Virus record (IMG/VR): IMGVR_UViG_3300032167_000010
Strand: one strand, 5' to 3'
DNA from: a virus
Taxonomy: Duplodnaviria > Heunggongvirae > Uroviricota > Caudoviricetes
Length of the DNA stretch: 64,000 nucleotides
Under the pieces are notes generated by a model. That model ran no database searches, was not told the DNA's origin, and saw nothing but the letters and a program-made list of their open reading frames with translations. Both the position numbers and the translations under genes were made by a program. Numbering within the stretch: the first letter of the stretch is position 1; each line of letters opens with the position of its first letter. Below are positions 1 through 64,000 of this stretch, piece after piece.

Positions 1-2
1 AA

Positions 3-3000
3 ATACGTCAAGAAATTTTAGAGGCTGCCACAGGGTTAACTAGCGCAATAGAAGCACTAGAAAAGCGCTTTATAGGCGAAGACGGCGAGATGGGCGACGG
101 TAAAGAATCTGTTGTTGGTAGCTTGCAGAAGCAGATAGCAGCGCTTGAAACTGACACAAATTCCAAGTTTGCTGACGTTCAGGCTGAGACCAATAATATT
201 AGCACCGAAATGCAAAATCTTATGTCTTATACTTCCGATAATTTTAACCCAGAAGTAGAAGGCTCTTTCGCAAATACTTTAATAAAAAATATCAGTTCAA
301 CCAATGATGCACTGCAATCTGAAATTAATACTAATAAAGGTTATATTAAATCATTACAGGGAGATATTACTTCAGCACATAATCAAGCAGCTAGCGCGCA
401 AACTGCAGTCCTAGACATTCAAGCCAGCGTCACAGACCTTAGTAAGGACCTACAAAGTCTAAGTGAAGAAACTGCTGGTGAATTTACTGAGATTAATGAA
501 ATTATAGCTAACAACAAGTCTATAGCTGAAGCAGATATAGCTGAAGTTAACAAAACTATTGAGACTTTAGATCAGCATATTACCGATACTAACAAAAGTA
601 TAGAGGTACAGGCTAATCGTATTGATACTCTTATAGCCCTACCCGACGGAAGCACTACTGCAGATGCAGAACTTATTGATATTAGAAATGGATACAGTGG
701 TGAAATTTACACTTCGGCCGGTGCAGCAGTTAGAGCTGTTGGCAATGATATCAAAGCACTTAGAGATAGTCTATCTCAATATATAGATACTCAAGCTATA
801 GACGGTTTACACTATGACCTTACTGGTGAAATAGATCAACAACGTCCTTATACGCTTTATTTGACAGCTAACAAAGAGGTTATTCCAGAATCTGGCGTAC
901 AAATTATAAGCGGAGCAGGCGGTGGCGGTGGCGGTGGAGGTAGTGTAAGCTCTCTCAAGATTAGTTATATAACTACGTCTCCTGTCATTACCACGGTTAA
1001 TGATACAACAAAACTATTATTTACATTTTCAGGCACAGACTCTTCTGGTGATATTGTTCAGGAAGCTTCTGCAACTTGGAAGGTTAATAATGTTGTAGTT
1101 GCCTATGGTATAGTTAAAGATGGTGGAAACGAGTTTGACATAACAAAGCATCTATCAGTTGGTACTAATAAAGTCTTTTTATTAGTTACAGATGATAATG
1201 GTAATACTGTTACCAAAACATGGACAGTTGAGCAGAAAGAACTTTTAATTAGTTCAGCCTTTAATGATAAAATTACATACGCGTCAGGCGAAGAAATTGT
1301 TTTTACATATACACCAGAAGGCGCTGTGGATAAAACTGCAAAATTTAAATTAGATGGTATAGAATTGCCTAGTAGTACGCTTACAGCAGATATATCTGGT
1401 ATACCACGTCAGTATAGAATACCAGCACAAGAACACGGTTCACACCTACTTGAAGTTTATTTAGAGGCTGAGATAAATGGTAGTACTATTACATCTAATT
1501 GCATAACAAAGGATATCTTAGTATATAATGCCGATAGTAAGCTGCCAATAATTGGTACATCTGTACATAATTTTAATATTAAACAGTATTCAACTGTAAA
1601 TATTCTTTATACTGTTTATGATCCTAAGTCAGAAATGCCTATTGTTGAAATAGAAGTAGATGGTGTTAACGTTTCTACCGTAGAAATTAAAGCAAATCCT
1701 GAATACAATAATACTCCTACTGGTGTTTATTCTTATACTGGTGTTGAAGCTGGACGTCACACTATTAAAATTATTTGTGTAAACCAAATCAAAACGGTTT
1801 ATGTTGATGTTGAAAAACTTGATATTACTATAGCTCCAGTAACTGCTGGATTAGCTTTTGACTTTAATCCAGTAGGCCGAAATAATAATGATAGTGCTAA
1901 CCGTTTATGGAGCTATAATGATGTTCACATGACAGTTTCAGATAATTTTGACTGGATAAATGGCGGCTATCGTGTCGAAGACGGAGAACCATGTTTCTGT
2001 ATTAAAGCAGGTTCGACAGCAACAATTGATTATAAACTTTTTGCTGATGACGCTAAGAAATATGGCAAGGAATTTAAATTAATTTTCAAGACAAAAAATG
2101 TCGCTAATCCTGACTCAATATTTTTATCATGTATTGATAATACAACAGACAGGGACCATATTGGTATTGAAATGGGAGTTCATAATGCTAATATTTATGG
2201 ACAAAATGGTAGTTTAGAATTAGCATATTCTGAAGAAGATCTTATAGAATTTGAATTTAATATTTCTAGTGATACTGAAAAAGTGCCAATGGTTATGGGC
2301 TATGAAGATGGTGTACCAAGCCGTCCAATGGTATATGATAATAACTACAATTTTAAACAAAATACAGCAAAAGATATTACTATTGGATCTCCTGACTGTG
2401 ATGTTTATATTTATAGGTTTAAAGTATATAATAACTCATTAACAAATATTGATATTCTAAATAACTTTATAGCGGATGCACGAACAGCAGAGGAGATGGT
2501 TGATAGATATAATAGAAATCAAATATATGATGAAAATCATAAACTAACTCCTGAAGTACTTGCTGAAAAATGTCCTTGGTTAAGAGTTTATAAACTTTCT
2601 GCTCCGCACTTTACTAACAATAAGAGCGATAAAGTGTCGAATACAAAAATTCAGCAGATATATAAAAATGGAGACCCTGTTAAAGATAATTGGGTTTGCT
2701 ATAATGCGCAGCATAGTGGCCAAGGTACTAGCTCTAATGACTATGGCGCGGCGGGACGAAATCTTGATTTTATCATGAATAAGTCAAACTCGTATTTTGA
2801 GTTCAGTGATGGCTCAACGGCTAGAACAATAACTTTGACTAGAACCTCTGTTCCGGTTGCTTATTTGAATGCAAAAGTAAATATTGCTTCATCTAATAAC
2901 TTAACAAACGCTATGTTGGCGAATAGATATAACAAATTTAATCCTTATAGAAGACCTTTCATTGCACGTGAAGGAGTTAACACGGACTTTATTAAGGATA

Positions 3001-6000
3001 CTATGGAGTTCCATAACTGTGTAATATTTATTCAAGAAACTGACCCTGACCTATCAACTCACAGAGAGTTTGCTGACACCGACTGGCATTTTTATGCTAT
3101 TGGTAATATTGGTGACTCTAAGAAAACAGATAACACTCGTCTTACAGACCCTAATGATAGATATGAATGCTGTGTTGAAATTATGGACGTAGAACTTCCG
3201 CTATCAGATTTCCCAGTAGATACAATGATAGATGCAATGGGATACAAAGAGGATGAAACTACTCACGAAAGAACTTATATTTGGGCAAAAGACGAAAATT
3301 TAGATAAATTGTATGAATTGGAAGGTGAATTCGTAAAAACTGAAGATACTGAAGTCATACGAAATAAAGCTTACTATACTTATAATGCGGCTACAGACAC
3401 GTACAAGTGCGTTGCTTATCCAAGTAAAAATAATTTAATTAATTTATATGAATTACGTGGCGATTATGTGCTTACAACAGATATAAAGGTAGACCTAACT
3501 AAAAAATATTATATTGATATTCTTGAACACGACGACTTTAGTGAGGATTTTACTTATGGTTGGCGTTATATTTCAGATGATGAAGACCCAGATGTAGTAA
3601 ATACCTGCAAACAAGCTTGGATTGATTTCTATAGATTTGTTACTACTTCAACTGATGAAGAGTTTAAAGCAAACTTGAAAAATTATTTTGTTATTGATTC
3701 TGCTTTATATTATTATTTATTTACTTTAAGATATTGCATGGTAGATAACCGCGCAAAAAATACCTTCTGGCACTATGGTAAAGCTGCTGATGGAACTCAC
3801 AAATGGGACCTTTGCTGGGACTATGATAACGATACTTCACTAGGGTTAAATAACTATGGTAAACAAGTGTATAGATATGGTTTGGAAGATACAGATGTAG
3901 ACGCCGTTGGTGAAGAAGTATTTAGAGAGATGGACAGCACATTTTTCTGCAAAGTGCGTGACTGTTTCCGAGATGAGTTAAAAACTATGTATAATACACT
4001 AGAGTCTCAAAATGCTTGGCATGCTGAAAGCTTTATTAAAGCTTGTGATGATTGGCAAAATGAATTCCCAGAAGAGCTATGGAGACTTGATATTGATAGA
4101 AAGTATATTAGAACATACACTGGATCATTTATAAATGGAAAAGGTGCTGCACAATTCCTTGTTAATATGTCTAATGGTAAAATGAAGTACCACCGTAGAC
4201 AGTGGGAAAGAAGCCAAGAACAGTACATGGCATCTAAATATCAAACATCGACTGCTGGGGAAGACAGCTCAGTACTTAGATGTTCTGTGCCGACAGGAGA
4301 CTTAGCTGTTCAGCCTAATTACAGACTTAAACTTACACCTTATGCGTATATATATTTAAACGTAAAATATGGTACTAATAGTCCAATTCAAGTTAGAGCT
4401 GTTCCAAATGAAGAATTTGAAATTCCATTTACTGGCACTGGTGCTGATATTATTGGTATATATAGTTCATCGTTAATACAAGACTTCGGTGATTTATCAA
4501 CATGTTATGCAACTACAGCTGATACGGCTAAGGCATCTAGAATTAGAAAACTCACTTTAGGTAATGACACTGCTGGATATATTAACCCTGGTTTCACAAC
4601 CCTGACAACCGGAGCTAACCCACTATTAGAAGAATTAAATGTAGAGAATGTAACAGGATTAACGCGATCTTTAGACTTACGTGAACTTATAAATCTTAAA
4701 AGAGTTTATGCTTTTGGCACGAATATTCCTGGAGCTTTATTTGCAGATGGTGGCAAACTAGAATATGTAGAACTTCCTAATGTAACAACAATAAATTTAA
4801 GAAATTTAAGTTATTTAGGTAATGATGGACTTGTACTAGAAAGTTATGACGATGTCGTAGACCTCGTTGTTGAGAACTGTCCTTTAATTAATAAAATTGA
4901 CTTACTTGATAATTGTGTTAATCTTAAAAGACTTAGATTAACTGACATTAACTTCGGTGATATTGAGTATGATGATTTTGCAGAAAAGTTTTTTGGACTC
5001 GGTGGTTTATCTTCTTCAGGTGCTGACCTTGCTAATGCTTATATATCAGGTACATGTCACATAAACAGTCTTACTGGTGAGCAGTACAGTAATTTAAATA
5101 CAAGGTATCCAGAGCTCGATATTGGGTTTGGCACACTAACATCGAAAGTTACGTTTAAATACTTAAATTCTGATGGCAGTGTTGGACAAGAGCTACATAC
5201 TGCTACTGTTGTAAGTAACAATTCTATACTTAATAGTTGTCCAGACCCAGAGCTTACTGTGCCTACATGGCCAGAAAATGATGCGTTTAAGTATGTACAT
5301 GTCGGTTGGTCAAGTACTAAACAAATTAGTAAGGGTGTAAATGACCACGAAGAGGACTATAAAGAATACTTAGAGGAAGATGCTTTACTAAACATAGCAG
5401 GTGATCGCGTATTATACCCAGTATTTAAAGCAGATAGAAAAAGCTATACTGTTTGGTTTACAAATCCTACAGCCAGTGAAGGGACATCTGACTATTTGTT
5501 AAAAACATTTACAATTCCTTATGGTAGTAATGTTAACTACTACACACCATATAATAATCTTGATGAATATTTAGCGGCAGGAATGCCTGTACCTAGTAAA
5601 CTAGATTCAAATGATCCTAGTCTATATGCTTTTACTGGTTGGTACCCTGAATCAACTGTAATACTTGGTGAAACAACCTATAAAGCCCAATTTACTTTTT
5701 TAGATGAAAAGTGGTATGAGCTTAAGAATAGTGAGCTATTTAATCCAAAATATAGTATTTCAGCAGGAACTATGACATTTGACGCATATATGAATACAAA
5801 TAATATAGCAGTTAAGGTTCCCGACACAATATCTTCAAATGGAGTTGATTGTAAAGTAGTTGGCCTTGGATTTTATTACAACACAACTGATATAAAATAT
5901 GAGCATACAGACCTAGAGTTTGTCAGATTACCGAGTCACTTGAAAGAAATATTTGCAAATGGTTTTAAAAACTGTAGCAGTTTAGCTGAAATTGAATTAC

Positions 6001-6809
6001 CAGAATCAGTACAACGTATTGGTAGAAGTGCTTTCCAAGGCTGTAATAAGTTAAAAACAGTACATATTCCGGCGAACGTACAAAATATAAGTGATGCAGC
6101 TTTTGCTGATTGCTTGAGATTGACAAGGTTCTCCGTAGATAGTGCTAATAAAAACTTTATTGGTAATGAAAATTATTTGGTAGATACTAAAAATCGTAAA
6201 TTTTTACAGGGTATTACTGGAGAAATTCCAGCAGACTACACTTTAAGTAGTTTAGGACAAAACTGTTTCTCAAACACTGGAATTGAGGCAGTTAATGTTC
6301 CAGAAGGTATTACTACTATTGGTTCAAATGCTTTTAGTCGTTGCTCTTATTTATGTGAGGTAACGTTACCAAGTACACTTACATCAATTGGTGCTACTTG
6401 CTTCAGCTGGTGTGGTAGTTTAGAGAGCATAACGTTGCCTGAGAGTTTAGAAGAACTGCCAACTTATGCATTTAATGAGTGCGCTTTGCGTGAAATTACA
6501 ATACCGACAGCGGTTGGAGTTGTTAGGGATAGAGCTTTTGGGTACATGCCAAGCTTACAAAAAGTAGTTTTCAATGTGGGACTGGATGGTGACGGTAATA
6601 TAAAAATACCACAAATTCACAAACAAGCATTTTTATCTTCTGGCACGGCGGCTAATCACGTAAAATTCTACGTGCCTTGGTCTAAAACTCAACACGAACA
6701 AAAATTCGAGGGTTTTGATAAAGAAGGTAATGCTTTAGATCCATTCTTTGGCGCTGTTGGTGTTACTTATGACGATTTTGTGTTTAATTACGTAGAGGAG
6801 GTAGAATAA
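3..6809 (+). CDS. Very large virion/tail-associated protein (5'-truncated): coiled coil, poly-Gly hinge, beta-rich domains, CotH-kinase-like segment, C-terminal BspA LRRs
   Basis: Frame is open from the window edge (first ATG at 90). Contains GGGGGGGGS, DNRAKN..WDYDND and LPSTLTSIG-type repeats. Confidence 0.75.
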   Translation: MRQEILEAATGLTSAIEALEKRFIGEDGEMGDGKESVVGSLQKQIAALETDTNSKFADVQAETNNISTEMQNLMSYTSDNFNPEVEGSFANTLIKNISSTNDALQSEINTNKGYIKSLQGDITSAHNQAASAQTAVLDIQASVTDLSKDLQSLSEETAGEFTEINEIIANNKSIAEADIAEVNKTIETLDQHITDTNKSIEVQANRIDTLIALPDGSTTADAELIDIRNGYSGEIYTSAGAAVRAVGNDIKALRDSLSQYIDTQAIDGLHYDLTGEIDQQRPYTLYLTANKEVIPESGVQIISGAGGGGGGGGSVSSLKISYITTSPVITTVNDTTKLLFTFSGTDSSGDIVQEASATWKVNNVVVAYGIVKDGGNEFDITKHLSVGTNKVFLLVTDDNGNTVTKTWTVEQKELLISSAFNDKITYASGEEIVFTYTPEGAVDKTAKFKLDGIELPSSTLTADISGIPRQYRIPAQEHGSHLLEVYLEAEINGSTITSNCITKDILVYNADSKLPIIGTSVHNFNIKQYSTVNILYTVYDPKSEMPIVEIEVDGVNVSTVEIKANPEYNNTPTGVYSYTGVEAGRHTIKIICVNQIKTVYVDVEKLDITIAPVTAGLAFDFNPVGRNNNDSANRLWSYNDVHMTVSDNFDWINGGYRVEDGEPCFCIKAGSTATIDYKLFADDAKKYGKEFKLIFKTKNVANPDSIFLSCIDNTTDRDHIGIEMGVHNANIYGQNGSLELAYSEEDLIEFEFNISSDTEKVPMVMGYEDGVPSRPMVYDNNYNFKQNTAKDITIGSPDCDVYIYRFKVYNNSLTNIDILNNFIADARTAEEMVDRYNRNQIYDENHKLTPEVLAEKCPWLRVYKLSAPHFTNNKSDKVSNTKIQQIYKNGDPVKDNWVCYNAQHSGQGTSSNDYGAAGRNLDFIMNKSNSYFEFSDGSTARTITLTRTSVPVAYLNAKVNIASSNNLTNAMLANRYNKFNPYRRPFIAREGVNTDFIKDTMEFHNCVIFIQETDPDLSTHREFADTDWHFYAIGNIGDSKKTDNTRLTDPNDRYECCVEIMDVELPLSDFPVDTMIDAMGYKEDETTHERTYIWAKDENLDKLYELEGEFVKTEDTEVIRNKAYYTYNAATDTYKCVAYPSKNNLINLYELRGDYVLTTDIKVDLTKKYYIDILEHDDFSEDFTYGWRYISDDEDPDVVNTCKQAWIDFYRFVTTSTDEEFKANLKNYFVIDSALYYYLFTLRYCMVDNRAKNTFWHYGKAADGTHKWDLCWDYDNDTSLGLNNYGKQVYRYGLEDTDVDAVGEEVFREMDSTFFCKVRDCFRDELKTMYNTLESQNAWHAESFIKACDDWQNEFPEELWRLDIDRKYIRTYTGSFINGKGAAQFLVNMSNGKMKYHRRQWERSQEQYMASKYQTSTAGEDSSVLRCSVPTGDLAVQPNYRLKLTPYAYIYLNVKYGTNSPIQVRAVPNEEFEIPFTGTGADIIGIYSSSLIQDFGDLSTCYATTADTAKASRIRKLTLGNDTAGYINPGFTTLTTGANPLLEELNVENVTGLTRSLDLRELINLKRVYAFGTNIPGALFADGGKLEYVELPNVTTINLRNLSYLGNDGLVLESYDDVVDLVVENCPLINKIDLLDNCVNLKRLRLTDINFGDIEYDDFAEKFFGLGGLSSSGADLANAYISGTCHINSLTGEQYSNLNTRYPELDIGFGTLTSKVTFKYLNSDGSVGQELHTATVVSNNSILNSCPDPELTVPTWPENDAFKYVHVGWSSTKQISKGVNDHEEDYKEYLEEDALLNIAGDRVLYPVFKADRKSYTVWFTNPTASEGTSDYLLKTFTIPYGSNVNYYTPYNNLDEYLAAGMPVPSKLDSNDPSLYAFTGWYPESTVILGETTYKAQFTFLDEKWYELKNSELFNPKYSISAGTMTFDAYMNTNNIAVKVPDTISSNGVDCKVVGLGFYYNTTDIKYEHTDLEFVRLPSHLKEIFANGFKNCSSLAEIELPESVQRIGRSAFQGCNKLKTVHIPANVQNISDAAFADCLRLTRFSVDSANKNFIGNENYLVDTKNRKFLQGITGEIPADYTLSSLGQNCFSNTGIEAVNVPEGITTIGSNAFSRCSYLCEVTLPSTLTSIGATCFSWCGSLESITLPESLEELPTYAFNECALREITIPTAVGVVRDRAFGYMPSLQKVVFNVGLDGDGNIKIPQIHKQAFLSSGTAANHVKFYVPWSKTQHEQKFEGFDKEGNALDPFFGAVGVTYDDFVFNYVEEVE

Positions 6810-7489
6810 TGTATAAAATTATACTCAATGGAAAAGTTATTGATGCTGTAAAAGTACCTCATTTCTTTAGAGTATTGCCTACCGGACATATTACTTTTAC
6901 CGATAAAACTTCTGCTCATGGCATAATAGGGTCTAATAATAAGACCCTATATGCGTTCATCCCTTTGCCTAATAAAGAATTAGATATAGTTACTATTGAA
7001 GAAATTACTTTAAATGAATTTGATAGTTTAAATATTGTACTAAAATCAGGCTACGCAGATAATTCTAATTTAACAAAAGCAAAACAAAATACTATAGAGC
7101 GTATCTCAAACTTATGCAAAAGCAAAATAACTGATGGATTTTCAGTAAAGTTGTCTGATGGTAAAAAATATGACTTTATGCTAACTATAGAAGACCAACT
7201 CAACTTATTAGCAATAGAAAATGAACTAAAAACAGACACAGAGCATTTTCTTTATCATGCAGCTGGTCAACAATGTAAATTTTTCTCACGTGAAGATATG
7301 TCTAAAGTTATATCAGCTTTTAGAAAACATGTTTTGTATCACACAACTTATTTTAATATAGCTAAGCAATATATAAATTCACTAACAGAGTTAGAGCCAA
7401 TAAATAAGTTTACTTATGGTATAGACGTGTCAAGTGCTACAACTGATCCTGTTATAAAGCAAATCCTTAAAAACGGAGGTAACTTATAA
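6809..7489 (+). CDS. Phage tail-associated protein (DUF4376-like C-terminal half)
   Basis: 226 aa, translationally coupled to the upstream gene; the EDQLNL..LYHA motif resembles fibre-associated proteins. Confidence 0.5.
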   Translation: MYKIILNGKVIDAVKVPHFFRVLPTGHITFTDKTSAHGIIGSNNKTLYAFIPLPNKELDIVTIEEITLNEFDSLNIVLKSGYADNSNLTKAKQNTIERISNLCKSKITDGFSVKLSDGKKYDFMLTIEDQLNLLAIENELKTDTEHFLYHAAGQQCKFFSREDMSKVISAFRKHVLYHTTYFNIAKQYINSLTELEPINKFTYGIDVSSATTDPVIKQILKNGGNL

Positions 7490-7761
7490 TGAAAGAGCCA
7501 AATATGAGAGCTAGGGTCAGCCAGCTACACAAAACCGAAGCTGAGTGGAATAGATTATCGAGTTTTATTCCGGCTTCTGGTGAATTTATAGTATTTGATC
7601 CGGATTCTAACTATCCTTATGCTAGATTAAAAGTTGGTGATGGAAATACTAAATTAAAAGATCTTCCATTTTTTATTAGCTCAGCAGTAAATGCCTATGC
7701 TAAAGAACATAGACTTAATGAAATGATAGATGCCGGACGTATAACAGATTATAAACAATAA
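7489..7761 (+). CDS. Stand-alone Mtd_N-like fibre attachment domain protein
   Basis: TEAEW..GEFIVFD..RLKVGDG..LKDLPF motif. Confidence 0.65.
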   Translation: MKEPNMRARVSQLHKTEAEWNRLSSFIPASGEFIVFDPDSNYPYARLKVGDGNTKLKDLPFFISSAVNAYAKEHRLNEMIDAGRITDYKQ

Positions 7762-7772
7762 AATTAAAAAGT

Positions 7773-7820
7773 CCTAGATTAGATTTATTAAAAATTTCTA
7801 GTCTAGGCTTTATTTTTATT
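7773..7820 (+). terminator. Intrinsic terminator
   Basis: CCTAGATTAGA/TCTAGTCTAGG stem followed by a T-rich tract. Confidence 0.65.
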
Positions 7821-7821
7821 T

Positions 7822-7830
7822 GCTAAATTA
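7822..7830 (+). promoter_or_regulatory. GCTAAATTA motif, putative phage late promoter (representative copy)
   Basis: Intergenic copies at 7822, 22091, 26814, 35583, 38880, 48886 and 60658, plus a variant at 32572; mostly upstream of structural or lysis genes. Confidence 0.55.
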
Positions 7831-7928
7831 AATGACATTAAAAATTAAATATTTAGGTTAAGCCTGAAATGATGGTTAACCTTGTGTCCAAAAATTTGAA
7901 AAGATAATTTTAAAGGAGACCTTATATT

Positions 7929-7997
7929 ATGCTTATTAAGCTCGATTATTTTGAGAAGCCATTATTTAATTATCTAAATTTTTGGCACCTAAAATAA
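7929..7997 (+). CDS. Putative 22-aa leader peptide MLIKLDYFEKPLFNYLNFWHLK
   Basis: AAGGAG RBS; lies within a long-range hairpin. Confidence 0.3.
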   Translation: MLIKLDYFEKPLFNYLNFWHLK

Positions 7998-8041
7998 CGA
8001 GTTTATTTTTATTTATAAAATATTAAAAGGAGTTTACTATT

Positions 8042-9067
8042 TTGGCTACAACCGAAAATTTACTTAATTTAAAAATTCACAAAGTAACACAAGACACTTA
8101 CGACGCAGCAAAAGAGGCAAACACTCTTGATGAGTCTGCTCTTTATTTAGTTCCAGAGAAAATTACTGATGCTGACGTAGAATTAAGTGGAAAATTTACT
8201 ATAACACAAGACTTTGGCTACTATAAGATTCCTTCTGGTCAAAACTCTACTGAAATTGGTGCAGTAGGTCAAAGCCTTCATGCTTTTCTCCAAGGTGCGT
8301 TTGCACAGGAAGATAAAACTGTATTTAGCCGCACTCCTTATTGTAATATTAGCATATCAGGGGGCAGTTATGAGATTGGTTCTACTGTAGCTCCGTCGGC
8401 TTCTTGGTCAACAAATGCTGGAACTTATAAATGGGGTACATATAGTAGTGGCGCGGCAAATTTTGCAGAGAAGTCAACTGGTATAACCTATAAAGATAGT
8501 AATGGAAATAGTCTCGAATCTGGAGATATTAATCTTAGTAATACACGTTTTGTAATAGGTGAAAGTGCTATTATTGTTACTGCAACTGGTACCGCTAAAA
8601 GAAGCGCAGTAACAAATTATCCTTGTAGCAATTTAGGCTTAGATATAACTAGTGAACTTCTACCTGAGTATAAGTCTGAACAATCTTTATCAGTAAGTCA
8701 AACTGCTACCTTTACTAGCTATAGAAAAGGATTTTACGGTGCATTAACGTCTAAGACCAGCGCAATAAATTCAACATTAATTCGTGGGCTGTCTGAGAGC
8801 ACTTCAAGTACTCCAACTAGTGGCAATAGCTGGGAATTATACATTCCAATTGGAACTGTTAGGGTAATATTCGCTTATCCTGCAACATTACAAGATGTAA
8901 GCTCAGTAATAGATAGTGCTACTTCATATGATATTAAACCATCTTTTACAAAACAAACGATTAGCGTAGATGGTGCAAGTGCGGGGTACTCTACTAACTA
9001 TAAGGTATATGTTAGCGATTTCGCTAAGGCGACTACTGAAGCAAATACTTATACAATAACTATTTAA
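8042..9067 (+). CDS. Virion structural protein (Ser/Thr-rich, beta-rich)
   Basis: 341 aa, TTG start with AAGGAG RBS; the C-terminal domain resembles that of 12533..13765. Confidence 0.55.
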   Translation: MATTENLLNLKIHKVTQDTYDAAKEANTLDESALYLVPEKITDADVELSGKFTITQDFGYYKIPSGQNSTEIGAVGQSLHAFLQGAFAQEDKTVFSRTPYCNISISGGSYEIGSTVAPSASWSTNAGTYKWGTYSSGAANFAEKSTGITYKDSNGNSLESGDINLSNTRFVIGESAIIVTATGTAKRSAVTNYPCSNLGLDITSELLPEYKSEQSLSVSQTATFTSYRKGFYGALTSKTSAINSTLIRGLSESTSSTPTSGNSWELYIPIGTVRVIFAYPATLQDVSSVIDSATSYDIKPSFTKQTISVDGASAGYSTNYKVYVSDFAKATTEANTYTITI

Positions 9068-9078
9068 GGAGAAATAAA

Positions 9079-9375
9079 ATGGCAAATAGCTATGAAAAAA
9101 TAAATAATTTGGTTGCATTGCCCGTATCTTTTAATCCACAAACAGCCTTCCCTCTTGACGCAAGGTCTATGTTTGGTAGCTTAGCTGAAGCACAAGCAGC
9201 CGCCGCTACTGCTAAAAATGCGGGTTCTAGTGAGACAGTTTATTACTATGGACAAATAATTACTGTATTTGAAAATGATATTAGTACAGTTTATGTAATA
9301 CAAGGTGATGGCACACTAAAAACTGTTGGCCAATCATTAAAAGTAGAACCAGAGTTTTTTGAGTCTATATATTAA
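9079..9375 (+). CDS. Small fibre/head-decoration-like protein
   Basis: 98 aa with RBS; FPLDAR..YYYGQIITV motif typical of phage fibre N-termini. Confidence 0.45.
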   Translation: MANSYEKINNLVALPVSFNPQTAFPLDARSMFGSLAEAQAAAATAKNAGSSETVYYYGQIITVFENDISTVYVIQGDGTLKTVGQSLKVEPEFFESIY

Positions 9376-9457
9376 TAAATAAGAACTAAGGTAAAAAAAT
9401 AATGAAAAACTATAAAAATTTAAATAAAATAGTTTTTGGTATTAGAGGTGGTAGGTA

Positions 9458-12400
9458 ATGGCAAGTACAGGATTAAGCTATACGCTTATTAATAACGATA
9501 CTGAATATGAAGTAAGTGGCAAAGGATCTTGTTCTGATGACGTTATAATTATCCCTGATACATATAACGGTAAACCTGTCACAAGTATAGGCGAAGAAGC
9601 TTTTTCTAAGCGTTATTTTCAAGCTGTAGAAATTCCAAAAAGTGTAAAAAGAATAGGTGATAGTGCATTCAAATTATGCCCTACACTCAGTAGAGTAACA
9701 TTCACAACAGACAGTGCTTTAATAAGTATAGGTGCTAGCGCCTTTATGGAGTGTGAAAAGCTCGCAGACATAACTATACCAAACAGTGTAATAAGTATTG
9801 GTGATGGTGCACTCGCATATTGCTATAAATTACAGTGTAATATAGAAGGCAACCTAAAATATTTAGGAAATGAAAGTAATCCCTATTTATATTTAGAAGG
9901 ACCACAATACTTAACAATAGAATCAGCCACAATAAATTCTAGTTGCAGGTTTATAGGCTCTCATGCATTCGTGTATTGCGATGATTTAACAAGCATAACT
10001 ATACCAAACAGTATAACAAGTATAGGTGATCATGCGTTCTATGATTGCAAATCGTTAACAAGCATTGTTATTCCAGCAAGTGTAACAAGTATAGGTTCTT
10101 ATGCGTTCAATAATTGCAACTTACTCACAAGCATAGCAATTCCAGAAGGTGTAACAAGTATAGGTGATAGGGTGTTCGGTGGTTGCAGTAAATTAACAAG
10201 TATAGAAATTCCAAATAGTGTAACAAGTATAGGTAGTTCTGCGTTTTATTTTTGTACATCACTTAAAACAATAGAAATTCCAGCAAGCGTAACAAGTATA
10301 GGTAATCAGGCGTTCTATTACTGCACATCACTCACAAGTGTAACTTTTGAAGAAACCAGTCAGTTAACAAGTATAGGTTATCAGACGTTCTATAATTGCA
10401 ACTCACTTAAAACATTAGAAATTCCAGCAAGTGTAATAAATATAGGTAAAGAAGCTTTCATATACAGTGGTTTATCACGTACTGAAGAAGACGGTCTAGT
10501 CTATTTAACAGTAAATGATAATAAATATTGTATTTTAGCGAGTTCAAAATCAGCAAGTTTATCATCAAACACTACTATTAATATAAATACAAAATATATT
10601 ATGCCGGCTGCATTTACTGGGTGTACTTCGTTAAAAAGAATAGAAATTCAGAAGAATGTTATAAGTATAGGCGAAGAAGCCTTTTATGAATGTACTAACT
10701 TAGAAGTGGTCGTAATACAGTCTAGTAAAATAATAAGCATAGGTAGTAAAACTTTCTATAATTGTAAGGCACTTACTAGCATAACTACCCTTAACTCTGT
10801 AACAAGTATAGGTAATGATGCATTCTATAATTGCAACTCACTCACAACAGCTCCATTTGGAAAAAATAGTCAGTTAAAACACATTGGTGCTAGTGCATTC
10901 TATTATTGTGAAAGCTTAACAAGTATAACAATTCCAGAAGGCGTAACAAGTATAGGTGATTTTGCGTTCCTTAGGTGCCATTCGTTAACACAAATTAATT
11001 TCAATGCAAAAGATTGTGCAGATTTAAGGTCAAGTAGCAGGGTATTTGAGGAAGCAGGAAAAAATGGAACAGGAATAACTGTAACATTTGGAGAAAACAT
11101 AGAAAAAGTAATAAAAATCCCAGCATATTTATTCTATCAAGGTAGCGGTATTTATTATGCACCAAAAATAACAAATGTAATAATTGGAAAATGTGTAACA
11201 GGTATTGGTAATTATGCGTTTGAGTATTGCCCAGCACTCACAAACGTTACATTTGAAAAAGGTAGTCAGTTAACAAGTGTAGGTGAACATGCGTTCGAAA
11301 ATTGCATAGCACTTAAAGCAATAGAAATACCGGCAAGTGTAACAAGTATAGGTAATTCTGTGTTCAAAGGTTGCAGTAGTTTGACAAGAATGACCTTACC
11401 TTTTATTGGAGCAAACAAAATTAAAACAGCGCTTAGTGGATATGATACGGTTTTTGGCTATATATTTGGTTTTAAGACATCAACCAGTCCTTCCACTATA
11501 AGCGGAGCTACTTATCAATACTGTAATGGTTCTGGCACTGAGTACTATCATTACTATATACCTACGAGTATAAAATCAGTAACAATAACTGGTGGAGAAA
11601 GTATTAGCTATGATGCATTCTATAATTGCAGCTGGTTAACAAGTATAGTAATACCAAATACAATAACAAGTATAGGTAATCATGCGTTCTATAATTGTGC
11701 GTCACTCGCAGATATAATCATACCAAATAGTGTAGAAAGTATTGGCACATCTGTGTTTGAAGATTGTACTTCTTTAGTAGGTGTAATTATAGGAGACAGT
11801 GTAAAAGGCTTAGACTCTGATATATTCGCTGGCTGCAATAAATTAGCTAATGTTGTAATGGGCAGTAGTGTAACAAGTATAGGTCAACAGGCTTTTAAGG
11901 ATTGTAACTCACTAATAAGTGTGGTGATTGCTGAAGCCACAACAGATATAGCACCGGAAGCATTTAGTGGCTGTAGTTCACTAATAAGTGTGGTATTGCA
12001 AGGTGAAACACCTCCTACTGTGCATGACGACTCTTTTTCACATACTAATGAAAATATCAAATTTTACTGTTATTCAGAATCCCTAACAGATTATAAAAAT
12101 AGTTGGGTGCATTATAAAGATAACCTTATAGGTGATTCTCTAAAAGTTTCTTTTGCTAATAGTGCTAACGCACAAAAAAAATATTTTACTTCTCGAGACG
12201 AAGTCAGAGCTAAAATAGCAGAACTAGTACTAAGAATAAAGGCTTTAGATTCTTCTTCTAGTGTTGATGAAGACCGTTTAAACTCTTTGGTCGCTTATGA
12301 GAATGACGCCAATTGGGACGCATACTTAGCTAACCTTACAGGCGAGTCTTTAGACGTTTCTTTTGCTTATAGCGCGGATGCTCAGAAAAAATACTTCATT

Positions 12401-12469
12401 TCTCAAGAAGAGGCCAACGCTATAATAGCAGAACTAGAAGCTAGAATAGCAGCTTTAGCTAGCTCTTAA
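9458..12469 (+). CDS. BspA/TpLRR-family leucine-rich-repeat protein
   Basis: Many (I)PxSVTSIGxxAFxxCxxL repeats; C-terminal helical tail. Confidence 0.9.
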   Translation: MASTGLSYTLINNDTEYEVSGKGSCSDDVIIIPDTYNGKPVTSIGEEAFSKRYFQAVEIPKSVKRIGDSAFKLCPTLSRVTFTTDSALISIGASAFMECEKLADITIPNSVISIGDGALAYCYKLQCNIEGNLKYLGNESNPYLYLEGPQYLTIESATINSSCRFIGSHAFVYCDDLTSITIPNSITSIGDHAFYDCKSLTSIVIPASVTSIGSYAFNNCNLLTSIAIPEGVTSIGDRVFGGCSKLTSIEIPNSVTSIGSSAFYFCTSLKTIEIPASVTSIGNQAFYYCTSLTSVTFEETSQLTSIGYQTFYNCNSLKTLEIPASVINIGKEAFIYSGLSRTEEDGLVYLTVNDNKYCILASSKSASLSSNTTININTKYIMPAAFTGCTSLKRIEIQKNVISIGEEAFYECTNLEVVVIQSSKIISIGSKTFYNCKALTSITTLNSVTSIGNDAFYNCNSLTTAPFGKNSQLKHIGASAFYYCESLTSITIPEGVTSIGDFAFLRCHSLTQINFNAKDCADLRSSSRVFEEAGKNGTGITVTFGENIEKVIKIPAYLFYQGSGIYYAPKITNVIIGKCVTGIGNYAFEYCPALTNVTFEKGSQLTSVGEHAFENCIALKAIEIPASVTSIGNSVFKGCSSLTRMTLPFIGANKIKTALSGYDTVFGYIFGFKTSTSPSTISGATYQYCNGSGTEYYHYYIPTSIKSVTITGGESISYDAFYNCSWLTSIVIPNTITSIGNHAFYNCASLADIIIPNSVESIGTSVFEDCTSLVGVIIGDSVKGLDSDIFAGCNKLANVVMGSSVTSIGQQAFKDCNSLISVVIAEATTDIAPEAFSGCSSLISVVLQGETPPTVHDDSFSHTNENIKFYCYSESLTDYKNSWVHYKDNLIGDSLKVSFANSANAQKKYFTSRDEVRAKIAELVLRIKALDSSSSVDEDRLNSLVAYENDANWDAYLANLTGESLDVSFAYSADAQKKYFISQEEANAIIAELEARIAALASS

Positions 12470-12532
12470 AGTAAGGAGTAGAGTAAATGATAAGACATAA
12501 TATAAAATTAAAAGGTAAATTGGTGATTAATT

Positions 12533-13765
12533 ATGGCAGTAAAGAATATTAAAACAAGAATACAAAATAAGCATGATACCGAAGCTAACTGGCAACAAGC
12601 TACGAATTTCGTACCAATGGCTGGTGAAATAATCGTGTATGATGCTGACAGTACATATAGTTACGAGCGCTTTAAAATCGGTGATGGAAAAACTTTGGTT
12701 ATGAACCTGCCTTTTGCAGGAGGTGTTGATGAAACATCAGTTAAATTGTCAAGTGATTTATATACTTATACAGCTATCGGAAAAATTACAAGCGCGTCTA
12801 ATACAAGCCCTTACAAAGTGGCATCTAAAGGCGATACGCTAAAAACCGTTTTCAATACTGTATTTGGCACTCAACAAGACCAACAGCCTGCTATTACTAC
12901 AAGTAATGTAAATCTAAGTGTAGCTGCTGGAACTACTTCTTATGGTGGAGGTGAATATGGAACGACTGTAGCAAGCACCGATGTAACTATTACATTTACC
13001 CTAAATAATTCTGGTACTGCTCAGTATGGATATAGATGTGGCGCTACTAAAACTACAGGCAGTCAAACATTCTATTATCCCGTTACAAAACAAAATAATG
13101 CAGATATTAAAATTACGTTACCATCAGGAAAAACAGCTTCCGTAACAGCTGGTACTCTTGTGGCTACAAATAGTAATATACTTTATTGTAATTTTAATAG
13201 CAGTAAACAAGTTAAAATTAAAATTTCTCTAGCAGCTGGAAGCGTCACTACCAGTTCGCAGACACGCTATGGTCAAATTACGGGTGAAGTTACACTCGGT
13301 GCGGCTCAAAAAGAAAATCAGTTAACGAGTGGAACGCCTATTACTAAATTCTTAACTTATTTAGGTAGTGATGCCACTAATACAAGTGCTTTAAGTGGTG
13401 GAAATAAATCAAATACAGCTGGAAGTTATACTATTTCTGCGGGTTCTTATTCGCCTTATTATCTTGCAAGCACTTCTAGTAGCTTAGCATCAGTTGCAAA
13501 AAATGTCGCTACTAAATATACTTCTGGGGCGGTTAGTGTTACCTGCAGTGAACCTAGTTATATTTGGTTTTTGCTCGCACCTGGCACTAGCGGAACCAAA
13601 ACTATTCAATACGAAGCTCTCGGTCAATGGTACGAATTTAATGGTGGTACTACCGGTCCAGTAGACGTAACCCTTACACTAGACAGTGGCGCAACTGTAA
13701 CTTATAAAGGTTACCGTACCAATAAACAGGCGGCGGCAGGAACAACTTCATTTAAAATTGTTTAA
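12533..13765 (+). CDS. Tail/head fibre protein with N-terminal Mtd_N-like domain
   Basis: TEANW..GEIIVYD..RFKIGDG..LPF followed by Thr/Ser/Gly-rich beta domains. Confidence 0.65.
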   Translation: MAVKNIKTRIQNKHDTEANWQQATNFVPMAGEIIVYDADSTYSYERFKIGDGKTLVMNLPFAGGVDETSVKLSSDLYTYTAIGKITSASNTSPYKVASKGDTLKTVFNTVFGTQQDQQPAITTSNVNLSVAAGTTSYGGGEYGTTVASTDVTITFTLNNSGTAQYGYRCGATKTTGSQTFYYPVTKQNNADIKITLPSGKTASVTAGTLVATNSNILYCNFNSSKQVKIKISLAAGSVTTSSQTRYGQITGEVTLGAAQKENQLTSGTPITKFLTYLGSDATNTSALSGGNKSNTAGSYTISAGSYSPYYLASTSSSLASVAKNVATKYTSGAVSVTCSEPSYIWFLLAPGTSGTKTIQYEALGQWYEFNGGTTGPVDVTLTLDSGATVTYKGYRTNKQAAAGTTSFKIV

Positions 13766-13781
13766 TAGGAGAATATAAATT

Positions 13782-16232
13782 ATGTCAGAATTAAAATTAG
13801 GTAATATTAAACCTGTTGGTGCGGATAACGTTGTTGTTGAAAGCAAGTATGTTAAAGGTGGTTATGTTGTTGTTACCTCCACTACAGAACGCGACGCACT
13901 AAAGGGTGCTAACGGCGAGAATATTATAAATGGCTCGCTTTGTTACTGCACTGCAGATTCTAAATTTTATCAATATAACGGGACAACTTGGGCGGAAAAA
14001 GAATTCGGCACTACAACTGAAGCTACTACCTCCGCAGCAGGTTTAATGTCAGCTGCAGATAAAGAGAACTTAGATATTATTGTAGATTCTTTTAATAGTG
14101 ATGATGCTAATACAACCATTGATACTATTAAAGAAGTATTACAAGCTTTTGAGAGCGCCCCAGAGGGTACAAATATAGCTAATGTATTAGCTGGCAAAGC
14201 TGATGCTAACCATAATCACGATAATGCTTATGCACCTATAGATCACGATCATAATCATAACCATGACGATAGATATTCTCAACTTGGTCATAACCATGAT
14301 GATAGATATACTACTAATCTTAAAAATGGTGAAGGTTCTAATTCTTTAACTTTTACTCAGACAGATTCGGAAATTTCATATAAAAATGGAAATATCGTTT
14401 TTACTCCTCCCCAAAGCAGTACTAGTGATACTTTCTCCACTAGCACTAAGGGCAAAGGAGCACTAAATCTTACTTTTATTGGAAAAACGGATAGAAATCA
14501 TTTTTTAAATCTTGGCAATCAAAATATAGTTGAATATTCCGCAAAAGAAAACAATGATCTTATTAGTGCAAATAACAAAAATAATACAACTTTTACTCTT
14601 CAAGAAAATGAACCAGACGATGGTGGCGTAATTGCTGGTTATAAACATTACTCAAATTCTAGAGGCACTAGCTTATTTGGTGCTTGGAATAGAGCATTAA
14701 CATCTACTACAGCTTCAAAACAATCTTTTATCGGCGGTTATAGAAACACACTTTTTGATTCTCAATATCATATAATGCATGGTAATAATAATTATGCAGA
14801 GAAGAGTACAGATGGTGCTACCTTTGGTTTTGGTTTAAACAATCCATACAGTTATGCAACTGTAATAGGTAAATATAACTCTCCCAAGGACTGGGCTAAG
14901 TATAGGACTGACAATGCTATTAATGGTAGTCCTTTATTTGTTGTTGGTAAGGGTGCAACATCACCTGTTTATAATGTAGAAATTATAAGTACAGCTGACT
15001 ATACTTTATCTGACTTAGAGAATGAAGCAATTGCAGGAGAAGTTGCTGTTCATACTAGTGTTAGTAGCTTAGACTTGGCTGCTAAGGTTAAGCACAATAT
15101 TGAGCATAAAGATGATACCGCTGCTGGTGAAGACTTATATTATAGTGAAGTGACATTAACAAAAAATGCTAAAACTGGCGTGATAACGGTTAGCACTCAA
15201 TTTGATAAGTTAATCACAGACGCCAATGCGTCGTATACTCATATTTATAAGAAAACTATAAGTAGCCGTTCGAATGCTTTTGTGCTTACTGATCAAGCTA
15301 GGGCATTTTTAAATAGAGAAGGTAGACCGAAAGACACCCTTTTAGATAAGGAAGTGTTAATAGGTGCAGATTTGACAGAATATGATAGACAAAGACGTGC
15401 AAATGCAAATCTCTTAACTGAGCTTAAAGACTTAGAAAGAGATTTAGAAAATAAAATTATTTGTACTTTTAATATTACAGAGTCAAATAGCAACGTAAGC
15501 TTTAGCGTAAGCAACAAAGAATATGTAAACTGGGGCGATGGCACTATATCTATCGCGGGTAAAGATGATACCGGTTCGCATATCTATAAAAATCCAGGTG
15601 AATATACTTGTATTATTAGTGGAACTTCTGCTGGACTTAGTTTTCCACAATTTGCGTTTAGAAACTGCTCTGCGTTAAAGCATGTTATAGTTAAAGGTGT
15701 TAATGTCATTGCTTTTGGCGCATTTACCGGGTGTGTTAACTTAGAAAGTGTCATAATTGGTAAAAATGTCAGTGTACTTGAGGATAGAGCATTTGAAAAT
15801 TGCAGTAACTTAAAAACTGTAACTATACAAGGCGCAACCTCTATAAGGTCAGCCGTATTTAGCGGTTGTATTTCACTTGATACAATAATAATTGAATCAG
15901 CAGGCGTTGGCCTTAGCTCAATTGGGGCTTTACCAGATAATTTAAATAAAATAATTGTACCCACCGGTGAACTTTCTAATTACAGAAAAACAGCATCAAA
16001 CTGGAGCTTAGCAGCTGACAAAATTATAGGCGCGGTAGACCCTGGTTATTTGACAGAAACGCTCACAGATTATCAACGTAAGATAACAGTAAATCCAACA
16101 GGTACAACATCACATTCAGTATCAAAATTAAAAATTGACGGTACTATCTATAATATTTATGACTCTGGTGCTATAAGATCTTTAAATTTTGCAACTGAAG
16201 ACGACATAAAATCAATTTTTTGGGGGAATTAA
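13782..16232 (+). CDS. Fibre protein with HxH repeats, WGDG (PKD-like) domain and BspA LRRs
   Basis: NHNHD..HNHDDRY repeats, VNWGDG motif, AFxxCxxL repeats. Confidence 0.7.
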   Translation: MSELKLGNIKPVGADNVVVESKYVKGGYVVVTSTTERDALKGANGENIINGSLCYCTADSKFYQYNGTTWAEKEFGTTTEATTSAAGLMSAADKENLDIIVDSFNSDDANTTIDTIKEVLQAFESAPEGTNIANVLAGKADANHNHDNAYAPIDHDHNHNHDDRYSQLGHNHDDRYTTNLKNGEGSNSLTFTQTDSEISYKNGNIVFTPPQSSTSDTFSTSTKGKGALNLTFIGKTDRNHFLNLGNQNIVEYSAKENNDLISANNKNNTTFTLQENEPDDGGVIAGYKHYSNSRGTSLFGAWNRALTSTTASKQSFIGGYRNTLFDSQYHIMHGNNNYAEKSTDGATFGFGLNNPYSYATVIGKYNSPKDWAKYRTDNAINGSPLFVVGKGATSPVYNVEIISTADYTLSDLENEAIAGEVAVHTSVSSLDLAAKVKHNIEHKDDTAAGEDLYYSEVTLTKNAKTGVITVSTQFDKLITDANASYTHIYKKTISSRSNAFVLTDQARAFLNREGRPKDTLLDKEVLIGADLTEYDRQRRANANLLTELKDLERDLENKIICTFNITESNSNVSFSVSNKEYVNWGDGTISIAGKDDTGSHIYKNPGEYTCIISGTSAGLSFPQFAFRNCSALKHVIVKGVNVIAFGAFTGCVNLESVIIGKNVSVLEDRAFENCSNLKTVTIQGATSIRSAVFSGCISLDTIIIESAGVGLSSIGALPDNLNKIIVPTGELSNYRKTASNWSLAADKIIGAVDPGYLTETLTDYQRKITVNPTGTTSHSVSKLKIDGTIYNIYDSGAIRSLNFATEDDIKSIFWGN

Positions 16233-16235
16233 TTA

Positions 16236-17159
16236 ATGCCAAATAGTAAAGTAATTAATTTAGCAAGACTACAGAATTATGACGCACAAAGACGTGCTCA
16301 TTTAGCAACTGAATTAAGAGAATTAGAAAAAAATTTAGAAACTAAATTTATTTGTGTTTTTAATATTACCGCGGCTAATACACCAGTAACTTTTAATATA
16401 ACAGGCAAGAGTAGTGTAGATTGGGGAGACGGTAGTATTAATACTGATGGTCCTGGCATGGCATCACATACCTACGCTAATCCAGGTGAATATATTTGTA
16501 TTATCAGTAGTGAGTCAAGTTTAACGCTAAACCAAGATGCATTTAAAGACTGTTCGGCTCTGAAACAAGTTATAATTAGAAGCACTAGTGCTGTTAGTCA
16601 TGGGGCATTCTCTGGATGTACTAACTTAGAGAGTGCTGTAGTAGGTGATAGTGTAACAAGTATAAAAGATTATGCGTTCAAAGATTGTAGTTCTCTCAAC
16701 ACCATAACAGTTAATGCTACAAATGCTACTTTAGCTTCTTCAGCTTTGTCAGTGACTTTGATAAATTTAACAAAAATAATTGTGCCTATCGACTATGTAG
16801 ATGCATATAAAACTAAAACAAACTGGGCACAGTTTGCAGATAAAATAATAGGCATAGTAGACACTAAATATTTAAAAGAAAAAATTGGCCAAACAAAAAC
16901 AGAACTCGAAGCGGCAGATGCTGCAAACAAGACAGAATTACTTGGTAAAATTGCAACACTTGAGGCTGCTTTAACTAATGTAAACAATTTTATTGGCGGC
17001 GATAGTAGTGTTGACTACACTGGGTTTAGTACGCTTTTCCAAACAAGAATAGATGATGCTCTTGAAACAACTTCTAACGAAGTTGTTGGTGCTATAAACG
17101 AGTTAAATAGCCAAATTAGTGATCTAGATTTAGAGTTTTTTGGTTTACTATACAATTAG
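16236..17159 (+). CDS. WGDG domain + BspA LRR protein, paralogue of the 13782 C-terminus
   Basis: YDAQRRAHLATELRELEKNLE aligns with YDRQRRANANLLTELKDLERDLE; LRR repeats. Confidence 0.75.
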   Translation: MPNSKVINLARLQNYDAQRRAHLATELRELEKNLETKFICVFNITAANTPVTFNITGKSSVDWGDGSINTDGPGMASHTYANPGEYICIISSESSLTLNQDAFKDCSALKQVIIRSTSAVSHGAFSGCTNLESAVVGDSVTSIKDYAFKDCSSLNTITVNATNATLASSALSVTLINLTKIIVPIDYVDAYKTKTNWAQFADKIIGIVDTKYLKEKIGQTKTELEAADAANKTELLGKIATLEAALTNVNNFIGGDSSVDYTGFSTLFQTRIDDALETTSNEVVGAINELNSQISDLDLEFFGLLYN

Positions 17160-17178
17160 TTAAGGAGATTTTATTATA

Positions 17179-17412
17179 ATGAAAAACAATAACATAATAG
17201 TAATAACAGCGGATGAAGGTAAGGTTTTTAGAAGAATTGCCGACGGTCAAATATATGGACGTAAAATTAGCTTAGGATATTCTTATTTTATCGGCGGTGT
17301 TAAATTAACTGAACCACACTTAGATATCCCTGAAGATTTTGAACAAATCGATGACCCAGAATTAAGCATAGCTAAAGAGCTTGACTTAGTAGATGAAGTT
17401 GCTGAACAATAA
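17179..17412 (+). CDS. Small hypothetical protein of the fibre module
   Basis: 77 aa, AAGGAG RBS. Confidence 0.6.
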   Translation: MKNNNIIVITADEGKVFRRIADGQIYGRKISLGYSYFIGGVKLTEPHLDIPEDFEQIDDPELSIAKELDLVDEVAEQ

Positions 17413-17441
17413 TTAATTAAATTTAGGAGTAGTGAATAATT

Positions 17442-19937
17442 ATGACATATAGTAATGAATGGATATATGATAATGCTAGCAACCTTATATTTGAGGAGCT
17501 TGGTGGCGATGCCTTCTTTGAAACCTATTATGCTGTGGTTGGCTATTTTAATGATCCAACCTGGATAAGCTTACCTGAAATGTATACTGATGAGCGCGGT
17601 CATTCGTATCCTGTGTGTATAAGAGATGGAGCATTTGAAAACTGTACCTCACTTAAAACCGTATATATACCTCACACTGCAGATATCGGCATGGCACAAC
17701 TTCCAGTGGCTTATATGGGTCAGGGGGTGTTTAATGGCTGTACAAACTTAGCTAACATATACTGTGCTGATAACGCCAGTGATGACAACTTACCAGCGGG
17801 TTGGCCAAGTAACTGGAAAGGCACTACTGGTGGCGGTAAGGACAGTAATGGTCGCACTATTGTAACTCAAGTACATTGGGATTACCTTAATGAATCGAGT
17901 GGTTTTGATGATCCAGAAGTGTGGGAGGATGACTATTTAATATACGAACCAATAGATGAGGCTACTTGTGCCGTTTCTGGTTTTAAAGACAATACAGCTG
18001 CTTTAGTTATACCAAGCAGTTTTAATGGTAGATTTGTAACAGTTATATATGATGCAGCGTTCTATGGTTATGAATCACTCACAAGCGTAGTACTAGGAAA
18101 TAAGGTAGAACTTATTGGCGGGAGTGCTTTTGAGAATTGCAGTGCGCTAGAGACTGTGATTATGCCTAATAGTGTGACTGAAATAGGTATGGCGGCGTTC
18201 AGTGGCTGTACTTCACTTAAAACACTAAAAATTCCAGATAGTGTTACAAATATTGGCGAACTTGCATTTTCGAATTGTTCTTCTCTTACAAGTATAGAAA
18301 TTCCTTCTGGAGTAGAAACGATATATGTGGGTACATTTTCATATCTATCATCGCTTAAAAAGATAATATTATCAAACGGTATAAAAAAAATATGTTCTAA
18401 CGCATTTGAAGAGTGTCATTCTCTTGTAGAAATTCGTATTCCAAACAGTGTGGAAGAAATAGAGTTTGGTGCGTTTGTAAATTGTAACTCGCTAATAAAG
18501 ATGACTATACCTTTTGTTGGTAATAAGTATAATAATACAAAAAACGGGTTTTTTGGCTATATTTTTGGTGCTGAGGGATATGCTGATAACAGTAATTGTG
18601 TCCCAGAATCATTAAAAACAGTTATAGTCGGTAGTAAGAAAAATATAGGCCAACAGGCGTTTAGGGGTTGTAATTCAATTGAGACTATATCACTCTCGGA
18701 TGATTTAACTGAGATATCCACGTACGCCTTCTACGGGTGTTCTTCACTAAAAAGTATAAATATCCCAGAAAGCTTAACATCTATAGGTCAACAAGTATTT
18801 CAATTATGTAGTTCACTTTTAGATATAGTAATTCCAGATGGTGTAACAAGTATAGGTCAACAGGCTTTTAAGGATTGTAGCTCATTGGAAAGTGTAGAAA
18901 TTCCAGCAAGCGTAACAACTATAGGTTCTAATACATTTAATGGCTGCACGTCACTTACAAAGGTAAATTACACAGGAACAATAGATCAGTGGGCGCAAAT
19001 AAGTTTTGGTAATGCGGTGGCAAACCCGCTATATTACGCTAACAACCTATATATAAATAATGAATTAGTAACAGAGATAGTATTATCGGTAGAGACAATT
19101 ACTAAATATGGTTTTTATAACTGTACATCTTTAATAGACATAGTTATAGCTGACTCTGTTAAAACTATTAGTGGTTATGCCTTTATGGGTTGTGAGTCAG
19201 CAACAAGCATAACAATAGGAAATAATGTAAGAACTATAGGTGGTTATGCCTTTAAAGACTGTAAATCATTAACATGCATTGTTATTCCAGAAAGCGTAAC
19301 AAGCATTGCTGTAGATGTATTCACGGGGTGTGATTCTTTGTTGGGGATAATAATGCTACCTAGTACTCCACCACATTTTGGTGCCAGTACGATTGATGCG
19401 GCAAAAGTTAAATTTTACTGTGTCACAAAGTCATTGATTGATGAATATAAGAAAAGCACCAACTTTAACACGTATGCTTTTATGGTATATGATATGAGAC
19501 TGTATTTTATGCTTAACTCTCAAGCACAAAAAACACACACTGAAAAGCGTATTAATGCTGCAACTTCAAATATTAATTATACACAACTTTACCGTCACAA
19601 TATTGCTATTGGTTTTTTGCCAGAAAGTGCTGAATATATATCAGGTATTGCTGGTTTTAACTTAAGATGCATATCGCTTAGTGCTAAGCCCTTTAACAGT
19701 ATATACAATGCGTTAGAAATAGTTCAAGCACAAGGATTTGGTGCATTAGCTGTTTTATCTGTTGATCGTTTATCAGCGGACGGTGTAAGTATAATAAATA
19801 ACGCAAATGTTTATACAAATCTTATAGATATGAACGGCCTTTTTATGACTAACCAAAATGGCAAAATCACTCTTGTGAATGAGATTTGGAATAAAATAGA
19901 TCTGGCTAGTGTTTATGATGATGTTACTCCATTATAA
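17442..19937 (+). CDS. BspA/TpLRR-family leucine-rich-repeat protein
   Basis: Numerous IPxSVTxIGxxAFxxC repeats. Confidence 0.9.
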   Translation: MTYSNEWIYDNASNLIFEELGGDAFFETYYAVVGYFNDPTWISLPEMYTDERGHSYPVCIRDGAFENCTSLKTVYIPHTADIGMAQLPVAYMGQGVFNGCTNLANIYCADNASDDNLPAGWPSNWKGTTGGGKDSNGRTIVTQVHWDYLNESSGFDDPEVWEDDYLIYEPIDEATCAVSGFKDNTAALVIPSSFNGRFVTVIYDAAFYGYESLTSVVLGNKVELIGGSAFENCSALETVIMPNSVTEIGMAAFSGCTSLKTLKIPDSVTNIGELAFSNCSSLTSIEIPSGVETIYVGTFSYLSSLKKIILSNGIKKICSNAFEECHSLVEIRIPNSVEEIEFGAFVNCNSLIKMTIPFVGNKYNNTKNGFFGYIFGAEGYADNSNCVPESLKTVIVGSKKNIGQQAFRGCNSIETISLSDDLTEISTYAFYGCSSLKSINIPESLTSIGQQVFQLCSSLLDIVIPDGVTSIGQQAFKDCSSLESVEIPASVTTIGSNTFNGCTSLTKVNYTGTIDQWAQISFGNAVANPLYYANNLYINNELVTEIVLSVETITKYGFYNCTSLIDIVIADSVKTISGYAFMGCESATSITIGNNVRTIGGYAFKDCKSLTCIVIPESVTSIAVDVFTGCDSLLGIIMLPSTPPHFGASTIDAAKVKFYCVTKSLIDEYKKSTNFNTYAFMVYDMRLYFMLNSQAQKTHTEKRINAATSNINYTQLYRHNIAIGFLPESAEYISGIAGFNLRCISLSAKPFNSIYNALEIVQAQGFGALAVLSVDRLSADGVSIINNANVYTNLIDMNGLFMTNQNGKITLVNEIWNKIDLASVYDDVTPL

Positions 19938-20019
19938 TATCCATTATAATATTCTTAAAGATTTTTGAACAAATTAACAAAGCTATAGAAATTTTTTCTA
20001 AAGCTGGAGGTGATAAATA

Positions 20020-21888
20020 ATGTCAAGTGCAGGACTAAAGTATACCCTTAGCGGTAAAACATATGTATTGAGTAGTATAGGAACTTGTAAAGATACTAAC
20101 ATAGTTATCCCGGCCAAGCATCCAGATAATGGAAAAGCTATAACCAGCATAGGTAAAGAAGCATTTAAGGGCTGTACTTTTATTGAGAATATAAGCTTTG
20201 AGGATGATAGTGAATTAACATCTGTTGGTACATATGCGTTCACTGATTGCTCGTCACTCAAAAGCATAACAATACCAAAAAGTGTGAAAACTTTTAATAA
20301 CTATGCCTTTAAGGGCTGTACATCATTAGATGAAATAAAATATAAAGGCACAGTGTCTGAGTGGGCGGCAAAAATTAGCTTTTACAATCCACAAGCAAGC
20401 CCGTTTTGTAACCGTGATCCTAAAAAGAACAAAATTGAGCCCAGACTTTATGAATTTGATGAAAGCATTTCTGACTATATAGAAGTCACAGAAATAAATG
20501 AACATAATTTCACTGCTAGTAAGATCTCGGGTTATGCATTTTATAAATGTTACAGTCTAACAAGTGTAACAATACCAAACTGTGTGACAAACATTGGCAG
20601 AAGTGCTTTTTCTGGCTGCGAATTATTGGAAAACGTGAAAATAGATGGTGCGCCGACCGTTAGTGAAGGTATATTTTCATGTTGCTATAACTTAAAGTTT
20701 GTTACTATCAATAAAGGTCTAACCACTATAAGTAATAGTATGTTTTCTGACTGTCATAATCTACCTACTATAAACATTCCTGACAGTGTTACAAGTATAG
20801 GCAGTGAGGCGTTTAAGAATTGCTACATAGACTTAACCACTATAACCATTCCTGACAGTGTTACCAGTATAGGTAATAGAGCATTTTATGGATGTGGAGC
20901 ACTCATAGGTATTAGCTTTGGCAAAACCAGTGAGTTAACAAGTATAGGTGTTCAAGCGTTCTATAATTGCGACTCACTTACATCTATAACTATCCCAGAT
21001 AATGTAACAAGTATAGGTGATGATGCGTTCTCTGGCTGTATTAGTTTGACACATACATCGGAGACAGGATCAGGGGTATCCCGAAACTTAAAGTATATAG
21101 GTACTAGTAGTAACCCCTACTTATACTTAGTTGGTGTTATATTAAGTCAAACAAATCATATAACGTCTGCACAAATACATTATAAGTGTAGATATATAAA
21201 TAGTCAAACATTTAACAATTGTAGTTTATTAGCAAACATATATGTAGATGAAGATAATACAAATTATAAATCTATAGATGGTAATTTATATAGTATAGAT
21301 GGAACAACATTAATTACGTATGCAAGAGGTAAAAAAACTACATCATTTAGGATACCTAATACTGTAGAAAAAATAAATAATTTTGCATTTTGTAACTGTA
21401 TAAACTTAGCAAGTATAACAGTCCCTGATAGCGTAACGAGTATAGGCGAGTCAGCGTTCAGCGGTTGCAAGTCATTAATAAGTCTAATAATCCCAGATAG
21501 TGTGACAGGGATAAGTACTAATACCTTTATAAAATGTATATCATTAGAAAATATTGTAATAGGAAGCGGTATAGTAAGCATTGATAAGGACGCGTTTAAA
21601 GAGTGTGGCTTATTAACAAATATGGTATTACTAGGAGATACTCCGCCTACCTTAAGTGCAACACTGCCTAACAACATAAAATTATACTGTTATCCTGAAA
21701 ACTCAAATTCTTATAAAACGGCAACAAATTGGCAAGACTATTCAGATAACTTTATAGGAGATACTCTAAAAGTCACATTTGCGATTAATGCAGCAGTTCA
21801 AAAGAAACTATTTGAATCTAAAAAAAGCTTTAATGCTAGAATGCAAAGATTAGATGCTCAATTAGCTAGCCTCGAATCTACTAGATAA
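20020..21888 (+). CDS. BspA/TpLRR-family leucine-rich-repeat protein
   Basis: IPDSVTSIG repeats; N- and C-termini paralogous to 9458..12469. Confidence 0.9.
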   Translation: MSSAGLKYTLSGKTYVLSSIGTCKDTNIVIPAKHPDNGKAITSIGKEAFKGCTFIENISFEDDSELTSVGTYAFTDCSSLKSITIPKSVKTFNNYAFKGCTSLDEIKYKGTVSEWAAKISFYNPQASPFCNRDPKKNKIEPRLYEFDESISDYIEVTEINEHNFTASKISGYAFYKCYSLTSVTIPNCVTNIGRSAFSGCELLENVKIDGAPTVSEGIFSCCYNLKFVTINKGLTTISNSMFSDCHNLPTINIPDSVTSIGSEAFKNCYIDLTTITIPDSVTSIGNRAFYGCGALIGISFGKTSELTSIGVQAFYNCDSLTSITIPDNVTSIGDDAFSGCISLTHTSETGSGVSRNLKYIGTSSNPYLYLVGVILSQTNHITSAQIHYKCRYINSQTFNNCSLLANIYVDEDNTNYKSIDGNLYSIDGTTLITYARGKKTTSFRIPNTVEKINNFAFCNCINLASITVPDSVTSIGESAFSGCKSLISLIIPDSVTGISTNTFIKCISLENIVIGSGIVSIDKDAFKECGLLTNMVLLGDTPPTLSATLPNNIKLYCYPENSNSYKTATNWQDYSDNFIGDTLKVTFAINAAVQKKLFESKKSFNARMQRLDAQLASLESTR

Positions 21889-21906
21889 AAATGGAGGTAT
21901 TAATTA

Positions 21907-21999
21907 ATGAGAATGGTTTTATACATTAGGGGTAAAAGATACAAAGTCATTTTAGCAGATGAAACTTATAACATTTATATACCTCAAGAACCTAATTAA
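21907..21999 (+). CDS. Putative 30-aa protein MRMVLYIRGKRYKVILADETYNIYIPQEPN
   Basis: GGAGGT RBS; lies between the LRR gene and a terminator. Confidence 0.4.
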   Translation: MRMVLYIRGKRYKVILADETYNIYIPQEPN

Positions 22000-22020
22000 A
22001 AATAAAAATTAAATATTAAT

Positions 22021-22068
22021 AAACTCAGAGTAAAATTTATTATAATAAACGCTCTGAGTTTTATTTTT
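22021..22068 (+). terminator. Intrinsic terminator
   Basis: AAACTCAGAG/CTCTGAGTTT stem followed by a T tract. Confidence 0.7.
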
Positions 22069-22132
22069 ATTAAATCTATTACAAGTATTAGCTAAATTAT
22101 GTGTAAAGGTTAATAAGAAAGGACTGATTAAT

Positions 22133-22960
22133 ATGAAATATAGTTCAAGTAATCGGCCGTTTGTTTGTATGCAAACACAGAGTACTTGCTATAAAGAAAC
22201 TTCTAAGATGCAGATAAAAGGCATTTTATGGCACTCTACGGGAGCTAATAACCCGTACTTAAAAAGATATATACAACCTAGTGAACGTCGTCCAGAAGGC
22301 GATTCTTGGACTCGTAGTGAAGGTTTAAAGATACTTGGAAAAAATAAGTATCAAAATGATTGGAACCATATTGATATAAAGGCAGGAGTTACTGGTTGGA
22401 TAGGAAAACTTGCAGACGGAACAGTAGAAACTATTCAAACTCTACCTTGGAATTATAGGCCTTGGGGTTGCGGAAGCGGTTTAAAAGGGTCTTGCAATGA
22501 CGGTTGGATTCAACTAGAAATATGTGAAGACGATTTAAAAAATAAAGACTACTTTAGTAAAGTTTATAATGAAGCTTGCGAGGTTACTGCCTACCTATGT
22601 AAAATGTATGACATTAATCCCAAAGGAATAGTTCTACATAACGGAATAATGGTTCCAACTATACTATGTCATCAAGACAGTTATAAACTAGGGCTTGGAA
22701 GTAATCACGCGGATATCTACCACTGGTTTCTTAAATATAATAAAGATATGAACACTGTTAGACAGGACGTTAGTACTTTATTAAAAGAATCAACAATTAA
22801 AAAATTATATCGAGTACGAAAAAATAAGAATGATGCTAAGTCACAAATAGGGGCTTTTTCTTCCTTATCTAATGCTAAAACTGCTTGTAAAAAAGCGGGA
22901 TCTGGCTATAAAGTATTTGATTGGAATTGGAAAATTATTTATACAAGTAAATCTAATTAA
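22133..22960 (+). CDS. Endolysin, N-acetylmuramoyl-L-alanine amidase (Amidase_2) with C-terminal cell-wall-binding domain
   Basis: ILWHSTGANN, QTLPW..WGCG, IQLEICED and CHQD..HAD motifs; C-terminal YRVRK..QIGAFSSLSNA. Confidence 0.85.
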   Translation: MKYSSSNRPFVCMQTQSTCYKETSKMQIKGILWHSTGANNPYLKRYIQPSERRPEGDSWTRSEGLKILGKNKYQNDWNHIDIKAGVTGWIGKLADGTVETIQTLPWNYRPWGCGSGLKGSCNDGWIQLEICEDDLKNKDYFSKVYNEACEVTAYLCKMYDINPKGIVLHNGIMVPTILCHQDSYKLGLGSNHADIYHWFLKYNKDMNTVRQDVSTLLKESTIKKLYRVRKNKNDAKSQIGAFSSLSNAKTACKKAGSGYKVFDWNWKIIYTSKSN

Positions 22961-22975
22961 AGTGAGGTAATTACT

Positions 22976-23365
22976 ATGGATCGGTTAAACATTTTAGGAC
23001 AAGTTTTTGAGCTTTTAGTTTTTCCTGTACTCATTGCTGCTGCTGGCTATTTTGTAAGCTGGATATCTGCTAAGAAAGCTGAAATTAAAGCAAAAACAAA
23101 AAATGAAACAGTTGCAAAGTACGTCGATATGCTTGATAAAACTATTTCTGAGTGTGTTTTATCTACGACACAAACTTATGTAGACGCACTTAAGAAAGAA
23201 GGTAAATTTGACGCTGAAGCACAAAAACATGCATTTACCCTAACTTTTGATGCGGTTATGGCTATTTTAACGGATGACGCTAAAGAATATCTAAGTGAAG
23301 CTACTAACGATTTGACTACTTTTATTGGCAGTAAGATTGAAGCCAGCGTTAAAGTTAATAAATAA
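22976..23365 (+). CDS. Holin-like protein (LL-H-like)
   Basis: Single N-terminal hydrophobic helix; directly follows the endolysin. Confidence 0.6.
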   Translation: MDRLNILGQVFELLVFPVLIAAAGYFVSWISAKKAEIKAKTKNETVAKYVDMLDKTISECVLSTTQTYVDALKKEGKFDAEAQKHAFTLTFDAVMAILTDDAKEYLSEATNDLTTFIGSKIEASVKVNK

Positions 23366-23406
23366 TAATTAACGTTAAATCTATGAGTGAAAGGCAAACT
23401 TAAGTT

Positions 23407-24081
23407 ATGATCAAGTTTAGAAGAGGAAGTACTACAAGCTGGCGTGGCACTAAGACAAAGTTAGAGCCAGGCCAGCCTGGTTATGACAAAACTAAACATA
23501 AGATAAAAGTAGGCGACGGAGAAACTTCGTGGTCTGATTTACCATACTCAAGTGGTTTATTTACTGAAGAAATTCTTGACTCTGAAGCTAATGCAAAAAA
23601 CAGATTCAATAAAACTAAAAATGAGTCTATCTATGAGCAAGATAAAACTATTATCACTTATGGAAAAGACGCTCCCGGTGATGACACTATCGGTCAAATT
23701 TACTTACAACAAACTGACGAGCCAGAAGTGGACTATGTAGTGGAATCTGGTATCAATGGTATTTGGTCTTACCAAAAATGGAAGTCTGGTATTGCAAAGT
23801 GTTGGTGTACCTATTCTTTGACAGCTAATGTACAAGAACCTTTCGAGTCAGGTGCGCTTTTCTATGGGAGTGGCGGAGGTAGGATTAGTTATCCTTTTAC
23901 TTTCACAAATACACCTACTGAGATTGCTACCTTACAGAGTTCAGGTGGACTTGCTTGGCTAGCTAATTCTAGTGCGAATACGAAAAATGCTTCTGGAAGC
24001 TATGCAATTATTAGTCCTAATGCGGAATTAGCTACCACTGCTTATAATATTTCACTACAGGTTGAAGGTTTCTGGAGATAA
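23407..24081 (+). CDS. Minor structural protein with Mtd_N-like N-terminus
   Basis: RRGSTTSW..KIKVGDG..WSDLPY; C-terminal YQKWKSGIAKCW motif. Confidence 0.6.
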   Translation: MIKFRRGSTTSWRGTKTKLEPGQPGYDKTKHKIKVGDGETSWSDLPYSSGLFTEEILDSEANAKNRFNKTKNESIYEQDKTIITYGKDAPGDDTIGQIYLQQTDEPEVDYVVESGINGIWSYQKWKSGIAKCWCTYSLTANVQEPFESGALFYGSGGGRISYPFTFTNTPTEIATLQSSGGLAWLANSSANTKNASGSYAIISPNAELATTAYNISLQVEGFWR

Positions 24082-24093
24082 TAGGAGGCTTTT

Positions 24094-25164
24094 ATGTCGA
24101 CAACAATAACTAAAATTGGACATGCCTCTATTAGTGAGCAAGGTTCTATTAATGGTATTGCAGGCGATTCTACTGGTAATGAAGTTTGTATGGTAGACAA
24201 CTACAATATTTCTAGAATACAACCTTATATTGTATTACGTCCAAAAACTACTGCATTAGCCAATGCTTCTGTTGAGGCATGTAAAGCCGGGTGCAATAAT
24301 AATCATATAGGTTATTCACAGAATACCAGAAACACTTTAAATAACTATGCAAAAGTGGTTAATTATGACTTGACAAAAGTCTTAGTTAATTGTAATACCG
24401 ACTGTTCAGCTTTTATGACAGTGTGTGCAATAGCAGGTGGTGCTAAGATTGAATATGGTTCAAATGCACCAACAACCTCTAATATGCGTACACGATTTAA
24501 ACAGTCCGGCTATTATACAGTCTTAACTGACACTAAGTATACAACGCAGACCGATTATTTAAAACCTGGTGACATCTTAGTACGAGAAGGTCATCATACA
24601 ATAATGGTTTTAGAAAATGGTAGTGTTATTATAGATGATGAAGAAGAAACTGTAGAGCCAGTAGTACCAGAAGAATCTGAAGACCCTACATTACCTAGCG
24701 GAATAACTACACTAGTAAAAATTACTACTCGTTCAGCTGAATTAAGCTTGAACAAAATAGAAAGTACAAAAGCTTCTATAAATATTAAAATAATAGAACA
24801 AAAAACTGGTTCGACAGCTAAGATTATGAATGCTGATAAAGTAGCTAAATATACTTGGACTTATCGACTAGAAAATCTTTCTAACAATACAAAAACAACT
24901 AAAGATTTATCGATTAGTTCTGGCACACAGACTCTAAACTTAAATAATCTCACCAAGGAAACTGCGTATGCTATGCAAGTTTTTGCGGTAAAGGGTGGAA
25001 AACCTGCATTTTGTTCGTCAAAAATGTTATTTATAACAAGTATGAATGCAGTAGAAAAAGTGCCAGAAAAACAAAAATTTACTGGTGACTCTGTAAATGT
25101 TATAAATCAAATTTATATAAAAGTAAATAATAAATATCAACCTGCAATAATTTATAAAATATAA
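24094..25164 (+). CDS. NlpC/P60/CHAP-like peptidoglycan peptidase with C-terminal beta domain
   Basis: GYSQ..R, TDCSAF and GDILVREGHHT motifs (catalytic Cys/His pattern). Confidence 0.7.
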   Translation: MSTTITKIGHASISEQGSINGIAGDSTGNEVCMVDNYNISRIQPYIVLRPKTTALANASVEACKAGCNNNHIGYSQNTRNTLNNYAKVVNYDLTKVLVNCNTDCSAFMTVCAIAGGAKIEYGSNAPTTSNMRTRFKQSGYYTVLTDTKYTTQTDYLKPGDILVREGHHTIMVLENGSVIIDDEEETVEPVVPEESEDPTLPSGITTLVKITTRSAELSLNKIESTKASINIKIIEQKTGSTAKIMNADKVAKYTWTYRLENLSNNTKTTKDLSISSGTQTLNLNNLTKETAYAMQVFAVKGGKPAFCSSKMLFITSMNAVEKVPEKQKFTGDSVNVINQIYIKVNNKYQPAIIYKI

Positions 25165-25168
25165 AGGA

Positions 25169-26809
25169 GTGGTTAAAGTGGTTACGCTGTGGATAGGCGA
25201 TTTTAGAATAAAACAGTTACAAAATACTTATAAGGCCGTACAACAGGCCGCTGAATACCACTATCTTATTGAAGACCAGGCAGAATATTCATGGTTTAAC
25301 AACAGCGCACTCCCACAAATACAAAACATGACGCTAGAAGAAGCTAACTTAGTAATTATGCTCGGATTTGTTGATTGTATATATAGCAGTGTGTGGTCTT
25401 CTTTTAAAGTAAATAAATTAGCTGAGCAATATGCTGAGGCAATTAATAATTTTGCAAGTAGATATACTAATTTTAATGTTTATGTTTGTACGGTAAATCC
25501 AATTAACGGTAATTATCCCTTTGTTACAGGAGGTAATAACTTTATTACTGAAAGTGATCTTACCAAAAAAATTGAGTTATTTAATAGAACACTTAAAAGT
25601 AAGTGCACTACAACGGTTATAGATAGTTATAAATATTTGACGAATACTAGTTTTAATACTCTCGATGGCATTCGATATTTGTCAGATACCTGTACCGCGC
25701 TACACAACTATATTACAGCCAATTTCAAGTCGAATAGCTTAGCCTACTTTTCACCTAGATTAGTTGCTCCAAATTCAGAAGGAGACTCCTCATTGTATTG
25801 GACGGAAATTAATCCATATCCAGCACTGCCTAACTGTGCGGCATATGCTTGGGGCAGATTTTATGAAATTATTGACGAAGAGCCAAAGTTAAGTACGGAA
25901 TCTGTAGAAAAATGGTATTCTTACACTGCAGATGGCTATCAACGAGGACAAGAACCTAGAGTTGGAGCTATTGCTTGCTGGAATAACTTCGTAGCAGTAG
26001 TAGAACAAATAAGGGATGATGAAAGCATTATAACGTCAGAGAGTGGCTGGAATTCTACAGATAACTCCGATATTTGGCAACAAAGAGAACGTACAAATGA
26101 GAATGAAAATTGGGGCCAGATTGATGGTACATTTCAAGGATTTATCTACTGCCCTAAAATAGAAGTAGACACTTCACCAAAAATAAGTAATTTTAAAGTT
26201 GATAAATGTCTTGCTACTGAAGCAACAATTTCTTTTTTAGCTAGTAACTGTAAAACTACTAAATATACTGCGTTAAAAGGTGGAATAAAAATTAAAAGTA
26301 GTACATTTTCTAACAATGGCTATAAGACTATTAGGTTAACTGGGTTGATACCAAACACAACGTATAAATTAACTTTAGAGGCCCAGAATAAAGAAGGGGA
26401 CTCCACATCGCATGAGTTATTATTTACAACTAAACAAGACCCACCGTCAAGTGTAGCCGGTGTAAAAATTAGTATAAATAATGATAGTGAATTTACTTTA
26501 GAAATAAGTAGACCCACATATTTAGGCCATTGGGGTAAAAATAGTGGCTATACTATACAGTTAATAGTTAATAATAAGACAGTTAAAACTATTACAGAAA
26601 ATAATGCGGATACAGATAAAAAATTATCTAATTTCACTTTAAAAAATAAATTTAATTATGTCGCTAATAATGGGGATAACATTCAAATTGGAGTGCGAGT
26701 TTGGGTGAAAGATAATAATGACACAAAAATTTATGATAATCAAAAAGCAAAAACTTCAAATGCTATTTGTTTAATGCAAAAGCCGGTAAAGCTTTATCTA
26801 AATAAATAG
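25169..26809 (+). CDS. SGNH-like + CHAP-like + FnIII-like multidomain protein
   Basis: LPNCAAYAWGRF, GAIACW, VAVVEQ, SESGW and FQGFIY motifs; LTGLIPNTTY FnIII-like segment. Confidence 0.65.
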   Translation: MVKVVTLWIGDFRIKQLQNTYKAVQQAAEYHYLIEDQAEYSWFNNSALPQIQNMTLEEANLVIMLGFVDCIYSSVWSSFKVNKLAEQYAEAINNFASRYTNFNVYVCTVNPINGNYPFVTGGNNFITESDLTKKIELFNRTLKSKCTTTVIDSYKYLTNTSFNTLDGIRYLSDTCTALHNYITANFKSNSLAYFSPRLVAPNSEGDSSLYWTEINPYPALPNCAAYAWGRFYEIIDEEPKLSTESVEKWYSYTADGYQRGQEPRVGAIACWNNFVAVVEQIRDDESIITSESGWNSTDNSDIWQQRERTNENENWGQIDGTFQGFIYCPKIEVDTSPKISNFKVDKCLATEATISFLASNCKTTKYTALKGGIKIKSSTFSNNGYKTIRLTGLIPNTTYKLTLEAQNKEGDSTSHELLFTTKQDPPSSVAGVKISINNDSEFTLEISRPTYLGHWGKNSGYTIQLIVNNKTVKTITENNADTDKKLSNFTLKNKFNYVANNGDNIQIGVRVWVKDNNDTKIYDNQKAKTSNAICLMQKPVKLYLNK

Positions 26810-26854
26810 ATTTGCTAAATTATATATAAAATAAAATTTCTTTGTGAGGATTTT

Positions 26855-28768
26855 ATGGAAGATAAGATTAAAAATAAGTTAATAGAAGGTCTTCAGGACA
26901 ATAAAGAATTAAAAAATACTATAAATTTTGAAGGTACTGAAGAATATAACATTAATGCTGTAACTGCTGATGTCGCTAGATACACAAAGGCTGACTTAAT
27001 ATTAAAACCATCTTTAGGAGAAGGTATTAACCTTACTAATGACGAGAAGAATATCAGAAACGGTATATTTGACGGTAATGAAGATAGAGTTATAAATTAC
27101 GTGCCTTCTGATGGCGGTACTTTTACTGGTCCTGTACAGATTAATGTGAATAAGACATCTGTAGACGGTGTAGGTGTTAATGAAATTATTAACCGAGGCC
27201 AAATGGAAACTGTTATATCGCAGTTAGACGGTGCACCTCTATATACATGGGATGTGAGTGCAGGTTACAACGCGGTAGAGAACGATGACGAAGTGCCTTA
27301 TAAGTTAAATACAGTTATAGGAAGTATAGAAGACCTTCCAATTTTTGAGGCTTTTGCTAGTGGCGAAGCTCATAACAAATATGTAACACCGGATAGTTTT
27401 GATAATGCTTATATAATATATGGTAGTACATATGACGATGCTTATTTTAATCAAGCATATAATGATGTAAGAGATACTATAACAAAACTAGTATTTAAAG
27501 GAACTCTTAGTACCGAAGCTGACAGAGTAAGAATACGTGCTGGTGAATTTTATGCAGATGGGTATCAAGACGGCTCACCATATGGCTTTACAAATCTTGA
27601 AACTGTATATATTAATCCGGGAGCTTACTGGATAGATAATGGTGTTTTTAGGGGGTGTAGAAAGCTAACAACAGTAGACATTCCTGATAGTATTGAAAAG
27701 ATTGGTAAAAAGGCCTTTGAAGGCTGTACTAAACTAACTAATATTGTTCTTGGAAGCAATATAAAGGAAATACAATCAGAAGCATTTATAGGTTGTACAA
27801 GTCTTAAAAGTATAGCTATATGTAATAACGAGGTAACAATAGCTTCAAACGCTTTTTCTGGTTGTACTGCCTTAAAGAAAGTATATTTTAAAGGTACTCA
27901 AGCTGAGTGGAAAACACTTACAAGTGGTAATAGCCTGTTAAACAATCTAGAAGTTGTTACTATTAGTGATACAGCTTTCCCATTTTTATATATTTGTAAA
28001 ACCGACGAAAAGGATACATCACTTACTTCAAATAAGATGTTCTTAAAACTACCAAACGAACCTTTGGTAGAAATTTCTAAAGGCGCAGTTCGTTTAGAAC
28101 GTAGAGATAGTAAAACAAGCGGTAATGTAGACTACTTTACTTATGATGTTTTAGCTGCTGTTATTGCAGGTATAAACTCTAGAATAACTGCATTAGGCAG
28201 TACAGCTTTAGCACTTCCTGAAAAACTTACAGTACATGATGAGACGGGTAATACAGTAGTTCTAGATATACCAGTTAACGTTGTTTCTGATGAAGCAGAT
28301 ACACTTATAGTAAAAGAGGCTGTTGTACCAGATGTAGACGAATTACAAGGTCAGCTTACGAAAGTAACAGGTAGAGACAGATGTGTTACACCAATAGAAG
28401 AAACAATATCTATAGCTATAAAAGAGCCAGCGCTTGATGATAATGGCGATGTGTTGACAGATGAAGATGGTAATATAATTTATGATGAGACGAAGACCCG
28501 TTATGAAAATCATACTAAAGTAGTTGGTCATGATGTAACGTATACTGACCCCAGTGAATACACAGGTGATATAACATCTGTTTTACAGGCAAAAGCAGAT
28601 GAAGTCGGTAGAAATATTCAAACTGGCTATTATCAAAAAACACAAAATGAATTTACTAGCAGTTCTTCTGCTAATACTATTACAATATCAAGTGCAGATC
28701 CTACTGATTCAACGCCGGGGCAGATTGGTGATATAATGATTGTAATTAATACTGGAGATGGAGAGTAG
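26855..28768 (+). CDS. Structural protein with central BspA LRRs
   Basis: IPDSIEKIGKKAFEGCTKL repeats. Confidence 0.7.
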   Translation: MEDKIKNKLIEGLQDNKELKNTINFEGTEEYNINAVTADVARYTKADLILKPSLGEGINLTNDEKNIRNGIFDGNEDRVINYVPSDGGTFTGPVQINVNKTSVDGVGVNEIINRGQMETVISQLDGAPLYTWDVSAGYNAVENDDEVPYKLNTVIGSIEDLPIFEAFASGEAHNKYVTPDSFDNAYIIYGSTYDDAYFNQAYNDVRDTITKLVFKGTLSTEADRVRIRAGEFYADGYQDGSPYGFTNLETVYINPGAYWIDNGVFRGCRKLTTVDIPDSIEKIGKKAFEGCTKLTNIVLGSNIKEIQSEAFIGCTSLKSIAICNNEVTIASNAFSGCTALKKVYFKGTQAEWKTLTSGNSLLNNLEVVTISDTAFPFLYICKTDEKDTSLTSNKMFLKLPNEPLVEISKGAVRLERRDSKTSGNVDYFTYDVLAAVIAGINSRITALGSTALALPEKLTVHDETGNTVVLDIPVNVVSDEADTLIVKEAVVPDVDELQGQLTKVTGRDRCVTPIEETISIAIKEPALDDNGDVLTDEDGNIIYDETKTRYENHTKVVGHDVTYTDPSEYTGDITSVLQAKADEVGRNIQTGYYQKTQNEFTSSSSANTITISSADPTDSTPGQIGDIMIVINTGDGE

Positions 28769-28773
28769 AAGTA

Positions 28774-29148
28774 ATGTCAACTAGAATAATTAAAATCAAT
28801 CGTGGTGATTCGTTTGAACTACCCGTAATAATTCCAAGAAAAGACGACTATACGAAACCTTATTTCTTGACGAGTGGAGACGCCCTGTATTTTGCATTAA
28901 TGTATCCTAATCAACGTTTTGAAGATGCGATTTTTATAAAAGGGTACACACTCGAAGAGCAGGATGTTAAAACAGGTGAAATTATTGTGAAGATTGTTCC
29001 TAATGATACGAGAGCTCTTACGCCTGGTGTATATTATTACACTGCTAAGTTACAAAGAGGCGGCACATTGGAAGATATTACTGACTTTGATGAGCCTGAT
29101 GAAGTTAGAACAATAATTGAAAGAACTAAGTTTATTATTAATGAATAA
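28774..29148 (+). CDS. BppU-N-like baseplate/fibre adaptor protein
   Basis: INRGDSF..IVKIVPNDT..LTPGVYYY pattern. Confidence 0.5.
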   Translation: MSTRIIKINRGDSFELPVIIPRKDDYTKPYFLTSGDALYFALMYPNQRFEDAIFIKGYTLEEQDVKTGEIIVKIVPNDTRALTPGVYYYTAKLQRGGTLEDITDFDEPDEVRTIIERTKFIINE

Positions 29149-29167
29149 ATTTTAGTATAAAATATCG

Positions 29168-29267
29168 TATATATAAATATATTTATAAATAATATAAAAT
29201 ATAATAATATATATATTATAATATAAATATATAAAATAATGATTAAATATATTATATATTTTATTAA
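29168..29267. other. 100-nt A/T tract containing a single G; candidate origin/DNA-unwinding element
   Basis: Only G29241 interrupts it; sits at a module boundary. Confidence 0.5.
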
Positions 29268-29300
29268 GACGCAGAGTAATTTTTGCGTCTTTTTATTTTT
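29266..29300 (+). terminator. Intrinsic terminator
   Basis: AAGACGCA/TGCGTCTT stem followed by a T tract. Confidence 0.7.
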
Positions 29301-29384
29301 TAAATTTATTTAGCAAAATACGTTAAATTGTGTTGTATTATATATTAGATAATGTTTCGTTATTATAAAATTTTGGAGTAAATT

Positions 29385-29708
29385 ATGGAAAAACACGAAG
29401 AATACCTTTTATCAATTGTAAAATATCAGCAGGAAATTATTGATAAATATAAAGAGTATATTGAAGAAATGATTCATAAAGAAATTATAGAGAGTGTTCG
29501 AGATATTGATGTCTTTGATCCTACTAATCGTCTTTCACTTAAACAAATTAGTATTCCTGAATCAACTTTTGCGGTCAGGTGTGACCCTTGGACGTTAAGA
29601 AAATGGGAATGGTTAAAAATGGAAACGCCGATAATGAATTATAATAAAATTGCTCTTATAGCGCAGGAGATTAAAGAAGATGAATACAGAAAGACTAATT
29701 CAAATTAA
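29385..29708 (+). CDS. Hypothetical protein
   Basis: 107 aa, GGAG RBS, downstream of a TGTATTATAT motif. Confidence 0.6.
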   Translation: MEKHEEYLLSIVKYQQEIIDKYKEYIEEMIHKEIIESVRDIDVFDPTNRLSLKQISIPESTFAVRCDPWTLRKWEWLKMETPIMNYNKIALIAQEIKEDEYRKTNSN

Positions 29709-29904
29709 AAATTATTATGTGGAAGGTATTCCTAGTAAAGAAGACTTAGAACAAGCTAAACAAATCTGTATTGAAGAAAATTGTGTTATTGAACTTAGTT
29801 GGTGTCCAAGTGTTTATGCTGGTTGGCATAGTGTCTTTATTAAACAAGATTCAGATATTGATTACTTATATGAGCGTAAAGTACCTCGTGTTTATGGAGT
29901 TTAA
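29680..29904 (+). CDS. Hypothetical protein
   Basis: 74 aa, AGGAG RBS, overlaps the upstream gene. Confidence 0.55.
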   Translation: MNTERLIQIKNYYVEGIPSKEDLEQAKQICIEENCVIELSWCPSVYAGWHSVFIKQDSDIDYLYERKVPRVYGV

Positions 29905-29906
29905 AT

Positions 29907-30305
29907 ATGATTATTAGAATAACTGTTAATGACAATGATTTTACAGAATATCTTGAACAGTTTGCAGGCGACTTGGAACTTCGTTCTTACTATTGCAAAT
30001 TAATTAGAAAAAATAAATTTACTCATGAACACTATGTATATGATGAACGCTTTAGACAGCTCTTCTATAATACTGATAAATATACCACAGAACTTACTAA
30101 AGAACTTTGTGATATGATTAAACATAGCTGGGAAATTTTTGTAAAGGAAATTCTTGAGCTCGAAGATTATCAAGATGATAAAACGCGAGAATATCTTATT
30201 AAGAATTTTAAAGTTAAATTTCAAAAAAGTCTTACTCCTAAATGGGAAAATGGTGAAGTAGTTTATATCTGTTGCGGATATCCTAATAAATGGTGGACGT
30301 TTTAA
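29907..30305 (+). CDS. Hypothetical protein
   Basis: 132 aa, GGAG RBS. Confidence 0.6.
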   Translation: MIIRITVNDNDFTEYLEQFAGDLELRSYYCKLIRKNKFTHEHYVYDERFRQLFYNTDKYTTELTKELCDMIKHSWEIFVKEILELEDYQDDKTREYLIKNFKVKFQKSLTPKWENGEVVYICCGYPNKWWTF

Positions 30306-30353
30306 TTTAAAAATAAAAATTTATAAAGTATTAAAAAATTTTTAAAATTATAC

Positions 30354-30363
30354 TGTATAATAT
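30354..30363 (+). promoter_or_regulatory. TGTATWATAT extended -10-like promoter (representative copy)
   Basis: Copies at 29334, 30354, 32594, 35809, 38921, 41377, 43434, 44879 and 61420, all intergenic and upstream of non-structural units. Confidence 0.65.
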
Positions 30364-30393
30364 AATGTAAGCAACTTGCGCATAAGCTTACAT

Positions 30394-30450
30394 AGAGCCT
30401 ATACTTATTTCTAACGTAAATTTTGGGAATTTAAAAGTGGCAGTTAGGCC
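30394..30450 (+). ncRNA. Bulged-helix ncRNA family, copy 1 (57 nt)
   Basis: AGAGCCTA-T-ACT-TATTTCT ... AGT-TAGGCC. Confidence 0.7.
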
Positions 30451-30547
30451 AAATAAGATACTACGTTTAGCGGTGCCTTACTTTGGTTTAAGATCAAAAA
30501 AGACATCGCTAATTTTATTTAAAATTATTTTTTCAGAGGTATAAAAT

Positions 30548-32530
30548 ATGACTAATATTAAAAACATTCTTATTTCTCGTCGCATGCTTTTAGCTGATGG
30601 TTTTTCAGTAAGTAATTCTAAAATTGAAAATGCATACCTTAATGCTTTTTTACTTTCAAATTTTGGTATTGTTGTAAATAAGCCGGAACTTTTAACTAAA
30701 GAAATGGTTAAAGACATATCAGATGTTTATAAACTTAATGTTCCTAAATCTTATTTTGCAAATCCACAGGATACTAAGTTTTATACTGCTGAAGAACTTT
30801 TAATAGAACAATGTGTTTCATATTTCCTTGCTTACGGTGCGGAAGAATCACATGTTCACGTTTTTGATAAAAAACTTCCTGATTATCCTGTAGGAAACGA
30901 AATTAAGCTCCGCGAGTTTAAAATCTTAAATCCGGAAGAAGCGATTATAGAACTTGTTGCAATCACAAAAGCTTATGCTGAATATAAACGTCCTTGGAGT
31001 TTAGATGAACAAAATGAATTTTTAGCTCTTTACTATAATGGACAAGGTTATTATGACTTAAATACTATGCCACTTCTTTGCGGAGATAATGCTGTCTTTA
31101 TGTTAGATAAAGATGTAAACTTTGCACAGTTTTTATTTAAGAAAGATGTTGTGAAACTTTCTGTTGCAAAAGTAGGTGAATGTAAAGACCTCGTACTTGA
31201 TTCTGATACTAAAAAGCTTATTAAAGCAATTATTCCACTTGTTAAGGATTGTCCTATGTCTAAGAAACAAGCTAAGTTCTTTAATAAACTTGTTCAAATT
31301 ACTGGTGCAAAGGCAAAGAAAGTAGATAATAAACAATCACCTAATAAACTTGCCATTGAAAAAATTAAAGCAGGTGATATTATTGGTGCAGCTGACATTT
31401 TTGCTAAGAATGGTTCTCTTCTTGAGCGTAATCTTAAGTTTCTTCTTTCACGTGCAAATCCTATCGAAGCAGCAGTAATTCTTAGTATGCTCTCAAATAA
31501 AAATCCTACAGTGCTTTATCAACTTATATCTACTATTAATGCGGATAATGAAGAAGCTCGTACATTCTCTTTCTTTGCTAAAAATAAGGTTAAAACTCAC
31601 GCAGAGACTGAGTACGAAGCTCGTTGGAGAAAGTCTCGTTTGAATGACGCTACTAAGAAACTTGTCCATGATATTTGCTTCGAAAAAATTGCGGAACATT
31701 ATAAAGCCTCAGAAAAACTTGGTAAGGTATATATTGATTCTAAGTTCTATCGTGTAGCAATGCCAGTTAATACTTCTGCATCGGGTAAGGGTATAGACGT
31801 TCCTACGACTGGCACAAGACTTCCTATTACTGGTACTAAGATTCGTTCTTTTGTACACTGGGAGAATGCTTTCGATATTGACTCTTCTGTAATTCTTGAA
31901 AAAGAAGATGGTAGATTAGATTCTATAAACTATAGTAGTTATTATTCTCGTAATTATCAAGGTGTAGCTCGTTTTTCTGGAGATATTACAGGTTCTAAAG
32001 GTACTGAATACTTTGATTTAGATTTAGAATCATTAAAAAATCAAGGTATTAAAAGAGTGATATTTACTTTCCATGGTTTTTGTTCAACTCTTAATGAAGG
32101 TGAAATTTACTGTGGTTATCAAAACAAAGAGGACTTCAATACTAAAGCTTGGGACCCTAAAAATATTGAGCTTAAGATTCATGTTAAAGGTGATAAACGC
32201 GCTTATATAGCTTTTGCCGTGGACCTTGAAACTATGGAAATTGTAGTTCTTAATTTAATGCGTGACGACGACTCTCGTGTTGTTTCTTCTAAAGATTTTG
32301 AAGCTATTAAAGCTTTTATAGACCCTGCAAAACTTGAACTTAATATGGGTTTAATTGCTGAATGGCGTGGTGAAGTTGTAGAAACTCCTGAAGAAGCCGA
32401 CGTTGTTTTTGCTGATGACTATATTTCTAATGTTGAAAATCTTCCAGTTTCAGAAGATGGTTCAGCTAGAGCGCAGACTGTAATTCGTTCGTTTGATGTT
32501 GAGAAGCTTAACGCAATCGCAAATGTTTAA
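30548..32530 (+). CDS. Helical-domain + C-terminal TerD-like domain protein (candidate RNA-binding partner)
   Basis: 660 aa; FVHW..DIDSS..FSGDITG..GTEYFDLD resembles the TerD fold; recalled similarity to the MXAN_6230/SCO0854-like family is unverified. Confidence 0.55.
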   Translation: MTNIKNILISRRMLLADGFSVSNSKIENAYLNAFLLSNFGIVVNKPELLTKEMVKDISDVYKLNVPKSYFANPQDTKFYTAEELLIEQCVSYFLAYGAEESHVHVFDKKLPDYPVGNEIKLREFKILNPEEAIIELVAITKAYAEYKRPWSLDEQNEFLALYYNGQGYYDLNTMPLLCGDNAVFMLDKDVNFAQFLFKKDVVKLSVAKVGECKDLVLDSDTKKLIKAIIPLVKDCPMSKKQAKFFNKLVQITGAKAKKVDNKQSPNKLAIEKIKAGDIIGAADIFAKNGSLLERNLKFLLSRANPIEAAVILSMLSNKNPTVLYQLISTINADNEEARTFSFFAKNKVKTHAETEYEARWRKSRLNDATKKLVHDICFEKIAEHYKASEKLGKVYIDSKFYRVAMPVNTSASGKGIDVPTTGTRLPITGTKIRSFVHWENAFDIDSSVILEKEDGRLDSINYSSYYSRNYQGVARFSGDITGSKGTEYFDLDLESLKNQGIKRVIFTFHGFCSTLNEGEIYCGYQNKEDFNTKAWDPKNIELKIHVKGDKRAYIAFAVDLETMEIVVLNLMRDDDSRVVSSKDFEAIKAFIDPAKLELNMGLIAEWRGEVVETPEEADVVFADDYISNVENLPVSEDGSARAQTVIRSFDVEKLNAIANV

Positions 32531-32608
32531 AAAAAATTAATAAATTATTAAATTATTAATAAAAAATATTTGCTAAATTTTATAGAATAATATTGTATAA
32601 TATAACAT

Positions 32609-32722
32609 AGAGCCAATGCTTATTTCTTTAGCCTTTTAAGCCGTGTGTCGTAGGTTCGAATCCTACCGTCAGCCTTCGGGTGGCGTAGCTCAGCGGTAGA
32701 GCAACGTAAATATAGCTTGGCC
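32609..32722 (+). ncRNA. Bulged-helix ncRNA copy 2 carrying a circularly permuted tRNA-Lys(UUU)-like domain (YrlA-like)
   Basis: Order is anticodon loop CTTTTAA, T arm, acceptor 3' strand, TTCG loop, acceptor 5' strand, D arm; closed by GCCAA/TTGGC. Confidence 0.85.
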
Positions 32723-32728
32723 AAAAAT

Positions 32729-32816
32729 CGGGGTGTGCTGAAACTGGCGAGACAGGGTGGACTTAAAATCCACTACATTAGAAACGTTGGTGGTTCGAAT
32801 CCACTCACCCCGACCA
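32729..32816 (+). tRNA. trnL: tRNA-Leu(TAA)
   Basis: Cloverleaf, GTGGA-CTTAAAA-TCCAC, long variable arm, CCA. Confidence 0.92.
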
Positions 32817-32823
32817 GTAATTT

Positions 32824-32899
32824 GGGCCTCTAGTTCAGCGGTTAGAGCCCCGGTCTCATAAACCGGTAGTCCACAGTTCGAATCTGTGGAGGCCCACCA
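32824..32899 (+). tRNA. tRNA-CAT (probably Ile2, possibly Met)
   Basis: CCGGT-CTCATAA-ACCGG, CCA. Confidence 0.88.
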
Positions 32900-33446
32900 G
32901 TAAATAAACAACTAAATAGGTGCTTTATTGCGGATAGACATATCTATGGTAACTTTTGATGAGTTGATGATTGTGTATTTTAAGAGTTCGAGAACAATGA
33001 TAAAGTTGAATGGTTTTTGAAAACAGCCTATTTTAGTCAATTAAATATCCCGTGCCTTCTCACGTCTATTAAGTTAGAATGACATGTGCCAGAGCTAACC
33101 TAGTCGGGGACACTAAAAGTGGAAGTCCTATACCCGTGGTAAGTCGCCTCTAATCAATCCGTGGAAATTAGAAACCGTAAGAAGTTAGAAAAGGGCTAGT
33201 CATAAAGCTGAATCTGGTGGCTAGATAAAAGGATATTTAATTTGTATAAATTCGTCTCGTAGTTCGTCGAGTTTAAATAACCGAACGTGTGCAATATATA
33301 CAGAGTCAATTGACCGAGTAGTGAAGCACGCACCTCTACCAATGAGGCGGTCGTACAACATAGCACAATCCAATGAGAAAAGGACAGAGGCTCTTAACTG
33401 TAGCCAGAAGATGTGAGAGTTGCTTCCTCACCCGCTAAAATTATTT

Positions 33447-33534
33447 GGAGAGATGTCAGAGTGGCCTAATGTGCACGCTTGGAAAGCGTGTGTACTGAAA
33501 GGTACCACAGGTTCGAATCCTGTTCTCTCCGCCA
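33447..33534 (+). tRNA. trnS: tRNA-Ser(GGA)
   Basis: CACGC-TTGGAAA-GCGTG, long variable arm, GCCA. Confidence 0.93.
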
Positions 33535-34084
33535 GTGCGTTTTTGTTATATTTTTCGTAATAAAAAAAATAAAATATAGCTTAAATTGATAGGAACTAAT
33601 GCACGAATATCTAATGGAGTCATTTTAGGAATGATGTTGATATAGTTAGGGTAAGCATTAAAGTACTTCTTATTGTGTAGGTTAACATGCAGATAAGCGT
33701 TATGGCCCTACCGATACGTTAAATCGGGGAACAGTGTTTGTGGGGATACTATATTTACTGAGATTAATGATCTTGTCTAGAGTTCAAGTATTTTAAGAGC
33801 GCGACACTTAAGCTCTTCTGTACTCAGCAGTTTATAAAAGAACGAACAAAAGAGTAACAACAACTTAATAAGTAAGTATAAATCAATTGAGGTGTCCATC
33901 AAGCAGAGGCTTGTTTGGAGGACAGAGCTACCCGCGACTTGGATGAAATAGAGTCTGAAATCAAGCGGCCAAGAAGGTCTTGAAAAAGATATGGTAGCAG
34001 GAAGTGGCGAGGCGATAGCAGGTCAACTCAAGAGTACCTAGGTTATTAGTAAATTGAGGAAGCTGAAAATTAATTGTTGATTAT

Positions 34085-34162
34085 GCGGGATTGATGTTTT
34101 AATGGCTAGCATTTCTGCCTTCCAAGCAGATCGTGAGGGTTCGAGTCCCTTATCCCGTTCCA
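34085..34162 (+). tRNA. trnG: tRNA-Gly(TCC)
   Basis: TCTGC-CTTCCAA-GCAGA, TCCA. Confidence 0.92.
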
Positions 34163-34510
34163 GTATATCTTGGATAAAATTCTAGATACCAAGAAACTTC
34201 GAATATATTGAATAAGAAGGCTGAGTCCGTCGGTACAAGGCAATATGAGAGAATGATCAACGGACTACTCTCAAAATTATTTTTTTGGGCTGGTCATAAG
34301 ATCTAGGTCCACCAATACGGGAGTTTTCCTGTTATTTAGTTGTTAGCTTAGTAAGTCGTAGGCCGGACAAATACGTGTAGCCCCCGGTTATTGCGAGAGT
34401 CGAACAGCGCAACGGGGTGGTTGGCAACAACTAGTCGAAAGATGTAGATAAGTTCATTACACGTGTTTATTTATAATACTCGATTCTCTCAAAGGAAACT
34501 AGAGAGACGT

Positions 34511-34586
<76 letters not shown>

Positions 34587-34874
34587 ATTTGGGTAGAAGG
34601 TAGTCGCTTGAAATACAGTTGAGCCTCTAAAATACGCTCTTATATACGGCGAGGAATAGTATATAATATAATGTAAAGTTAAATAAGGTGCCACGAAGCT
34701 TTATAAATAATCTTTGCTGTGTTAATAAACGGGAAACTGTTTTACTCGAGGTGAGCTTATAAAAGGGTCAGTAGCTGTGGTAAATGGAACGAGATAAACA
34801 GCCTTATATTTATGTAAAATATTTCTAAGGAGGTAATCATTATGCTATAACTAAATTTATAAGGAGTTATCGTA

Positions 34875-35234
34875 ATGAAACCAAAACACAAATATTTTAG
34901 AAATCAGCGCTATAAGAACTCGCTTGAAAGAAAGTATAACAACGGATATAACGAAAGTTATCCAAGTAATATTGTTTTCTTAACAAAAGAACAAGACCCA
35001 CGTGCTAAAAGGGAAGCCGCTTGGTGGTGGAGCTATGACTTTAAGAAGAAAACACATTACAAATATTATGCTAGACCTGAAGTTCCTTATACTGTTATGG
35101 AAGAACACTATAAACCCGATAGAACTAAGCATTTTTTCAAGAAACATTCAAATAGAGCTGTAAGACGTACAAAAGACGCTTATAACGGCGGAAGCTGTAA
35201 AAAAGTTTTTGATTTATGGTGGACATTGTTTTAA
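34875..35234 (+). CDS. Basic hypothetical protein within the tRNA island
   Basis: 119 aa, AAGGAG RBS, followed by a hairpin. Confidence 0.7.
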   Translation: MKPKHKYFRNQRYKNSLERKYNNGYNESYPSNIVFLTKEQDPRAKREAAWWWSYDFKKKTHYKYYARPEVPYTVMEEHYKPDRTKHFFKKHSNRAVRRTKDAYNGGSCKKVFDLWWTLF

Positions 35235-35263
35235 GTCTTGGCTAGTTTTAACTAGCCTTATTT

Positions 35264-35339
35264 AGGGGTGTCGTATAGTTGGTTAGTACACAAGACTTTG
35301 ACTCTTGCAGGGTTAGTTCGAGTCTAGCCGCCCCTGCCA
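35264..35339 (+). tRNA. trnQ: tRNA-Gln(TTG)
   Basis: CAAGA-CTTTGAC-TCTTG, GCCA. Confidence 0.9.
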
Positions 35340-35428
35340 GATGCTGAGTATGACTATCCTTCAACAGAAAACAGTACGTCATTCTATCACAATATGAATG
35401 AAGCACAAACAAAAGAAGGGATTTATAT

Positions 35429-35549
35429 CACGACTTAGTTCATAGGTAAGAGCACCCAAATCCCAGGGAAGAGAGAAGCGTTGAAGCTGATTACTAGCTA
35501 GAATTGGCAGAGCTGAAGAGGAGCATCGTCGTAGGTGCAGTCGTGTCAA
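35429..35549 (+). ncRNA. Free-standing ~120-nt tRNA-like RNA, paralogue of the tRNA-Thr insert
   Basis: CACGACT/AGTCGTG acceptor-like stem, D arm, CCC-AAATCCCA-GGG hairpin, T-like arm. Confidence 0.7.
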
Positions 35550-35618
35550 TTATTAAATTAATAATTTATTAAAAAATTATTAGCTAAATTAATTAGATAA
35601 AGTTAAGGAGTATATAAC

Positions 35619-35714
35619 ATGAAAAAGATTATTTTTGCCAAAACATTAAAAAATAACAATAGTAGTGTTATGCCATTTTATCGTAAAGCCAGAGACCCAG
35701 TATTCCAGTGTTAA
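35619..35714 (+). CDS. Putative 31-aa peptide MKKIIFAKTLKNNNSSVMPFYRKARDPVFQC
   Basis: AAGGAG RBS, downstream of a GCTAAATTA motif. Confidence 0.4.
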   Translation: MKKIIFAKTLKNNNSSVMPFYRKARDPVFQC

Positions 35715-35825
35715 GAATTTTTATAGTAGATAAAGTATCTTAGCGCTTGGGATTATAAAAAATTCTGAGCGCTTTTTATTTTTATTATTAAAATTTACAT
35801 GAGAGTATTGTATAATATATTATAA

Positions 35826-35959
35826 GCGCCTGTAGCTCAGTTGGCAGAGCACGTGACTTGTTTGAGTAGCATAAGTAATGCGATATTATGTGAGTTCAAA
35901 TCTTACCTCAAGCACCATTAATCACGGTGTCCCGAGTTCGAATCTCGGCAGGCGCACCA
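35826..35959 (+). tRNA. trnK: tRNA-Lys(TTT) interrupted at 34/35 by a 58-nt mini-tRNA (35860-35917)
   Basis: Exons of 34 nt and 42 nt give 76 nt with CGTGA-CTT|TTAA-TCACG. Confidence 0.9.
35860..35917 (+). ncRNA. Anticodon-arm-less mini-tRNA nested in tRNA-Lys
   Basis: GTTTGAG/CTCAAGC stem, D arm GCAT-AAGTA-ATGC, T arm GTGAG-TTCAAAT-CTTAC, ACCA. Confidence 0.88.
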
Positions 35960-36209
35960 AAGAGGGCTATTTCCAAGCCCTGCTGGTTTGCTCGGCCGTT
36001 ATTGGTATTTAATGGAAATAAGTATTAATAGATAAAGTACGATAATCTTTATCCCTGGTTATGCAGGTTAATATAGAGGTAAGCGAGTGGTTTCCTGCGC
36101 ATTCCTACATATCAAATTCGGCGAGGAGATGGTTTGGTTTCTACTAACCAAATAACTTAGTAGACTATCTAGAGTAATATTCCGGGGATAGTTAAATAGT
36201 AGAATATAT

Positions 36210-36318
36210 GTGAGAGTAGCCAAGTAGTAAGGCCACCCGACGGGGTTACAAAGTGAGGTGCAAGTCCCACTGAAAGCATAGGGCGTACGGATCGTTGGTG
36301 CAAATCCAACCTCTCACA
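36210..36318 (+). ncRNA. tRNA-like RNA with two T-loop hairpins and no CCA
   Basis: GTGAGAG/CTCTCAC stem, D arm, TGCAAGT and TGCAAAT loops. Confidence 0.6.
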
Positions 36319-36324
36319 ATTTAT

Positions 36325-36399
36325 AGGGGATTGGTGTTAATGGCAGCATAGGGGTCTCCAAAACCTTTGGTTAGAGTTCAAATCTTTAATCCCCTGCCA
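36325..36399 (+). tRNA. trnW: tRNA-Trp(CCA)
   Basis: GGGGT-CTCCAAA-ACCTT, GCCA. Confidence 0.9.
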
Positions 36400-36549
36400 G
36401 GGCAGTTATAATGTGGTGAAGAATGGTCTGCCGAAGCAAAATCCGTAGGGTCATGAGGTATGGATACTCCTCGATTAATATAAGTATGCAAATTGAAAAT
36501 AGGCCTTAAGTAAATAAGTGAAAATATTAATAAAATTATCCATATTTTT

Positions 36550-36625
36550 GCAGGATTAGCTCAGTTGGGAGAGCAATTGTCTTACAAGCAATGGGTCGGC
36601 GGTTCGAGCCCGTCATTCTGTACCA
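36550..36625 (+). tRNA. trnV: tRNA-Val(TAC)
   Basis: ATTGT-CTTACAA-GCAAT, ACCA. Confidence 0.92.
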
Positions 36626-36883
36626 GTTGAGTTCGGATATAGCGAACTTTTGAAATGCTTAAGCATACTAGTAAATACTTAATCAAAGTAAATTTAGTAG
36701 TGGAATGTAATGTGGAAAAAGCTTTGACTCCGATACCATTTCACTCAACACCATTCAGTTCTGGGGTAAGTTAGTTGAACCGGTTATACTAACAACCATA
36801 TGTGCGTAGAATATGGATTTAACCTGACAGGCGGATATTCCTGTAGATGCAGAAAGGCTGCGAACTGAGACCATTTTAATTAC

Positions 36884-37000
36884 ATGTCAGTGGCGGAAAA
36901 ATCCTGCAGACCAAAGACAGTAGGTGGATAGACGTAACCCTGTTAAGGGTGAAGAGTCTTGCAAGCTCTTATAAAGGTTCAAATCCTTTCTGACATACCA
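36884..37000 (+). ncRNA. Atypical type-II tRNA-like RNA with D-loop insertion and 6-nt anticodon loop
   Basis: ATGTCAG/CTGACAT-ACCA, T arm AAAGG-TTCAAAT-CCTTT, ACCC-TGTTAA-GGGT. Confidence 0.7.
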
Positions 37001-37116
37001 AGGGCAAACAGTTATCACTTTCATTAGAGCCCTAGATAAAAGTTCCTGAAAGTGAAAGTTTTTCTTTTTCACAGTAGCTTGGTTTTATGATGACTTAAAA
37101 AACACAAACTATGATT

Positions 37117-37192
37117 CTAGGTATAGCACAATTGGATGTGCATCGCCCTTCTAAGGCGACGGTTGTAGGTTCGAGCCCTGCTACCTAGACCA
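37117..37192 (+). tRNA. trnR: tRNA-Arg(TCT)
   Basis: TCGCC-CTTCTAA-GGCGA, ACCA. Confidence 0.93.
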
Positions 37193-37199
37193 AAAGTAT

Positions 37200-37277
37200 G
37201 CCTCGGTAGCTCAGTTCGGTAAGAGCACTAGACTGAAAATCTAGACGTCGGCGGTTCAAATCCACCCTGAGGCACCA
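37200..37277 (+). tRNA. trnF: tRNA-Phe(GAA)
   Basis: CTAGA-CTGAAAA-TCTAG, ACCA. Confidence 0.93.
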
Positions 37278-37411
37278 AAAGCGGAAAAAGTACAATTCTG
37301 CTCAGCAACGCGTAGTATAGGTAGAGGTAGAATTACGCCAAAACGAGGTCATATGCCGTGGAGGAAACCCTGACACCGACGAGACTGGTTCATCAGGAGC
37401 GTTGTGAATAT

Positions 37412-37484
37412 GCCAGATGTGCTAGGAACACAAGGAGGTCTCATACACCACCTGTGCTTGGAGCGTAACCAAGATCTGGTACCA
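37412..37484 (+). ncRNA. Degenerate CAT-anticodon tRNA-like RNA
   Basis: GCCAGAT/ATCTGGT-ACCA, CTCATAC loop, non-canonical T loop AGCGTAA. Confidence 0.6.
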
Positions 37485-37570
37485 ATAGTAAATATAGGTT
37501 CGAGCCCTGTATTGGGGAGCCTTAAGTGGAACAACTCCCCGATTAGTTTAATTGGACTAAAACTTACTAT
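37485..37570 (+). ncRNA. Second circularly permuted tRNA-like RNA, open at the anticodon end
   Basis: ATAGTAA/TTACTAT closing stem, T arm, ATTGGGGAG/CTCCCCGAT stem, D arm. Confidence 0.75.
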
Positions 37571-38012
37571 GCACGAAACCGCGGGAAGTGTGGTAACCGG
37601 CGGTCTAAAAATGAAGGATCACCAAACCTTATACATGACAACGCTGAAATCGCCTCTATGATGTATAAGTGAGTCCAATAGCCTTGACAGTAAGACTGGG
37701 GTTGAATGTTACCTTACATATTACGATATGGTAAGATACTAAAAGCTGTCTGAAATACCTCTGGCAAGAGATTTAGTAGTGACTCTATAACATAAACTAC
37801 TTGGTAGCGTATGTGCGGAAGGCAAGGCAGTGTTTTTACATTGTTCCTTGGATACTATAAGAAATTATAGTAGTACAGGCTATGTTGAATAGTCTTAAAT
37901 AAAAACCCGTGAATGTCAGTAAATGTCCCGAAAGTATCAACAGAGAAGCTGACTAATCTCGTTCTAGGTGTAGGATAGGGACGAGCAGGTTTACGGGGCT
38001 CCTGCTCAATAT

Positions 38013-38087
38013 GGGGAATGTAGTGTAAAGGTAGCACCTCAGTTTGTGGCACTGATAGTTAGAGTTCGATCCTCTACGTTCCCACCA
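38013..38087 (+). tRNA. trnH: tRNA-His(GTG) with encoded G-1 and A73
   Basis: TCAGT-TTGTGGC-ACTGA; 3' end CGTTCCC-A-CCA. Confidence 0.9.
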
Positions 38088-38104
38088 GTTAAGTTATATT
38101 ATAT

Positions 38105-38190
38105 GGGTAGGTAGCGAAGAGGTTAAACGCTGCGGGCTGTAAACCCGCCCCTGTTTAGGTTCGCTGGTTCGAATCCAGCCCTGCCCACCA
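38105..38190 (+). tRNA. trnY: tRNA-Tyr(GTA)
   Basis: GCGGG-CTGTAAA-CCCGC, ACCA. Confidence 0.93.
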
Positions 38191-38387
38191 ATACGACTAG
38201 ACTCATAAGTCGTTCAATAGAGTACAAAGCCTTGGTTGCGGGAGTCGCAATTACACAAGGATGCAGAGACTCGCCCTTATAAAGGGAATTAAATAAATTG
38301 AGTATGGGCATGATTAGGGACTTTCCACCCATGAAGATAAAGCGGAAAGGATAACGTTATGACGCCTGGGAATAGACCAGGATGCAT

Positions 38388-38464
38388 ACGCTCTTAGCTC
38401 AATTGGATAGAGCTTTGCGCTACGGACGCAACGGTTAGGGGTTCGAGTCCCTTAGAGCGTGCCA
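38388..38464 (+). tRNA. trnR: tRNA-Arg(ACG)
   Basis: TTGCG-CTACGGA-CGCAA, GCCA. Confidence 0.93.
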
Positions 38465-38672
38465 AGCCTTCTTACAGAGATAACCATCACGTTGGCACTG
38501 CTGAAGAATAAAACCAGGAGATTTTGGCGCTCCTGTTTGGATGTTGAAACTTCCTATTGTTAATCTGTTTGAGACTCAAAACAGAGCGTTTACTCTGGTA
38601 ATCGTTGGAAAACCTATGAGGTAGTATAACTGACTCAGTGTTATATGACTGCAGGGAATAGTTCTGCACTAT

Positions 38673-38750
38673 CGATGTGTAGTTCAGTTGGTTTAGAGCA
38701 CCTGTCTGATACACAGGAAGTCGGTGGTTCGAACCCACCCACATCGACCA
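38673..38750 (+). tRNA. trnI: tRNA-Ile(GAT)
   Basis: CCTGT-CTGATAC-ACAGG, ACCA. Confidence 0.88.
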
Positions 38751-38762
38751 AAAATTTAATAT

Positions 38763-38838
38763 CTGGGTGTGGCGCAGTTGGTAGCGCGCTTGAATGGGGT
38801 TCAAGAGGTCGGGAGTTCAAGTCTCTTCACTCAGACCA
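38763..38838 (+). tRNA. trnP: tRNA-Pro(GGG)
   Basis: CTTGA-ATGGGGT-TCAAG, ACCA. Confidence 0.9.
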
Positions 38839-38937
38839 TAAAAATATTATACTTTATTAAATTTGTTTTTAAATTATATGCTAAATTAATAGTACCCTGA
38901 TTAAAAATTAAATAATTTATTGTATAATATAATATCT

Positions 38938-39031
38938 GGAGGGGTACTCAAGTTGGTGAAGAGGACGCACTGCTAACGCGTTAGGGCGGTGATGAGCCGT
39001 CGCGAGAGTTCGAGTCTCTCCCCCTCCGCCA
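38938..39031 (+). tRNA. trnS: tRNA-Ser(GCT)
   Basis: ACGCA-CTGCTAA-CGCGT, long variable arm, GCCA. Confidence 0.92.
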
Positions 39032-39066
39032 ATTACTATATATTAAAATTTATTTTGGGGCTATTA

Positions 39067-39378
39067 ATGTATACTATAATTTATAAAGGTAAGTCAATCT
39101 CTTACAACGAAAATAATATTCATATAAAAAATTCATATAAAGTTAAAAATAGCGCCGAAATGGAAGAAGCTTTAAGATATGTTGTAGCCAGAGCTGCTAA
39201 ACGCGGAATTACCTATAAACGCAGTATGGCTAGTTGGATTAGAGAATGGAAAACACATAATTTTTTATGTGGTATGAAATACAAAGTAGCTCAAACTTCT
39301 TCAGTAGACCTTAATGAGAATGAGAGTTTATTTAGACGTTTAAGTTATTTTATATTAGCTCTATTTTATAGAGGCTAA
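39067..39378 (+). CDS. Hypothetical protein (start moved to the ATG downstream of tRNA-Ser)
   Basis: MYTIIYKG..., 103 aa; the longer ORF call overlaps the tRNA. Confidence 0.6.
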   Translation: MYTIIYKGKSISYNENNIHIKNSYKVKNSAEMEEALRYVVARAAKRGITYKRSMASWIREWKTHNFLCGMKYKVAQTSSVDLNENESLFRRLSYFILALFYRG

Positions 39379-39385
39379 ACCTTAC

Positions 39386-39462
39386 GGGCCCATATATCAG
39401 CTGGCTAGATGGTTTCCCTTGCAAGGAAAAGGTCGTCGGTTCGAATCCGACTGGGTCCACCA
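39386..39462 (+). tRNA. trnA: tRNA-Ala(TGC)
   Basis: G3:U70 pair, TTTCC-CTTGCAA-GGAAA, ACCA. Confidence 0.93.
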
Positions 39463-39587
39463 CTAGTAGATAAGTAACAAATATCAGCACTACAACAAGC
39501 CTACGTAGGTTAGTATAGCGTATTAATCTATGTATGAAATTAAATGCTAGATGTGTAGCGAGTGCAAGACTTTATTGTACGTTTTAT

Positions 39588-39670
39588 GGGGGTGTGGTGA
39601 AATTGGCAGACACGCCAGACTTAGGATCTGGTGCGTAAGCGTGCAGGTTCAACTCCTGTCACCCCCACCA
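39588..39670 (+). tRNA. trnL: tRNA-Leu(TAG)
   Basis: CCAGA-CTTAGGA-TCTGG, ACCA. Confidence 0.93.
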
Positions 39671-39679
39671 AAATAATAT

Positions 39680-39754
39680 GGTCCTTTAGTATATCGGTTA
39701 GTATAGCGGACTGTCACTTCGCAGAGAGGAGTTCAACTCTCCTAAGGACCGCCA
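39680..39754 (+). tRNA. trnD: tRNA-Asp(GTC)
   Basis: GCGGA-CTGTCAC-TTCGC, GCCA. Confidence 0.92.
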
Positions 39755-39918
39755 ATAAACACAATATAACGAAGAATATTGAGGTTAATGTATTCTAAGG
39801 TAACTGATAGGGGTAACCCACCAAAGAGCTAATAGGATTTTTCTAATGCTGAAGTTACATAGGTATTAGACTTTGTTGACCTAACTCTACCTAAGGTCAT
39901 TAGTATTGTGTTATATTT

Positions 39919-39993
39919 TGGGGAGTCGCCAAGCGGTAAGGCCCTGGATTCTGACTCCAGTACTCGTAGGTTCGAATCCTGCTTCCCCAGCCA
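39919..39993 (+). tRNA. trnQ: tRNA-Gln(CTG)
   Basis: CTGGA-TTCTGAC-TCCAG, GCCA. Confidence 0.93.
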
Positions 39994-40054
39994 TAGTATG
40001 AGGTTTCGTGGGAAGTGCCCCGAGTAAAACTAGCAACAAATTACCTCACTTTAT

Positions 40055-40131
40055 GCCCAGTTGGAGAAGAGGCTTAACTCACCACCCTTTCACGGTGGCA
40101 TTCGCGTGTTCGAATCACGTACTGGGTACCA
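40055..40131 (+). tRNA. trnE: tRNA-Glu(TTC)
   Basis: CCACC-CTTTCAC-GGTGG, ACCA. Confidence 0.92.
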
Positions 40132-40208
40132 GGAAGTTGTTGGTTGTATAATACTTTAAACCTTCACGGCTTGACCTACGCCGTACAGTAAGTAGGTTAT
40201 AAACAGAT

Positions 40209-40283
40209 TGGTAGGTAGCCTAGCGGATAGGCAGCAGACTGTTAATCTGCCTTAGGTGGGTTCAACTCCCTCCCTACCAGCCA
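40209..40283 (+). tRNA. trnN: tRNA-Asn(GTT)
   Basis: GCAGA-CTGTTAA-TCTGC, GCCA. Confidence 0.9.
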
Positions 40284-40344
40284 CTAAATTAAAACTTATA
40301 TCTCTAAGACAATAAAATATTTTATATAAAGGAGATTGTGTATT

Positions 40345-40566
40345 ATGTTAAAACACAAATATCTATTCTTAGAGATCAGTGCAAATGATGATCAAGTATT
40401 GTCAAAAAGAATCCTTAAATCAAGAGAATCAGGTATGAGATTAATGGAAAAAGAACTAACTAGTCTTGATGCTGAAGTAAGAGAGTTGATTTATAGAGAT
40501 GCTAGAAAACACTTGCAAGAATTTATTTGCACTAATGGATTAGTATTCATTATAAATAGGATCTAA
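40345..40566 (+). CDS. Hypothetical protein
   Basis: AAGGAG RBS before the ATG at 40345; 73 aa. Confidence 0.55.
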   Translation: MLKHKYLFLEISANDDQVLSKRILKSRESGMRLMEKELTSLDAEVRELIYRDARKHLQEFICTNGLVFIINRI

Positions 40567-40580
40567 TCCAATCTCTATAT

Positions 40581-40642
40581 TATCAGTTAGTGTACGGAGC
40601 ACTCCAATGGCAGAGTAAGTTCAATTCTTACAATGATAACCA
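40581..40642 (+). ncRNA. Free-standing anticodon-arm-less mini-tRNA
   Basis: TATCAGT/AATGATA-ACCA, D arm GTGT-ACGGA-GCAC, T arm GTAAG-TTCAATT-CTTAC. Confidence 0.7.
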
Positions 40643-40771
40643 AGCGCTTATTTGAGATAGTCACTAGGACAATAAGAACTGTTGCATAAAGACTATTATG
40701 GTGAACAGTGGTGTAAGCTAAGACAGAGACTTACATAGGTGAGTACCAGATAATCAAATCTCACCTTACCT

Positions 40772-40846
40772 GGCCTCATGGTCAAGCGGTTAAGACGCCG
40801 CCCTCTCACGGCGGAATCAGGAGTTCGATTCTCCTTGGGGCTACCA
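40772..40846 (+). tRNA. trnE: tRNA-Glu(CTC)
   Basis: CCGCC-CTCTCAC-GGCGG, ACCA. Confidence 0.92.
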
Positions 40847-40878
40847 TAAAAACAGTAAATAATTTAAATATATAAATT

Positions 40879-40935
40879 AGAGCCTGAACTTATTTCTGAG
40901 GATAAAAATAAATATGGATTTAACTTAGTCAGGCC
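40879..40935 (+). ncRNA. Bulged-helix ncRNA family, copy 3 (57 nt)
   Basis: AGAGCCTG-A-ACT-TATTTCT ... AGT-CAGGCC. Confidence 0.7.
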
Positions 40936-40951
40936 ATTATAAAAATAACTT

Positions 40952-41027
40952 AGAGCTCATACTTATTTCTATTGAAGATACATATACTCCTGGACGTATG
41001 TGCCAGGCACTAAAGATTAGTTGAGCC
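40952..41027 (+). ncRNA. Bulged-helix ncRNA family, copy 4 (76 nt)
   Basis: AGAGCTCA-T-ACT-TATTTCT ... AGT-TGAGCC. Confidence 0.7.
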
Positions 41028-41047
41028 TGTTATTTTTAATTCAATAT

Positions 41048-41123
41048 TGCAGAGTAGAGAAGTGGTCATCTCGCCGTCCTCATAAGTCGGAAATCATTGG
41101 TTCGAATCCAATCTTTGCACCCA
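41048..41123 (+). tRNA. trnM: tRNA-Met(CAT), initiator-like D arm, subtype uncertain
   Basis: CCGTC-CTCATAA-GTCGG, T arm, CCA. Confidence 0.82.
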
Positions 41124-41127
41124 TTAT

Positions 41128-41322
41128 GCTTCAGTAGCTCAACTGGCAGAGCAGCTGACTTCGTCGATTAGTTTAATTGGGAAAACAACCGAATCCCAGG
41201 TAAAAGACAACCTTTGATAACAATTACGATCAAATTGTTTAGGTTAAGATAAACAAGTTCAAATCTTGTATCGGCGTCCAGTAATCAGCAGGTTGATGGT
41301 TCAATTCCGTTCTGAAGCTCCA
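41128..41322 (+). tRNA. trnT: tRNA-Thr(TGT) interrupted at 34/35 by a 119-nt tRNA-like RNA (41162-41280)
   Basis: Exons of 34 nt and 42 nt give 76 nt with GCTGA-CTT|GTAA-TCAGC; acceptor GCTTCAG/CTGAAGC-TCCA. Confidence 0.9.
41162..41280 (+). ncRNA. tRNA-like RNA nested in tRNA-Thr
   Basis: CGTCGAT/ATCGGCG-TCCA, D arm GTTT..AAAC, T arm ACAAG-TTCAAAT-CTTGT. Confidence 0.87.
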
Positions 41323-41324
41323 CT

Positions 41325-41366
41325 AAAAAGAAAGTTATTCATTTTTTGGGTAGCTTTCTTTTTTTA
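41325..41366 (+). terminator. Terminator closing the tRNA island
   Basis: AAAAAGAAAGTTA/TAGCTTTCTTTTT stem with T tract. Confidence 0.65.
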
Positions 41367-41410
41367 TTATTTTTATTGTATTATATAATAATAAATTTTA
41401 GGAGTATTAA

Positions 41411-41635
41411 ATGAAAAATTATAACAGTTTTATTATATTTTCAATAGTTTGCAGATTGTTAGCTATTATAGGCGTTCTTGCTTTTGTAGCTTTTATGGTA
41501 GTTTCTACAAGTAATCTTAAATGCTTGTGGTTATTATTTTTACTTTTTGCTGTTGAGTGGGTACCTGTTTATGAAGTCAAATCAAAAAACTCTGAAGATA
41601 ATTCAGAAAATAAAGGAGTTATTATAAATGATTAA
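41411..41635 (+). CDS. Small membrane protein
   Basis: Two hydrophobic segments; AGGAG RBS. Confidence 0.65.
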   Translation: MKNYNSFIIFSIVCRLLAIIGVLAFVAFMVVSTSNLKCLWLLFLLFAVEWVPVYEVKSKNSEDNSENKGVIIND

Positions 41636-42224
41636 TGTTAAAAGATTAAGATGTTTTATTGGCTGGTTAGCAATGTTGCTTCCTTGGATTGTGGTTATCT
41701 TATCACTAGCTTTTGGTTATAGTTTTCCTGAATCTATTTCAGCTACCTATTACCGTGATGAGTGTATTGTGCCATTTATGATTATTTTGGGATCGGCTTC
41801 AATTTTACTTATGTATTATGATGGCTATGATAAAACTGATGATATCTTGAATACTGCTGCTGGTGTCTTAGGTTTATGTATTTGTTTTTTCCCATGTGAT
41901 GCTGGTGGTACTTTTAGACTCAGTACAGAACTTAATAGCACTTTACATATGATTTCTGCAGTATTATTTTTTATTATATTATCTTATATATCCATTTTCC
42001 AATTTACAAAAACATCTGGAAATATGACAAAACAGAAAAAGACACGTAATATTATCTACAGAGTCTGCGGTTGTGGTATGGTAGCATCATTTTTAATTTT
42101 ATTAATTCCAGGATTTTCGATTAAAATCTGGTTAACAGAAGCTATCGCTTTACTTTTCTTCGGAATATCGTGGTTAACTAAGTCTGATGTTTATAAGTGG
42201 TTAGCAGCTGACTCGAAGGAGTAA
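41628..42224 (+). CDS. Multi-pass membrane protein (DUF998-like)
   Basis: About 6 hydrophobic helices; SISATYY and LHMISAVLFF motifs. Confidence 0.65.
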   Translation: MINVKRLRCFIGWLAMLLPWIVVILSLAFGYSFPESISATYYRDECIVPFMIILGSASILLMYYDGYDKTDDILNTAAGVLGLCICFFPCDAGGTFRLSTELNSTLHMISAVLFFIILSYISIFQFTKTSGNMTKQKKTRNIIYRVCGCGMVASFLILLIPGFSIKIWLTEAIALLFFGISWLTKSDVYKWLAADSKE

Positions 42225-42229
42225 TACAT

Positions 42230-42829
42230 ATGATTAAAGTTATTAAACATGGACAAACAGAATTCACTCATACTTGTAGTCGCTGCGGCTGTGAGTTTAC
42301 ATATGAATATGAAGATATAAAGCAAGATAGCTTTAATTTAACGGCGTCTTCTGCTAGATTTGTAATATGCCCTGACTGTGGAAATCAGTGCTATATAAAC
42401 ATTGGTAATATTGGTTGGCCTTGGCCTAATAGCTCACCAATTCCTTGTAATACTCCCTCTGACACAGCGCTAAACCCTTGTAGTGATTGTGATTGGTGGA
42501 AGAGAATGACAACCGATGGAATTAACTGGTATGTTGGCGATACTCCCTGCACCTGGTGTGCTAAAAATCCTATGAAAGTGACTTGTGATACTACCACTAC
42601 GGCCACAATTAGTATTAATGATAACAGCAGCACTATTGGTACTCTACAACTTACACCTGAGGATTTAAAAAAGTATAATATGAATATCTACGGATACCGA
42701 CCAACTTCTGGTGAAGAGTGTCCGCCACCACCTCCTAAGTCTGGTTCTAATGTTGTAAAGAGCGGCTGTAATTCATGTCATAAAGAAACAAAGCGTGGTG
42801 GTAATAAAAACTGTAATTGTACAGAATAA
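42230..42829 (+). CDS. Cys-rich Zn-ribbon protein
   Basis: CSRCGCEF, CPDCG, CSDC, CTWC. Confidence 0.65.
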   Translation: MIKVIKHGQTEFTHTCSRCGCEFTYEYEDIKQDSFNLTASSARFVICPDCGNQCYINIGNIGWPWPNSSPIPCNTPSDTALNPCSDCDWWKRMTTDGINWYVGDTPCTWCAKNPMKVTCDTTTTATISINDNSSTIGTLQLTPEDLKKYNMNIYGYRPTSGEECPPPPPKSGSNVVKSGCNSCHKETKRGGNKNCNCTE

Positions 42830-42918
42830 AACTCAATCTGAGCCAAATTTGGGCTTCTAATGACGTTTAAATTTGTAACAAAAATTATATAATATTTGTT
42901 ACAAAAATAGGAGATTCT

Positions 42919-43377
42919 ATGAAAGAAACTAGACCACCTTTTAGCTGGAAAGTATTATTATTTGATATAAACAGTAAAAAATTAGAAGAATATGATGTTT
43001 TAAAATATCGTGAGAAGCTAGTTAAAGAGCTAAAAAAGAAATATAATACTAAAGAAGAATTTGCGGATAAATTAAATAGAGACTTAATGTATCAGTACTG
43101 GTCTAAGTGCCAATACGAAATGATTCTTTATATAGAAAATGGAAGAGTTTTTGCAAAGCCTTGGGTAGGGGTTAGAGACCTAGAGAATTATGCAGTGGAT
43201 ATTACAGATAGAACTGACTTGAATTGGCCAGCTTTTGCAGAAAAAATGATAAAAGAATATGGCTGGCGAGATGGTACTGTTAAAATAGATGTTTATGACC
43301 AGCTTAAGTTTAATTTTGATGAGCTAGTAGATTTTTGTTGGAATTATAGACACAAGTATCAAAGAACTAAAAAATAA
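42919..43377 (+). CDS. Hypothetical phage protein
   Basis: 152 aa, AGGAG RBS. Confidence 0.7.
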   Translation: MKETRPPFSWKVLLFDINSKKLEEYDVLKYREKLVKELKKKYNTKEEFADKLNRDLMYQYWSKCQYEMILYIENGRVFAKPWVGVRDLENYAVDITDRTDLNWPAFAEKMIKEYGWRDGTVKIDVYDQLKFNFDELVDFCWNYRHKYQRTKK

Positions 43378-43383
43378 TTAATT

Positions 43384-43419
43384 AAAAGAGCTGGTAAATT
43401 TTATCAGTTCTTTTATTTT
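43384..43419 (+). terminator. Intrinsic terminator
   Basis: AAAAGAGCTGGT/ATCAGTTCTTTT stem. Confidence 0.6.
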
Positions 43420-43587
43420 GTCTAGCTTTGTACTGTATAATATTATATAATTTGGAGGACCTAAGCTACGAGTAAAATAAAACGGCATGTAGTTCAAGCA
43501 GCTGTGAATAAGCTTGACGCAAAACTTCAAGAAGAAATAACCTGCGAGCACTGTGAAAAATGGCGAACGTTGGGATAGTGAGGATAA

Positions 43588-44130
43588 ATGATTATGGCAA
43601 AAATTTATAGAACAATTAATAAAGAAACTTTTGTACCTGAGAAAAACTATTTTAAGGTAGAAAAGGTAGAAGTGTGCAGAGATGAAACACCTGAAGAAGT
43701 TTTATATGAAAAGAAATCTAATACATACGCTTCATCCGCGTGGTTAATCGGATGCGTCGGTGGAGCAATAATTTTTGTGGCTTCGATAATTTTAGGAAGT
43801 TTTGGCTTGTTATTACCGTGTTTTGGATTAGTACTGCTACTCATTCCGCTGTTTATAATAGTTAAAAAATTATTTGACACCTCTGATAGTTATGAAGAAA
43901 AGCTTAATAAATTTTATAATGAATTTGGGGCAAAGCTTTGGGATGAGGCTACGGCTGAGCTTTATGAATATAATAAACAGCAGTATAAAATAGCCGAAGA
44001 ATGGCGAGCACAACATCCATTTGAAGAGAAAATTAGAGCAGTACTCGCTGACCCGAAATCAAGTGTGGATGTTGCAGAAATGGCATATTTCTTTGCTGAA
44101 AAATATTTAAAAGAAAAAGTAGGAGATTAA
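43588..44130 (+). CDS. Membrane-anchored hypothetical protein
   Basis: Two central hydrophobic helices. Confidence 0.65.
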   Translation: MIMAKIYRTINKETFVPEKNYFKVEKVEVCRDETPEEVLYEKKSNTYASSAWLIGCVGGAIIFVASIILGSFGLLLPCFGLVLLLIPLFIIVKKLFDTSDSYEEKLNKFYNEFGAKLWDEATAELYEYNKQQYKIAEEWRAQHPFEEKIRAVLADPKSSVDVAEMAYFFAEKYLKEKVGD

Positions 44131-44132
44131 TT

Positions 44133-44594
44133 ATGGCAAGTGTAATAGATAAGTATTCAATAGATCCAGAAACCGGGGTGATGAAAGATTTTATAATTGA
44201 AGACGTTAACGAAATTCCTGGAGCACTTGAAACTATTTGTAATATGTATCCGTATACTTATGAAGGTAAAAAGCCAGAAGGTTTTGTTTTTGATGAAGAT
44301 AAATCCGTAAAATGGAACAGAGAACAAGTAGAAATTTATAATAAAAAGCTCGACGAAGACCGTGAAAAACACAGAAAGCTTAGATATATTAGCAAAGTAA
44401 ATTTAGACAAAGCCGTTATAGATTACATTCTTAAATATGAAACTTCTACAAAAATGTCAAGGGCTATAGCTAACGGATTACTAGCTAAGATTAAGCTAGA
44501 ACACGATGACTGTTGGTGGCACTGGATTAGTTCTTATGTAGAATTTGCAGACTTTATTATTGATACTTTAAAGGAGGAAGATAAAAATGCTTAA
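44133..44594 (+). CDS. Hypothetical protein
   Basis: 153 aa, AGGAG RBS. Confidence 0.65.
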   Translation: MASVIDKYSIDPETGVMKDFIIEDVNEIPGALETICNMYPYTYEGKKPEGFVFDEDKSVKWNREQVEIYNKKLDEDREKHRKLRYISKVNLDKAVIDYILKYETSTKMSRAIANGLLAKIKLEHDDCWWHWISSYVEFADFIIDTLKEEDKNA

Positions 44595-44874
44595 TACTTG
44601 CGATATCTGTGGAAAAACTGCAGAGTGCGAAAGTGTTTGTAGTTGTTTTGGCGCATTTTCATACGCGATTTGTGAAGAGTGTCTTACGGCGGGTAAAGAA
44701 CCCTACAGCAGTATAGTAAGTTATATTGCAAACGCAGGACACTTCCCAAAAGATATTAGTTCTGAATATAGAGCTATAGTAAGAGAACAACTTAAACTAC
44801 ACAATAAGACTGAAGAAGAATTTATAACAGATGTAGAAAATTGTATTAATAATATGTATGCTTTTTTCTACTAA
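44587..44874 (+). CDS. Small Zn-finger-like protein
   Basis: CDICG and CEEC motifs. Confidence 0.65.
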   Translation: MLNTCDICGKTAECESVCSCFGAFSYAICEECLTAGKEPYSSIVSYIANAGHFPKDISSEYRAIVREQLKLHNKTEEEFITDVENCINNMYAFFY

Positions 44875-44919
44875 ATATTGTATTATATAATATAAAAATA
44901 ATTATTGAGGTTAAATAAT

Positions 44920-46341
44920 ATGAGTTATTATGCTATTGTAACTGCTTTAAAAAACGTGCGTAAGCACCCTAATGCAGACAGACTTCAACTTGCCTCAGTA
45001 TTTGGTAATACTATTTGTGTTGACTTAACTTATACTGATGGCCAACTTGGTGTATATTTTCCAACAGGTGGACAGCTTTCAGTAGCTTTTGCTGAGGCAA
45101 ATAACTTGCTTCGTAAAAAAGATGCCGAAGGAAATAATATCGGTGGATATATGGACCCAGATAAAAGAAATGTAGCGGCTATTAAACTAAGAGGTGAGAA
45201 GTCTGATGGGCTTTTCCTTCCTTTGAATAGTCTCGAAACTTTTGGTGATATTTCTACTTTGAAGGCTGGCGACCGAATCGACGTGTTTAATGGTACAGAG
45301 ATTTGCACCAAGTACATACCTAAAATTAATATTAGACGTGGCAGTTTTTCTGAAGGAAATCGTACTAGAAAAACTAAGGCGCCTATTGCTCCTTTATTTG
45401 CAGAACACGCAGACACTGAACAGCTTGCCTATAACTTGGGTATGTTTAAGGTCGGTGATGAATTAGAGTTTACTCTAAAAATGCACGGGACTTCTCAACG
45501 TACCGGTCATCTTAAAGTTTTGACTGGTTATAAGAGAACTTTTTTTGATAAGCTTTTTAAAAGACCTGGCACACCTATTTATGATTGGGGCTATGTTTCT
45601 GGTACCCGTCGTGTAGTTCTTGATACTTTTGATGGTGGTTTCTACGGCTCAAATGAATTCAGAGAACAACATCATAATGCTTTTGTTGGAAAGCTTTGGA
45701 AGGGTGAAACTGTTTATTACGAAGTAGTTGGTTTTACTCATACTGGTGCGCCTATTATGGGTAATGGTAATAACGAAAAACTTGGTAAAGACTTTGTAAA
45801 GCAGTATGGTAAAGAAACTGTATTTAGCTACGGCTGTAATCCAACTGGTGAGTGCATTATGTGTGGTGAAGATGAACTTAGCGCTTTTAAAGTTCCAGTT
45901 GATGTTCCAATATCAGATACTTATGTTTACCGTATGACAATGACTAATGAAGATGGTGAAATTGTTGAGTATACGCCAGACTTTATAAGGTATCGTTGTG
46001 AACAAATGGGCGTTAAATGTGTTCCTGTTTTCGGTAAAGCTACAATTAGTGAAGATAGACTACATTTTGTAACACAAGACGGTTATGACCATGACTATTT
46101 AATTGGTGACGGTACTATTGGTGATATGGTAGTAAAGTGTGCTGAAGACTTTTATGCTGGACCTGACCCTGTGGGTAAGACACACACTAGAGAAGGTGTT
46201 GTTGTTCGTATTACTAATAGACCTAAATTCGCAGCAGTAAAACATAAAAACTTTGAATTTAAGGTCTTAGAAGGTATCATTTCTGAAAAGCTTACAGAAT
46301 CAACCACAGAAATAGCAGAAGATGTTCTTGCGGAAATGTAA
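44920..46341 (+). CDS. ATP-dependent RNA ligase (DRB0094/Rnl2-like) with N-terminal OB-fold tRNA-binding-like domain
   Basis: N-terminal HPNADRL..IKLRGEKSDG; nucleotidyltransferase motifs TLKMHGTS, YYEVVG, REGVVVR, KHKNFEF. Confidence 0.85.
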   Translation: MSYYAIVTALKNVRKHPNADRLQLASVFGNTICVDLTYTDGQLGVYFPTGGQLSVAFAEANNLLRKKDAEGNNIGGYMDPDKRNVAAIKLRGEKSDGLFLPLNSLETFGDISTLKAGDRIDVFNGTEICTKYIPKINIRRGSFSEGNRTRKTKAPIAPLFAEHADTEQLAYNLGMFKVGDELEFTLKMHGTSQRTGHLKVLTGYKRTFFDKLFKRPGTPIYDWGYVSGTRRVVLDTFDGGFYGSNEFREQHHNAFVGKLWKGETVYYEVVGFTHTGAPIMGNGNNEKLGKDFVKQYGKETVFSYGCNPTGECIMCGEDELSAFKVPVDVPISDTYVYRMTMTNEDGEIVEYTPDFIRYRCEQMGVKCVPVFGKATISEDRLHFVTQDGYDHDYLIGDGTIGDMVVKCAEDFYAGPDPVGKTHTREGVVVRITNRPKFAAVKHKNFEFKVLEGIISEKLTESTTEIAEDVLAEM

Positions 46342-46353
46342 TAAGAGGTTTAT

Positions 46354-46605
46354 ATGAGCAAAAATACTAATAGTACAAATGGTGGAATTGGAGTAAGTAT
46401 GGTGTTATTTTTAATTTTTTTAGTTTTGAAACTTGTTGGGGTTATTAATTGGTCATGGTGGTGGGTGACTTCTCCACTTTGGATTACTACTAGTATCATA
46501 AGTTTAGTAATCGTAGTAGCATATATTTATTGTTGTATTGATGATGCTAAAGAAAGGCGCAGAATCAACAAATCAAGACGAGGTAATAAGAATGAAAAAG
46601 ACTAA
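46354..46605 (+). CDS. Small membrane protein
   Basis: LVLKLVGVINWSWWWVTSPLWI; two transmembrane segments. Confidence 0.7.
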   Translation: MSKNTNSTNGGIGVSMVLFLIFLVLKLVGVINWSWWWVTSPLWITTSIISLVIVVAYIYCCIDDAKERRRINKSRRGNKNEKD

Positions 46606-47401
46606 AGATTCACTTGGCGATCGCATGAAGGAGTTTTATGAGAATCGTTCTAAGATGTACCTCACAAGACGAACTCCTGTAATTATTCGTTTAGATGGTA
46701 AGGCTTTTCACAGCTTTACAAAAGGTTTTAAGAGACCTTACGATGAAATCTTCCATGAAGCAATGAATAACACAATGAAGTATCTTTGTGCTAATATTCA
46801 GGGTTGTAAACTTGGTTATACGCAGTCTGACGAGATTACACTTCTCTTGACTGACTATACTACTCTTACAACTGATGCTTGGTTTGGTTATGGCGTTCAG
46901 AAAATGTGCTCTATTGCAGCTTCGATGGCGACTTTAATGTTTAATAAGTATTTTAGAACTGCCGTTAATCGCCACTTTGAGGGCGCTATTGGCATGGATG
47001 ACTACCACAAGACCATGTGCCTAGCTCGTGATAAAGGCGCAATGTTTGATGCCCGTTGTTTTAATATTCCAAAAGAAGAAGTAACTAACTGCTTTATTTG
47101 GAGGCAGCAAGACGCAACTCGAAATGCTATTCAAATGTTAGGTCAAACTCATTTTTCTCATAGAGAATTACAAGGTAAAAGTTGCAATGATATTCAAGAC
47201 ATGTTGATGTTGCAAAAAGGTATTAATTTTAACGATATGCCTATTGAATTCAAGCGTGGTGTTTGTTGCATTAAAAAAGAAGTTGAATGCACTGATAGAC
47301 TTATAGGTTATAAGCATGATTGGGTAATAGATACAGAGATTCCAATTTTTACTCAGGATAGAAATTATATTGAACAATATTTACTAGAAAAAGAAATCTA
47401 A
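46592..47401 (+). CDS. thg1: tRNA(His) guanylyltransferase Thg1-like protein (3'-5' polymerase)
   Basis: GDRMKEFYE, IRLDGKAFH, YTQSDEI, FDARCF and WRQQDATRN motifs. Confidence 0.9.
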   Translation: MKKTKDSLGDRMKEFYENRSKMYLTRRTPVIIRLDGKAFHSFTKGFKRPYDEIFHEAMNNTMKYLCANIQGCKLGYTQSDEITLLLTDYTTLTTDAWFGYGVQKMCSIAASMATLMFNKYFRTAVNRHFEGAIGMDDYHKTMCLARDKGAMFDARCFNIPKEEVTNCFIWRQQDATRNAIQMLGQTHFSHRELQGKSCNDIQDMLMLQKGINFNDMPIEFKRGVCCIKKEVECTDRLIGYKHDWVIDTEIPIFTQDRNYIEQYLLEKEI

Positions 47402-47420
47402 AATTAAGAGGTGTTTAAAA

Positions 47421-47702
47421 ATGTTTATTATTAGTGGTGGAAGAGGAACTGGTAAAACTAAACTTTTACTTCAACATGCAGCTGATAAAGGCGCTACTAT
47501 TGCGTGTTCAAATCCTATAGAAATGAGAGAACGTGCTCATAGCTACGGAATTGTTGGACTTAATATTATTTCTTATGAAGATGTTGCTATTTTTAAAACG
47601 GCTTATCCTGATAAGGTAGACTCTTTGTATATTCATGATATAAATAAATTTCTTGAAACTAATTTTTCGTGGATATCTGGCTACTCACTAAGCTTTAGTT
47701 GA
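47421..47702 (+). CDS. Short P-loop protein
   Basis: Walker A-like GGRGTGKT at the N-terminus. Confidence 0.6.
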   Translation: MFIISGGRGTGKTKLLLQHAADKGATIACSNPIEMRERAHSYGIVGLNIISYEDVAIFKTAYPDKVDSLYIHDINKFLETNFSWISGYSLSFS

Positions 47703-47712
47703 GGTTAATTTA

Positions 47713-48429
47713 ATGGTATATATTACAGGAGATATTCACGGTAATCCATCAGAAATTATTTACATGGCTCAGCGCTGGGGAATAACTAAAGATGATATTA
47801 TAGTGCTTCTTGGTGACGTTGGAGCGAACTATTATCTTAATAAAAAAGATAATAGAACAAAAGAAGCTTTAAGTAAATATATTGATGCTACCATTCTTTG
47901 TATCCATGGTAATCACGAAGCGCGTCCTGCGATGATTGGGGGATATGAGCTTATGGATTGGAATGGTGGACAAGTATATGTTCAACCAGAGTATCCCAAC
48001 CTGCTCTTCGCTCATGATGGATCCATCTTTAATTTAGAGGGCTTGAGTTGTCTAGTGCTTGGCGGAGCGTACAGTGTAGATAAGTATTATCGTCTTAAAG
48101 AAGGCTATGCCTGGTTTTTTGATGAACAACCATGTAAAGGTATTAAACTTTACGCAGAGCGCCAAATTGCGGAAGCGGGCAATAAAGTAGATGTTGTATT
48201 TTCACACACCTGTCCATTTAAATATGAGCCTATTGAGGTATTTTTACCAGGCATTGATCAATCTACTGTTGATGACAGCACTGAAAAATGGCTTGATGAA
48301 ATCGAAAATAAACTTGATTATAAAGCCTGGTACTGTGGACATTGGCATATAAACAAACGTATAGATAAAATGCACTTTTTATTTAATACGGTTGAAATAT
48401 TAGATGATATTAAAGATAAAGGAAATTAA
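47713..48429 (+). CDS. Calcineurin-like metallophosphoesterase
   Basis: GDIHG, GDVG, GNHE, FSHT and GHWH motifs. Confidence 0.88.
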   Translation: MVYITGDIHGNPSEIIYMAQRWGITKDDIIVLLGDVGANYYLNKKDNRTKEALSKYIDATILCIHGNHEARPAMIGGYELMDWNGGQVYVQPEYPNLLFAHDGSIFNLEGLSCLVLGGAYSVDKYYRLKEGYAWFFDEQPCKGIKLYAERQIAEAGNKVDVVFSHTCPFKYEPIEVFLPGIDQSTVDDSTEKWLDEIENKLDYKAWYCGHWHINKRIDKMHFLFNTVEILDDIKDKGN

Positions 48430-48433
48430 TAAA

Positions 48434-48796
48434 ATGAAAAATTATGAAACAAAAGTTTATGACTACATTGATAAAAACACAGGTATACATATTGTAAAAG
48501 CTATTACTAGATACGCGGATGACCCTATTTATGCTATTGCAAAGTGTGATCCAAATGATAAATTCGACCTTGAATTAGGTAAAACTATTGCACTTAAACG
48601 TCTTAATATTAAGATTGCTAAAAAACGTCAAGCCAGTATACGCGCTTGGGCAAAATCTTGCAAGAATCATTTAGACTATCTTGAAAGCGAAAAGCGTCGT
48701 GTTAAGAAAGCTTTAGAATATGCGGAGTGTGCTGCTTTAGACCGTAAGGTAGAAATTAAAAATATTGAGACTGAACTCGCGAAATTAACTAAATAA
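48434..48796 (+). CDS. Hypothetical phage protein with C-terminal coiled coil
   Basis: AKCDPNDKFDLELGKTIA motif. Confidence 0.65.
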   Translation: MKNYETKVYDYIDKNTGIHIVKAITRYADDPIYAIAKCDPNDKFDLELGKTIALKRLNIKIAKKRQASIRAWAKSCKNHLDYLESEKRRVKKALEYAECAALDRKVEIKNIETELAKLTK

Positions 48797-48817
48797 ATTA
48801 AAAATAGATTATAAATT

Positions 48818-48865
48818 AAAAGCTGTATATTATTTATAGATAAGCATACAGCTTTTAATTTATAT
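48818..48865 (+). terminator. Terminator ending the accessory module
   Basis: AAAAGCTGTAT/ATACAGCTTTT stem. Confidence 0.65.
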
Positions 48866-48925
48866 TTTTATTAAATCTATTATTTGCTAAATTATTTGAT
48901 ATAAAAAGTTATAGGAGGTGCGGCT

Positions 48926-49594
48926 TTGATTACTAAGGCAATTATAAAATCAATAAATGCTACTGGTACTCGTTGTACCGTAGAAATACCTTTATTTAAG
49001 TCCGCTTCTATGACAAAACCAGTAGAAGCTACTGCTTTGATAAATATTACACCTGGTATATTTAACAATTTAAAAGTTAATGATGTCGTATTTATTGGTT
49101 TTGAAGAAAATGCGATGGAAAAGCCTATTATTTTAGGTAAGCTTTTTACTGGAGCCTCTGAGGGAAATATACGTGGTGGAGGCGGCATATTTAATAATTT
49201 GACAGTAAATAGTACCGCAAATTTACCTGCATCAACAACCTTTACGTTTCCACAAACACCGCAAAATGAATATAAAGATTTTACATCTTTAAAAAGTATT
49301 GCAGATTACATAAAGTGGTTAGAACGTTATGCTAAAGCAAATGTTGATCATATAAGCTCCGACTTTAAGTGTTTTAAAAATTGGACTCAGTGGCAGCTAA
49401 AGCCAGAAAACGTTGAAATCGACGATGGAGATTTAGACGATAATAACTCTTGGCTACATGATGAAGAATATTGTCCCTTTATGTATCAAGAAGAAAACGA
49501 CTTTTGTATCATTTGCGGCGAGAATTGTTCTAAAAAGAATAATATTAGACAGTATCTTGACCCACCTGCAGATAAGAAGTATCCAAATATATAA
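48926..49594 (+). CDS. Baseplate spike/hub protein (gp5/gpV-like OB fold)
   Basis: LKVNDVVFIGFEE..PIILGKL; directly upstream of the gp25-like gene. Confidence 0.6.
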   Translation: MITKAIIKSINATGTRCTVEIPLFKSASMTKPVEATALINITPGIFNNLKVNDVVFIGFEENAMEKPIILGKLFTGASEGNIRGGGGIFNNLTVNSTANLPASTTFTFPQTPQNEYKDFTSLKSIADYIKWLERYAKANVDHISSDFKCFKNWTQWQLKPENVEIDDGDLDDNNSWLHDEEYCPFMYQEENDFCIICGENCSKKNNIRQYLDPPADKKYPNI

Positions 49595-49610
49595 AATAGG
49601 AGTATAGTTT

Positions 49611-50003
49611 ATGAGATCTTACAAGTTTCCAAAAATGTTTAGGTCAAATAGTTCTCAAATTTGGCGTGCAGACGAGTACGGAAAGGCTACTAAACAGAAC
49701 GTGTTATTACTGCTTCAATCTGAGCGCGGAGAACTTGAGTGTGATCCGTATTTTGGTATTTTATTAAAACACTATATGTTTAACCAAAATAGCTATGTAT
49801 TAAAAGATATGTTAATTGATACACTTTATACTCAGATTGCAATATTTTTGCCTCAAATTAAAATAACTAGAAATTCAGTAGACATTATTACTGACGTACA
49901 AAAAGGTAAATTATACTGTAAATTTTCTGGCATTAACCAGATTGATTATACACACAATACTTTTAATTTATTACTATTTGATGAAGCACGTCAAATATCG
50001 TAA
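49611..50003 (+). CDS. Baseplate wedge gp25-like protein
   Basis: LLLLQSERGEL..DPYFG motif. Confidence 0.8.
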   Translation: MRSYKFPKMFRSNSSQIWRADEYGKATKQNVLLLLQSERGELECDPYFGILLKHYMFNQNSYVLKDMLIDTLYTQIAIFLPQIKITRNSVDIITDVQKGKLYCKFSGINQIDYTHNTFNLLLFDEARQIS

Positions 50004-50019
50004 AACAGGAGAGTAGAAA

Positions 50020-53000
50020 ATGCTTACTAAAAATGAAATTTCAACATTAAGTTTATCACCAACCAAAAAAGATTTCGTTCAAATTTGGAACGAACTTTTA
50101 GACGTTGCTGGCAAGTTATCAGAGCGCTGGGATCCTACATCTACTAACGAGAGTGACCCAGGTATTGTTATACTAAAAGCTTTGACTGGTATTGCTGATA
50201 AGTTAAATTATAATATTGACAAAAATACTCTAGAGGCTTTTATGCCAACAGCAGCACAAGAAGATTCTATGCGTAAACTTTGTGATATGCTTGGTTATAG
50301 CATGAAGTACTATCGTTCAGCAGAAACTAGTGTTACTGTTAAGTATTATAACTCTGATCCTTCTGATGAGGAAGTACACGTTGTATCGAATTCCACTGGT
50401 CTAGAAATACCGAAATTTACTGTTATTACTAACGCTGATAAGGATATTAGTTATTTTACCACTAATCAGATTCCTTTATATATTTCAAGTAAAGCGCCAT
50501 CTGTAACAGTTAGCTGTATGGAAGGCCAAATTGTTAAATGCGAGAGCACTGTTAATAATAATGTAATTACTCTTGCTCAATTATCCGAAGGAAATAAGTT
50601 CTATTTACCTGAAACACAAATCGCTGAAAACGGTATTTTTATTTATAATGTTTCCAATGATGAGGTTACTGGTCAAATTGTTGATGGTACGCCTTGGGAA
50701 AAAGTTGATAATTTAAACGTACAAGCAAGTAATACGAGGGTCTTTAAGTTTGGTTATAACTCATATGAAGGGCGTCCTTACGTAGAGTTTCCAACAGACT
50801 GTAGTGAATTGATTAATGATGGTTTATTTATTTATTATGCTAGAACTAGTGGCGCAAATGGTAATGTATCAGTAAACACCCTTACCCAAATTGAGCTTCC
50901 TACAGGAGGTAACTGGTCAAAAGTAGCTGCAGAAAGCTTTAGTGCAACAAATATGTTCGCAGCTACCTCTGGTGTAAACTTAGAAACTATTGGTCAAGCG
51001 TATAATAATTTTAAAAAGACTATCGGTACTTTTGAAACTCTTGTTACTTGTAGAGACTATATGAATAAGATTTACAGTCTTAGTACTGATGTTGGCAAGC
51101 CTTATGTTTCTAACGTATTAGTTACTGATATTAGAAATGACCTTAATAGAGCTATTACTATTTGTAGTTGTGATGATGCTGGTATTTATTATAAGGAAAT
51201 GCCGCTAACTAGTACAGTGACTAAGGAGTTTACTACTAAAAACGGAGATATTGTTAATATAGATATTGAGGAGCCAAAGATTAACCACTTTGACCTTGTG
51301 ATCTATCCATTTAAGTCATACACCCAGATTCGCAGTCTTTCTACTCCAGTTCAGTCTACATATGATGCATCATTTACGTATAACCCACAAACTTTTAACA
51401 ATATTGAAGTGGAACTAGAAAATACAGGCTTAAAAACTATCGCTCACAATTTCGTAAAACCGAAAGAGGGCGACATCCTAAGCATTAATAATTATTTAAG
51501 ATTAAATGCTATAGTTGGCACTAATAATAAAGTTTCTGTAGAAGAAGCTCAATTAATAAAAGAAAAAATTAAAATTGCGTTAGCAAATGCTTTTAATATG
51601 CGTGAACTAGATTTTGGTGAAGAGATTCCATTTGAAAGCATCGTTGATGTCATAGAGCACGCAGACTCTAAAATTAAAGTAGTTTCTTTAAATGAGCCTG
51701 ACCTATATACCACTTTTACGGTAATAGATAAGGTAATAACTGCAGACACTGTAGAAATTAAAGAGTATGCAGTAGCCTCTGATAATTGGTTAACGCTTGA
51801 GCAGGCGACGGCTTCTAAACGTTTTGAGACAGACACGCCTTCTACTGGCACTTTTGATACTAAAAAAGCTAGGGAGCTTTATAATAAGCTAGTTGTTCGT
51901 AATATCTTAGCAGGTAGGGTGCCTTTGTTTAAGTATAATACCACATTTACCTCTGATTTTAGCGAAAAACCATATCAAGTTACTAAGCCAATCAATCCTA
52001 GCAGCCTTCCTGAGGCTTGTCTAGCGTACTTTAATAGTGATATTAACAAAGATGCTCCTTATTTGCTTTGGTGTGACAAAGATACAAATGATACTTATGC
52101 TCGTAACGGCGCTCGTGGTGAGCCAACCAACCTTGATGAGATAGAAGCAAATCCTGACGCGACACGTATTTATAACTATACCTGTACAAAAACAGAGTCT
52201 CCTAAAGAAGTTATCGAAAATGGAGATGGTAGTACAGTTGTTACTCCTAAATATCCGAATAATATTATTACTTCAGAAGCTAATAGTAAAATCACTAAGA
52301 TTAAATCTGAATGCTTAATAACTTCTACTGATAGTAATGATGACCATATAAAGGACGTCACCCTAAATGCTGGGGAGCAAATAAAATTTAGAGCTAAAAA
52401 CTTTAGAACTACCGAAACCTATCCCGCTTATGTGAATTATCATTTACATCTTGATAGAACTAACACTCAAGAAGCTTCACCGGCTGTCGCTGATACATTA
52501 TTTAATTTAATAGTTGGTCAAAGTCTTTGGGACGATTTATTTAACTACACACGCACGAATGGTGATAAAGGGGTTGTTACGACATTTTTAAAACAAGATG
52601 TCAAGAATGGTAATGTTAGCAGTGCTGCACCTACTATAGATAAGCAGCCTATTAATACAATTTTATATCAAAGCAGTTGTATTAAATTTTATTACGCTGA
52701 TCCTACACTCATTAATGCCCCTAACGGTGTCGTTGGGGATATTGATGACGATACAATAATAGGGTTTGGTCTTAATCCAGACATAGACACTAAGACTGTT
52801 TTAGTTTACAGCGCTGAACAGCTTAATAACATTTTAGAATATATAAACAGTGAAATTATTGGCGCTAATACTACTTCAAACTGGGAAATTTCATATAAAA
52901 TTGAATATGTTCCATTTACAAGTACTAATTTAGACTTCTGGAAAGAGTTTGTTAATGAACATATTAAATTTAATGGCAATGCTCCTGCCTCAGAGGGAGG

Positions 53001-56000
53001 TAATAATTTATGGCGAAAATACACAGGTAGTTCATATCCAACAGGTAAATATATTTTAGGCGGTTTAATAGATAACGGTTACAAGCTACTTTCTTTCTCA
53101 ACTGAATACTTTGGAATACTTGATACGTATATTGATGCAAATAATACGTTAAATAACAGGTTACAAGGGATTTATATTGCAGAAACGTTAGGTAACGACG
53201 CTGTTGCCGCTGAAATTGCTAATGATACTGAGTATAAATTGAGAGACGGTGAATATTTATGCATTAAATATACACCTTCATCAACATCAGAAGATGGCAC
53301 TACTGACGAAAACCAAGCCCCTATTACAAAAGTAATCCAAAATACTATTATACGACCTAATGGTTTTACGAGTGGCTTAAAAGATTCAACGGCATTTCAA
53401 AATGAAGGGAACTCTCCTATAGGATCTGCCGATTTCGTTATCGATGGCAATAAACGTGACATAGAACTATTCAGTCTAGGTGTAAACGAGCAAATAGAGA
53501 TTAGAGAACCTTCTAGCGTAGCATTAGGTAAAGATACTTTTGCTACAGATGATGCAGTTATATACGTTTATAAGAACTTTAATGATTGTCCCGCATTGGA
53601 AACTATCCAAGCTAAAGACGTAGCCAGTGGTCAACGTAGTAGTACGTATATTTTAAAAGAGGGTGAATACTTCTTTTATACAGATAAAAATAAGTCTGAA
53701 CTTGCTTACTATTCAACGGGCACCGGTATTACTCTTGAAGGCAATGTAAAAATACCTACTTGTGATATTATTGATATTTCTACTATCTTAGACTCAGGTA
53801 TTTCTGAGATACCATGGAAGGCTGTCAGCGTCTCTGGTATAAATGATAAAATTATTTTCCAAGAATATCAATATAAAACACTAGGTCAAAATGATAAGTT
53901 AAACACTTTAAGAACTGTGGGTAGAGTTCCAGGTAAGTTAGATGGCTCTTGGTGTAAATGTGCCGATGTGTCTTACACGATAGCTGGTGAAACTGAACCT
54001 GACAAACTTCCACTAATCGATATCGACGACAATGAGGGTAATGGATGGGAAGCTTGTAGTTTATTAGAAATAAATGTGTCTCCTTCTGTTGCTCAAACAC
54101 TACGTAATACGGATAAGGTGAAAACAAGTATAGCTTTATATGATACCGATAATAAGAAAATAAAAGTTATTGAGGCAGAGCCTAGCTTCCCGCTTTCTTT
54201 TAAAGCCAACGTTACTGGCCAGTCTAGTACGGGTGAGCTGTCGTTATCTGATATTTATCTAAATACAGATGCCAAAAGTTTTACTTTTAAAGTTACTGCA
54301 GAAGAAACTCCTTCAGTAATACAAGTTCAGGAAAATTCTATAATACCGTTGAGGGCTAGCCTCTCAAGCGGTGATGTAAAAATAACTAAAAGTGCTAGTT
54401 CTTGGAGTCAGGTGTTATTAAGAGAAATCGGAAGTAAAACAGACGATCACGGAGATATTACTTACAATGCTTTAAAGTTGTCTACTACAATACTTCCAAA
54501 TACTTATGGCATATTTAGTATCTATTTAAAACAAGATACGCAATACCATACAAGCCTTAGATTACTTCCTGGGTCTGCTAATGATATAATATCACTATTT
54601 AATTCAAGTAGAGCAACTTATTCAGAGGACACTGGATTAGAGCTAACCCCAGGATTAAACTGTATTCGCATTTCAGAATCTTGTGATATTTATATTACAT
54701 CAAATGCTCCTAATGGTTTACTATGCTTTGATACTCTACGATTAGTCGATGTTTCTAAAATTAATGATAATCAAAAAACTACTCATGGATTAAACTTAGA
54801 GCAATTAGGCTACTTAGCTACTTCTGATACGACAACTTGGAACGAAATTGATTCTCGTGCTCGTAAAAATCTTAAGAAAGCTCTTACTGAAGAAGCGCTA
54901 CAGAAAGTTGAAGCTAGAATACAAGAACTTAATAATAAAGTCTCAGTAGCAGAAGCTTCATTAGCTGCTGATAGACCAAAAGCAGAGATTATTAAAGAGT
55001 TCTTAAAACAGGCAATTAGTGAACTCGAGGCCTTAATTAAAACTGACGATGACGATACGTCTTTTAAAACTACTGATACTTTAACTACTTTAATTACGCA
55101 GTTTGAAGCCTTAACTGAATCGCTATCTGCTGAGAAAGAACTTCAAAAAGCTTTAGATGATAATAAAGCTATCGAAGATATTACAAAGAGTCTTGCAGAC
55201 CTTTTAAATAATTTTGATGATATTAGTGCATTACAACAAAGTTTAATTGATGCGCTAGCTAATTTGTATAGCGATGTATCGACTAATATGGAAAATATTG
55301 AAGAGTTGAGTCAAGAAGATATTGTCGATGACTATAATATAGCTGTCAAGGCTACTGGGTCAAGCTACCTCTCAGACGACGGGCTTAAAAATGCTTTAAA
55401 AGTAGCAAGTTTGGCAAAAATTAATTCTGAATATGACAACAAGCTTGAGTATATTGTTTCTGAGTTAATCGCTAGCCAGGAAGAGGAATTGGCTAGAAAG
55501 ATTTATACATTTAAATATAGTGATATTGAAGACTTAATAGATGAGCTGACCACAGCACTATTATCAGATGACGCTTCTAGTATTGAAAACCAAATTAGTG
55601 CTATATCTACGGCGGTCAAATCTGAAACTGATATTGACTATACGTCTGTAGCTGAGTTGTTACTAGACCTTCGTGCTGAAGTAAAAACTCTTAATATATC
55701 TGCTATATTAAGTAAAGTCAATGAAGCAGCAGAGAATAGCTTATATGCTGAGCTTCTTGACCATTTACAAGAGCTGGGTGGTGCGCTCGAGTTTAGTAAT
55801 AACTCACTTATAAACAAAATTGACGAAGTACTTACGTTGGTATATAGCAAAACCGATAGTAACAAAGACGATGATATCGTAGATTGTGTCGAACAGATAG
55901 AGAGAGTTATTTGGGCGGCAGCAAAAGCAAATGCACAAATAATTACAACTGAGCTCACAAAAATTACTAACTTGGCTAGTAAAGATACTATTTTAGCATT

Positions 56001-57522
56001 ATTACGTGATAGTACTATTCTTAACCGTAACATTTTAATAGAACAGCTTGAATTAGCTATCCAAAAAAGAACAGAGTATGAAGAGACTGTAGAAAGTTTT
56101 TCTAATAATACTTTAGCGAGTAGTGACCTTCCTTTTGGTAATGAAGCAATAGTGACAGTTTGGCCTGACTATATGAAAAAAGCTATTAAAGATGAAGTTG
56201 AACCTTTATATAGTGCTATTCGTGCAATTGTTAGAGATTTATCTATATCGGCAGCAGTTATTAATACTAATGTTTTAACAGACCGACCAGTTCTTCATAA
56301 ACTCGCAAATATTAAATTATTTAAAAAGCTTTATAAACAAGCTAAAGATTTAGTATATAAAAGTAACCAAGTAAGCAATAAAAAAGCAATTGTTGAAACA
56401 CTGAGTAATAGCGCACTAGCTATTCCTGAGGTTCAGACTAAATTAAATGCATTTACGGAAACCAATGCTGGTGCATTAGTCATTTATAACCTAGCTACTC
56501 AGCTAAAAAGTATTGATGAAAATGACGTATTAGCTCAACAGCAAATTTTAACGGATCTAAAAGAAGAGCTTACTAAATTAATTCAATTAGATGAAAATCT
56601 GTTGAAAATTACTGCTGAAATGCTAAGCCCAAGCATTTTACTTTTAAGAGGACTGCCTGAAGGTGATTTTTATAATGAGGTTAGAAACTTTATTAATAGT
56701 GAAGACGGCATAAAAGTGCAAGTATTAGACCGCGACCTTGATGCAGCTATTGATAATATTGTATTACAGTTAAGATATCTTGTTAATACCTTAACTGACT
56801 ATGCTATTAGCTATAATGGTGCGCTACTTCCAAGTAGTTACATCGCTAATTTAAGCACCTATAAGGCTGCTAAGGATAAGGTACCAGTTGCTAAACCGAC
56901 TGAGTGGGACATATTTAAGATTTTATTGGATGATAACTTAAAGGCTGCTTGGAGGGTTGTGACGGAAGCAGGCGGATTTTATTGGATAGATAGTGCTGGC
57001 AGAAGAATTGGTACAACGGATGACTTAGCTGATGATTATAGATATCGTTACTATAATAAGAACTGGTATGAATTGGTTGATAACCGAGCTGAGCCTGGCT
57101 CTAAAATTGAACAAATAGTTAGTATTAATACTAGTTATGAGGACGAACAGTTAACAGAAATTGTAACTGAACTTCTTGGTGAAGACGTAGATGATGATGG
57201 ACAAATAGACAATGGTATAACAGCACTAGGCGCAGGTAATATTCCTGAATCATTTAAAGAAGTTTTTATTAGAGCTAAATTAGAAGAACAGCTCTTAGCT
57301 GAAATACGTAATATAGATAAAAATAATTTATTTTACTATAATACTCCAGTAGAAGCAGACGTAGCAATTGACTTTAATGAGGGTGATAGCAAATTAAATA
57401 CTTTAATGTATCCAGCTACTAACTATGATATTAATAACGTAAATAATAGTTTTGTTATTTCTAAAATTGATATTAGTTACTTAGACAGTGGAATTCAGCT
57501 AGCACGCTCTTCGCGTTTATAA
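50020..57522 (+). CDS. Giant baseplate wedge protein (gp6/baseplate-J-like N-terminus plus long helical region)
   Basis: KDFVQI..ESDPGIVIL..LNYNID..LGY motif; 2500 aa. Confidence 0.72.
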   Translation: MLTKNEISTLSLSPTKKDFVQIWNELLDVAGKLSERWDPTSTNESDPGIVILKALTGIADKLNYNIDKNTLEAFMPTAAQEDSMRKLCDMLGYSMKYYRSAETSVTVKYYNSDPSDEEVHVVSNSTGLEIPKFTVITNADKDISYFTTNQIPLYISSKAPSVTVSCMEGQIVKCESTVNNNVITLAQLSEGNKFYLPETQIAENGIFIYNVSNDEVTGQIVDGTPWEKVDNLNVQASNTRVFKFGYNSYEGRPYVEFPTDCSELINDGLFIYYARTSGANGNVSVNTLTQIELPTGGNWSKVAAESFSATNMFAATSGVNLETIGQAYNNFKKTIGTFETLVTCRDYMNKIYSLSTDVGKPYVSNVLVTDIRNDLNRAITICSCDDAGIYYKEMPLTSTVTKEFTTKNGDIVNIDIEEPKINHFDLVIYPFKSYTQIRSLSTPVQSTYDASFTYNPQTFNNIEVELENTGLKTIAHNFVKPKEGDILSINNYLRLNAIVGTNNKVSVEEAQLIKEKIKIALANAFNMRELDFGEEIPFESIVDVIEHADSKIKVVSLNEPDLYTTFTVIDKVITADTVEIKEYAVASDNWLTLEQATASKRFETDTPSTGTFDTKKARELYNKLVVRNILAGRVPLFKYNTTFTSDFSEKPYQVTKPINPSSLPEACLAYFNSDINKDAPYLLWCDKDTNDTYARNGARGEPTNLDEIEANPDATRIYNYTCTKTESPKEVIENGDGSTVVTPKYPNNIITSEANSKITKIKSECLITSTDSNDDHIKDVTLNAGEQIKFRAKNFRTTETYPAYVNYHLHLDRTNTQEASPAVADTLFNLIVGQSLWDDLFNYTRTNGDKGVVTTFLKQDVKNGNVSSAAPTIDKQPINTILYQSSCIKFYYADPTLINAPNGVVGDIDDDTIIGFGLNPDIDTKTVLVYSAEQLNNILEYINSEIIGANTTSNWEISYKIEYVPFTSTNLDFWKEFVNEHIKFNGNAPASEGGNNLWRKYTGSSYPTGKYILGGLIDNGYKLLSFSTEYFGILDTYIDANNTLNNRLQGIYIAETLGNDAVAAEIANDTEYKLRDGEYLCIKYTPSSTSEDGTTDENQAPITKVIQNTIIRPNGFTSGLKDSTAFQNEGNSPIGSADFVIDGNKRDIELFSLGVNEQIEIREPSSVALGKDTFATDDAVIYVYKNFNDCPALETIQAKDVASGQRSSTYILKEGEYFFYTDKNKSELAYYSTGTGITLEGNVKIPTCDIIDISTILDSGISEIPWKAVSVSGINDKIIFQEYQYKTLGQNDKLNTLRTVGRVPGKLDGSWCKCADVSYTIAGETEPDKLPLIDIDDNEGNGWEACSLLEINVSPSVAQTLRNTDKVKTSIALYDTDNKKIKVIEAEPSFPLSFKANVTGQSSTGELSLSDIYLNTDAKSFTFKVTAEETPSVIQVQENSIIPLRASLSSGDVKITKSASSWSQVLLREIGSKTDDHGDITYNALKLSTTILPNTYGIFSIYLKQDTQYHTSLRLLPGSANDIISLFNSSRATYSEDTGLELTPGLNCIRISESCDIYITSNAPNGLLCFDTLRLVDVSKINDNQKTTHGLNLEQLGYLATSDTTTWNEIDSRARKNLKKALTEEALQKVEARIQELNNKVSVAEASLAADRPKAEIIKEFLKQAISELEALIKTDDDDTSFKTTDTLTTLITQFEALTESLSAEKELQKALDDNKAIEDITKSLADLLNNFDDISALQQSLIDALANLYSDVSTNMENIEELSQEDIVDDYNIAVKATGSSYLSDDGLKNALKVASLAKINSEYDNKLEYIVSELIASQEEELARKIYTFKYSDIEDLIDELTTALLSDDASSIENQISAISTAVKSETDIDYTSVAELLLDLRAEVKTLNISAILSKVNEAAENSLYAELLDHLQELGGALEFSNNSLINKIDEVLTLVYSKTDSNKDDDIVDCVEQIERVIWAAAKANAQIITTELTKITNLASKDTILALLRDSTILNRNILIEQLELAIQKRTEYEETVESFSNNTLASSDLPFGNEAIVTVWPDYMKKAIKDEVEPLYSAIRAIVRDLSISAAVINTNVLTDRPVLHKLANIKLFKKLYKQAKDLVYKSNQVSNKKAIVETLSNSALAIPEVQTKLNAFTETNAGALVIYNLATQLKSIDENDVLAQQQILTDLKEELTKLIQLDENLLKITAEMLSPSILLLRGLPEGDFYNEVRNFINSEDGIKVQVLDRDLDAAIDNIVLQLRYLVNTLTDYAISYNGALLPSSYIANLSTYKAAKDKVPVAKPTEWDIFKILLDDNLKAAWRVVTEAGGFYWIDSAGRRIGTTDDLADDYRYRYYNKNWYELVDNRAEPGSKIEQIVSINTSYEDEQLTEIVTELLGEDVDDDGQIDNGITALGAGNIPESFKEVFIRAKLEEQLLAEIRNIDKNNLFYYNTPVEADVAIDFNEGDSKLNTLMYPATNYDINNVNNSFVISKIDISYLDSGIQLARSSRL

Positions 57523-57534
57523 TGGAGGATTATT

Positions 57535-58308
57535 ATGATTAGATTTAAGGATCAAGTCCCTACGATATACACAAGAGCATCACGAGACTTTCAGTATTTA
57601 GGTTGGTTGATAGACGTTGTGCTTAACTCAGTTAAGCACAACGTAGATAGTCTATATGATTTACCAAACAGTCAGGTAGACACCAGACTTACTGAACTAC
57701 TTGCAATGACCTTAGGTTTTAAAGTAAAACGTAATTATAATCAAAAACAGTTAGCCGCCCTTGTAGCTGCGCTACCAAAAATACTAAAATATAAAGGTAC
57801 TAAAACAGCTATCTCGTATGCAGGAAACGCTTTAATTGCAGCCTCTGGAGCCGTTGGTAGCTTCCAAAGTAAAATCGTAGACGGCGAATTACAAGTAACA
57901 TTACCAGAAGACCTTGTAGATATTGCACTATTTAATGATTTATTGCCTTATATACTTCCTGCTGGAATGAGTAGCCGTGTTATACGTAATAATGACGTTG
58001 TAAAAGGTATTACTACGCAATTAGCTTATCGTGATAATGCTACAGCTACCATGGTTAATGACCTTACATTTGTCGAAGAAACTCAACAAACTACTGGTTT
58101 ATCTACTATGTTTGACGTAGACACTGCTTCAGCTAAAAACTTTACTTTTGCTAACTTTGTTGAAGAAGATTTTGATGTAGAGGTAAATACTGGCTTGCTT
58201 GACAATAGTATTATTGCAGCTGTGGTAGAACCTTTAATGAATCCATTTCCTACAAACAGTACACCTCCTGACGAGGTTGATGCTGAGACACTAGAAACCC
58301 CAGATTAA
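57535..58308 (+). CDS. Baseplate wedge/tail protein I-like
   Basis: LLAMTLGF..KYKGTKTAI pattern; follows the J-like gene. Confidence 0.6.
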   Translation: MIRFKDQVPTIYTRASRDFQYLGWLIDVVLNSVKHNVDSLYDLPNSQVDTRLTELLAMTLGFKVKRNYNQKQLAALVAALPKILKYKGTKTAISYAGNALIAASGAVGSFQSKIVDGELQVTLPEDLVDIALFNDLLPYILPAGMSSRVIRNNDVVKGITTQLAYRDNATATMVNDLTFVEETQQTTGLSTMFDVDTASAKNFTFANFVEEDFDVEVNTGLLDNSIIAAVVEPLMNPFPTNSTPPDEVDAETLETPD

Positions 58309-58388
58309 TTTTTGGTTAAATATATACTCCTTAATATGTTATATATTAAGGAGTATATGTAAATTAACCACAAGGAGAATTTATTTAT

Positions 58389-58922
58389 ATGAAAAATATT
58401 GCAAGAAATACACTTACCTATTCGGGTAAAGTAACCTTATCACAATGGGTTGGTTCAAAAAAAATTGTAGTAGGACAAACTCACAATAGTGGAGGCAAAC
58501 TTTTGTTTGACTTTTTAGCGAGCTGCTTTATAGGTGATTTTGGCGGTGCATACTCAAAATTACCTCGTCAAATAGGTATCTATACAGAAAAAAATGGGTT
58601 AATTTCAAGCGGTCATAAGTTTCCGTTAATTGCAGCAGCGAAGCAGGTAGAAAGTACTGCAAAGAATAGTACTGTGCGATATAGTTTTAGTATTCCATTT
58701 GAGGTAATTAGCTCAATAAGCTCTTTTGAAAACGTATATATTGGGCTATATCCAGAGAATCCTATTAACCCTGATGCTGCTTATGCAGATTATTTAGCCA
58801 ACTTCTCATTGAGGGACCTAAAAAAAAGTTCATTCTTTCTGAATTCAGCTCTTGTAGTAGATTGGGATTTACAAATAATTAATGGTGGTACCGCATATGA
58901 TGAGTCCACATTAAGTGATTAA
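58389..58922 (+). CDS. Baseplate/tail-fibre proximal structural protein
   Basis: 177 aa; assigned from context. Confidence 0.45.
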   Translation: MKNIARNTLTYSGKVTLSQWVGSKKIVVGQTHNSGGKLLFDFLASCFIGDFGGAYSKLPRQIGIYTEKNGLISSGHKFPLIAAAKQVESTAKNSTVRYSFSIPFEVISSISSFENVYIGLYPENPINPDAAYADYLANFSLRDLKKSSFFLNSALVVDWDLQIINGGTAYDESTLSD

Positions 58923-58944
58923 TATTCAAGGAGATATTTAATTT

Positions 58945-60621
58945 ATGTTTAATAAAATTAATAATGCTGCAACTTTAACCTTTTTGAAGAGTTCTTCTGT
59001 AAAAACTTTTCCTAGTGGACGTAGACGTAGTGAACTTATCTCAATAGACATAGACAAAGATAGGAATGGCACAGTAGACACAACAGAGAGTTATTATATT
59101 CCATTTGATCCTGAAGCTCGTTTAAATACTGAAGCCAATAGTAGAAAATACTCTAGCTTAAATGGCTATACTCAAACCTATTTAAAAGAATGGGATGAGG
59201 GGTCTGCTGCTGTAAATGGTAGAATTTTGCTTTCACTTGCAGGTTATCTTTTTGATATTGGGCTTAGTTCTCTAAAAACACCTGCGGCTTTCGGTGATGC
59301 AATAATTAGCGGTTTTAACACTAAATTACAAAGTATAATAAGCAGTGATACAGCCACTGACGCCGAGAAAACCGCAGCGCAAAGCTTATTAGATGAAATA
59401 GCTGACAAAACTAGTATTTATGCTAATATAATACTAGAAGATGTGAAATTGTACTCAAGTACTAGTAACTTACCTGATTATTATACCAGTATTTTAAGAG
59501 ACCAGCCTAGTGCCGAAACAAAGCTTTCAAGCCCTTGTCTTGACTTACTGAATGTTGATCTTACCGATTCGCCTGGTCAAGACTATATAGCAGCTCTTAG
59601 CAACTATTACTTCTCTGGACTCTCTTTTTCTACTAGCCCGCTAACTACTAACGGTGATAACTATGAATGTAAAACAAGAGATCAATTCTCGCGTACTGTT
59701 CAACTTGAAAATGGAGATGGATCTACTACATCAGTAACTCAACATATAGTGTCTTTATGTATCTTAGAAAAAAGTGGTGCTAACTGGATTATTCACCAAC
59801 CTGCTTATCTTCCTAGAATAGAACACGGCATAACAGAAGATTCTATTGTAATTTATGGTAATACCACACTAAAAGGGGCTGATAAAACGCTCAAAGTAGA
59901 AGGTTTCACAGACATAGATGGTGATACTACTATAAAGAGTAATCTTAAGGTAGAGGATAATATTAATGTTGGTACGCCTGTCACACCTGCTACTGCTGAT
60001 AATGGCGGCTATATTGTAGCTAAAGAAGACATTACTGCAGAACACGATCTTATTGCGAAAAATAACCTTAAAGTGCATGAAGATGCGACTATTGAAACGA
60101 GCTTAGTAGTAGGTGAAAGAGCTGATAGTGACTCAACTGAGGCCGGTACTATTACAGCTAAAACACATATTGAAACACCTACGCTTAATGCGAGTACTGA
60201 AATTACTACTCCTGAAGCGGATATAACAACTGCTAATATTGACACGGCTAATATTACTGACACTGCTAATATTAATATTGCTGATATTACTACTGCCAGT
60301 ATAGAGACTGCTACGGTAACTAATGAGCTAAAAGTTCAAAAAGTCGAAGCTGATGATACAGATGCAAAAATAACTGCAGATACCGCTGAAATTACAGGTA
60401 ATCTTACAGTTAAAAAGACCCTTATTGCTACAGAGAACTTAGAGGCAGGTATTAATAACTTAGAGGTCAATAGAGCTAGTATTGATAATCTTACCGCAAC
60501 ATGCGCTGATGTAGAAGATATTTATCAAGGTAACTATAAAGTTCCAGTCATCGAGCTTATAGAATCTGATGCGTTCTGGCAATTAAAGATTTCTCGTATT
60601 GGAACAAAACCTCAAAATTAA
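58945..60621 (+). CDS. Tail fibre-like protein with beta-helix repeats
   Basis: ADITTANIDTANITDTANINIADITT-type repeats. Confidence 0.55.
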   Translation: MFNKINNAATLTFLKSSSVKTFPSGRRRSELISIDIDKDRNGTVDTTESYYIPFDPEARLNTEANSRKYSSLNGYTQTYLKEWDEGSAAVNGRILLSLAGYLFDIGLSSLKTPAAFGDAIISGFNTKLQSIISSDTATDAEKTAAQSLLDEIADKTSIYANIILEDVKLYSSTSNLPDYYTSILRDQPSAETKLSSPCLDLLNVDLTDSPGQDYIAALSNYYFSGLSFSTSPLTTNGDNYECKTRDQFSRTVQLENGDGSTTSVTQHIVSLCILEKSGANWIIHQPAYLPRIEHGITEDSIVIYGNTTLKGADKTLKVEGFTDIDGDTTIKSNLKVEDNINVGTPVTPATADNGGYIVAKEDITAEHDLIAKNNLKVHEDATIETSLVVGERADSDSTEAGTITAKTHIETPTLNASTEITTPEADITTANIDTANITDTANINIADITTASIETATVTNELKVQKVEADDTDAKITADTAEITGNLTVKKTLIATENLEAGINNLEVNRASIDNLTATCADVEDIYQGNYKVPVIELIESDAFWQLKISRIGTKPQN

Positions 60622-60717
60622 TAATTTGTTAATTTATTAAAGAGCTATATTTTATTCGCTAAATTAATTGATTAAATTATGTTATTTATTATTTAATTTA
60701 GTGAAGGAGTATTTGAC

Positions 60718-61356
60718 ATGCCAGGTTGGTTATTGACCATATTAAGCGCAGCAGGGTCTGTTGTGTTAACACTTACTGTGACCCTACTTTTTAATAAGTT
60801 AGTTGCATTGCCAAAAATTAGAAAAGAACAAAGAGAGGCTGAAGAAGCTAGAATTGCTGAAAGAGAGGCCGCTCAACAAGCAGAAATTAATAAGCTTAAG
60901 CAAGGAAACGAAGTAAGAGACGCAAAAATAGCCGCACTTCAAGCGGCCGTAGATGCTCTTCCTTCTTATCGTGCACAAAGTCTTCAGATTCAAACTCAGC
61001 TTCAAACAACTGACAGAGAAATCTTATCTGCTTGCGAAGCTATTCAACGTGGGGTTGCAGATAACCAACGTGTTTTAAATGAGCGTCTAGACCGTTTAGA
61101 AAGTCGTGAAAAGAACGCTATTAGACAGAAACTTTTAGATGAACACCGTCTTTTTACTAATAAAGAAAGAAATCCGATGAAAGCTTGGACAGAAATGGAA
61201 CAACACGCCTTCTTTAAATTGGTAAGTGACTATGAAGATCTTGGTGGTAATGACTATGTTCACAGTCAAGTACTTCCAGATATGAATAAGCTAGAAGTAA
61301 TTAAAATGGATGATTTTGAAAGACTTGCAGCACTTATGTCAAGTAGAAAAATATAA
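60718..61356 (+). CDS. Membrane-anchored coiled-coil protein, holin-associated type
   Basis: N-terminal transmembrane helix; C-terminal YEDLGGNDY motif. Confidence 0.5.
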   Translation: MPGWLLTILSAAGSVVLTLTVTLLFNKLVALPKIRKEQREAEEARIAEREAAQQAEINKLKQGNEVRDAKIAALQAAVDALPSYRAQSLQIQTQLQTTDREILSACEAIQRGVADNQRVLNERLDRLESREKNAIRQKLLDEHRLFTNKERNPMKAWTEMEQHAFFKLVSDYEDLGGNDYVHSQVLPDMNKLEVIKMDDFERLAALMSSRKI

Positions 61357-61364
61357 TATTATAG

Positions 61365-61398
61365 AGACCTGTCGAAAGATAGGTCTTATTTTTTTTTA
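61365..61398 (+). terminator. Intrinsic terminator
   Basis: AGACCTGTC-GAAA-GATAGGTCT followed by a T tract. Confidence 0.8.
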
Positions 61399-61484
61399 TT
61401 AAATTTTAAAAATAGATATTGTATAATATAAAGTATAAAATACTAAATGATGAATAAACGATACCAAAGGAGTAAGACAATATT

Positions 61485-63563
61485 ATGGCAAATAAACAAT
61501 ATACTTCCGATAATATTAAAGTTTTAAATGATATCGAACACATTCAGCTTCGTTCTGGAATGTATATCGGTGAGGCTAACGACCCAAGATCGCTTTTCTC
61601 TGAGATGTTTGATAATGCTATGGACGAAGTTTCTGCTGGCCATTCACCAGAGCTTATTGTTGAAGTAGATACTAAAGAAAATAGATACTGCGTAAGCGAT
61701 TTCGGGAGAGGGATCCCGATTGGCAAGAAAAAGTTAGAAAATGGTGAGGAAAAAGAAGTAGTAGAAGTTCTTATGACTATTGCCAACTCTGGCGGTAAAT
61801 TTGATAATAACTCTTATAACTATTCCGCCGGCCTCAATGGTGTAGGTATGACTGTTACTAATGCGCTTTCTGAAACTTTTGAAATTATTACTCGTCGTAA
61901 TGGAAGATACGTGCATGCCATCACTCACGGCTCAGCGCAAGTTGAATTAAATAGGGGTAAATTTGACGGACCTTCTGGTACATCAGCGTCTTTTATACCA
62001 AATAAAAAATACTTCCATTCGGTAAAAATTCCACGTGAGTTTATCCTTAGTCGTTGTAGGATTGCTTCAGCCCTCGGATTTAGAGCTAAGTGTGCTATTG
62101 ACGGCGAGGCACAGAATACAGATTGTACTATTTTTGACTTAATTAAAGAAGAAGATAATAAGGTCGCTACATACGTAGATATTCCTACTATTGAAGTTAA
62201 AAATGACGCAGGCGAGTCAATGAAAGTAGCCTTGCGTTATACTTCAGATACAAAAGATAGATATTTTGGTTATACCAATCTTCTTGCTAACTATCTTGGC
62301 GGTACTCACGTACAATGTCTATCTAAGACTGTTATTTCAGCATGGGAAACGCTTATAAACAAATATAAGAATTTACGTCCAGTAGTAGAATTAAAGCCTT
62401 CTGATTATCTTGTAGGTCTCAGGGGTGTATGTGCTGTATTTATTTCGCACCCAGAATTTTCATCCCAAACAAAAGAGAAACTAGTTGTAAATAAGGCCTA
62501 TTTTGATAGCCTTATGGAAGCGTTTAGTAAGAGCTTAATAAAGTATTTAACTGATAATATTGATGTTGCACAACAGCTTATAAAGCGCTTTGAAGAGTAT
62601 CGTATCGCACAGAATGCTCTGCTTTCTCGTAAAGAGATTTCTTCTTTAATCAAAATTAATGAAGACTCTGGTGATAATATTAGACGTCGCTCAGTTGTGT
62701 CTAAACTCGTAGAATGTACCTCAAGGAAGAGGGATGATACAGAGTTATTTATAGTTGAAGGTGATTCTGCTATGGGACCTTATTTATATGTAAGAGATAA
62801 AGCAACTCAAGCAGTGCTTCCTATCAGAGGTAAGATTCTTAATACTACATATAAAGACCTTAAAGAAGTTATTCAAAATAAAGAAATCTGTGATATTGCA
62901 AATAGTATTGGTTGTGGCATTGGCGCTCAATGCGATGCTTCAAAGTCTCGTTATGAACGAGTAATTATTTCAGCCGACGCCGACCCTGATGGACTTCAAA
63001 TTAACTGTCTAGTACTTGCTGTATTTATTAATTTGTTCCCTGATATGGTTAAGCAAGGTAGAGTCTACGTTTCCCTTCCACCTTTGTATTGTTGGGGCAA
63101 GTCAGCTAAAGACTATGGCTGGTGCAACAAAGTAGAAGATATTCCTACTACTGCTAAAGACGTTCACCGCTTCAAAGGTCTTGGCGAAATGAACGATGAC
63201 CAATTATATTATTTCTTAGTAGATAAAAATACTAGAAACGTACTTCAAATAGAGTATCCTTCAGATATCGACGAATTTAACAAAATTCTTGGTACGTCAG
63301 AAGGTAAAGGTAGTTTGCTTAAAGACCTTGGCATTATTTTAAGTAATGAAGCAAGAGCTTTTGAAAATCCTATTGCAGAAGTTAAGCCTGTTAAAGCAGT
63401 GGAAGAAGTTAAAACTGAAGTTAAAAAAGTTGCTGAAAAGAAGCCCGCTAAAACACAAGTTAAGGCCTCAGAAAAGACATCAACTAAAAAACCTGCCGCT
63501 AAAAAGAAGGCCGTAGAAGCTAAGCCTGTACAAGCAAATCTTTTTGCTGGGCTATTTGACTAA
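61485..63563 (+). CDS. gyrB: Type IIA DNA topoisomerase subunit B (GyrB/ParE-like)
   Basis: EMFDNAMDE, GLNGVG, IVEGDSA, LPIRGKILN, DADPDG and RFKGLGEMN motifs. Confidence 0.95.
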   Translation: MANKQYTSDNIKVLNDIEHIQLRSGMYIGEANDPRSLFSEMFDNAMDEVSAGHSPELIVEVDTKENRYCVSDFGRGIPIGKKKLENGEEKEVVEVLMTIANSGGKFDNNSYNYSAGLNGVGMTVTNALSETFEIITRRNGRYVHAITHGSAQVELNRGKFDGPSGTSASFIPNKKYFHSVKIPREFILSRCRIASALGFRAKCAIDGEAQNTDCTIFDLIKEEDNKVATYVDIPTIEVKNDAGESMKVALRYTSDTKDRYFGYTNLLANYLGGTHVQCLSKTVISAWETLINKYKNLRPVVELKPSDYLVGLRGVCAVFISHPEFSSQTKEKLVVNKAYFDSLMEAFSKSLIKYLTDNIDVAQQLIKRFEEYRIAQNALLSRKEISSLIKINEDSGDNIRRRSVVSKLVECTSRKRDDTELFIVEGDSAMGPYLYVRDKATQAVLPIRGKILNTTYKDLKEVIQNKEICDIANSIGCGIGAQCDASKSRYERVIISADADPDGLQINCLVLAVFINLFPDMVKQGRVYVSLPPLYCWGKSAKDYGWCNKVEDIPTTAKDVHRFKGLGEMNDDQLYYFLVDKNTRNVLQIEYPSDIDEFNKILGTSEGKGSLLKDLGIILSNEARAFENPIAEVKPVKAVEEVKTEVKKVAEKKPAKTQVKASEKTSTKKPAAKKKAVEAKPVQANLFAGLFD

Positions 63564-63576
63564 GGAGGTATATTAA

Positions 63577-64000
63577 ATGAGTAAAGTTATTCCTGTAAAA
63601 GATGCTCTTGAACTTGCATCTGAAAATTATAAAGAATACAGTATCTACGTTGCAGCTGGTCGTGCGTATGGTTCAGTAATAGACGGCGCAAAAAGTGTAC
63701 AAAAAAGAGTTATTTATTCTCTTTATAAAAAAGCCCCTAGATCAATTATTAAGGTAGCAGAAGCAGCTGGTTATTGTCTTGATATGCACCCGCACCCAAC
63801 GGCTGTTCCTGAAGTAATCGTATCTCTTGGTGATACTAGTAATAAATTTAACTTTTTAGATAAGCAAGGAAACTTCGGTAATCGTCTTAAAAACATAGAA
63901 GCATCTGCACCCCGTTATATCGGTTGTAAGCTTTCTGACCTTGCTATCGACTTAACGTGTGATGGTGTTGAATATTGTCCTACTATGACCGGTGAATTAG
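63577..64000 (+). CDS. gyrA: Type IIA DNA topoisomerase subunit A (partial, runs off the window)
   Basis: My translation: MSKVIPVK..IDGAKSVQKRVIY..HPH..QGNFG..SAPRY (catalytic Tyr motif). Confidence 0.9.
   Translation, partial: MSKVIPVKDALELASENYKEYSIYVAAGRAYGSVIDGAKSVQKRVIYSLYKKAPRSIIKVAEAAGYCLDMHPHPTAVPEVIVSLGDTSNKFNFLDKQGNFGNRLKNIEASAPRYIGCKLSDLAIDLTCDGVEYCPTMTGEL

Follow-up and report, generated by a model that had tools for sequence, protein, structure and literature searches.

A family of small RNAs with a covarying handle and tRNA-like cargos is linked to a helical–TerD protein gene in phages and Clostridia

The closest described relatives of the RNAs reported here are the bacterial Y RNAs YrlA and YrlB and their protein Ro60 (Rsr), found for example in the Salmonella rsr-yrlBA-rtcBA operon (Rfam RF02553; Chen et al. 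2014, PMC4201824; bioRxiv 10.1101/312249). The Rsr-site motif, GNCGAAN0-1G, lies on the 5' strand of the stem, and phages are known to carry Y RNA genes (PMC4201824). The locus studied here belongs to a phage of the Caudoviricetes (IMG/VR record IMGVR_UViG_3300032167_000010), of which we analyzed a stretch of 64,000 nt, hereafter the window. A second point of comparison is the TerD family. Classical TerD proteins are single-domain proteins of ~190 aa encoded in tellurite-resistance (ter) operons, and we know of no RNA partner for them.

How does the locus compare with the Y RNA–Ro60 system? It shares with that system small RNAs whose paired 5' and 3' ends form a stem—protein-binding in Y RNAs and putatively so here—and several paralogous RNAs with one common stem, at least one of which has a T arm, D arm, and looped acceptor arranged as a permuted tRNA-like domain. 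In both, the RNA genes adjoin one that encodes a large helical protein with a metal-binding C-terminal domain, recur beside RtcB and other RNA-repair genes, and are present in phages with tRNA clusters. We call the closing stem the handle and the variable insert the cargo, and we refer to the protein as P0001 (Table 1).

Scanned over the whole window, the pattern AGAGCNNNNRCTTATTTCT was matched without mismatches at 30394, 32609, 40879, and 40952, always on the + strand; shuffled sequence gave a mean of 0.43 matches, and four were reached in 0 of 100 shuffles. The 5-bp helices of copies 1 to 4 are GCCTA/TAGGC, GCCAA/TTGGC, GCCTG/CAGGC, and GCTCA/TGAGC, each followed by a 1-nt bulge (T, T, A, and T, respectively) and then by ACT/AGT or GCT/AGC. 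The 5' strands of the handles read GCCUAUACU, GCCAAUGCU, GCCUGAACU, and GCUCAUACU. An initial annotation had proposed this four-copy family, and its coordinates, helices, and bulge were all found again in the sequence; the interior lengths it gave (29, ~85, 29, and 48 nt) are essentially right when set against the 30, 87, 30, and 49 nt between TATTTC and AGY. A covariance model (R1), trained on 36 short-cargo copies that include copies 1 and 3 of the window and leave copies 2 and 4 outside the training set, finds these four copies and no others in the 64 kb (E 1.6e-13 to 2.3e-7; next match, E 0.28). Written as RNA, the handles are AGA-GCCUA-U-ACU-UAUUUC ... AGU-UAGGC-C (copy 1), GCCAA-U-GCU/AGC-UUGGC (copy 2), GCCUG-A-ACU/AGU-CAGGC (copy 3), and GCUCA-U-ACU/AGU-UGAGC (copy 4), and the minimum-energy folds of copies 2 and 4 recover them, bulge included. 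Copy 1 belongs to the leader of the gene for the TerD-family protein and stops 98 nt short of its start codon (30548). Copy 2 opens a tRNA array that contains copies 3 and 4, the former starting 32 nt past tRNA-Glu(CUC) and the latter followed 20 nt downstream by tRNA-Met. The three genes listed at 44905..48429 would form a tRNA-repair context, and among 80 bacterial loci carrying a P0001 homologue, 8 have RtcB no more than 4 kb away.

Table 1. Positions of the features in the window
Feature	Position	Strand	Evidence or remark
Extended -10 box TGTATAAT	30354..30361	+	Upstream of copy 1; read from sequence
7-bp hairpin	30366-30392		Between -10 box and copy 1 handle
Copy 1	30394..30450	+	R1 66.9 bits, E 1.6e-13
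Strong hairpin (30467-30512), then UUUUAUUU	30467..30520	+	Between copy 1 and protein start codon
P0001, 660-aa protein	30548..32530	+	N-terminal ~400 aa helical, TerD-like beta-sandwich 428-587, small C-terminal domain
Extended -10 box TGTATAAT	32594..32601	+	Upstream of copy 2; full 6/6 match, 3-10 nt upstream
Copy 2	32609..32722	+	R1 43.2 bits, E 7e-8
tRNA array, 25 or more genes	32729..41320	+	ARAGORN and Rfam tRNA
Copy 3	40879..40935	+	R1 58.2 bits, E 1.9e-11
Copy 4	40952..41027	+	R1 41.0 bits, E 2.3e-7
RNA ligase	44905-46341	+	PHROG 6.1e-61
Thg1-like tRNA-His guanylyltransferase	46538-47401	+	PHROG 1.7e-93
Metallophosphoesterase	47713-48429	+	PHROG 2.3e-24

Is the handle a structured RNA? 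Throughout the phage clade it consists of 5 bp, one bulged base, and 3 bp in the order AGA-5 bp-bulge-RCU-UAUUUC; the frame is invariant, with an unpaired AGA before the helix, a C after it, and the pyrimidine box UAUUUC following its 5' strand. In a selection-free pairing test, we took 68 distinct exact 5' motifs, every one of them on the + strand, from 18 non-redundant phage sources and sought a partner within 300 nt; a perfect 8-bp partner was present for 67 of them, versus 5.9% with shuffled 5' strands. The same test gave 113 of 126 bacterial 5' motifs versus 17.6% in the control. In 61 distinct phage sequences pairing holds in 488 of 488 cells (100%), compensatory changes occur at six of the eight phage pairs (89 cells), and the pairing collapses whenever the register is slid, with cell counts that overstate the number of independent events because related sequences share ancestry. 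Bacterial handles show compensatory changes at seven of eight pairs. RNAalifold recovers the helix unaided, and the single-sequence folding energies of the copies do not reach significance (z -0.5 to -1.3): support for the handle helix is comparative, not thermodynamic.

Strand provides a further line of evidence. All 83 model matches and all 194 exact 5' motifs are in the gene-strand orientation, and G.U pairs, which make up 11% of bacterial helix cells, would be A.C mismatches on the opposite strand. The single orientation and the one-strand tolerance of G.U pairs mark the element as RNA rather than DNA. An operator, a recombination site, or a small mobile element with terminal inverted repeats could also flank variable DNA with an inverted repeat that recurs in the genome, sometimes beside promoters, as is seen here. 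The arms of an operator or transposon end would stay constant, however, whereas these vary between copies yet match within each copy, and the cargos contain tRNA arms; we give a DNA-level motif almost no credence. The initial annotation had held every substitution to be compensated and had read the copies as RNAs with a common protein-binding handle and interchangeable cargo, naming a DNA operator without covarying homologues as the opposing case. The comparative data bear out the RNA reading, with covarying homologues in phages and bacteria alike. The two groups share an RNA family defined by structure, strand, and gene linkage.

How strict is that linkage? A handle was present in all 24 phage loci fetched via P0001 (39–82% identity), at most ~500 nt upstream of the gene start in 23 of them, and when all IMG/VR contigs were scanned for the exact pattern, the matches were limited to this phage clade. 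Homologues of P0001 at 25–32% identity are carried by ~270 Clostridia species; a related handle precedes the gene in 68 of 80 bacterial loci, and the motif, sought with a crude pattern, is absent from 12. The bacterial handle (AGCUA-8 bp-UACUUC ... RAUAUC) occurs in one to four tandem copies, has an uninterrupted helix without a bulge, and is not detected by R1, a phage-clade model. All four window copies and the bacterial family have the same YU-UAYUUC box after a covarying helix of ~8 bp. Other tRNA clusters contain handles too, far from the TerD gene. In one related phage record of 230 kb, which CheckV rates as 100% complete although it breaks off within its tRNA array, a handle RNA is present but a P0001 homologue is not, even at the syntenic site next to DNA ligase; handle RNA may therefore work without a P0001-type protein or with a host-encoded homologue. 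The pairing of handle RNA and TerD protein was not found in Rfam or in the literature searched, and handle RNAs apparently form a large, undescribed RNA family of jumbo phages and gut and rumen Clostridia. The conserved gene neighborhood in phages and bacteria points to P0001 as their likely partner, in keeping with the early suggestion that the 30548 protein would bind them.

What kind of protein is P0001? Searches with its sequence returned nothing in Pfam (TROVE included), PHROG, or, by profile search, the PDB. Its relatives fall into more than 1000 clusters; among 50 of them, Pfam detected TROVE in none and TerD in only one (3.9e-4). The AF2 model is confident and two-part (pLDDT 92.7, pTM 0.92). 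Its C-terminal domain has the TerD fold (2qz7_B, Z 13.6, rmsd 2.2, 145 aa; 2kxt, Z 10.9; 145–147 aa across matches; Foldseek probability 1.0). The beta-sandwich and the acidic calcium-site motifs DxDxS, SGDxT, and ExxD are those of TerD-family proteins from ter clusters (2qz7, 2kxt, 3ibz), with D443, D445, S477, G478, D479, E487, and D490 invariant or nearly so in the 50 relatives. Unlike classical TerD proteins, P0001 fuses this domain to a helical domain of 400 aa, and its gene is associated with RNAs and with RNA-repair genes rather than with ter genes. The helical part contains three invariant arginines (R148, R294, and R338) and does not significantly match any RNA-binding fold. Foldseek with the isolated N-terminal model gave no match; in AlphaFold DB, the best matches were to a ZorC EH-domain protein (E 1.5e-8) and to DUF4132. 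In VIA-align, the sole whole-domain match is phage phiLo Ro60 (9l5y_B; 221 aa, model 1–405, chain 58–384), a weak one (Z 5.8, rmsd 4.9) that is tied with unrelated helical repeats and within noise.

Across the family, the cargos range from a permuted tRNA body and pieces with only a T arm to mimics of anticodon stem-loops and pseudoknot-like hairpins. Copy 1 carries an A/U-rich hairpin, UAAAU-UUUGGGA-AUUUA, that mimics an anticodon stem-loop with anticodon UGG and a G at position 37. Copy 2 encloses a circularly permuted, capped tRNA-Lys(UUU)-like body, running from a CUUUUAA anticodon-like loop through the variable region, T arm, UUCG-capped acceptor-like stem, and D arm to the 5' strand of the anticodon stem; its minimum-energy fold also recovers the T arm and capped stem. 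Lacking CCA, copy 2 cannot be charged. No clear structure was found in the 30-nt A/U-rich cargo of copy 3. The 49-nt cargo of copy 4 forms a hairpin (ACAUA.../...UAUGU) whose CCUGG loop can pair with a downstream CCAGG, a possible pseudoknot. Anticodon-stem-loop mimics, defined as a 7-nt loop Y-U-NNN-R-N closed by 4 bp or more, occur in 19 of 42 short cargos, orthologous copies included, versus 1.7 +/- 1.3 in shuffles (maximum 6 in 1000). In some bacterial handles the cargo is a T arm, acceptor, and D arm.

Could these be genuine Y RNAs of the YrlA/YrlB family that use Ro60/Rsr, perhaps the host's, with the TerD protein a mere neighbor? Copy 2 and its relatives are built like YrlA, with an end-formed stem, permuted tRNA-like body, and capped acceptor; phages can carry Y RNA genes, and one phage relative has the handle RNA without the TerD gene. 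YrlA is also the only non-tRNA Rfam family that copy 2 and its phage relatives match. All these matches, however, fall below the YrlA gathering cut-off of 69 bits and map to the tRNA-like cores: copy 2 scores 35.7 bits (E 1.3e-6), aligned on T arm, acceptor, and D arm only, and its relatives score 31.9–43 bits, mostly on model positions 23–86 only. Copies 1, 3, and 4 have no Rfam YrlA match; only copy 2 has the YrlA-type domain closed by an end-formed stem, and the other three, with other cargos, are comparable to YrlB-type partners. Copy 2 differs from YrlA in retaining an anticodon-like loop, and many handle cargos are bare anticodon-stem-loop or T-arm mimics, unlike those of Y RNAs. GNCGAA is found in none of the four handle 5' strands, which have instead the invariant UAYUUC box. 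TROVE (PF05731) has no match in five related phage genomes (95–100% complete) or in five Clostridia isolate genomes bearing the related locus, whereas the controls D. radiodurans and B. thetaiotaomicron do match. P0001 has a TerD beta-sandwich as its C-terminal domain where Ro60 has a von Willebrand A domain, and the linkage between RNA and TerD gene persists down to 25% protein identity. The lack of TROVE genes in the genomes checked, the absent Rsr-site motif, and the low YrlA scores speak against a Ro60/Y RNA system, and we consider this reading quite improbable. Of the Y-RNA-like interpretation in the initial annotation, the plan of a handle with variable cargo stands, and the link to Ro60 does not; the single bulged base, taken there as the Y RNA hallmark, is specific to the phage clade.

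The handle might alternatively be an RNA processing, stability, or regulatory element read by a host RNase or another factor rather than by the TerD protein: a cleavage mark or end protection in a polycistronic tRNA transcript, or an attenuator in the TerD-gene leader. Copies 3 and 4 do sit between tRNAs, and other handles lie far from the gene or in a genome without it. Copy 1, for its part, precedes a hairpin (-16.4 kcal/mol, z -3.2; as good in 1 of 200 shuffles) that, with the bases after it, resembles an intrinsic terminator or attenuator, missed by a simple terminator scan because internal loops interrupt its stem. Within this hairpin, CUUACUUUGG has a possible alternative partner in CCAAAUAAG, the segment immediately 3' of the copy 1 handle. 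RNAalifold predicts that second pairing from six close relatives, with compensatory changes absent. Such an element would leave unexplained the tRNA-mimicking cargos, the tandem arrays of one to four units before bacterial genes, the strict tie to one protein family across phages and Clostridia, and the -10 boxes of the copies themselves. Transcription from the box at 32594 would begin on the first base of copy 2 or immediately ahead of it, and TATAAT with at least five of six matches, ending 3–10 nt upstream, occurs at 30 of 72 handles in the phage family versus 12% of random positions, which suggests that these boxes act as promoters. We regard a processing or regulatory element as unlikely.

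We think it fairly probable that these RNAs form a modular small non-coding family in which the handle docks the helical–TerD protein and the cargo engages tRNA-recognizing factors; we infer that the copies are transcribed discretely, bind protein, and have this function. The ends of each RNA pair into the conserved closing helix, and the insert imitates part of a tRNA—an unchargeable permuted body, an anticodon stem-loop, or a T arm. The handle is most likely a docking site for P0001, and protein and RNA together may form a particle on the Ro60–Y RNA plan, built with a different protein. With P0001 gripping the handle, the cargo could recruit repair or processing enzymes or soak up tRNA-cleaving defense nucleases. 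Binding at copy 1, in the P0001 leader ahead of the terminator-like hairpin, could also feed back on P0001 synthesis.

Do the four elements in the window belong to one RNA family? A pattern scan with AGAGCNNNNRCTTATTTCT returned four exact matches, all on the + strand (copies 1 to 4), against a mean of 0.43 in shuffled sequences, where four matches were reached in 0/100 cases. Reading the sequences bears out the structure given in the initial annotation: a 5-bp helix that differs from copy to copy, then in every copy a 1-nt bulge and ACT/AGT or GCT/AGC, enclosing interiors that show no kinship between copies. We refer to the closing helix formed by the RNA ends, together with the UAUUUC box, as the handle and to the variable insert that it holds as the cargo. 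A covariance model of the phage handle (R1), trained on 36 short-cargo copies (mostly from related phages, together with window copies 1 and 3), recovers exactly copies 1 to 4 in the window, at E values between 1.6e-13 and 2.3e-7; neither copy 2 nor copy 4 was in the training set, and the next-best match has E 0.28.

Handle RNA genes and neighbouring features in the window
Feature	Position	Helix; interior	Setting or remark
637-aa protein gene	26855-28768		Upstream of the locus
7-bp hairpin TGTAAGC...GCTTACA	30366-30392		Between -10 box and first base of copy 1
Copy 1	30394 (+)	GCCTA/TAGGC; 30 nt	Before 660-aa gene; preceded by TGTATAAT
Strong hairpin and U tract	30467-30520		After copy 1; -16.4 kcal/mol, z -3.2
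660-aa protein gene	30548-32530 (+)		Between copies 1 and 2
Copy 2	32609 (+)	GCCAA/TTGGC; 87 nt	After 660-aa gene, at start of tRNA array; preceded by TGTATAAT
tRNA array	32729-41320		At least 25 tRNA genes
DUF3800-XI RNA motif (RF02975)	34286-34331		In tRNA array; sub-threshold
Matches to Rfam tRNA model	35860-35914; 41128-41319		Unusually short and long
Copy 3	40879 (+)	GCCTG/CAGGC; 30 nt	Within tRNA array, between tRNA-Glu and tRNA-Met
Copy 4	40952 (+)	GCTCA/TGAGC; 49 nt	Within tRNA array, between tRNA-Glu and tRNA-Met
RNA ligase, Thg1-like guanylyltransferase, metallophosphoesterase genes			Downstream of tRNA array

Several features of the surroundings deserve mention in their own right. 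The 7-bp hairpin ahead of copy 1 might stabilise the 5' end or form a processed leader; copy 2 has no counterpart of it, and a related locus (L016) shows a similar GTAAGC start after a TGTATAAT box. ARAGORN called no ordinary tRNA-Lys or tRNA-Cys in the tRNA array, and the DUF3800-XI match there scores 32.9 bits (cut-off 37.8; E 2.6e-4). The 637-aa protein carries BspA-type leucine-rich repeats (PF13306, 1.8e-24), and Eubacterium uniforme (L087) has a gene for a similar LRR_5 protein after its TerD-family gene. Among public sequencing runs, those listed as containing the window include six animal-faeces DNA runs, which may be its source, and no RNA run, a result that does not bear on expression.

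How widespread is the handle, and is it maintained as RNA? The 660-aa protein led us to 24 distinct phage loci (39-82% identity), in which R1 finds 83 copies, 83/83 on the gene strand. The window comes from a large phage: the protein neighbouring copy 1 is found on contigs reaching 444 kb, and the genomes of IMG/VR relatives measure 220-237 kb. Complete genomes carry one to seven strong copies, mainly in tRNA clusters and ahead of the protein gene, and the matches from an exact-pattern scan of all IMG/VR contigs are confined to this phage clade. Across 61 distinct phage handle sequences, pairing holds in 488/488 cells, with both-sided changes at 6/8 helix pairs (89 cells), and is lost when the partner strand is slid by 1-3 columns. 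Because this first alignment had been picked for pairing, we added a selection-free test, in which 67 of 68 distinct exact 5' motifs had a perfect 8-bp partner within 300 nt, compared with 5.9% for shuffled 5' strands; the opposite strand held 0/68 of these motifs. RNAalifold finds the helix unaided. The invariant features are an AGA preceding the helix, C-U closing the inner side of its 5' strand, a C following the helix and the box UAUUUC, which is UACUUC in one clade. The handles are a large, strand-specific, covarying RNA family. A DNA-level reading, whether as an operator—the alternative raised in the initial annotation—or as a transposon end, does not fit: the arms differ between copies yet match within each copy, all copies share one orientation and the helix admits G.U pairs. 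A related jumbo phage (IMGVR_UViG_3300031555_003626) carries a GOLLD RNA in its tRNA cluster (Rfam RF02032; L004:18531-19044; 156.3 bits for a cut-off of 150), with three handle RNAs ~440 nt downstream of it; an Rfam search of the window found no GOLLD RNA.

We next consider what the handles hold. Copy 2 encodes a tRNA-like RNA in circularly permuted order: the handle is followed by a CUUUUAA anticodon-like loop, a variable region, a T arm, a UUCG-capped acceptor-like stem, a D arm and the second anticodon-stem strand. Some family members carry a T arm alone. Many short cargos resemble anticodon stem-loops: a stem of at least 4 bp with a 7-nt loop of the form Y-U-NNN-R-N occurs in 19/42, compared with 1.7 +/- 1.3 in shuffles (maximum 6 in 1000); this enrichment is real but overstated, since the counts take in orthologous copies. 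The commonest anticodon-like loop in short cargos is the Lys loop CUUUUAA, and the cargo of copy 1, UAAAU-UUUGGGA-AUUUA, presents a Pro-UGG-like loop. Cargo is interchangeable, as had been proposed from the window alone, with a constant handle holding a tRNA body, a T arm or an anticodon-stem-loop mimic.

Is this a Ro60-Y RNA system, given that the initial annotation had likened the family to Y RNAs? To our knowledge, Ro60-Y RNA is the only well-studied case of a protein reaching different targets via interchangeable small RNAs with a common stem, and the function of such particles in bacteria is, as far as we know, still unclear. The tRNA-like core of copy 2 does align to the Rfam model of the bacterial Y RNA YrlA, but at 35.7 bits it falls under the cut-off of 69, and its relatives in other phages score 32-43 bits. 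The TROVE domain of Ro60/Rsr has no Pfam match in five related phage genomes that are 95-100% complete, an absence that refers to these relatives and not to the window's own full genome; the controls, D. radiodurans and B. thetaiotaomicron, were positive. A TROVE gene is likewise absent from five isolate genomes with the bacterial locus described below. The handles also lack GNCGAAN0-1G, the Rsr-site motif of YrlA and YrlB (PMC4201824). Judged by these genomes and motifs, the handle RNAs are probably not a Ro60/Y RNA system. Rfam has no family for the handle, and a full-text search, with Burroughs & Aravind 2016 (NAR 44:8525) and Sim et al. 2020 outside its reach, returned no paper that connects a TerD protein to Y-like RNAs, TROVE, RtcB or tRNA-like molecules.

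What kind of protein is encoded between copies 1 and 2? Sequence searches of Pfam, PHROG and PDB give no match for the 660-aa product. Its AlphaFold model (pLDDT 92.7, pTM 0.92) comprises a helical part of ~400 aa and a TerD beta-sandwich at residues 428-587 (2qz7_B, Z 13.6), in which the acidic motifs of TerD are conserved. The protein family exceeds 1000 clusters. Foldseek and VIA searches with the whole model recover the TerD domain only, and the helical part folded alone has no significant PDB match in Foldseek. In VIA-align, Ro60 of Thermus phage phiLo is the sole chain that aligns across the whole helical domain (221 residues), at a Z of 5.8 that lies within helical-repeat noise. The nearest folds in the AlphaFold DB are a ZorC EH-domain protein and DUF4132, and a protein language-model search with the N-terminal part returned its own cluster only. 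Listeria phage CKA15 has an Rsr-like gene with abundant ncRNAs ahead of it (PMC12282133), a case for which no tie to the present family emerged. In an isolated-phage collection, DNA searches gave tRNA matches only, and protein searches gave four weak TerD-region matches with no Listeria phage among them.

Homologues 25-32% identical to the phage protein are found in ~270 Clostridia species genomes, including cultured strains, that belong to Lachnospiraceae, Oscillospiraceae and Eubacterium and are chiefly of rumen or gut origin. Culturable carriers of the bacterial locus include Eubacterium ruminantium FB3002, E. uniforme ATCC 35992 and the Lachnospiraceae strains AC2029, AC2031 and C6A11. R1 has no match near these TerD-family genes, and the upstream RNAs of 14 bacterial loci fall in no Rfam family. 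A handle was first recognised by eye in the 300 nt upstream of the gene and then quantified: AGCUA, a bulge-less 8-bp helix, UACUUC, cargo, the second strand and RAUAUC, in one to four tandem copies, several with a T arm, capped acceptor and D arm. At least one motif is present in 68/80 bacterial loci, and all 126 distinct 5' motifs in these loci lie on the gene strand, 113 of them with a perfect partner (17.6% in the control). Seven of the eight pairs covary (121 cells) in 43 aligned copies, with G.U in 11% of cells. That the phage and bacterial RNAs form one family is supported by the Y-U-UAYUUC box after the 5' strand and by the neighbouring gene, both of which they have in common; the bulge of the phage handle is a local variant. 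The conserved, unpaired AGCUA and RAUAUC face each other at the helix base (columns 1-7 and 61-67 of the bacterial-handle alignment, A7), and the bases immediately outside them seem to co-vary, which suggests a structured internal loop bounded by an outer helix, possibly a protein-binding motif; in the phage variant, AGA and C take the place of AGCUA and RAUAUC. An RtcB gene is found within 4 kb of the TerD-family gene in 8/80 loci, sometimes on both sides, recalling rsr-yrlBA-rtcBA. In two Lachnospiraceae/Eubacterium loci (L090, L093), RtcB genes flank the TerD-family gene together with its upstream handle RNAs. An ordinary tRNA gene 100-200 nt downstream of the TerD-family gene (L084:6158-6232, L091:6129-6201) echoes the phage arrangement of gene and tRNA array, and L128 has a TnpB/IS605 OrfB gene after the TerD-family gene.

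One exception to the gene-RNA linkage emerged. A 230-kb relative (IMGVR_UViG_3300028591_000080, G006; L076, L077), whose contig ends inside its tRNA array, has one handle RNA between tRNA-Ala and tRNA-Asn and no TerD-family homologue, including at the syntenic site beside DNA ligase, where genes for a 191-aa unknown and a 145-aa GGDEF-domain protein are found instead. Either this handle RNA can work with something else or the phage uses a host copy.

Because the neighbourhood is kept across this divergence while Ro60 is absent from the genomes searched, a dedicated protein-RNA pair is the best explanation and the most likely one. The initial annotation had cast the handle as a protein-binding site, with the 660-aa protein as a candidate partner; the linkage of gene and RNA stands, in phages and bacteria alike, whereas binding, like transcription and function, is what we infer from sequence. 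On this view, the helical + TerD protein would dock on the handle, and the cargos would engage tRNA-recognising factors in a setting of RNA repair or of phage-host conflict over tRNA. Copy 1 sits in the leader of the protein gene, followed by the hairpin and U tract, and RNAalifold indicates that the segment right after its handle can pair with the hairpin interior, with no compensatory changes. This placement and alternative pairing suggest, as a hypothesis that covariation does not back, feedback control through a leader attenuator.

Tentatively, and with low confidence, we envisage a second, Ro60-independent particle of Y-RNA type, widespread in Clostridia and their jumbo phages, in which the helical + TerD protein would hold handle RNAs displaying capped tRNA bodies, anticodon stem-loops (mostly with the Lys-UUU loop) and T arms. 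Phage cargos might then act as decoys for, or sensors of, host defences that cleave tRNAs; alternatively, the RNAs could serve as a scaffold on which broken tRNAs reach the ligase, Thg1-like enzyme and phosphoesterase of the phage. The leader copy would couple particle activity to synthesis of the protein.

A parallel system with another protein would show that the design of a handle plus tRNA-mimic cargo arose or diversified beyond Ro60. The system described here occurs in hundreds of Clostridia from gut and rumen and in their jumbo phages, again tied to RtcB and tRNA-repair genes, and has escaped annotation, the RNAs eluding tRNA finders and Rfam and the protein being labelled just "hypothetical" or "TerD family." Eubacterium ruminantium, E. 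uniforme and Lachnospiraceae isolates would offer culturable entry points to particle function, and the anticodon-loop cargos suggest a direct, testable role for the phage RNAs in the phage-host contest over tRNA cleavage.

What the first reader, a model, noticed from the sequence alone, without database searches (positions are those of the whole stretch)
30548..32530. Helical + TerD-like protein bracketed by two family ncRNAs: a possible Ro60 analogue
Seen: copy 1 sits 98 nt upstream and copy 2 sits 79 nt downstream, each behind its own TGTATAATAT promoter motif. The protein has a basic ~400-aa N-terminal region and a TerD-like C-terminus. Established: rsr (TROVE + vWA) genes neighbour Y RNAs and RNA-repair genes. 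Inference: this protein is the RNP partner in a Ro/Y-like system with a different domain architecture.
Basis: inference. Interest (0 to 1): 0.75.

Follow-up and report, generated by a model that had tools for sequence, protein, structure and literature searches.

The report
Ro60-like protein with Y-like RNAs
A large gut phage and several hundred gut and rumen Clostridia species encode an uncharacterised protein that always travels with small tRNA-mimicking RNAs, and it looks like an undescribed cousin of the Ro60/Y-RNA particle, with a TerD domain where Ro60 has its vWA domain.

Summary
ORF 30548-32530 (660 aa) lies between two small-RNA genes, each behind a TGTATAATAT motif.

**Protein**
- It matches no Pfam, PHROG or PDB sequence.
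- A confident model (pLDDT 91.5) shows a helical N-domain and a TerD-fold C-domain (Z 14.3).
- Residues 244-397 show weak but reproducible similarity to the TROVE domain of Ro60. The hhalign score is 34-38, against a null of 17.7±3.3.
- Ro60 structures give the longest fold matches, but only at Z 5-6.

**RNAs**
- They share a covarying "handle" helix followed by UAYUUC.
- Copy 2 adds a permuted tRNA-like module (Rfam YrlA, 35.7 bits, below threshold).

**The link between them**
- Homologues only 26-50% identical in Lachnospiraceae and other Clostridia carry 1-3 handle RNAs directly upstream (67 of 74 loci).
- Nothing else in the neighbourhood is conserved.
- No canonical TROVE gene was found in the five bacterial and two phage genomes searched.
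- Rumen metatranscriptome contigs cover the RNA region but not the coding sequence.

**Verdict:** probably a non-canonical Ro60/Y-RNA-type particle. Binding and function are untested.

This scan had already noted the RNA handle and its link to this gene on this same window (e1-5433129, e1-5433130).

The parts
30354..30363 (+). Promoter-like motif TGTATAATAT upstream of RNA copy 1
   Evidence: 6 copies in the window against 0.6 expected. Conserved in six related phage loci (alignment A2). The generic sigma-70 scan did not pick it up.
30393..30453 (+). Handle RNA copy 1, short type: helix I GCCUA/UAGGC, bulged U, helix II ACU/AGU, then UAUUUCU
   Evidence: Invariant in six relatives. Helix covariation score 0.396 against 0.159 in shuffles, 0 of 500 shuffles as high.
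30470..30520 (+). Handle-like hairpin (GCGGUG-CCU-UACUUUGG ... AGA-CAUCGC) followed by a U-rich tract. It looks like a terminator or attenuator between the RNA and the gene.
   Evidence: Sequence, MFE fold, and architecture kept in relatives. Calling it a terminator is inference.
30548..32530 (+). 660-aa protein gene (P0001)
   Evidence: More than 500 homologues in the 90%-identity cluster search. 1053 clusters at 50% identity with E<=0.001. AF2 model pLDDT 91.5, pTM 0.91.
31277..31738 (+). TROVE-like segment of the helical domain (residues 244-397), the most basic part of the protein
   Evidence: hhalign against Clostridial Rsr alignments gives P 5e-4 to 3e-3 over about 141 columns. The family HMM ranks TROVE proteins first among non-family sequences, always at the same region. 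Empirical null for the hhalign score: 17.7±3.3, maximum 27.2, against a real 34.0/37.8. pI 9.75.
31823..32308 (+). TerD-fold beta-sandwich domain (residues 426-587)
   Evidence: VIA-align Z 14.3 to 2qz7_B and Z 11.5 to 2kxt. Foldseek E 4e-5 to 7e-4 to TerD structures.
32594..32603 (+). Promoter-like motif TGTATAATAT upstream of RNA copy 2
32609..32729 (+). Handle RNA copy 2, long type: the handle helix (GCCAA-U-GCU / AGC-UUGGC) carries a permuted tRNA-like module (T arm, capped acceptor stem, D arm). It abuts tRNA-Leu at 32729.
   Evidence: Rfam YrlA RF02553 scores 35.7 bits, E 1.8e-5, below the gathering score of 69. Fold. Conserved in relatives L002-L005.
40878..40938 (+). Handle RNA copy 3, short type (GCCUG-A-ACU / AGU-CAGGC), at the far end of the tRNA array
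40951..41030 (+). Handle RNA copy 4, short type (GCUCA-U-ACU / AGU-UGAGC)

Best explanation
The 660-aa protein is a divergent Ro60-type RNA-binding protein. Its helical domain ends in a segment remotely related to the TROVE domain. It is followed by a TerD-fold beta-sandwich where Ro60 has its vWA domain.

The protein most likely binds the conserved 'handle' of a dedicated family of small RNAs encoded beside it. The handle is a covarying helix followed by UAYUUC. This would form a Ro/Y-like ribonucleoprotein. Some of the RNAs carry a permuted tRNA-like module like that of YrlA, and others carry only a short variable hairpin.

In bacteria the RNAs lie in tandem directly upstream of the gene, so the proximal handle may also serve for feedback control. 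In the phage, 4 copies in this window (7-9 in related genomes) are spread around the gene and the tRNA array.

By analogy with Ro60/Y RNA, the likely role is RNA or tRNA surveillance, or tRNA-directed conflict, during stress or infection.

What is shown: the gene-RNA linkage, the RNA structure, the TerD fold, and accumulation of the RNA region in rumen RNA libraries. What is inferred: binding, homology of the N-domain to TROVE, and function.
For: **Protein**
- No Pfam, PHROG or PDB sequence match.
- The model is confident and the TerD fold is clear.
- Ro60 structures 1yvp, 2nvo and 9l5y give the longest structural alignments, 195-318 residues.
- hhalign aligns residues 244-397 to Clostridial Rsr 150-293, with the motifs HxKPK, RNL, FxF and GK-strand in the same order. 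The family-invariant R294 falls on the invariant RNL arginine of TROVE.
- The family HMM ranks 19 TROVE proteins ahead of every decoy, all aligned at the same region.
- The real hhalign score is 34.0-37.8, against a null of 17.7±3.3 with a maximum of 27.2 in 60 shuffles.

**RNA**
- Covariation is seen in the phage copies.
- In 80 bacterial loci, 133 of 138 sequence-only motif hits fall within 500 nt upstream on the gene's strand. Of these, 117 have a full 8-bp partner against 14.3 expected, with 60 distinct helix sequences.
- YrlA-like hits of 32-48 bits lie upstream of the gene in 7 of 10 loci scanned.

**Linkage**
- 67 of 74 loci carry handle RNAs.
- In five whole genomes, handle copies are essentially confined to the gene locus.
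- No neighbouring protein gene is conserved.
- No TROVE gene was found in two phage and five bacterial genomes.

**Expression**
- Whole contigs of 159-216 nt from four rumen metatranscriptome studies lie entirely in the RNA region of the Eubacterium ruminantium locus. The only piece on the coding sequence is a 32-nt partial match (coordinates).
Against: - There are no binding data.
- The Pfam TROVE model does not hit any of 40 family members, even at E<=10.
- hhalign probability is only 10-31%.
- The reverse search (TROVE HMM against the family) is barely above shuffled sequences.
- Structural Z-scores to Ro60 are 5-6, within the range helical repeats reach by chance (notes). Foldseek and the ESM Atlas show no TROVE match.
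- The RNAs miss the Rfam YrlA threshold and lack the Rsr-binding GNCGAAN0-1G motif described in PMC4201824.
- In bacteria the RNAs are strictly cis-linked, so a purely regulatory leader is not excluded.
- Contigs cannot define transcript ends.
Confidence: 0.6

Rival explanations
1. The upstream RNAs are only cis-regulatory leaders (attenuators or riboswitch-like elements) that control expression of the protein gene. No stable ribonucleoprotein forms.
For: In bacteria the handles occur only directly upstream on the same strand, and the last one ends about 20-90 nt before the start codon. In the phage, copy 1 is followed by a handle-like hairpin and a U tract before the ribosome-binding site.
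Against: Phage genomes carry 7-9 copies. Some sit behind their own promoter motif, downstream of the gene or about 8-12 kb away at the end of the tRNA array. Many copies carry a complete tRNA-like module, which a leader does not need. Metatranscriptome contigs cover the RNA region, with only a 32-nt partial match on the coding sequence.
Confidence: 0.12
2. The locus is a type III toxin-antitoxin-like or other defence module. Tandem RNAs encoded upstream neutralise or regulate a harmful protein, and the resemblance to Ro60 is superficial.
For: The layout is a promoter, 1-3 tandem structured RNAs, sometimes a terminator, then the protein gene. The distribution is sporadic: 1 of 300 sampled genomes of the class. 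Some loci lie next to mobile or defence-type genes such as a T4SS coupling protein or a TIR protein.
Against: No nuclease or known toxin fold was found: only TerD and a helical repeat. PADLOC gives no match. The RNAs are not identical repeats but diverged, tRNA-like units. A lytic-looking large phage keeps the gene inside its tRNA array.
Confidence: 0.12
3. The adjacency is incidental. The protein is a TerD-type stress or calcium-binding protein unrelated to RNA, and the RNAs are independent tRNA-like genes.
For: TerD proteins are not known RNA binders. The window copies sit beside a 25-gene tRNA array.
Against: The linkage persists across 26-80% protein identity, in both phages and bacteria, and outside tRNA arrays. 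96% of motif hits fall within the 5% of sequence that lies upstream of the gene.
Confidence: 0.03

Closest known systems
Ro60/Rsr with Y RNAs (YrlA type), for example Salmonella rsr-yrlBA-rtcBA, D. radiodurans Rsr/Yrn1 and Thermus phage phiLo Ro60 (PMC4201824, PMC12135203)
   Same: A two-domain protein of comparable layout, a helical repeat domain followed by a second domain, is encoded next to one or more small RNAs. At least one RNA often has a permuted tRNA-like module on a long stem. The system occurs in both bacteria and phages. In the phage, RNA-repair-type genes lie about 12-15 kb downstream in the same window. There is a remote sequence similarity to the C-terminal half of TROVE.
   Different: Pfam TROVE is not detected. 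The C-terminal domain has a TerD fold, not a vWA/MIDAS domain. The RNA handle (AGCUA-helix-RYU-UAYUUC in bacteria, GAGCC-type with a bulged U in the phage) replaces the GNCGAAN0-1G motif. The RNAs lie upstream in tandem. No RtcB was found in the two related phage genomes searched.
TerD family (tellurite-resistance protein TerD, PDB 2kxt, 2qz7, 3ibz)
   Same: The same beta-sandwich fold (Z 14.3 over 145 residues). Family-invariant acidic and glycine positions (D443, D445, S477-G478-D479, G485, E487, D490) lie where TerD has its calcium-binding motifs. That placement is from memory and was not tested.
   Different: Here it is the C-terminal domain of a 660-aa protein linked to small RNAs. There is no ter operon context, and Pfam TerD does not match.
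NCBIfam NF041916, MXAN_6230/SCO0854 family RING domain-containing protein
   Same: All 40 diverse family members match profile positions of about 397-701 (best E 5.9e-33; P0001 2.4e-20). This covers the end of the helical domain and the TerD domain.
   Different: The scores (about 72 bits) are far below the 600-bit cut-off. The N-terminal, RING-bearing part of the 842-position profile is not matched. Whether those proteins have associated RNAs was not examined.
Type III toxin-antitoxin loci (ToxIN-like)
   Same: The gene order: tandem structured RNAs, sometimes a terminator, then the protein gene.
   Different: There is no endoribonuclease fold. The RNAs are diverged tRNA-like units, not identical repeats.

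Membership tests
Ro60/Rsr (TROVE + vWA) | TROVE domain recognised by Pfam PF05731 | tested here: not met
   No TROVE hit for P0001 or any of 40 diverse members, even at E<=10.
Ro60/Rsr (TROVE + vWA) | Remote homology of the helical domain to TROVE (profile-profile) | tested here: inconclusive
   hhalign P 5e-4 to 3e-3, probability 10-31%, with motifs in the same order. TROVE proteins rank first among non-family hits. The score lies about 5 sd above a shuffled null. The reverse HMM search is weak.
Ro60/Rsr (TROVE + vWA) | Ring-shaped HEAT-like toroid | tested here: inconclusive
   Matches to 1yvp_A (Z 5.9, 318 aligned), 2nvo_A (Z 5.4, 215 aligned) and 9l5y_B (Z 6.2, 195 aligned). These are the longest alignments, but the Z-scores are in the chance range for helical repeats. 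Model coordinates could not be inspected for ring closure.
Ro60/Rsr (TROVE + vWA) | C-terminal vWA domain with MIDAS site | tested here: not met
   The C-terminal domain has a TerD fold, Z 14.3.
Ro60/Rsr (TROVE + vWA) | Y-like RNA genes encoded next to the protein gene | tested here: met
Ro60/Rsr (TROVE + vWA) | Protein binds the Y RNA stem and misfolded RNA ends | not testable with these tools
   Needs RIP/CLIP, EMSA or a structure.
YrlA (Rfam RF02553) | Score at or above the gathering threshold (69 bits) | tested here: not met
   35.7 bits in the window. The best among relatives is 48.2 bits.
YrlA (Rfam RF02553) | tRNA-like T arm, capped acceptor stem and D arm on a long terminal stem | tested here: met
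   Alignment to the model. The T and D loop sequences are conserved.
YrlA (Rfam RF02553) | 5' GNCGAAN0-1G motif thought to contact Rsr (PMC4201824) | tested here: not met
   The corresponding helix covaries freely, with 60 distinct 5-mers. The conserved element is RYU-UAYUUC instead.
YrlA (Rfam RF02553) | Encoded adjacent to a TROVE-domain gene | tested here: not met
   No PF05731 match in two related phage genomes or five bacterial genomes.
TerD (PF02342) | TerD beta-sandwich fold | tested here: met
   2qz7_B Z 14.3, rmsd 2.2 A, 145 aligned. 2kxt Z 11.5. Foldseek probability 1.00.
TerD (PF02342) | Recognised by the Pfam TerD model | tested here: not met
   No hit at E<=10.
TerD (PF02342) | Calcium-binding acidic motifs | not tested
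   Invariant D443, D445, S477, G478, D479, G485, E487 and D490 resemble the TerD motifs as recalled from memory. No residue-level structural alignment was available.
NF041916 RING_SCO0854 | Score above the curated 600-bit cut-off, and an N-terminal RING domain | tested here: not met
   72 bits. Only profile positions 397-701 of 842 are matched.
Type III toxin-antitoxin | Protein is a ToxN/AbiEii-type endoribonuclease | tested here: inconclusive
   No such fold appears among the matches, and PADLOC gives no hit. Absence from these lists does not prove absence.

The most novel reading that the evidence does not exclude
This is a second, previously unrecognised class of Ro/Y-type ribonucleoproteins, found in gut and rumen Clostridia and their large phages. 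A TROVE-derived RNA-binding domain is coupled to a ligand- or calcium-sensing TerD domain. The particle displays interchangeable tRNA-mimic or hairpin modules on a common RNA handle. It may act as a sensor, decoy or scaffold in tRNA-directed conflict between phage and host.
Probability: 0.3. Interest if true: 0.9.

Novelty: new variant of a known kind. Interest (0 to 1): 0.8.

Why it matters
Ro60/Y-RNA particles are conserved from bacteria to humans, yet their bacterial function is still poorly understood. YrlA-type RNAs have so far been tied to TROVE-domain genes.

This result would show that tRNA-mimicking Y-like RNAs also partner with a protein that standard domain searches do not recognise. 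That protein family has more than 1000 clusters at 50% identity, and relatives were confirmed in at least 268 contig stretches of the species-representative bacterial genome collection.

The family includes cultured rumen isolates, such as Eubacterium ruminantium FB3002 and Lachnospiraceae bacteria C6A11, AC2029 and AC2031. The RNA region is already visible in rumen metatranscriptomes. Binding and function are therefore directly testable.

It would also give the TerD fold, whose biochemical role is unclear, a concrete RNA-linked context.

Tried and rejected
**Sequence and family searches with no result**
- Pfam, PHROGs, PADLOC and PDB sequence searches on the protein and its family found nothing.
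- tblastn against cultured-phage records found only a partial TerD-region match in Rhodococcus phage Weasels2.

**Structure searches with no clear result**
- Foldseek on the N-domain alone had no match at E<=0.001.
- The ESM Atlas, by features and by shape, returned only the protein's own family.

**Searches that failed technically or gave no data**
- The search for related loci with the 40-sequence alignment failed for lack of a conserved stretch.
- No whole genome is held for the window.
- No RNA sequencing run was listed for the phage stretch itself.
- The generic sigma-70 and terminator scan found neither the TGTATAATAT sites nor the hairpin at 30470-30520.

**Comparisons that proved uninformative**
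- TROVE and this family were compared across 300 sampled genomes of the class. Both are rare (4 of 301 and 1 of 300), so nothing can be said about complementary distribution.
- No conserved neighbouring protein gene was found across 80 loci; the largest cluster covers 8 loci.
- No RtcB was found in the related phages, and Thg1 lies about 25 kb away, so there is no tight RNA-repair operon.

**Idea tested and dropped**
- The short-type RNAs do not generally display anticodon stem-loop mimics. Only a few loci have a CUGUUAA-type 7-nt loop.

**Literature**
- Searches for TerD with TROVE or Y RNA, and for SCO0854/MXAN_6230, found no prior description.
- Burroughs and Aravind 2016 (PMC5062991) is not held and could not be checked.
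Full report
**Setting.** The window is AT-rich (about 34% GC) and is coded almost entirely on the + strand. It carries lysis and tail-type genes (amidase, endolysin-like, CHAP, BspA-type LRR proteins) and an array of 25 tRNA genes at 32729-41123. An RNA-ligase-like gene, a Thg1-like gene and a phosphoesterase gene follow. It is therefore part of a large phage. The protein of interest is seen on contigs up to 444 kb. Its closest IMG/VR relatives are 220-233 kb genomes rated 96-100% complete.

**Observation.**
- the 660-aa ORF at 30548-32530;
- TGTATAATAT at 30354 and 32594, one of 6 copies in the window against 0.6 expected;
- a shared RNA 5' motif at 30391 and 32606, with further copies at 40880 and 40949.

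The distances of 98 nt and 79 nt are exact.

**The protein.**
- No Pfam, PHROG or PDB sequence match exists for it or for 40 diverse relatives.
- The family is large: 1053 clusters at 50% identity with E<=0.001.
- An AlphaFold2 model built from a 40-sequence alignment is confident (pLDDT 91.5, pTM 0.91).
- Residues 426-587 are a TerD-fold sandwich: Z 14.3, rmsd 2.2 A to 2qz7_B, and Foldseek E 4e-5 to 2kxt.
- NCBIfam NF041916 (MXAN_6230/SCO0854 RING-domain family) matches all 40 members over the end of the helical domain plus the TerD domain. The scores are far below its cut-off, and the RING part is not matched.

**Is the helical domain related to Ro60?** Five lines of evidence bear on this.
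1. *Structure.* Ro60 chains from three organisms (1yvp_A, 2nvo_A, 9l5y_B) appear among the top hits out of about 48,000 representative chains. They have by far the longest alignments (195-318 residues). However, Z is only 5-6, which helical repeats can reach by chance. Foldseek and the ESM Atlas show nothing.
2. *Profile-profile comparison.* I took canonical TROVE genes from Clostridia genomes and their relatives, and compared alignments. hhalign aligns residues 244-397 with Rsr residues 150-293, with P 5e-4 to 3e-3 and probability 10-31%. Four motifs fall in the same order: family LLHHIHYKPK on TROVE LVHPKPK, LLRNL on LLRNL, FxF on FRF, and the GK-strand that opens the second domain. The family-invariant R294 falls on the invariant arginine of the TROVE RNL motif.
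3. *HMM ranking.* A family HMM run without filters ranked 19 TROVE proteins ahead of every shuffled or unrelated decoy. All aligned at the same region.
4. *Empirical null.* Sixty block-shuffled TROVE alignments scored 17.7±3.3 (maximum 27.2), against 34.0-37.8 for the real ones.
5. *Reverse search.* The TROVE HMM against the family is weak.

I read this as probable, but not proven, remote homology of the C-terminal half of the helical domain to TROVE. That segment is also the basic part of the protein (pI 9.75).

**The RNAs.**
- The phage copies share a helix I of 5 bp, a bulged U (or A or C), a helix II (RCU paired with AGY), and then UAUUUCU.
- On 12 short-type copies, 5 of the 8 pairs show compensatory changes. 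The covariation score is 0.396 against 0.159 in shuffles (0 of 500 as high), and sliding the partner strand destroys the pairing.
- Copy 2 carries, inside the handle, a T arm, a capped acceptor stem and a D arm. It matches Rfam YrlA at 35.7 bits, E 1.8e-5, below the gathering score of 69.
- Two related complete phage genomes hold 9 and 7 handle copies, with none in the reversed-pattern control. All are on the gene's strand, in clusters just upstream of the gene, just downstream, and at the far end of the tRNA array.
- Between copy 1 and the gene lies a further handle-like hairpin followed by a U tract (30470-30520).

**The decisive comparative test.** They do not lack them.
- *Distant metagenomic homologues.* Six of six (26-35% identity) have one or two handle RNAs directly upstream. 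At least three of the loci have a copy with a tRNA-like module, and one matches YrlA at 38.6 bits.
- *Species-representative genomes.* A scan confirmed 268 matching stretches. The best 80 loci are mostly Lachnospiraceae and other Clostridia from gut and rumen, including cultured isolates.
- *Position of the motif.* In those 80 loci the sequence-only motif AGCUR-N5-NYU-UAYUUY occurs 138 times in 749 kb (both strands). Of these, 133 lie within 500 nt upstream of the gene on its strand.
- *Pairing.* Of the 133, 117 have a full 8-bp complementary partner, against 14.3 expected. There are 60 different helix-I sequences.
- *Coverage of loci.* About 67 of 74 loci with enough upstream sequence carry 1-3 tandem RNAs, and 39 have a T-loop-containing copy.
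- *Bacterial version of the handle.* It lacks the bulge and adds a conserved internal loop (5' AGCUA, 3' RAUAUC).
- *Whole genomes.* In five genomes the handle is essentially confined to this locus.
- *Other neighbours.* No neighbouring protein gene is conserved.
- *Canonical TROVE.* None was found in those five genomes or in the two phage genomes.

**Expression.** No RNA run was listed for the phage itself. For the Eubacterium ruminantium FB3002 locus, contigs from four rumen metatranscriptome studies (159-216 nt, 99-100% identical) lie entirely within 1248-1463. That is the region of the three tandem RNAs upstream of the gene, which starts at 1501. The only piece on the coding sequence is a 32-nt partial match of one contig. 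Contigs cannot give transcript ends or strand. Still, this is consistent with stable small RNAs that far outnumber the mRNA.

**Interpretation.** The simplest reading is a Ro/Y-like ribonucleoprotein. A TROVE-derived domain recognises the handle, most likely the invariant UAYUUC element presented by a helix of arbitrary sequence. A TerD domain takes the place of vWA. The RNA's variable module, either a tRNA mimic or a short hairpin, provides the second interaction surface, as Y RNAs do when they tether Ro60 to partners (PMC4201824). The handle nearest the gene may also allow feedback control.

Function is inferred only by analogy and from the phage context (tRNA array, and RNA ligase, Thg1-like and phosphoesterase genes in the window). 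The most likely role is RNA or tRNA surveillance, or tRNA-directed conflict.

**Rival readings.** A purely cis-acting leader and a type III toxin-antitoxin-like or defence module are not excluded. Each fits fewer of the facts.

**Known or new?** Literature searches found no description of a TerD-containing Ro60-like protein or of this RNA handle. One key comparative-genomics paper, PMC5062991, could not be read. Earlier notes of this same scan, on this same window, reached a similar view of the RNA handle and its link to this gene (e1-5433129, e1-5433130). I re-derived the linkage independently. I also added the TROVE similarity tests, the bacterial distribution, the whole-genome checks and the metatranscriptome evidence.

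I classify it as a new variant of a known kind, the Ro60/Y-RNA particle. It is not a member of the Pfam TROVE or Rfam YrlA families as currently defined.

Noticed in passing
window 30470-30520: The hairpin between RNA copy 1 and the gene has the handle architecture itself (GCGGUG-CCU-UACUUUGG ... AGA-CAUCGC) and is followed by a U tract. It resembles the handles of a distant bacterial locus (L016). It may be a protein-responsive terminator.
   Followed up: partly
L053:1359-1418, L060:1359-1416 (similar in L061, L070 and L094): A few bacterial short-type handle RNAs contain a hairpin with an anticodon-loop-like 7-nt loop, CUGUUAA (or CUGUCAA/CUGUAAA by eye). This is not general across the family.
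   Followed up: partly
G005:C1:2361815-2361833: One bacterial genome (Lachnospiraceae bacterium AC2029) has an extra handle-motif match about 23 kb from the gene locus. It could be a detached RNA copy or a chance match.
   Followed up: no
window 17442-21888 and 26855-28768: Three large BspA-type leucine-rich-repeat (LRR_5) proteins flank lysis-type genes (amidase, endolysin-like domain, CHAP). An LRR_5 protein also neighbours the bacterial homologue in L015.
   Followed up: no
window 44905-48429: An RNA-ligase-like gene (weak Pfam match), a Thg1-like gene and a calcineurin-like phosphoesterase gene follow the tRNA array. In related phages the Thg1-like gene lies about 25 kb from the protein gene, so it is not tightly linked.
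   Followed up: partly
window 35860-35914 and 41162-41277: Two weak or over-long Rfam tRNA matches (34.6 and 32.4 bits) sit inside the tRNA array. Earlier notes of this scan describe them as tRNA genes interrupted by tRNA-like inserts.
   Followed up: no
L015:6784-7995 and L016:588-2306: Some bacterial homologues lie next to a TIR/MORN protein gene or a T4SS coupling-protein gene. This hints at mobile or defence-island contexts in some genomes.
   Followed up: no

What the first reader, a model, noticed from the sequence alone, without database searches (positions are those of the whole stretch)
32609..32722. Circularly permuted tRNA-Lys(UUU) mimic with an intact anticodon loop
Seen: GC-CTTTTAA-GCCGT, T arm GTAGG-TTCGAAT-CCTAC, CGTCA(G)CC-TTCG-GGTGGCG, D arm, then A-ACG. 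The 5' anticodon strand ACG|GC is split between the two ends, the acceptor is capped by a UUCG tetraloop (no CCA, so it cannot be charged), and the break is clamped by the bulged helix. Established: YrlA RNAs are permuted tRNA mimics in which the Ro stem replaces the anticodon arm. Here the Lys loop is retained. Inference: a decoy or sensor for Lys-specific anticodon nucleases or modification enzymes; less likely a permuted pre-tRNA.
Basis: partly seen in the sequence, partly recalled or inferred. Interest (0 to 1): 0.87.

Follow-up and report, generated by a model that had tools for sequence, protein, structure and literature searches.

The report
Closed tRNA-Lys mimic on phage RNA handle
This large phage makes a small RNA that is a back-to-front, capped copy of lysine tRNA with a working-looking anticodon loop; it sits on a conserved stem that always travels with one uncharacterised protein gene, so it looks like an undescribed cousin of the Ro60/Y-RNA particle that displays tRNA anticodon arms.

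Summary
Window 32609-32722 is a circularly permuted tRNA-Lys(UUU): put back in normal order it gives a clean ARAGORN cloverleaf, and 13-14 homologues support every helix by covariation.

It is not a stray gene. Its leader and trailer form a conserved "handle": AGAGC-nnn-n-RC, then CUUAUUUCU, then GY-nnn-GGCC. The handle recurs four times in the window and 7-10 times in related ~225-kb phages.

A handle unit also lies directly upstream of the neighbouring 660-aa gene (helical N-terminal region plus TerD domain) and of its homologues down to 27% identity, including in bacteria.

In orthologues the acceptor is a closed hairpin of 6-9 bp capped by UUCG, GNRA or long inserts. C32, U33, U36, A37 and A38 never change, but positions 34-35 switch between UUU, GUU, GCU, UGU and UCU. 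Some orthologues keep only a D arm plus a Lys anticodon arm.

Best reading: a Y-RNA-like, probably uncharged tRNA mimic whose anticodon arm is bait or tether for an anticodon-loop-reading factor. "Lys-specific" is not supported, and the decoy function is untested.

Rfam YrlA matches below threshold, and no Ro60 gene was found. This scan has met the same handle/TerD pairing before on other genomes; the new point here is the retained, fast-changing anticodon.

The parts
32572..32601 (+). Promoter region: phage motif GCTAAATT (32572-32579) and extended -10 TGTATAAT (32594-32601). The predicted start is about A32609.
   Evidence: Read from the sequence. The same layout precedes the orthologous units in L001-L006. 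The consensus scan did not list it because TTGCTA lies 20 nt from the -10.
32609..32627 (+). Handle, 5' side: A-GA, helix strand GCCAA (32612-32616), bulged U32617, GC (32618-32619), and the invariant single-stranded CUUAUUUCU (32619-32627).
   Evidence: Exact motif found. It is invariant in 13 homologues. The helix covaries.
32628..32630 (+). Variable linker UUA between the handle motif and the anticodon arm.
   Evidence: Variable columns in the alignment.
32631..32644 (+). Anticodon arm: GC (positions 30-31), loop CUUUUAA with anticodon UUU at 32635-32637, and 3' strand GCCGU (39-43).
   Evidence: C32, U33, U36, A37 and A38 are invariant; positions 34 and 35 vary.
32645..32666 (+). Variable loop GUGUC and T arm GUAGG-UUCGAAU-CCUAC.
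32667..32685 (+). Closed acceptor hairpin: CGUCAGCC, then the UUCG tetraloop (32675-32678), then GGUGGCG.
   Evidence: All 7 pairs covary. Caps and stem lengths differ among orthologues.
32686..32706 (+). U8 A9, D arm GCUC-AGCGGUA-GAGC, A26, and ACG (positions 27-29 of the anticodon stem).
32707..32722 (+). Linker UAAAUAU and handle 3' side A-GC-UUGGC-C. tRNA-Leu starts 6 nt later at 32729.
30548..32530 (+). 660-aa protein gene: helical N-terminal region plus C-terminal TerD domain. It is the candidate partner of the handle and is flanked by handle units on both sides.
   Evidence: Synteny evidence.
30394..30450 (+). Sibling handle RNA with a simple AU-rich hairpin as cargo (GGGA loop), in the 5' leader of the 660-aa gene.
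   Evidence: Orthologues occur in all relatives and in Clostridium sp. CAG:288.
40879..40935 (+). Sibling handle RNA near the end of the tRNA array (helix GCCUG-A-AC / GU-CAGGC).
40952..41027 (+). Sibling handle RNA with a CCUGG...CCAGG hairpin as cargo (helix GCUCA-U-AC / GU-UGAGC).
35826..35959 (+). The window's real tRNA-Lys(UUU) gene, split between U34 and U35 by a 58-nt tRNA-like insert. It shows that the mimic is not the only Lys gene.
Evidence: Sequence read.
44905..48429 (+). RNA-repair-type genes downstream of the array: RNA ligase (44905-46341), Thg1-like protein (46538-47401) and metallophosphoesterase (47713-48429).

Best explanation
The element is one member of a family of small phage and bacterial RNAs built as a constant handle plus a variable cargo.

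The handle is the paired 5' and 3' ends: 5 bp, a one-base bulge, 2-3 bp, then the single-stranded CUUAUUUCU. It most likely binds the 660-aa helical/TerD-domain protein encoded just upstream, in the way Y RNAs bind Ro60.

The cargo here is a complete tRNA-Lys(UUU) look-alike whose acceptor end is closed by a UUCG tetraloop. It probably folds into the tRNA L-shape but is not used as an amino-acid carrier.

The unit is transcribed first in the tRNA operon from an extended -10 promoter. RNase P cutting at the next tRNA probably frees it, and its paired ends should keep it stable.

Because the anticodon loop is kept intact and positions 34-35 change quickly between relatives, the cargo most likely works as bait or tether for a factor that reads the anticodon loop of ANN-decoding tRNAs. 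That factor could be an anticodon nuclease or a loop-modifying enzyme, held at or kept away from the protein partner.

Shown: the structure, the family, and the gene linkage. Inferred: protein binding, stability, and the bait role.
For: Structure:
- ARAGORN cloverleaf after un-permuting.
- Covariation in all helices.

Handle family:
- Four copies in the window.
- 7-10 copies per related complete genome, all on one strand around the tRNA array.
- 51 of 127 leader contexts have a perfectly complementary trailer, against 10.9 in controls, with at least 10 compensated helix variants.

Protein linkage:
- A unit lies upstream of the 660-aa gene in the window and in all six phage relatives.
- The only exact copy in the 1.6-Mb Clostridium sp. 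CAG:288 genome sits 30 nt upstream of the 42%-identical homologue.
- Units, several with tRNA-like cargo, precede homologues of 27-41% identity in bacterial and mobile-element contexts; one is beside RtcB.

Not a tRNA gene:
- Acceptor hairpins are 6-9 bp, capped by UUCG, GCGA, 5-15-nt loops or a 33-nt insert. None of the 13-14 units with this split-stem layout has CCA, although every normal tRNA in the array encodes it.
- A GCU (Ser) anticodon sits on a short-variable-arm body.
- Orthologues with the same handle keep only a D arm plus a Lys anticodon arm.
- Normal tRNA-Asn and tRNA-Lys coexist with the mimics in relatives, and a separate Lys gene exists in the window.

Anticodon loop is functional:
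- C32, U33, A37 and A38 are invariant in the leader-defined set.
- U36 is invariant in 13-14 units although it was left free in the search pattern.
- Positions 34 and 35 have entropies of 1.0 and 1.46 bits.

Known analogue:
- YrlA is the only Rfam family with E <= 0.01.

Context:
- RNA ligase, Thg1-like and phosphoesterase genes lie downstream.
Against: - No RNA or binding data exist. The handle-protein interaction rests only on conserved gene order, and a purely cis-regulatory role for the copy in the gene's leader would give the same synteny.
- The N-terminal domain's resemblance to Ro60 is weak: Z 6.4, rmsd 5.2 A, 215 residues.
- The window's acceptor stem is 7 bp, the length that lets RNase P open M. 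smegmatis YrlA. So the cap may not stay closed.
- The homologues are related to each other, so 13-14 units are fewer independent observations than they look.
- Sibling units have plain hairpin cargos, so an anticodon-centred role cannot hold for the whole family.
Confidence: 0.6

Rival explanations
1. Opened two-piece mimic. RNase P cuts 5' of G32679, the UUCG tail is trimmed and CCA is added, as in M. smegmatis YrlA. The result is a nicked RNA held together by the handle, which could even be charged by LysRS.
For: M. smegmatis YrlA has a 7-bp closed acceptor and is cut by RNase P and CCA-tailed in vivo (PMC4201824). The window's stem is 7 bp. Several relatives also have 7 bp. Sibling units whose anticodon is UGG (tRNA-Pro-like, with the handle joined inside the anticodon loop) carry an encoded ACCA in the cap and a C1-G72 pair.
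Against: The stem has a G.G mismatch or bulge and a C before UUCG, and no CCA. Orthologues have 6-, 8- and 9-bp stems, stable UUCG or GNRA tetraloops, or a degenerate stem with a 33-nt insert; these are not RNase P substrates by the 7-bp rule. D arm + anticodon-arm orthologues have no acceptor at all.
Confidence: 0.12
2. True permuted pre-tRNA. Leader and trailer are cut off, the 29/30 junction is sealed by the phage RNA ligase into a circle, and RNase P plus 3' trimming open the acceptor to give a working tRNA-Lys.
For: The cloverleaf is perfect after un-permuting. An RNA ligase, a Thg1-like enzyme and a phosphoesterase are encoded 12 kb downstream. The other Lys gene of the window itself needs unusual splicing. 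Circular intermediates are how permuted tRNAs mature in red algae (general knowledge).
Against: There is no bulge-helix-bulge motif, and no known bacterial enzyme cuts such a junction. The same handle carries non-tRNA hairpins and partial tRNAs. The handle occurs once in a bacterial genome, beside the protein gene and not in a tRNA context. Acceptor length and caps vary. GCU sits on a class I body. Relatives keep a normal tRNA with the same anticodon.
Confidence: 0.07
3. Cis-acting transcript element. The handle is a leader signal (processing stem, antitermination or stability element) for the tRNA operon and for the 660-aa gene, and the tRNA-like insert is a passenger.
For: The unit is the first thing transcribed in the array. 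Another copy lies in the 5' leader of the 660-aa gene in every genome examined. Leader-trailer stems flanking structured RNAs are how rRNA operons are processed (general knowledge).
Against: Two window copies lie near the end of the array, not at a transcript start. A passenger would not keep covarying tRNA arms, or an invariant loop frame with a changing anticodon. CUUAUUUCU matches known boxA sequences only loosely (own reading).
Confidence: 0.1
4. Rearrangement scar: a decayed remnant of two tandem tRNA genes with no function.
For: Tandem tRNA genes that lose their outer halves give this order. blastn hits to tRNA-Arg/tRNA-Val junctions in cyanophages show that such juxtapositions occur.
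Against: The two halves fit each other, not neighbouring genes. Conservation and compensatory change across 13-14 homologues, plus the shared handle, exclude neutral decay.
Confidence: 0.02

Closest known systems
YrlA-type bacterial and phage Y RNAs bound by Ro60/Rsr (Rfam RF02553; Chen et al. 2014, PMC4201824)
   Same: The 5' and 3' ends pair in a terminal stem. The interior is a permuted tRNA-like module in the order T arm, closed acceptor-like hairpin, D arm. A simpler sibling RNA (like YrlB) and the protein gene lie next to it. RNA-repair ligase genes are nearby: RtcB beside one homologue and an Rnl-type ligase in the window. YrlA is the only Rfam family with E <= 0.01.
   Different: The score is 35.7-38.6 bits against a gathering score of 69. 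The Ro60-contact motif GNCGAAN0-1G is absent; instead there is a covarying bulged helix plus CUUAUUUCU. No TROVE gene was found in five related complete genomes. The neighbouring protein is a helical region plus TerD, not TROVE plus vWA. The anticodon loop is retained, with a changing anticodon.
M. smegmatis YrlA (RNase P-cleaved, CCA-tailed Y RNA; PMC4201824)
   Same: A closed 7-bp acceptor-like stem on a tRNA-like module.
   Different: Whether the window's RNA is cut is unknown. Family members with 6-, 8- and 9-bp or interrupted stems argue that cutting is not the general rule.
Circularly permuted tRNA genes of Cyanidioschyzon merolae, other algae and Thermofilum (general knowledge; cited in PMC3400036 and PMC4238349, found)
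   Same: The 3' half is encoded upstream of the 5' half, and leader and trailer pair with each other.
   Different: Those use a bulge-helix-bulge motif, the splicing endonuclease and a circular intermediate, and they yield the cell's working tRNA. Here there is no such motif. The acceptor is capped by stable tetraloops, and the same leader/trailer carries non-tRNA cargos.
Phage T5 tRNA-Lys/Thr/Asn variants that neutralise the PARIS nuclease AriB (PMC12409363)
   Same: These are phage-encoded RNAs with Lys(UUU), Thr(UGU) and Asn(GUU) anticodon arms, the same anticodons that alternate on this mimic. The phage context is a large tRNA array plus repair genes.
   Different: The T5 RNAs are ordinary chargeable tRNAs that replace cleaved host tRNAs. 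The element here is a closed mimic on a protein handle. It has G39 where E. coli AriB needs U39. Both the host and its nucleases are unknown.

Membership tests
YrlA / Y RNA (Rfam RF02553) | Terminal stem enclosing a permuted tRNA-like module (T arm, closed acceptor-like hairpin, D arm) | tested here: met
YrlA / Y RNA (Rfam RF02553) | Covariance-model score at or above Rfam's gathering score (69 bits) | tested here: not met
   35.7 bits, E 1.4e-6, model 1-114. Bacterial relatives score 38.6 bits.
YrlA / Y RNA (Rfam RF02553) | Ro60-contact motif GNCGAAN0-1G in the 5' strand of the stem (PMC4201824) | tested here: not met
   The 5' strand is GAGCCAAUGC. The corresponding positions vary and covary with the 3' strand in other units.
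YrlA / Y RNA (Rfam RF02553) | Encoded beside a Ro60 (TROVE-domain) gene | tested here: not met
   No Pfam TROVE hit on the neighbouring 660-aa protein. No TROVE match in five related genomes that are 95-100% complete. Fold-level likeness of the N-terminal domain to phage Ro60 is inconclusive: 9l5y_B, Z 6.4, rmsd 5.2 A, 215 residues.
YrlA / Y RNA (Rfam RF02553) | Anticodon arm replaced by the protein-binding stem | tested here: not met
   A 7-nt anticodon loop closed by 2-3 bp is kept and conserved.
Circularly permuted tRNA genes (algal/archaeal type) | 3' half upstream of 5' half, giving a canonical cloverleaf when rejoined | tested here: met
Circularly permuted tRNA genes (algal/archaeal type) | Bulge-helix-bulge (3-4-3) motif at the leader-trailer junction | tested here: not met
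   The junction helix is 5 bp, a 1-nt bulge, then 2-3 bp, followed by long single-stranded linkers.
Circularly permuted tRNA genes (algal/archaeal type) | Acceptor opened to a 7-bp stem with discriminator and CCA; mature tRNA produced | not testable with these tools
   This needs RNA data. Comparative hints are against it: stems of 6-9 bp, UUCG/GNRA caps, a 33-nt insert.
Circularly permuted tRNA genes (algal/archaeal type) | Serves as the genome's source of that tRNA | tested here: not met
   A separate tRNA-Lys(UUU) gene lies at 35826-35959. Relatives carry normal tRNA-Asn and tRNA-Lys beside their mimics.
Handle RNA / TerD-domain protein pair (undescribed; met before by this scan) | Handle consensus: paired ends with a one-base bulge, followed by (C)UUA(U/C)UU(U/C) | tested here: met
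Handle RNA / TerD-domain protein pair (undescribed; met before by this scan) | At least one unit directly upstream of a homologue of the ~660-aa helical + TerD protein | tested here: met
   Seen in the window and 6 phage relatives, and in 9 more distant homologues: L279, L382, L385, L386, L387, L388, L389, L511, L512.
Handle RNA / TerD-domain protein pair (undescribed; met before by this scan) | Physical binding of handle and protein | not testable with these tools
   Inference from synteny only.

The most novel reading that the evidence does not exclude
The handle/TerD-protein particle displays interchangeable anticodon arms of ANN-decoding tRNAs (Lys, Asn, Thr, Ser-AGY, Arg-AGR, Ile) as bait in an arms race with host anticodon-loop nucleases of the PrrC or AriB kind. 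The bait either soaks the nuclease up or reports its activity to the RNA-repair genes. The rapid switching at positions 34-35 would track the nuclease specificity of each host.
Probability: 0.22. Interest if true: 0.9.

Novelty: new variant of a known kind. Interest (0 to 1): 0.77.

Why it matters
Y RNAs and Ro60 are the only well-known case where a small RNA uses a tRNA look-alike to direct a protein, and what that look-alike binds is still unknown. Here the same design appears on a different stem and with a different protein family, one with about 1,050 cluster representatives in phages and bacteria.

The look-alike also keeps the one part YrlA lacks, the anticodon loop. The loop frame is fixed and the anticodon changes between close relatives. 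That points to an anticodon-reading partner, which gives a concrete handle on the function.

The result connects to the current picture of tRNA-targeting immunity (PrrC, PARIS) and phage countermeasures (tRNA arrays, ligases). The anticodons seen include the three known AriB targets.

It also warns annotators that 'permuted tRNA genes' in phages and bacteria may be protein-handle RNAs rather than tRNA genes.

Tried and rejected
- **Close DNA relatives.** blastn and tblastn against 50,697 deposited phage genomes gave no close relative. The only hits were generic tRNA matches and a weak Rhodococcus phage protein match.
- **Whole genome.** None is held for the window.
- **Single-sequence folding.** It did not give the cloverleaf and was not better than shuffles.
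- **'The array lacks Lys, so the permuted gene must supply it.'** I held this idea at first.
- **Hairpin loops of the simple sibling units as anticodon loops (UUUGGGA and the like).** Across orthologues these are better read as GNRA-type loops (GGGA, GGAA, GCAA, GAAA, GAGA). I do not count them as anticodon mimics.
- **An RNA partner complementary to CUUAUUUCU.** AGAAAUAAG-like sites in the window are at chance level.
- **boxA-like antitermination reading of the motif.** The resemblance is only loose and was not pursued.
- **Integron attC reading of GTTAGGC-type ends.** Rejected, because the ends covary freely as RNA helices.
- **Genome-collection pattern scan.** Hits were mostly chance singletons. 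Only one survived the trailer test.
- **Ro60.** There was no Pfam TROVE hit and no PDB sequence hit. Foldseek on the N-terminal domain gave nothing at E <= 0.001. VIA-align gave phage Ro60 as the only whole-domain match, but at Z 6.4, within the noise range for helical proteins.
- **Literature.** Full-text searches found no paper on phage permuted tRNAs of this kind, or on TerD proteins with tRNA-like RNAs.
- **Complex prediction.** Not used, because it cannot take RNA.

Full report
**1. The observation**

The window comes from a large AT-rich phage. It has giant ORFs, BspA-type LRR proteins, a CHAP endolysin and a 25-gene tRNA array at 32729-41277. The element sits 79 nt after a 660-aa ORF and 6 nt before the first tRNA of the array.

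Joining 32679-32706 to 32631-32674 gives a sequence that ARAGORN calls tRNA-Lys(ttt). It has a canonical D arm, a 5-bp anticodon stem, the loop CUUUUAA, a 5-nt variable loop, a T arm and a 7-bp acceptor with one G.G mismatch. In genomic order neither ARAGORN nor the Rfam tRNA model sees it. The gene is therefore truly permuted: the break lies between positions 29 and 30, and the acceptor is closed by C(UUCG)G.

**2. The leader and trailer are a repeated, covarying handle**

Relatives were fetched through the upstream 660-aa ORF (76-78% identity, ~220-233-kb contigs). Their downstream regions carry the same 5' sequence, AGAGC-nnnnn-CUUAUUUCU, and a matching 3' sequence, GY-nnn-GGCC, around quite different interiors.

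- The window has four such units: 30394-30450, 32609-32722, 40879-40935 and 40952-41027.
- Four related genomes, each 95-100% complete, have four to ten matches each at up to one mismatch, nearly all on one strand, before and after the tRNA array.
- Of 127 distinct leader contexts, 51 have a perfectly complementary trailer within 25-200 nt. Using another unit's leader finds 10.9 +/- 2.9.
- At least ten helix variants are fully compensated, for example GCCAA/UUGGC, GCCUA/UAGGC, GCUCA/UGAGC, GCCUG/CAGGC, GCUUG/CAAGC and GCCGA/UCGGC. The inner RC/GY pair switches GC/GC to AC/GU.

So the handle is 5 bp, a one-base bulge, 2-3 bp, and then an invariant single-stranded CUUAUUUCU.

**3. The tRNA-like cargo is conserved as structure**

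Eight units with the same layout were aligned. RNAalifold independently recovered the handle helix, the 2-bp closure of the anticodon loop, the T arm, the acceptor hairpin and the D arm.

Counting the full structure gave 94.3% paired cells, 18 of 29 pairs with changes on both sides, 0 of 500 shuffles as good, and 27-43% pairing when partners were slid by one to three columns. All seven acceptor pairs covary.

**4. Why it is a mimic and not a tRNA gene**

- Among 13-14 distinct homologues, the acceptor hairpin is 6, 7, 8 or 9 bp. Its cap is UUCG, GCGA on 9 bp, a nested UUCG hairpin, loops of 3-15 nt, or a 33-nt insert on a stem with U.U mismatches.
- None of these encodes CCA, whereas the normal tRNAs of the array do.
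- One lineage has anticodon GCU (Ser) on a body with a 5-nt variable loop. SerRS would not recognise that body (established knowledge of Ser identity).
- Orthologous units with the identical handle helix (GCCAA-U-GC) carry only a D-arm-like hairpin plus a Lys anticodon arm. Others carry a D arm plus an anticodon arm nearly identical to E. coli tRNA-Lys positions 10-43. Those can never be tRNAs.
- Relatives keep a normal tRNA-Asn(GUU) or tRNA-Lys(UUU) beside the mimic with the same anticodon.
- The window has its own tRNA-Lys(UUU) at 35826-35959, split between U34 and U35 by a 58-nt tRNA-like insert (lead).

One caveat. M. smegmatis YrlA has a closed 7-bp acceptor, yet it is cut by RNase P and given CCA in vivo (PMC4201824). 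The window's 7-bp stem could therefore be opened. I keep that as a rival.

**5. The anticodon loop**

In the set found by the leader alone, C32, U33, A37 and A38 are invariant while the triplet varies. A second search left all three anticodon positions free. It returned 14 distinct units with GUU (4), GCU (3), UUU (3), UGU (2) and UCU (2).

U36 never changes. Positions 34 and 35 have entropies of 1.0 and 1.46 bits, the highest among unpaired positions outside the cap.

The changes occur on near-identical bodies:
- window UUU versus L004/L255 GUU
- L132 GCU versus L147 GUU versus L474 UGU
- L134 UCU versus L459 GUU
- L258 UUU versus L495 GCU

More distant bacterial members show the same loop class: AUGAUAA (GAU) in L382, CUUCUAA in L512 and CUUUUAA in L511. 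One phage unit has ACA instead.

The loop itself is under constraint and belongs to the U36-A37-A38 class of ANN-decoding tRNAs. Those are the tRNAs that carry t6A37, by established knowledge. The units are related to each other, so these counts overstate independence.

**6. The protein partner**

A handle unit lies in the 5' leader of the 660-aa gene in the window and in all relatives.

In the 1.6-Mb genome of Clostridium sp. CAG:288, the only exact handle match lies 30 nt upstream of a 664-aa homologue (42% identity, E 1e-174), among ordinary chromosomal genes. All weaker pattern hits in that genome are at control level.

The protein family is large: 1,053 representatives at E <= 0.001. Homologues of 27-41% identity in bacterial, conjugative-element and phage contexts are all preceded by one to three units.
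- Several carry permuted tRNA-like cargo: L382, L388 (UUCG-capped) and L389 (CUUG-capped).
- In the most distant ones the motif drifts to UUACUU(C/U).
- One homologue lies directly after an RtcB ligase gene.

The AlphaFold model is confident (pLDDT 93.8). Residues ~425-590 are a TerD beta-sandwich (2qz7_B, Z 13.7, rmsd 2.3 A, 145 residues).

The helical N-terminal 400 residues have no clear solved relative. Folded alone, the only match that spans the whole domain is Ro60 of Thermus phage phiLo (9l5y_B, Z 6.4, rmsd 5.2 A, 215 residues). That Z lies in the range helical proteins reach by chance. AlphaFold DB neighbours are named TerD family, DUF4132 and ZorC EH domain.

That the protein binds the handle is an inference from gene order.

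**7. Comparison with what is known**

The only Rfam family matching with E <= 0.01 is YrlA. The score is 35.7 bits over the whole model, against a gathering score of 69. Two bacterial relatives score 38.6. The shared features are the topology and the tRNA-like T and D arms.

The differences are:
- the Ro60-contact motif GNCGAAN0-1G is absent
- no TROVE gene occurs in five related complete genomes
- the partner protein is different
- the anticodon loop is kept

It also differs from algal and archaeal permuted tRNA genes (no bulge-helix-bulge, capped acceptor) and from the chargeable T5 tRNAs that defeat PARIS.

The anticodons on the mimic include the three E. coli AriB targets, Lys(UUU), Thr(UGU) and Asn(GUU) (PMC12409363). 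However, the mimic has G39 where E. coli AriB needs U39, and the host is unknown. This is a lead, not evidence.

Full-text searches found no description of this RNA or of a TerD-protein/tRNA-like RNA pair.

**8. Earlier notes of this scan**

The same window's reader had flagged the four-copy family, the bracketed protein, the split Lys gene and the repair genes. Follow-ups on other genomes reached the same 'Y-RNA-like handle with TerD protein' reading.

I reached the handle, the protein linkage and the YrlA relation from my own searches before reading the notes from other genomes, and I re-tested them here. What this report adds is the retained anticodon loop with its fixed frame, invariant U36 and fast-changing positions 34-35, together with the D arm + anticodon-arm orthologues.

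**9. Verdict**

Most likely this is a stable RNA made of a handle and a tRNA mimic. It partners the TerD-domain protein, and its anticodon arm serves as bait or tether for an anticodon-loop-reading factor (confidence 0.6 for the architecture and partnership, about 0.2-0.3 for the nuclease-bait role).

Noticed in passing
window 35826-35959: The window's only ordinary tRNA-Lys(UUU) gene is split between U34 and U35 by a 58-nt insert that ends in CCA and looks like a miniature tRNA. ARAGORN miscalls part of it as tRNA-Leu(caa). Its 3' anticodon strand reads UAAUCA, the same as the E. coli AriB site.
   Followed up: partly
window 41128-41322: A second interrupted tRNA follows tRNA-Met (Rfam tRNA hit 41162-41277, 32.4 bits).
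   Followed up: no
L511:1-1500: In a metagenomic contig, a 29%-identical homologue of the 660-aa protein lies directly after an RtcB RNA ligase gene. The 400-nt spacer holds handle units, a T arm and a CUUUUAA anticodon-like hairpin. This echoes the rsr-yrlBA-rtcBA operon of Salmonella.
   Followed up: partly
L279:6202-6672 and L388:4784-5995: MORN-repeat proteins, one fused to a TIR domain, neighbour the bacterial homologues of the 660-aa gene in two unrelated genomes.
   Followed up: no
window 30548-31747 (N-terminal 400 aa): The only solved structure that aligns across the whole helical domain is a phage Ro60 (9l5y_B), but at Z 6.4. AlphaFold DB neighbours include proteins named ZorC EH domain and DUF4132.
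   Followed up: partly
window 12533-13765: A 410-aa ORF has a weak match to the N-terminal domain of the major tropism determinant Mtd (E 8.7e-4). It lies among several BspA-type LRR proteins, which hints at a diversity-generating retroelement target.
   Followed up: no
window 32572-32579, and the same place in L001-L006: The motif GCTAAATT precedes the extended -10 box of the handle-RNA promoter in the window and in all relatives.
   Followed up: no
L001:3865-3977, L002:12355-12468, L004:12249-12365: Sibling permuted units have a tRNA-Pro-like body (C1-G72, A73, UGG, G37) and an encoded ACCA in the acceptor cap. In these the handle is inserted inside the anticodon loop rather than in the stem.
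   Followed up: partly
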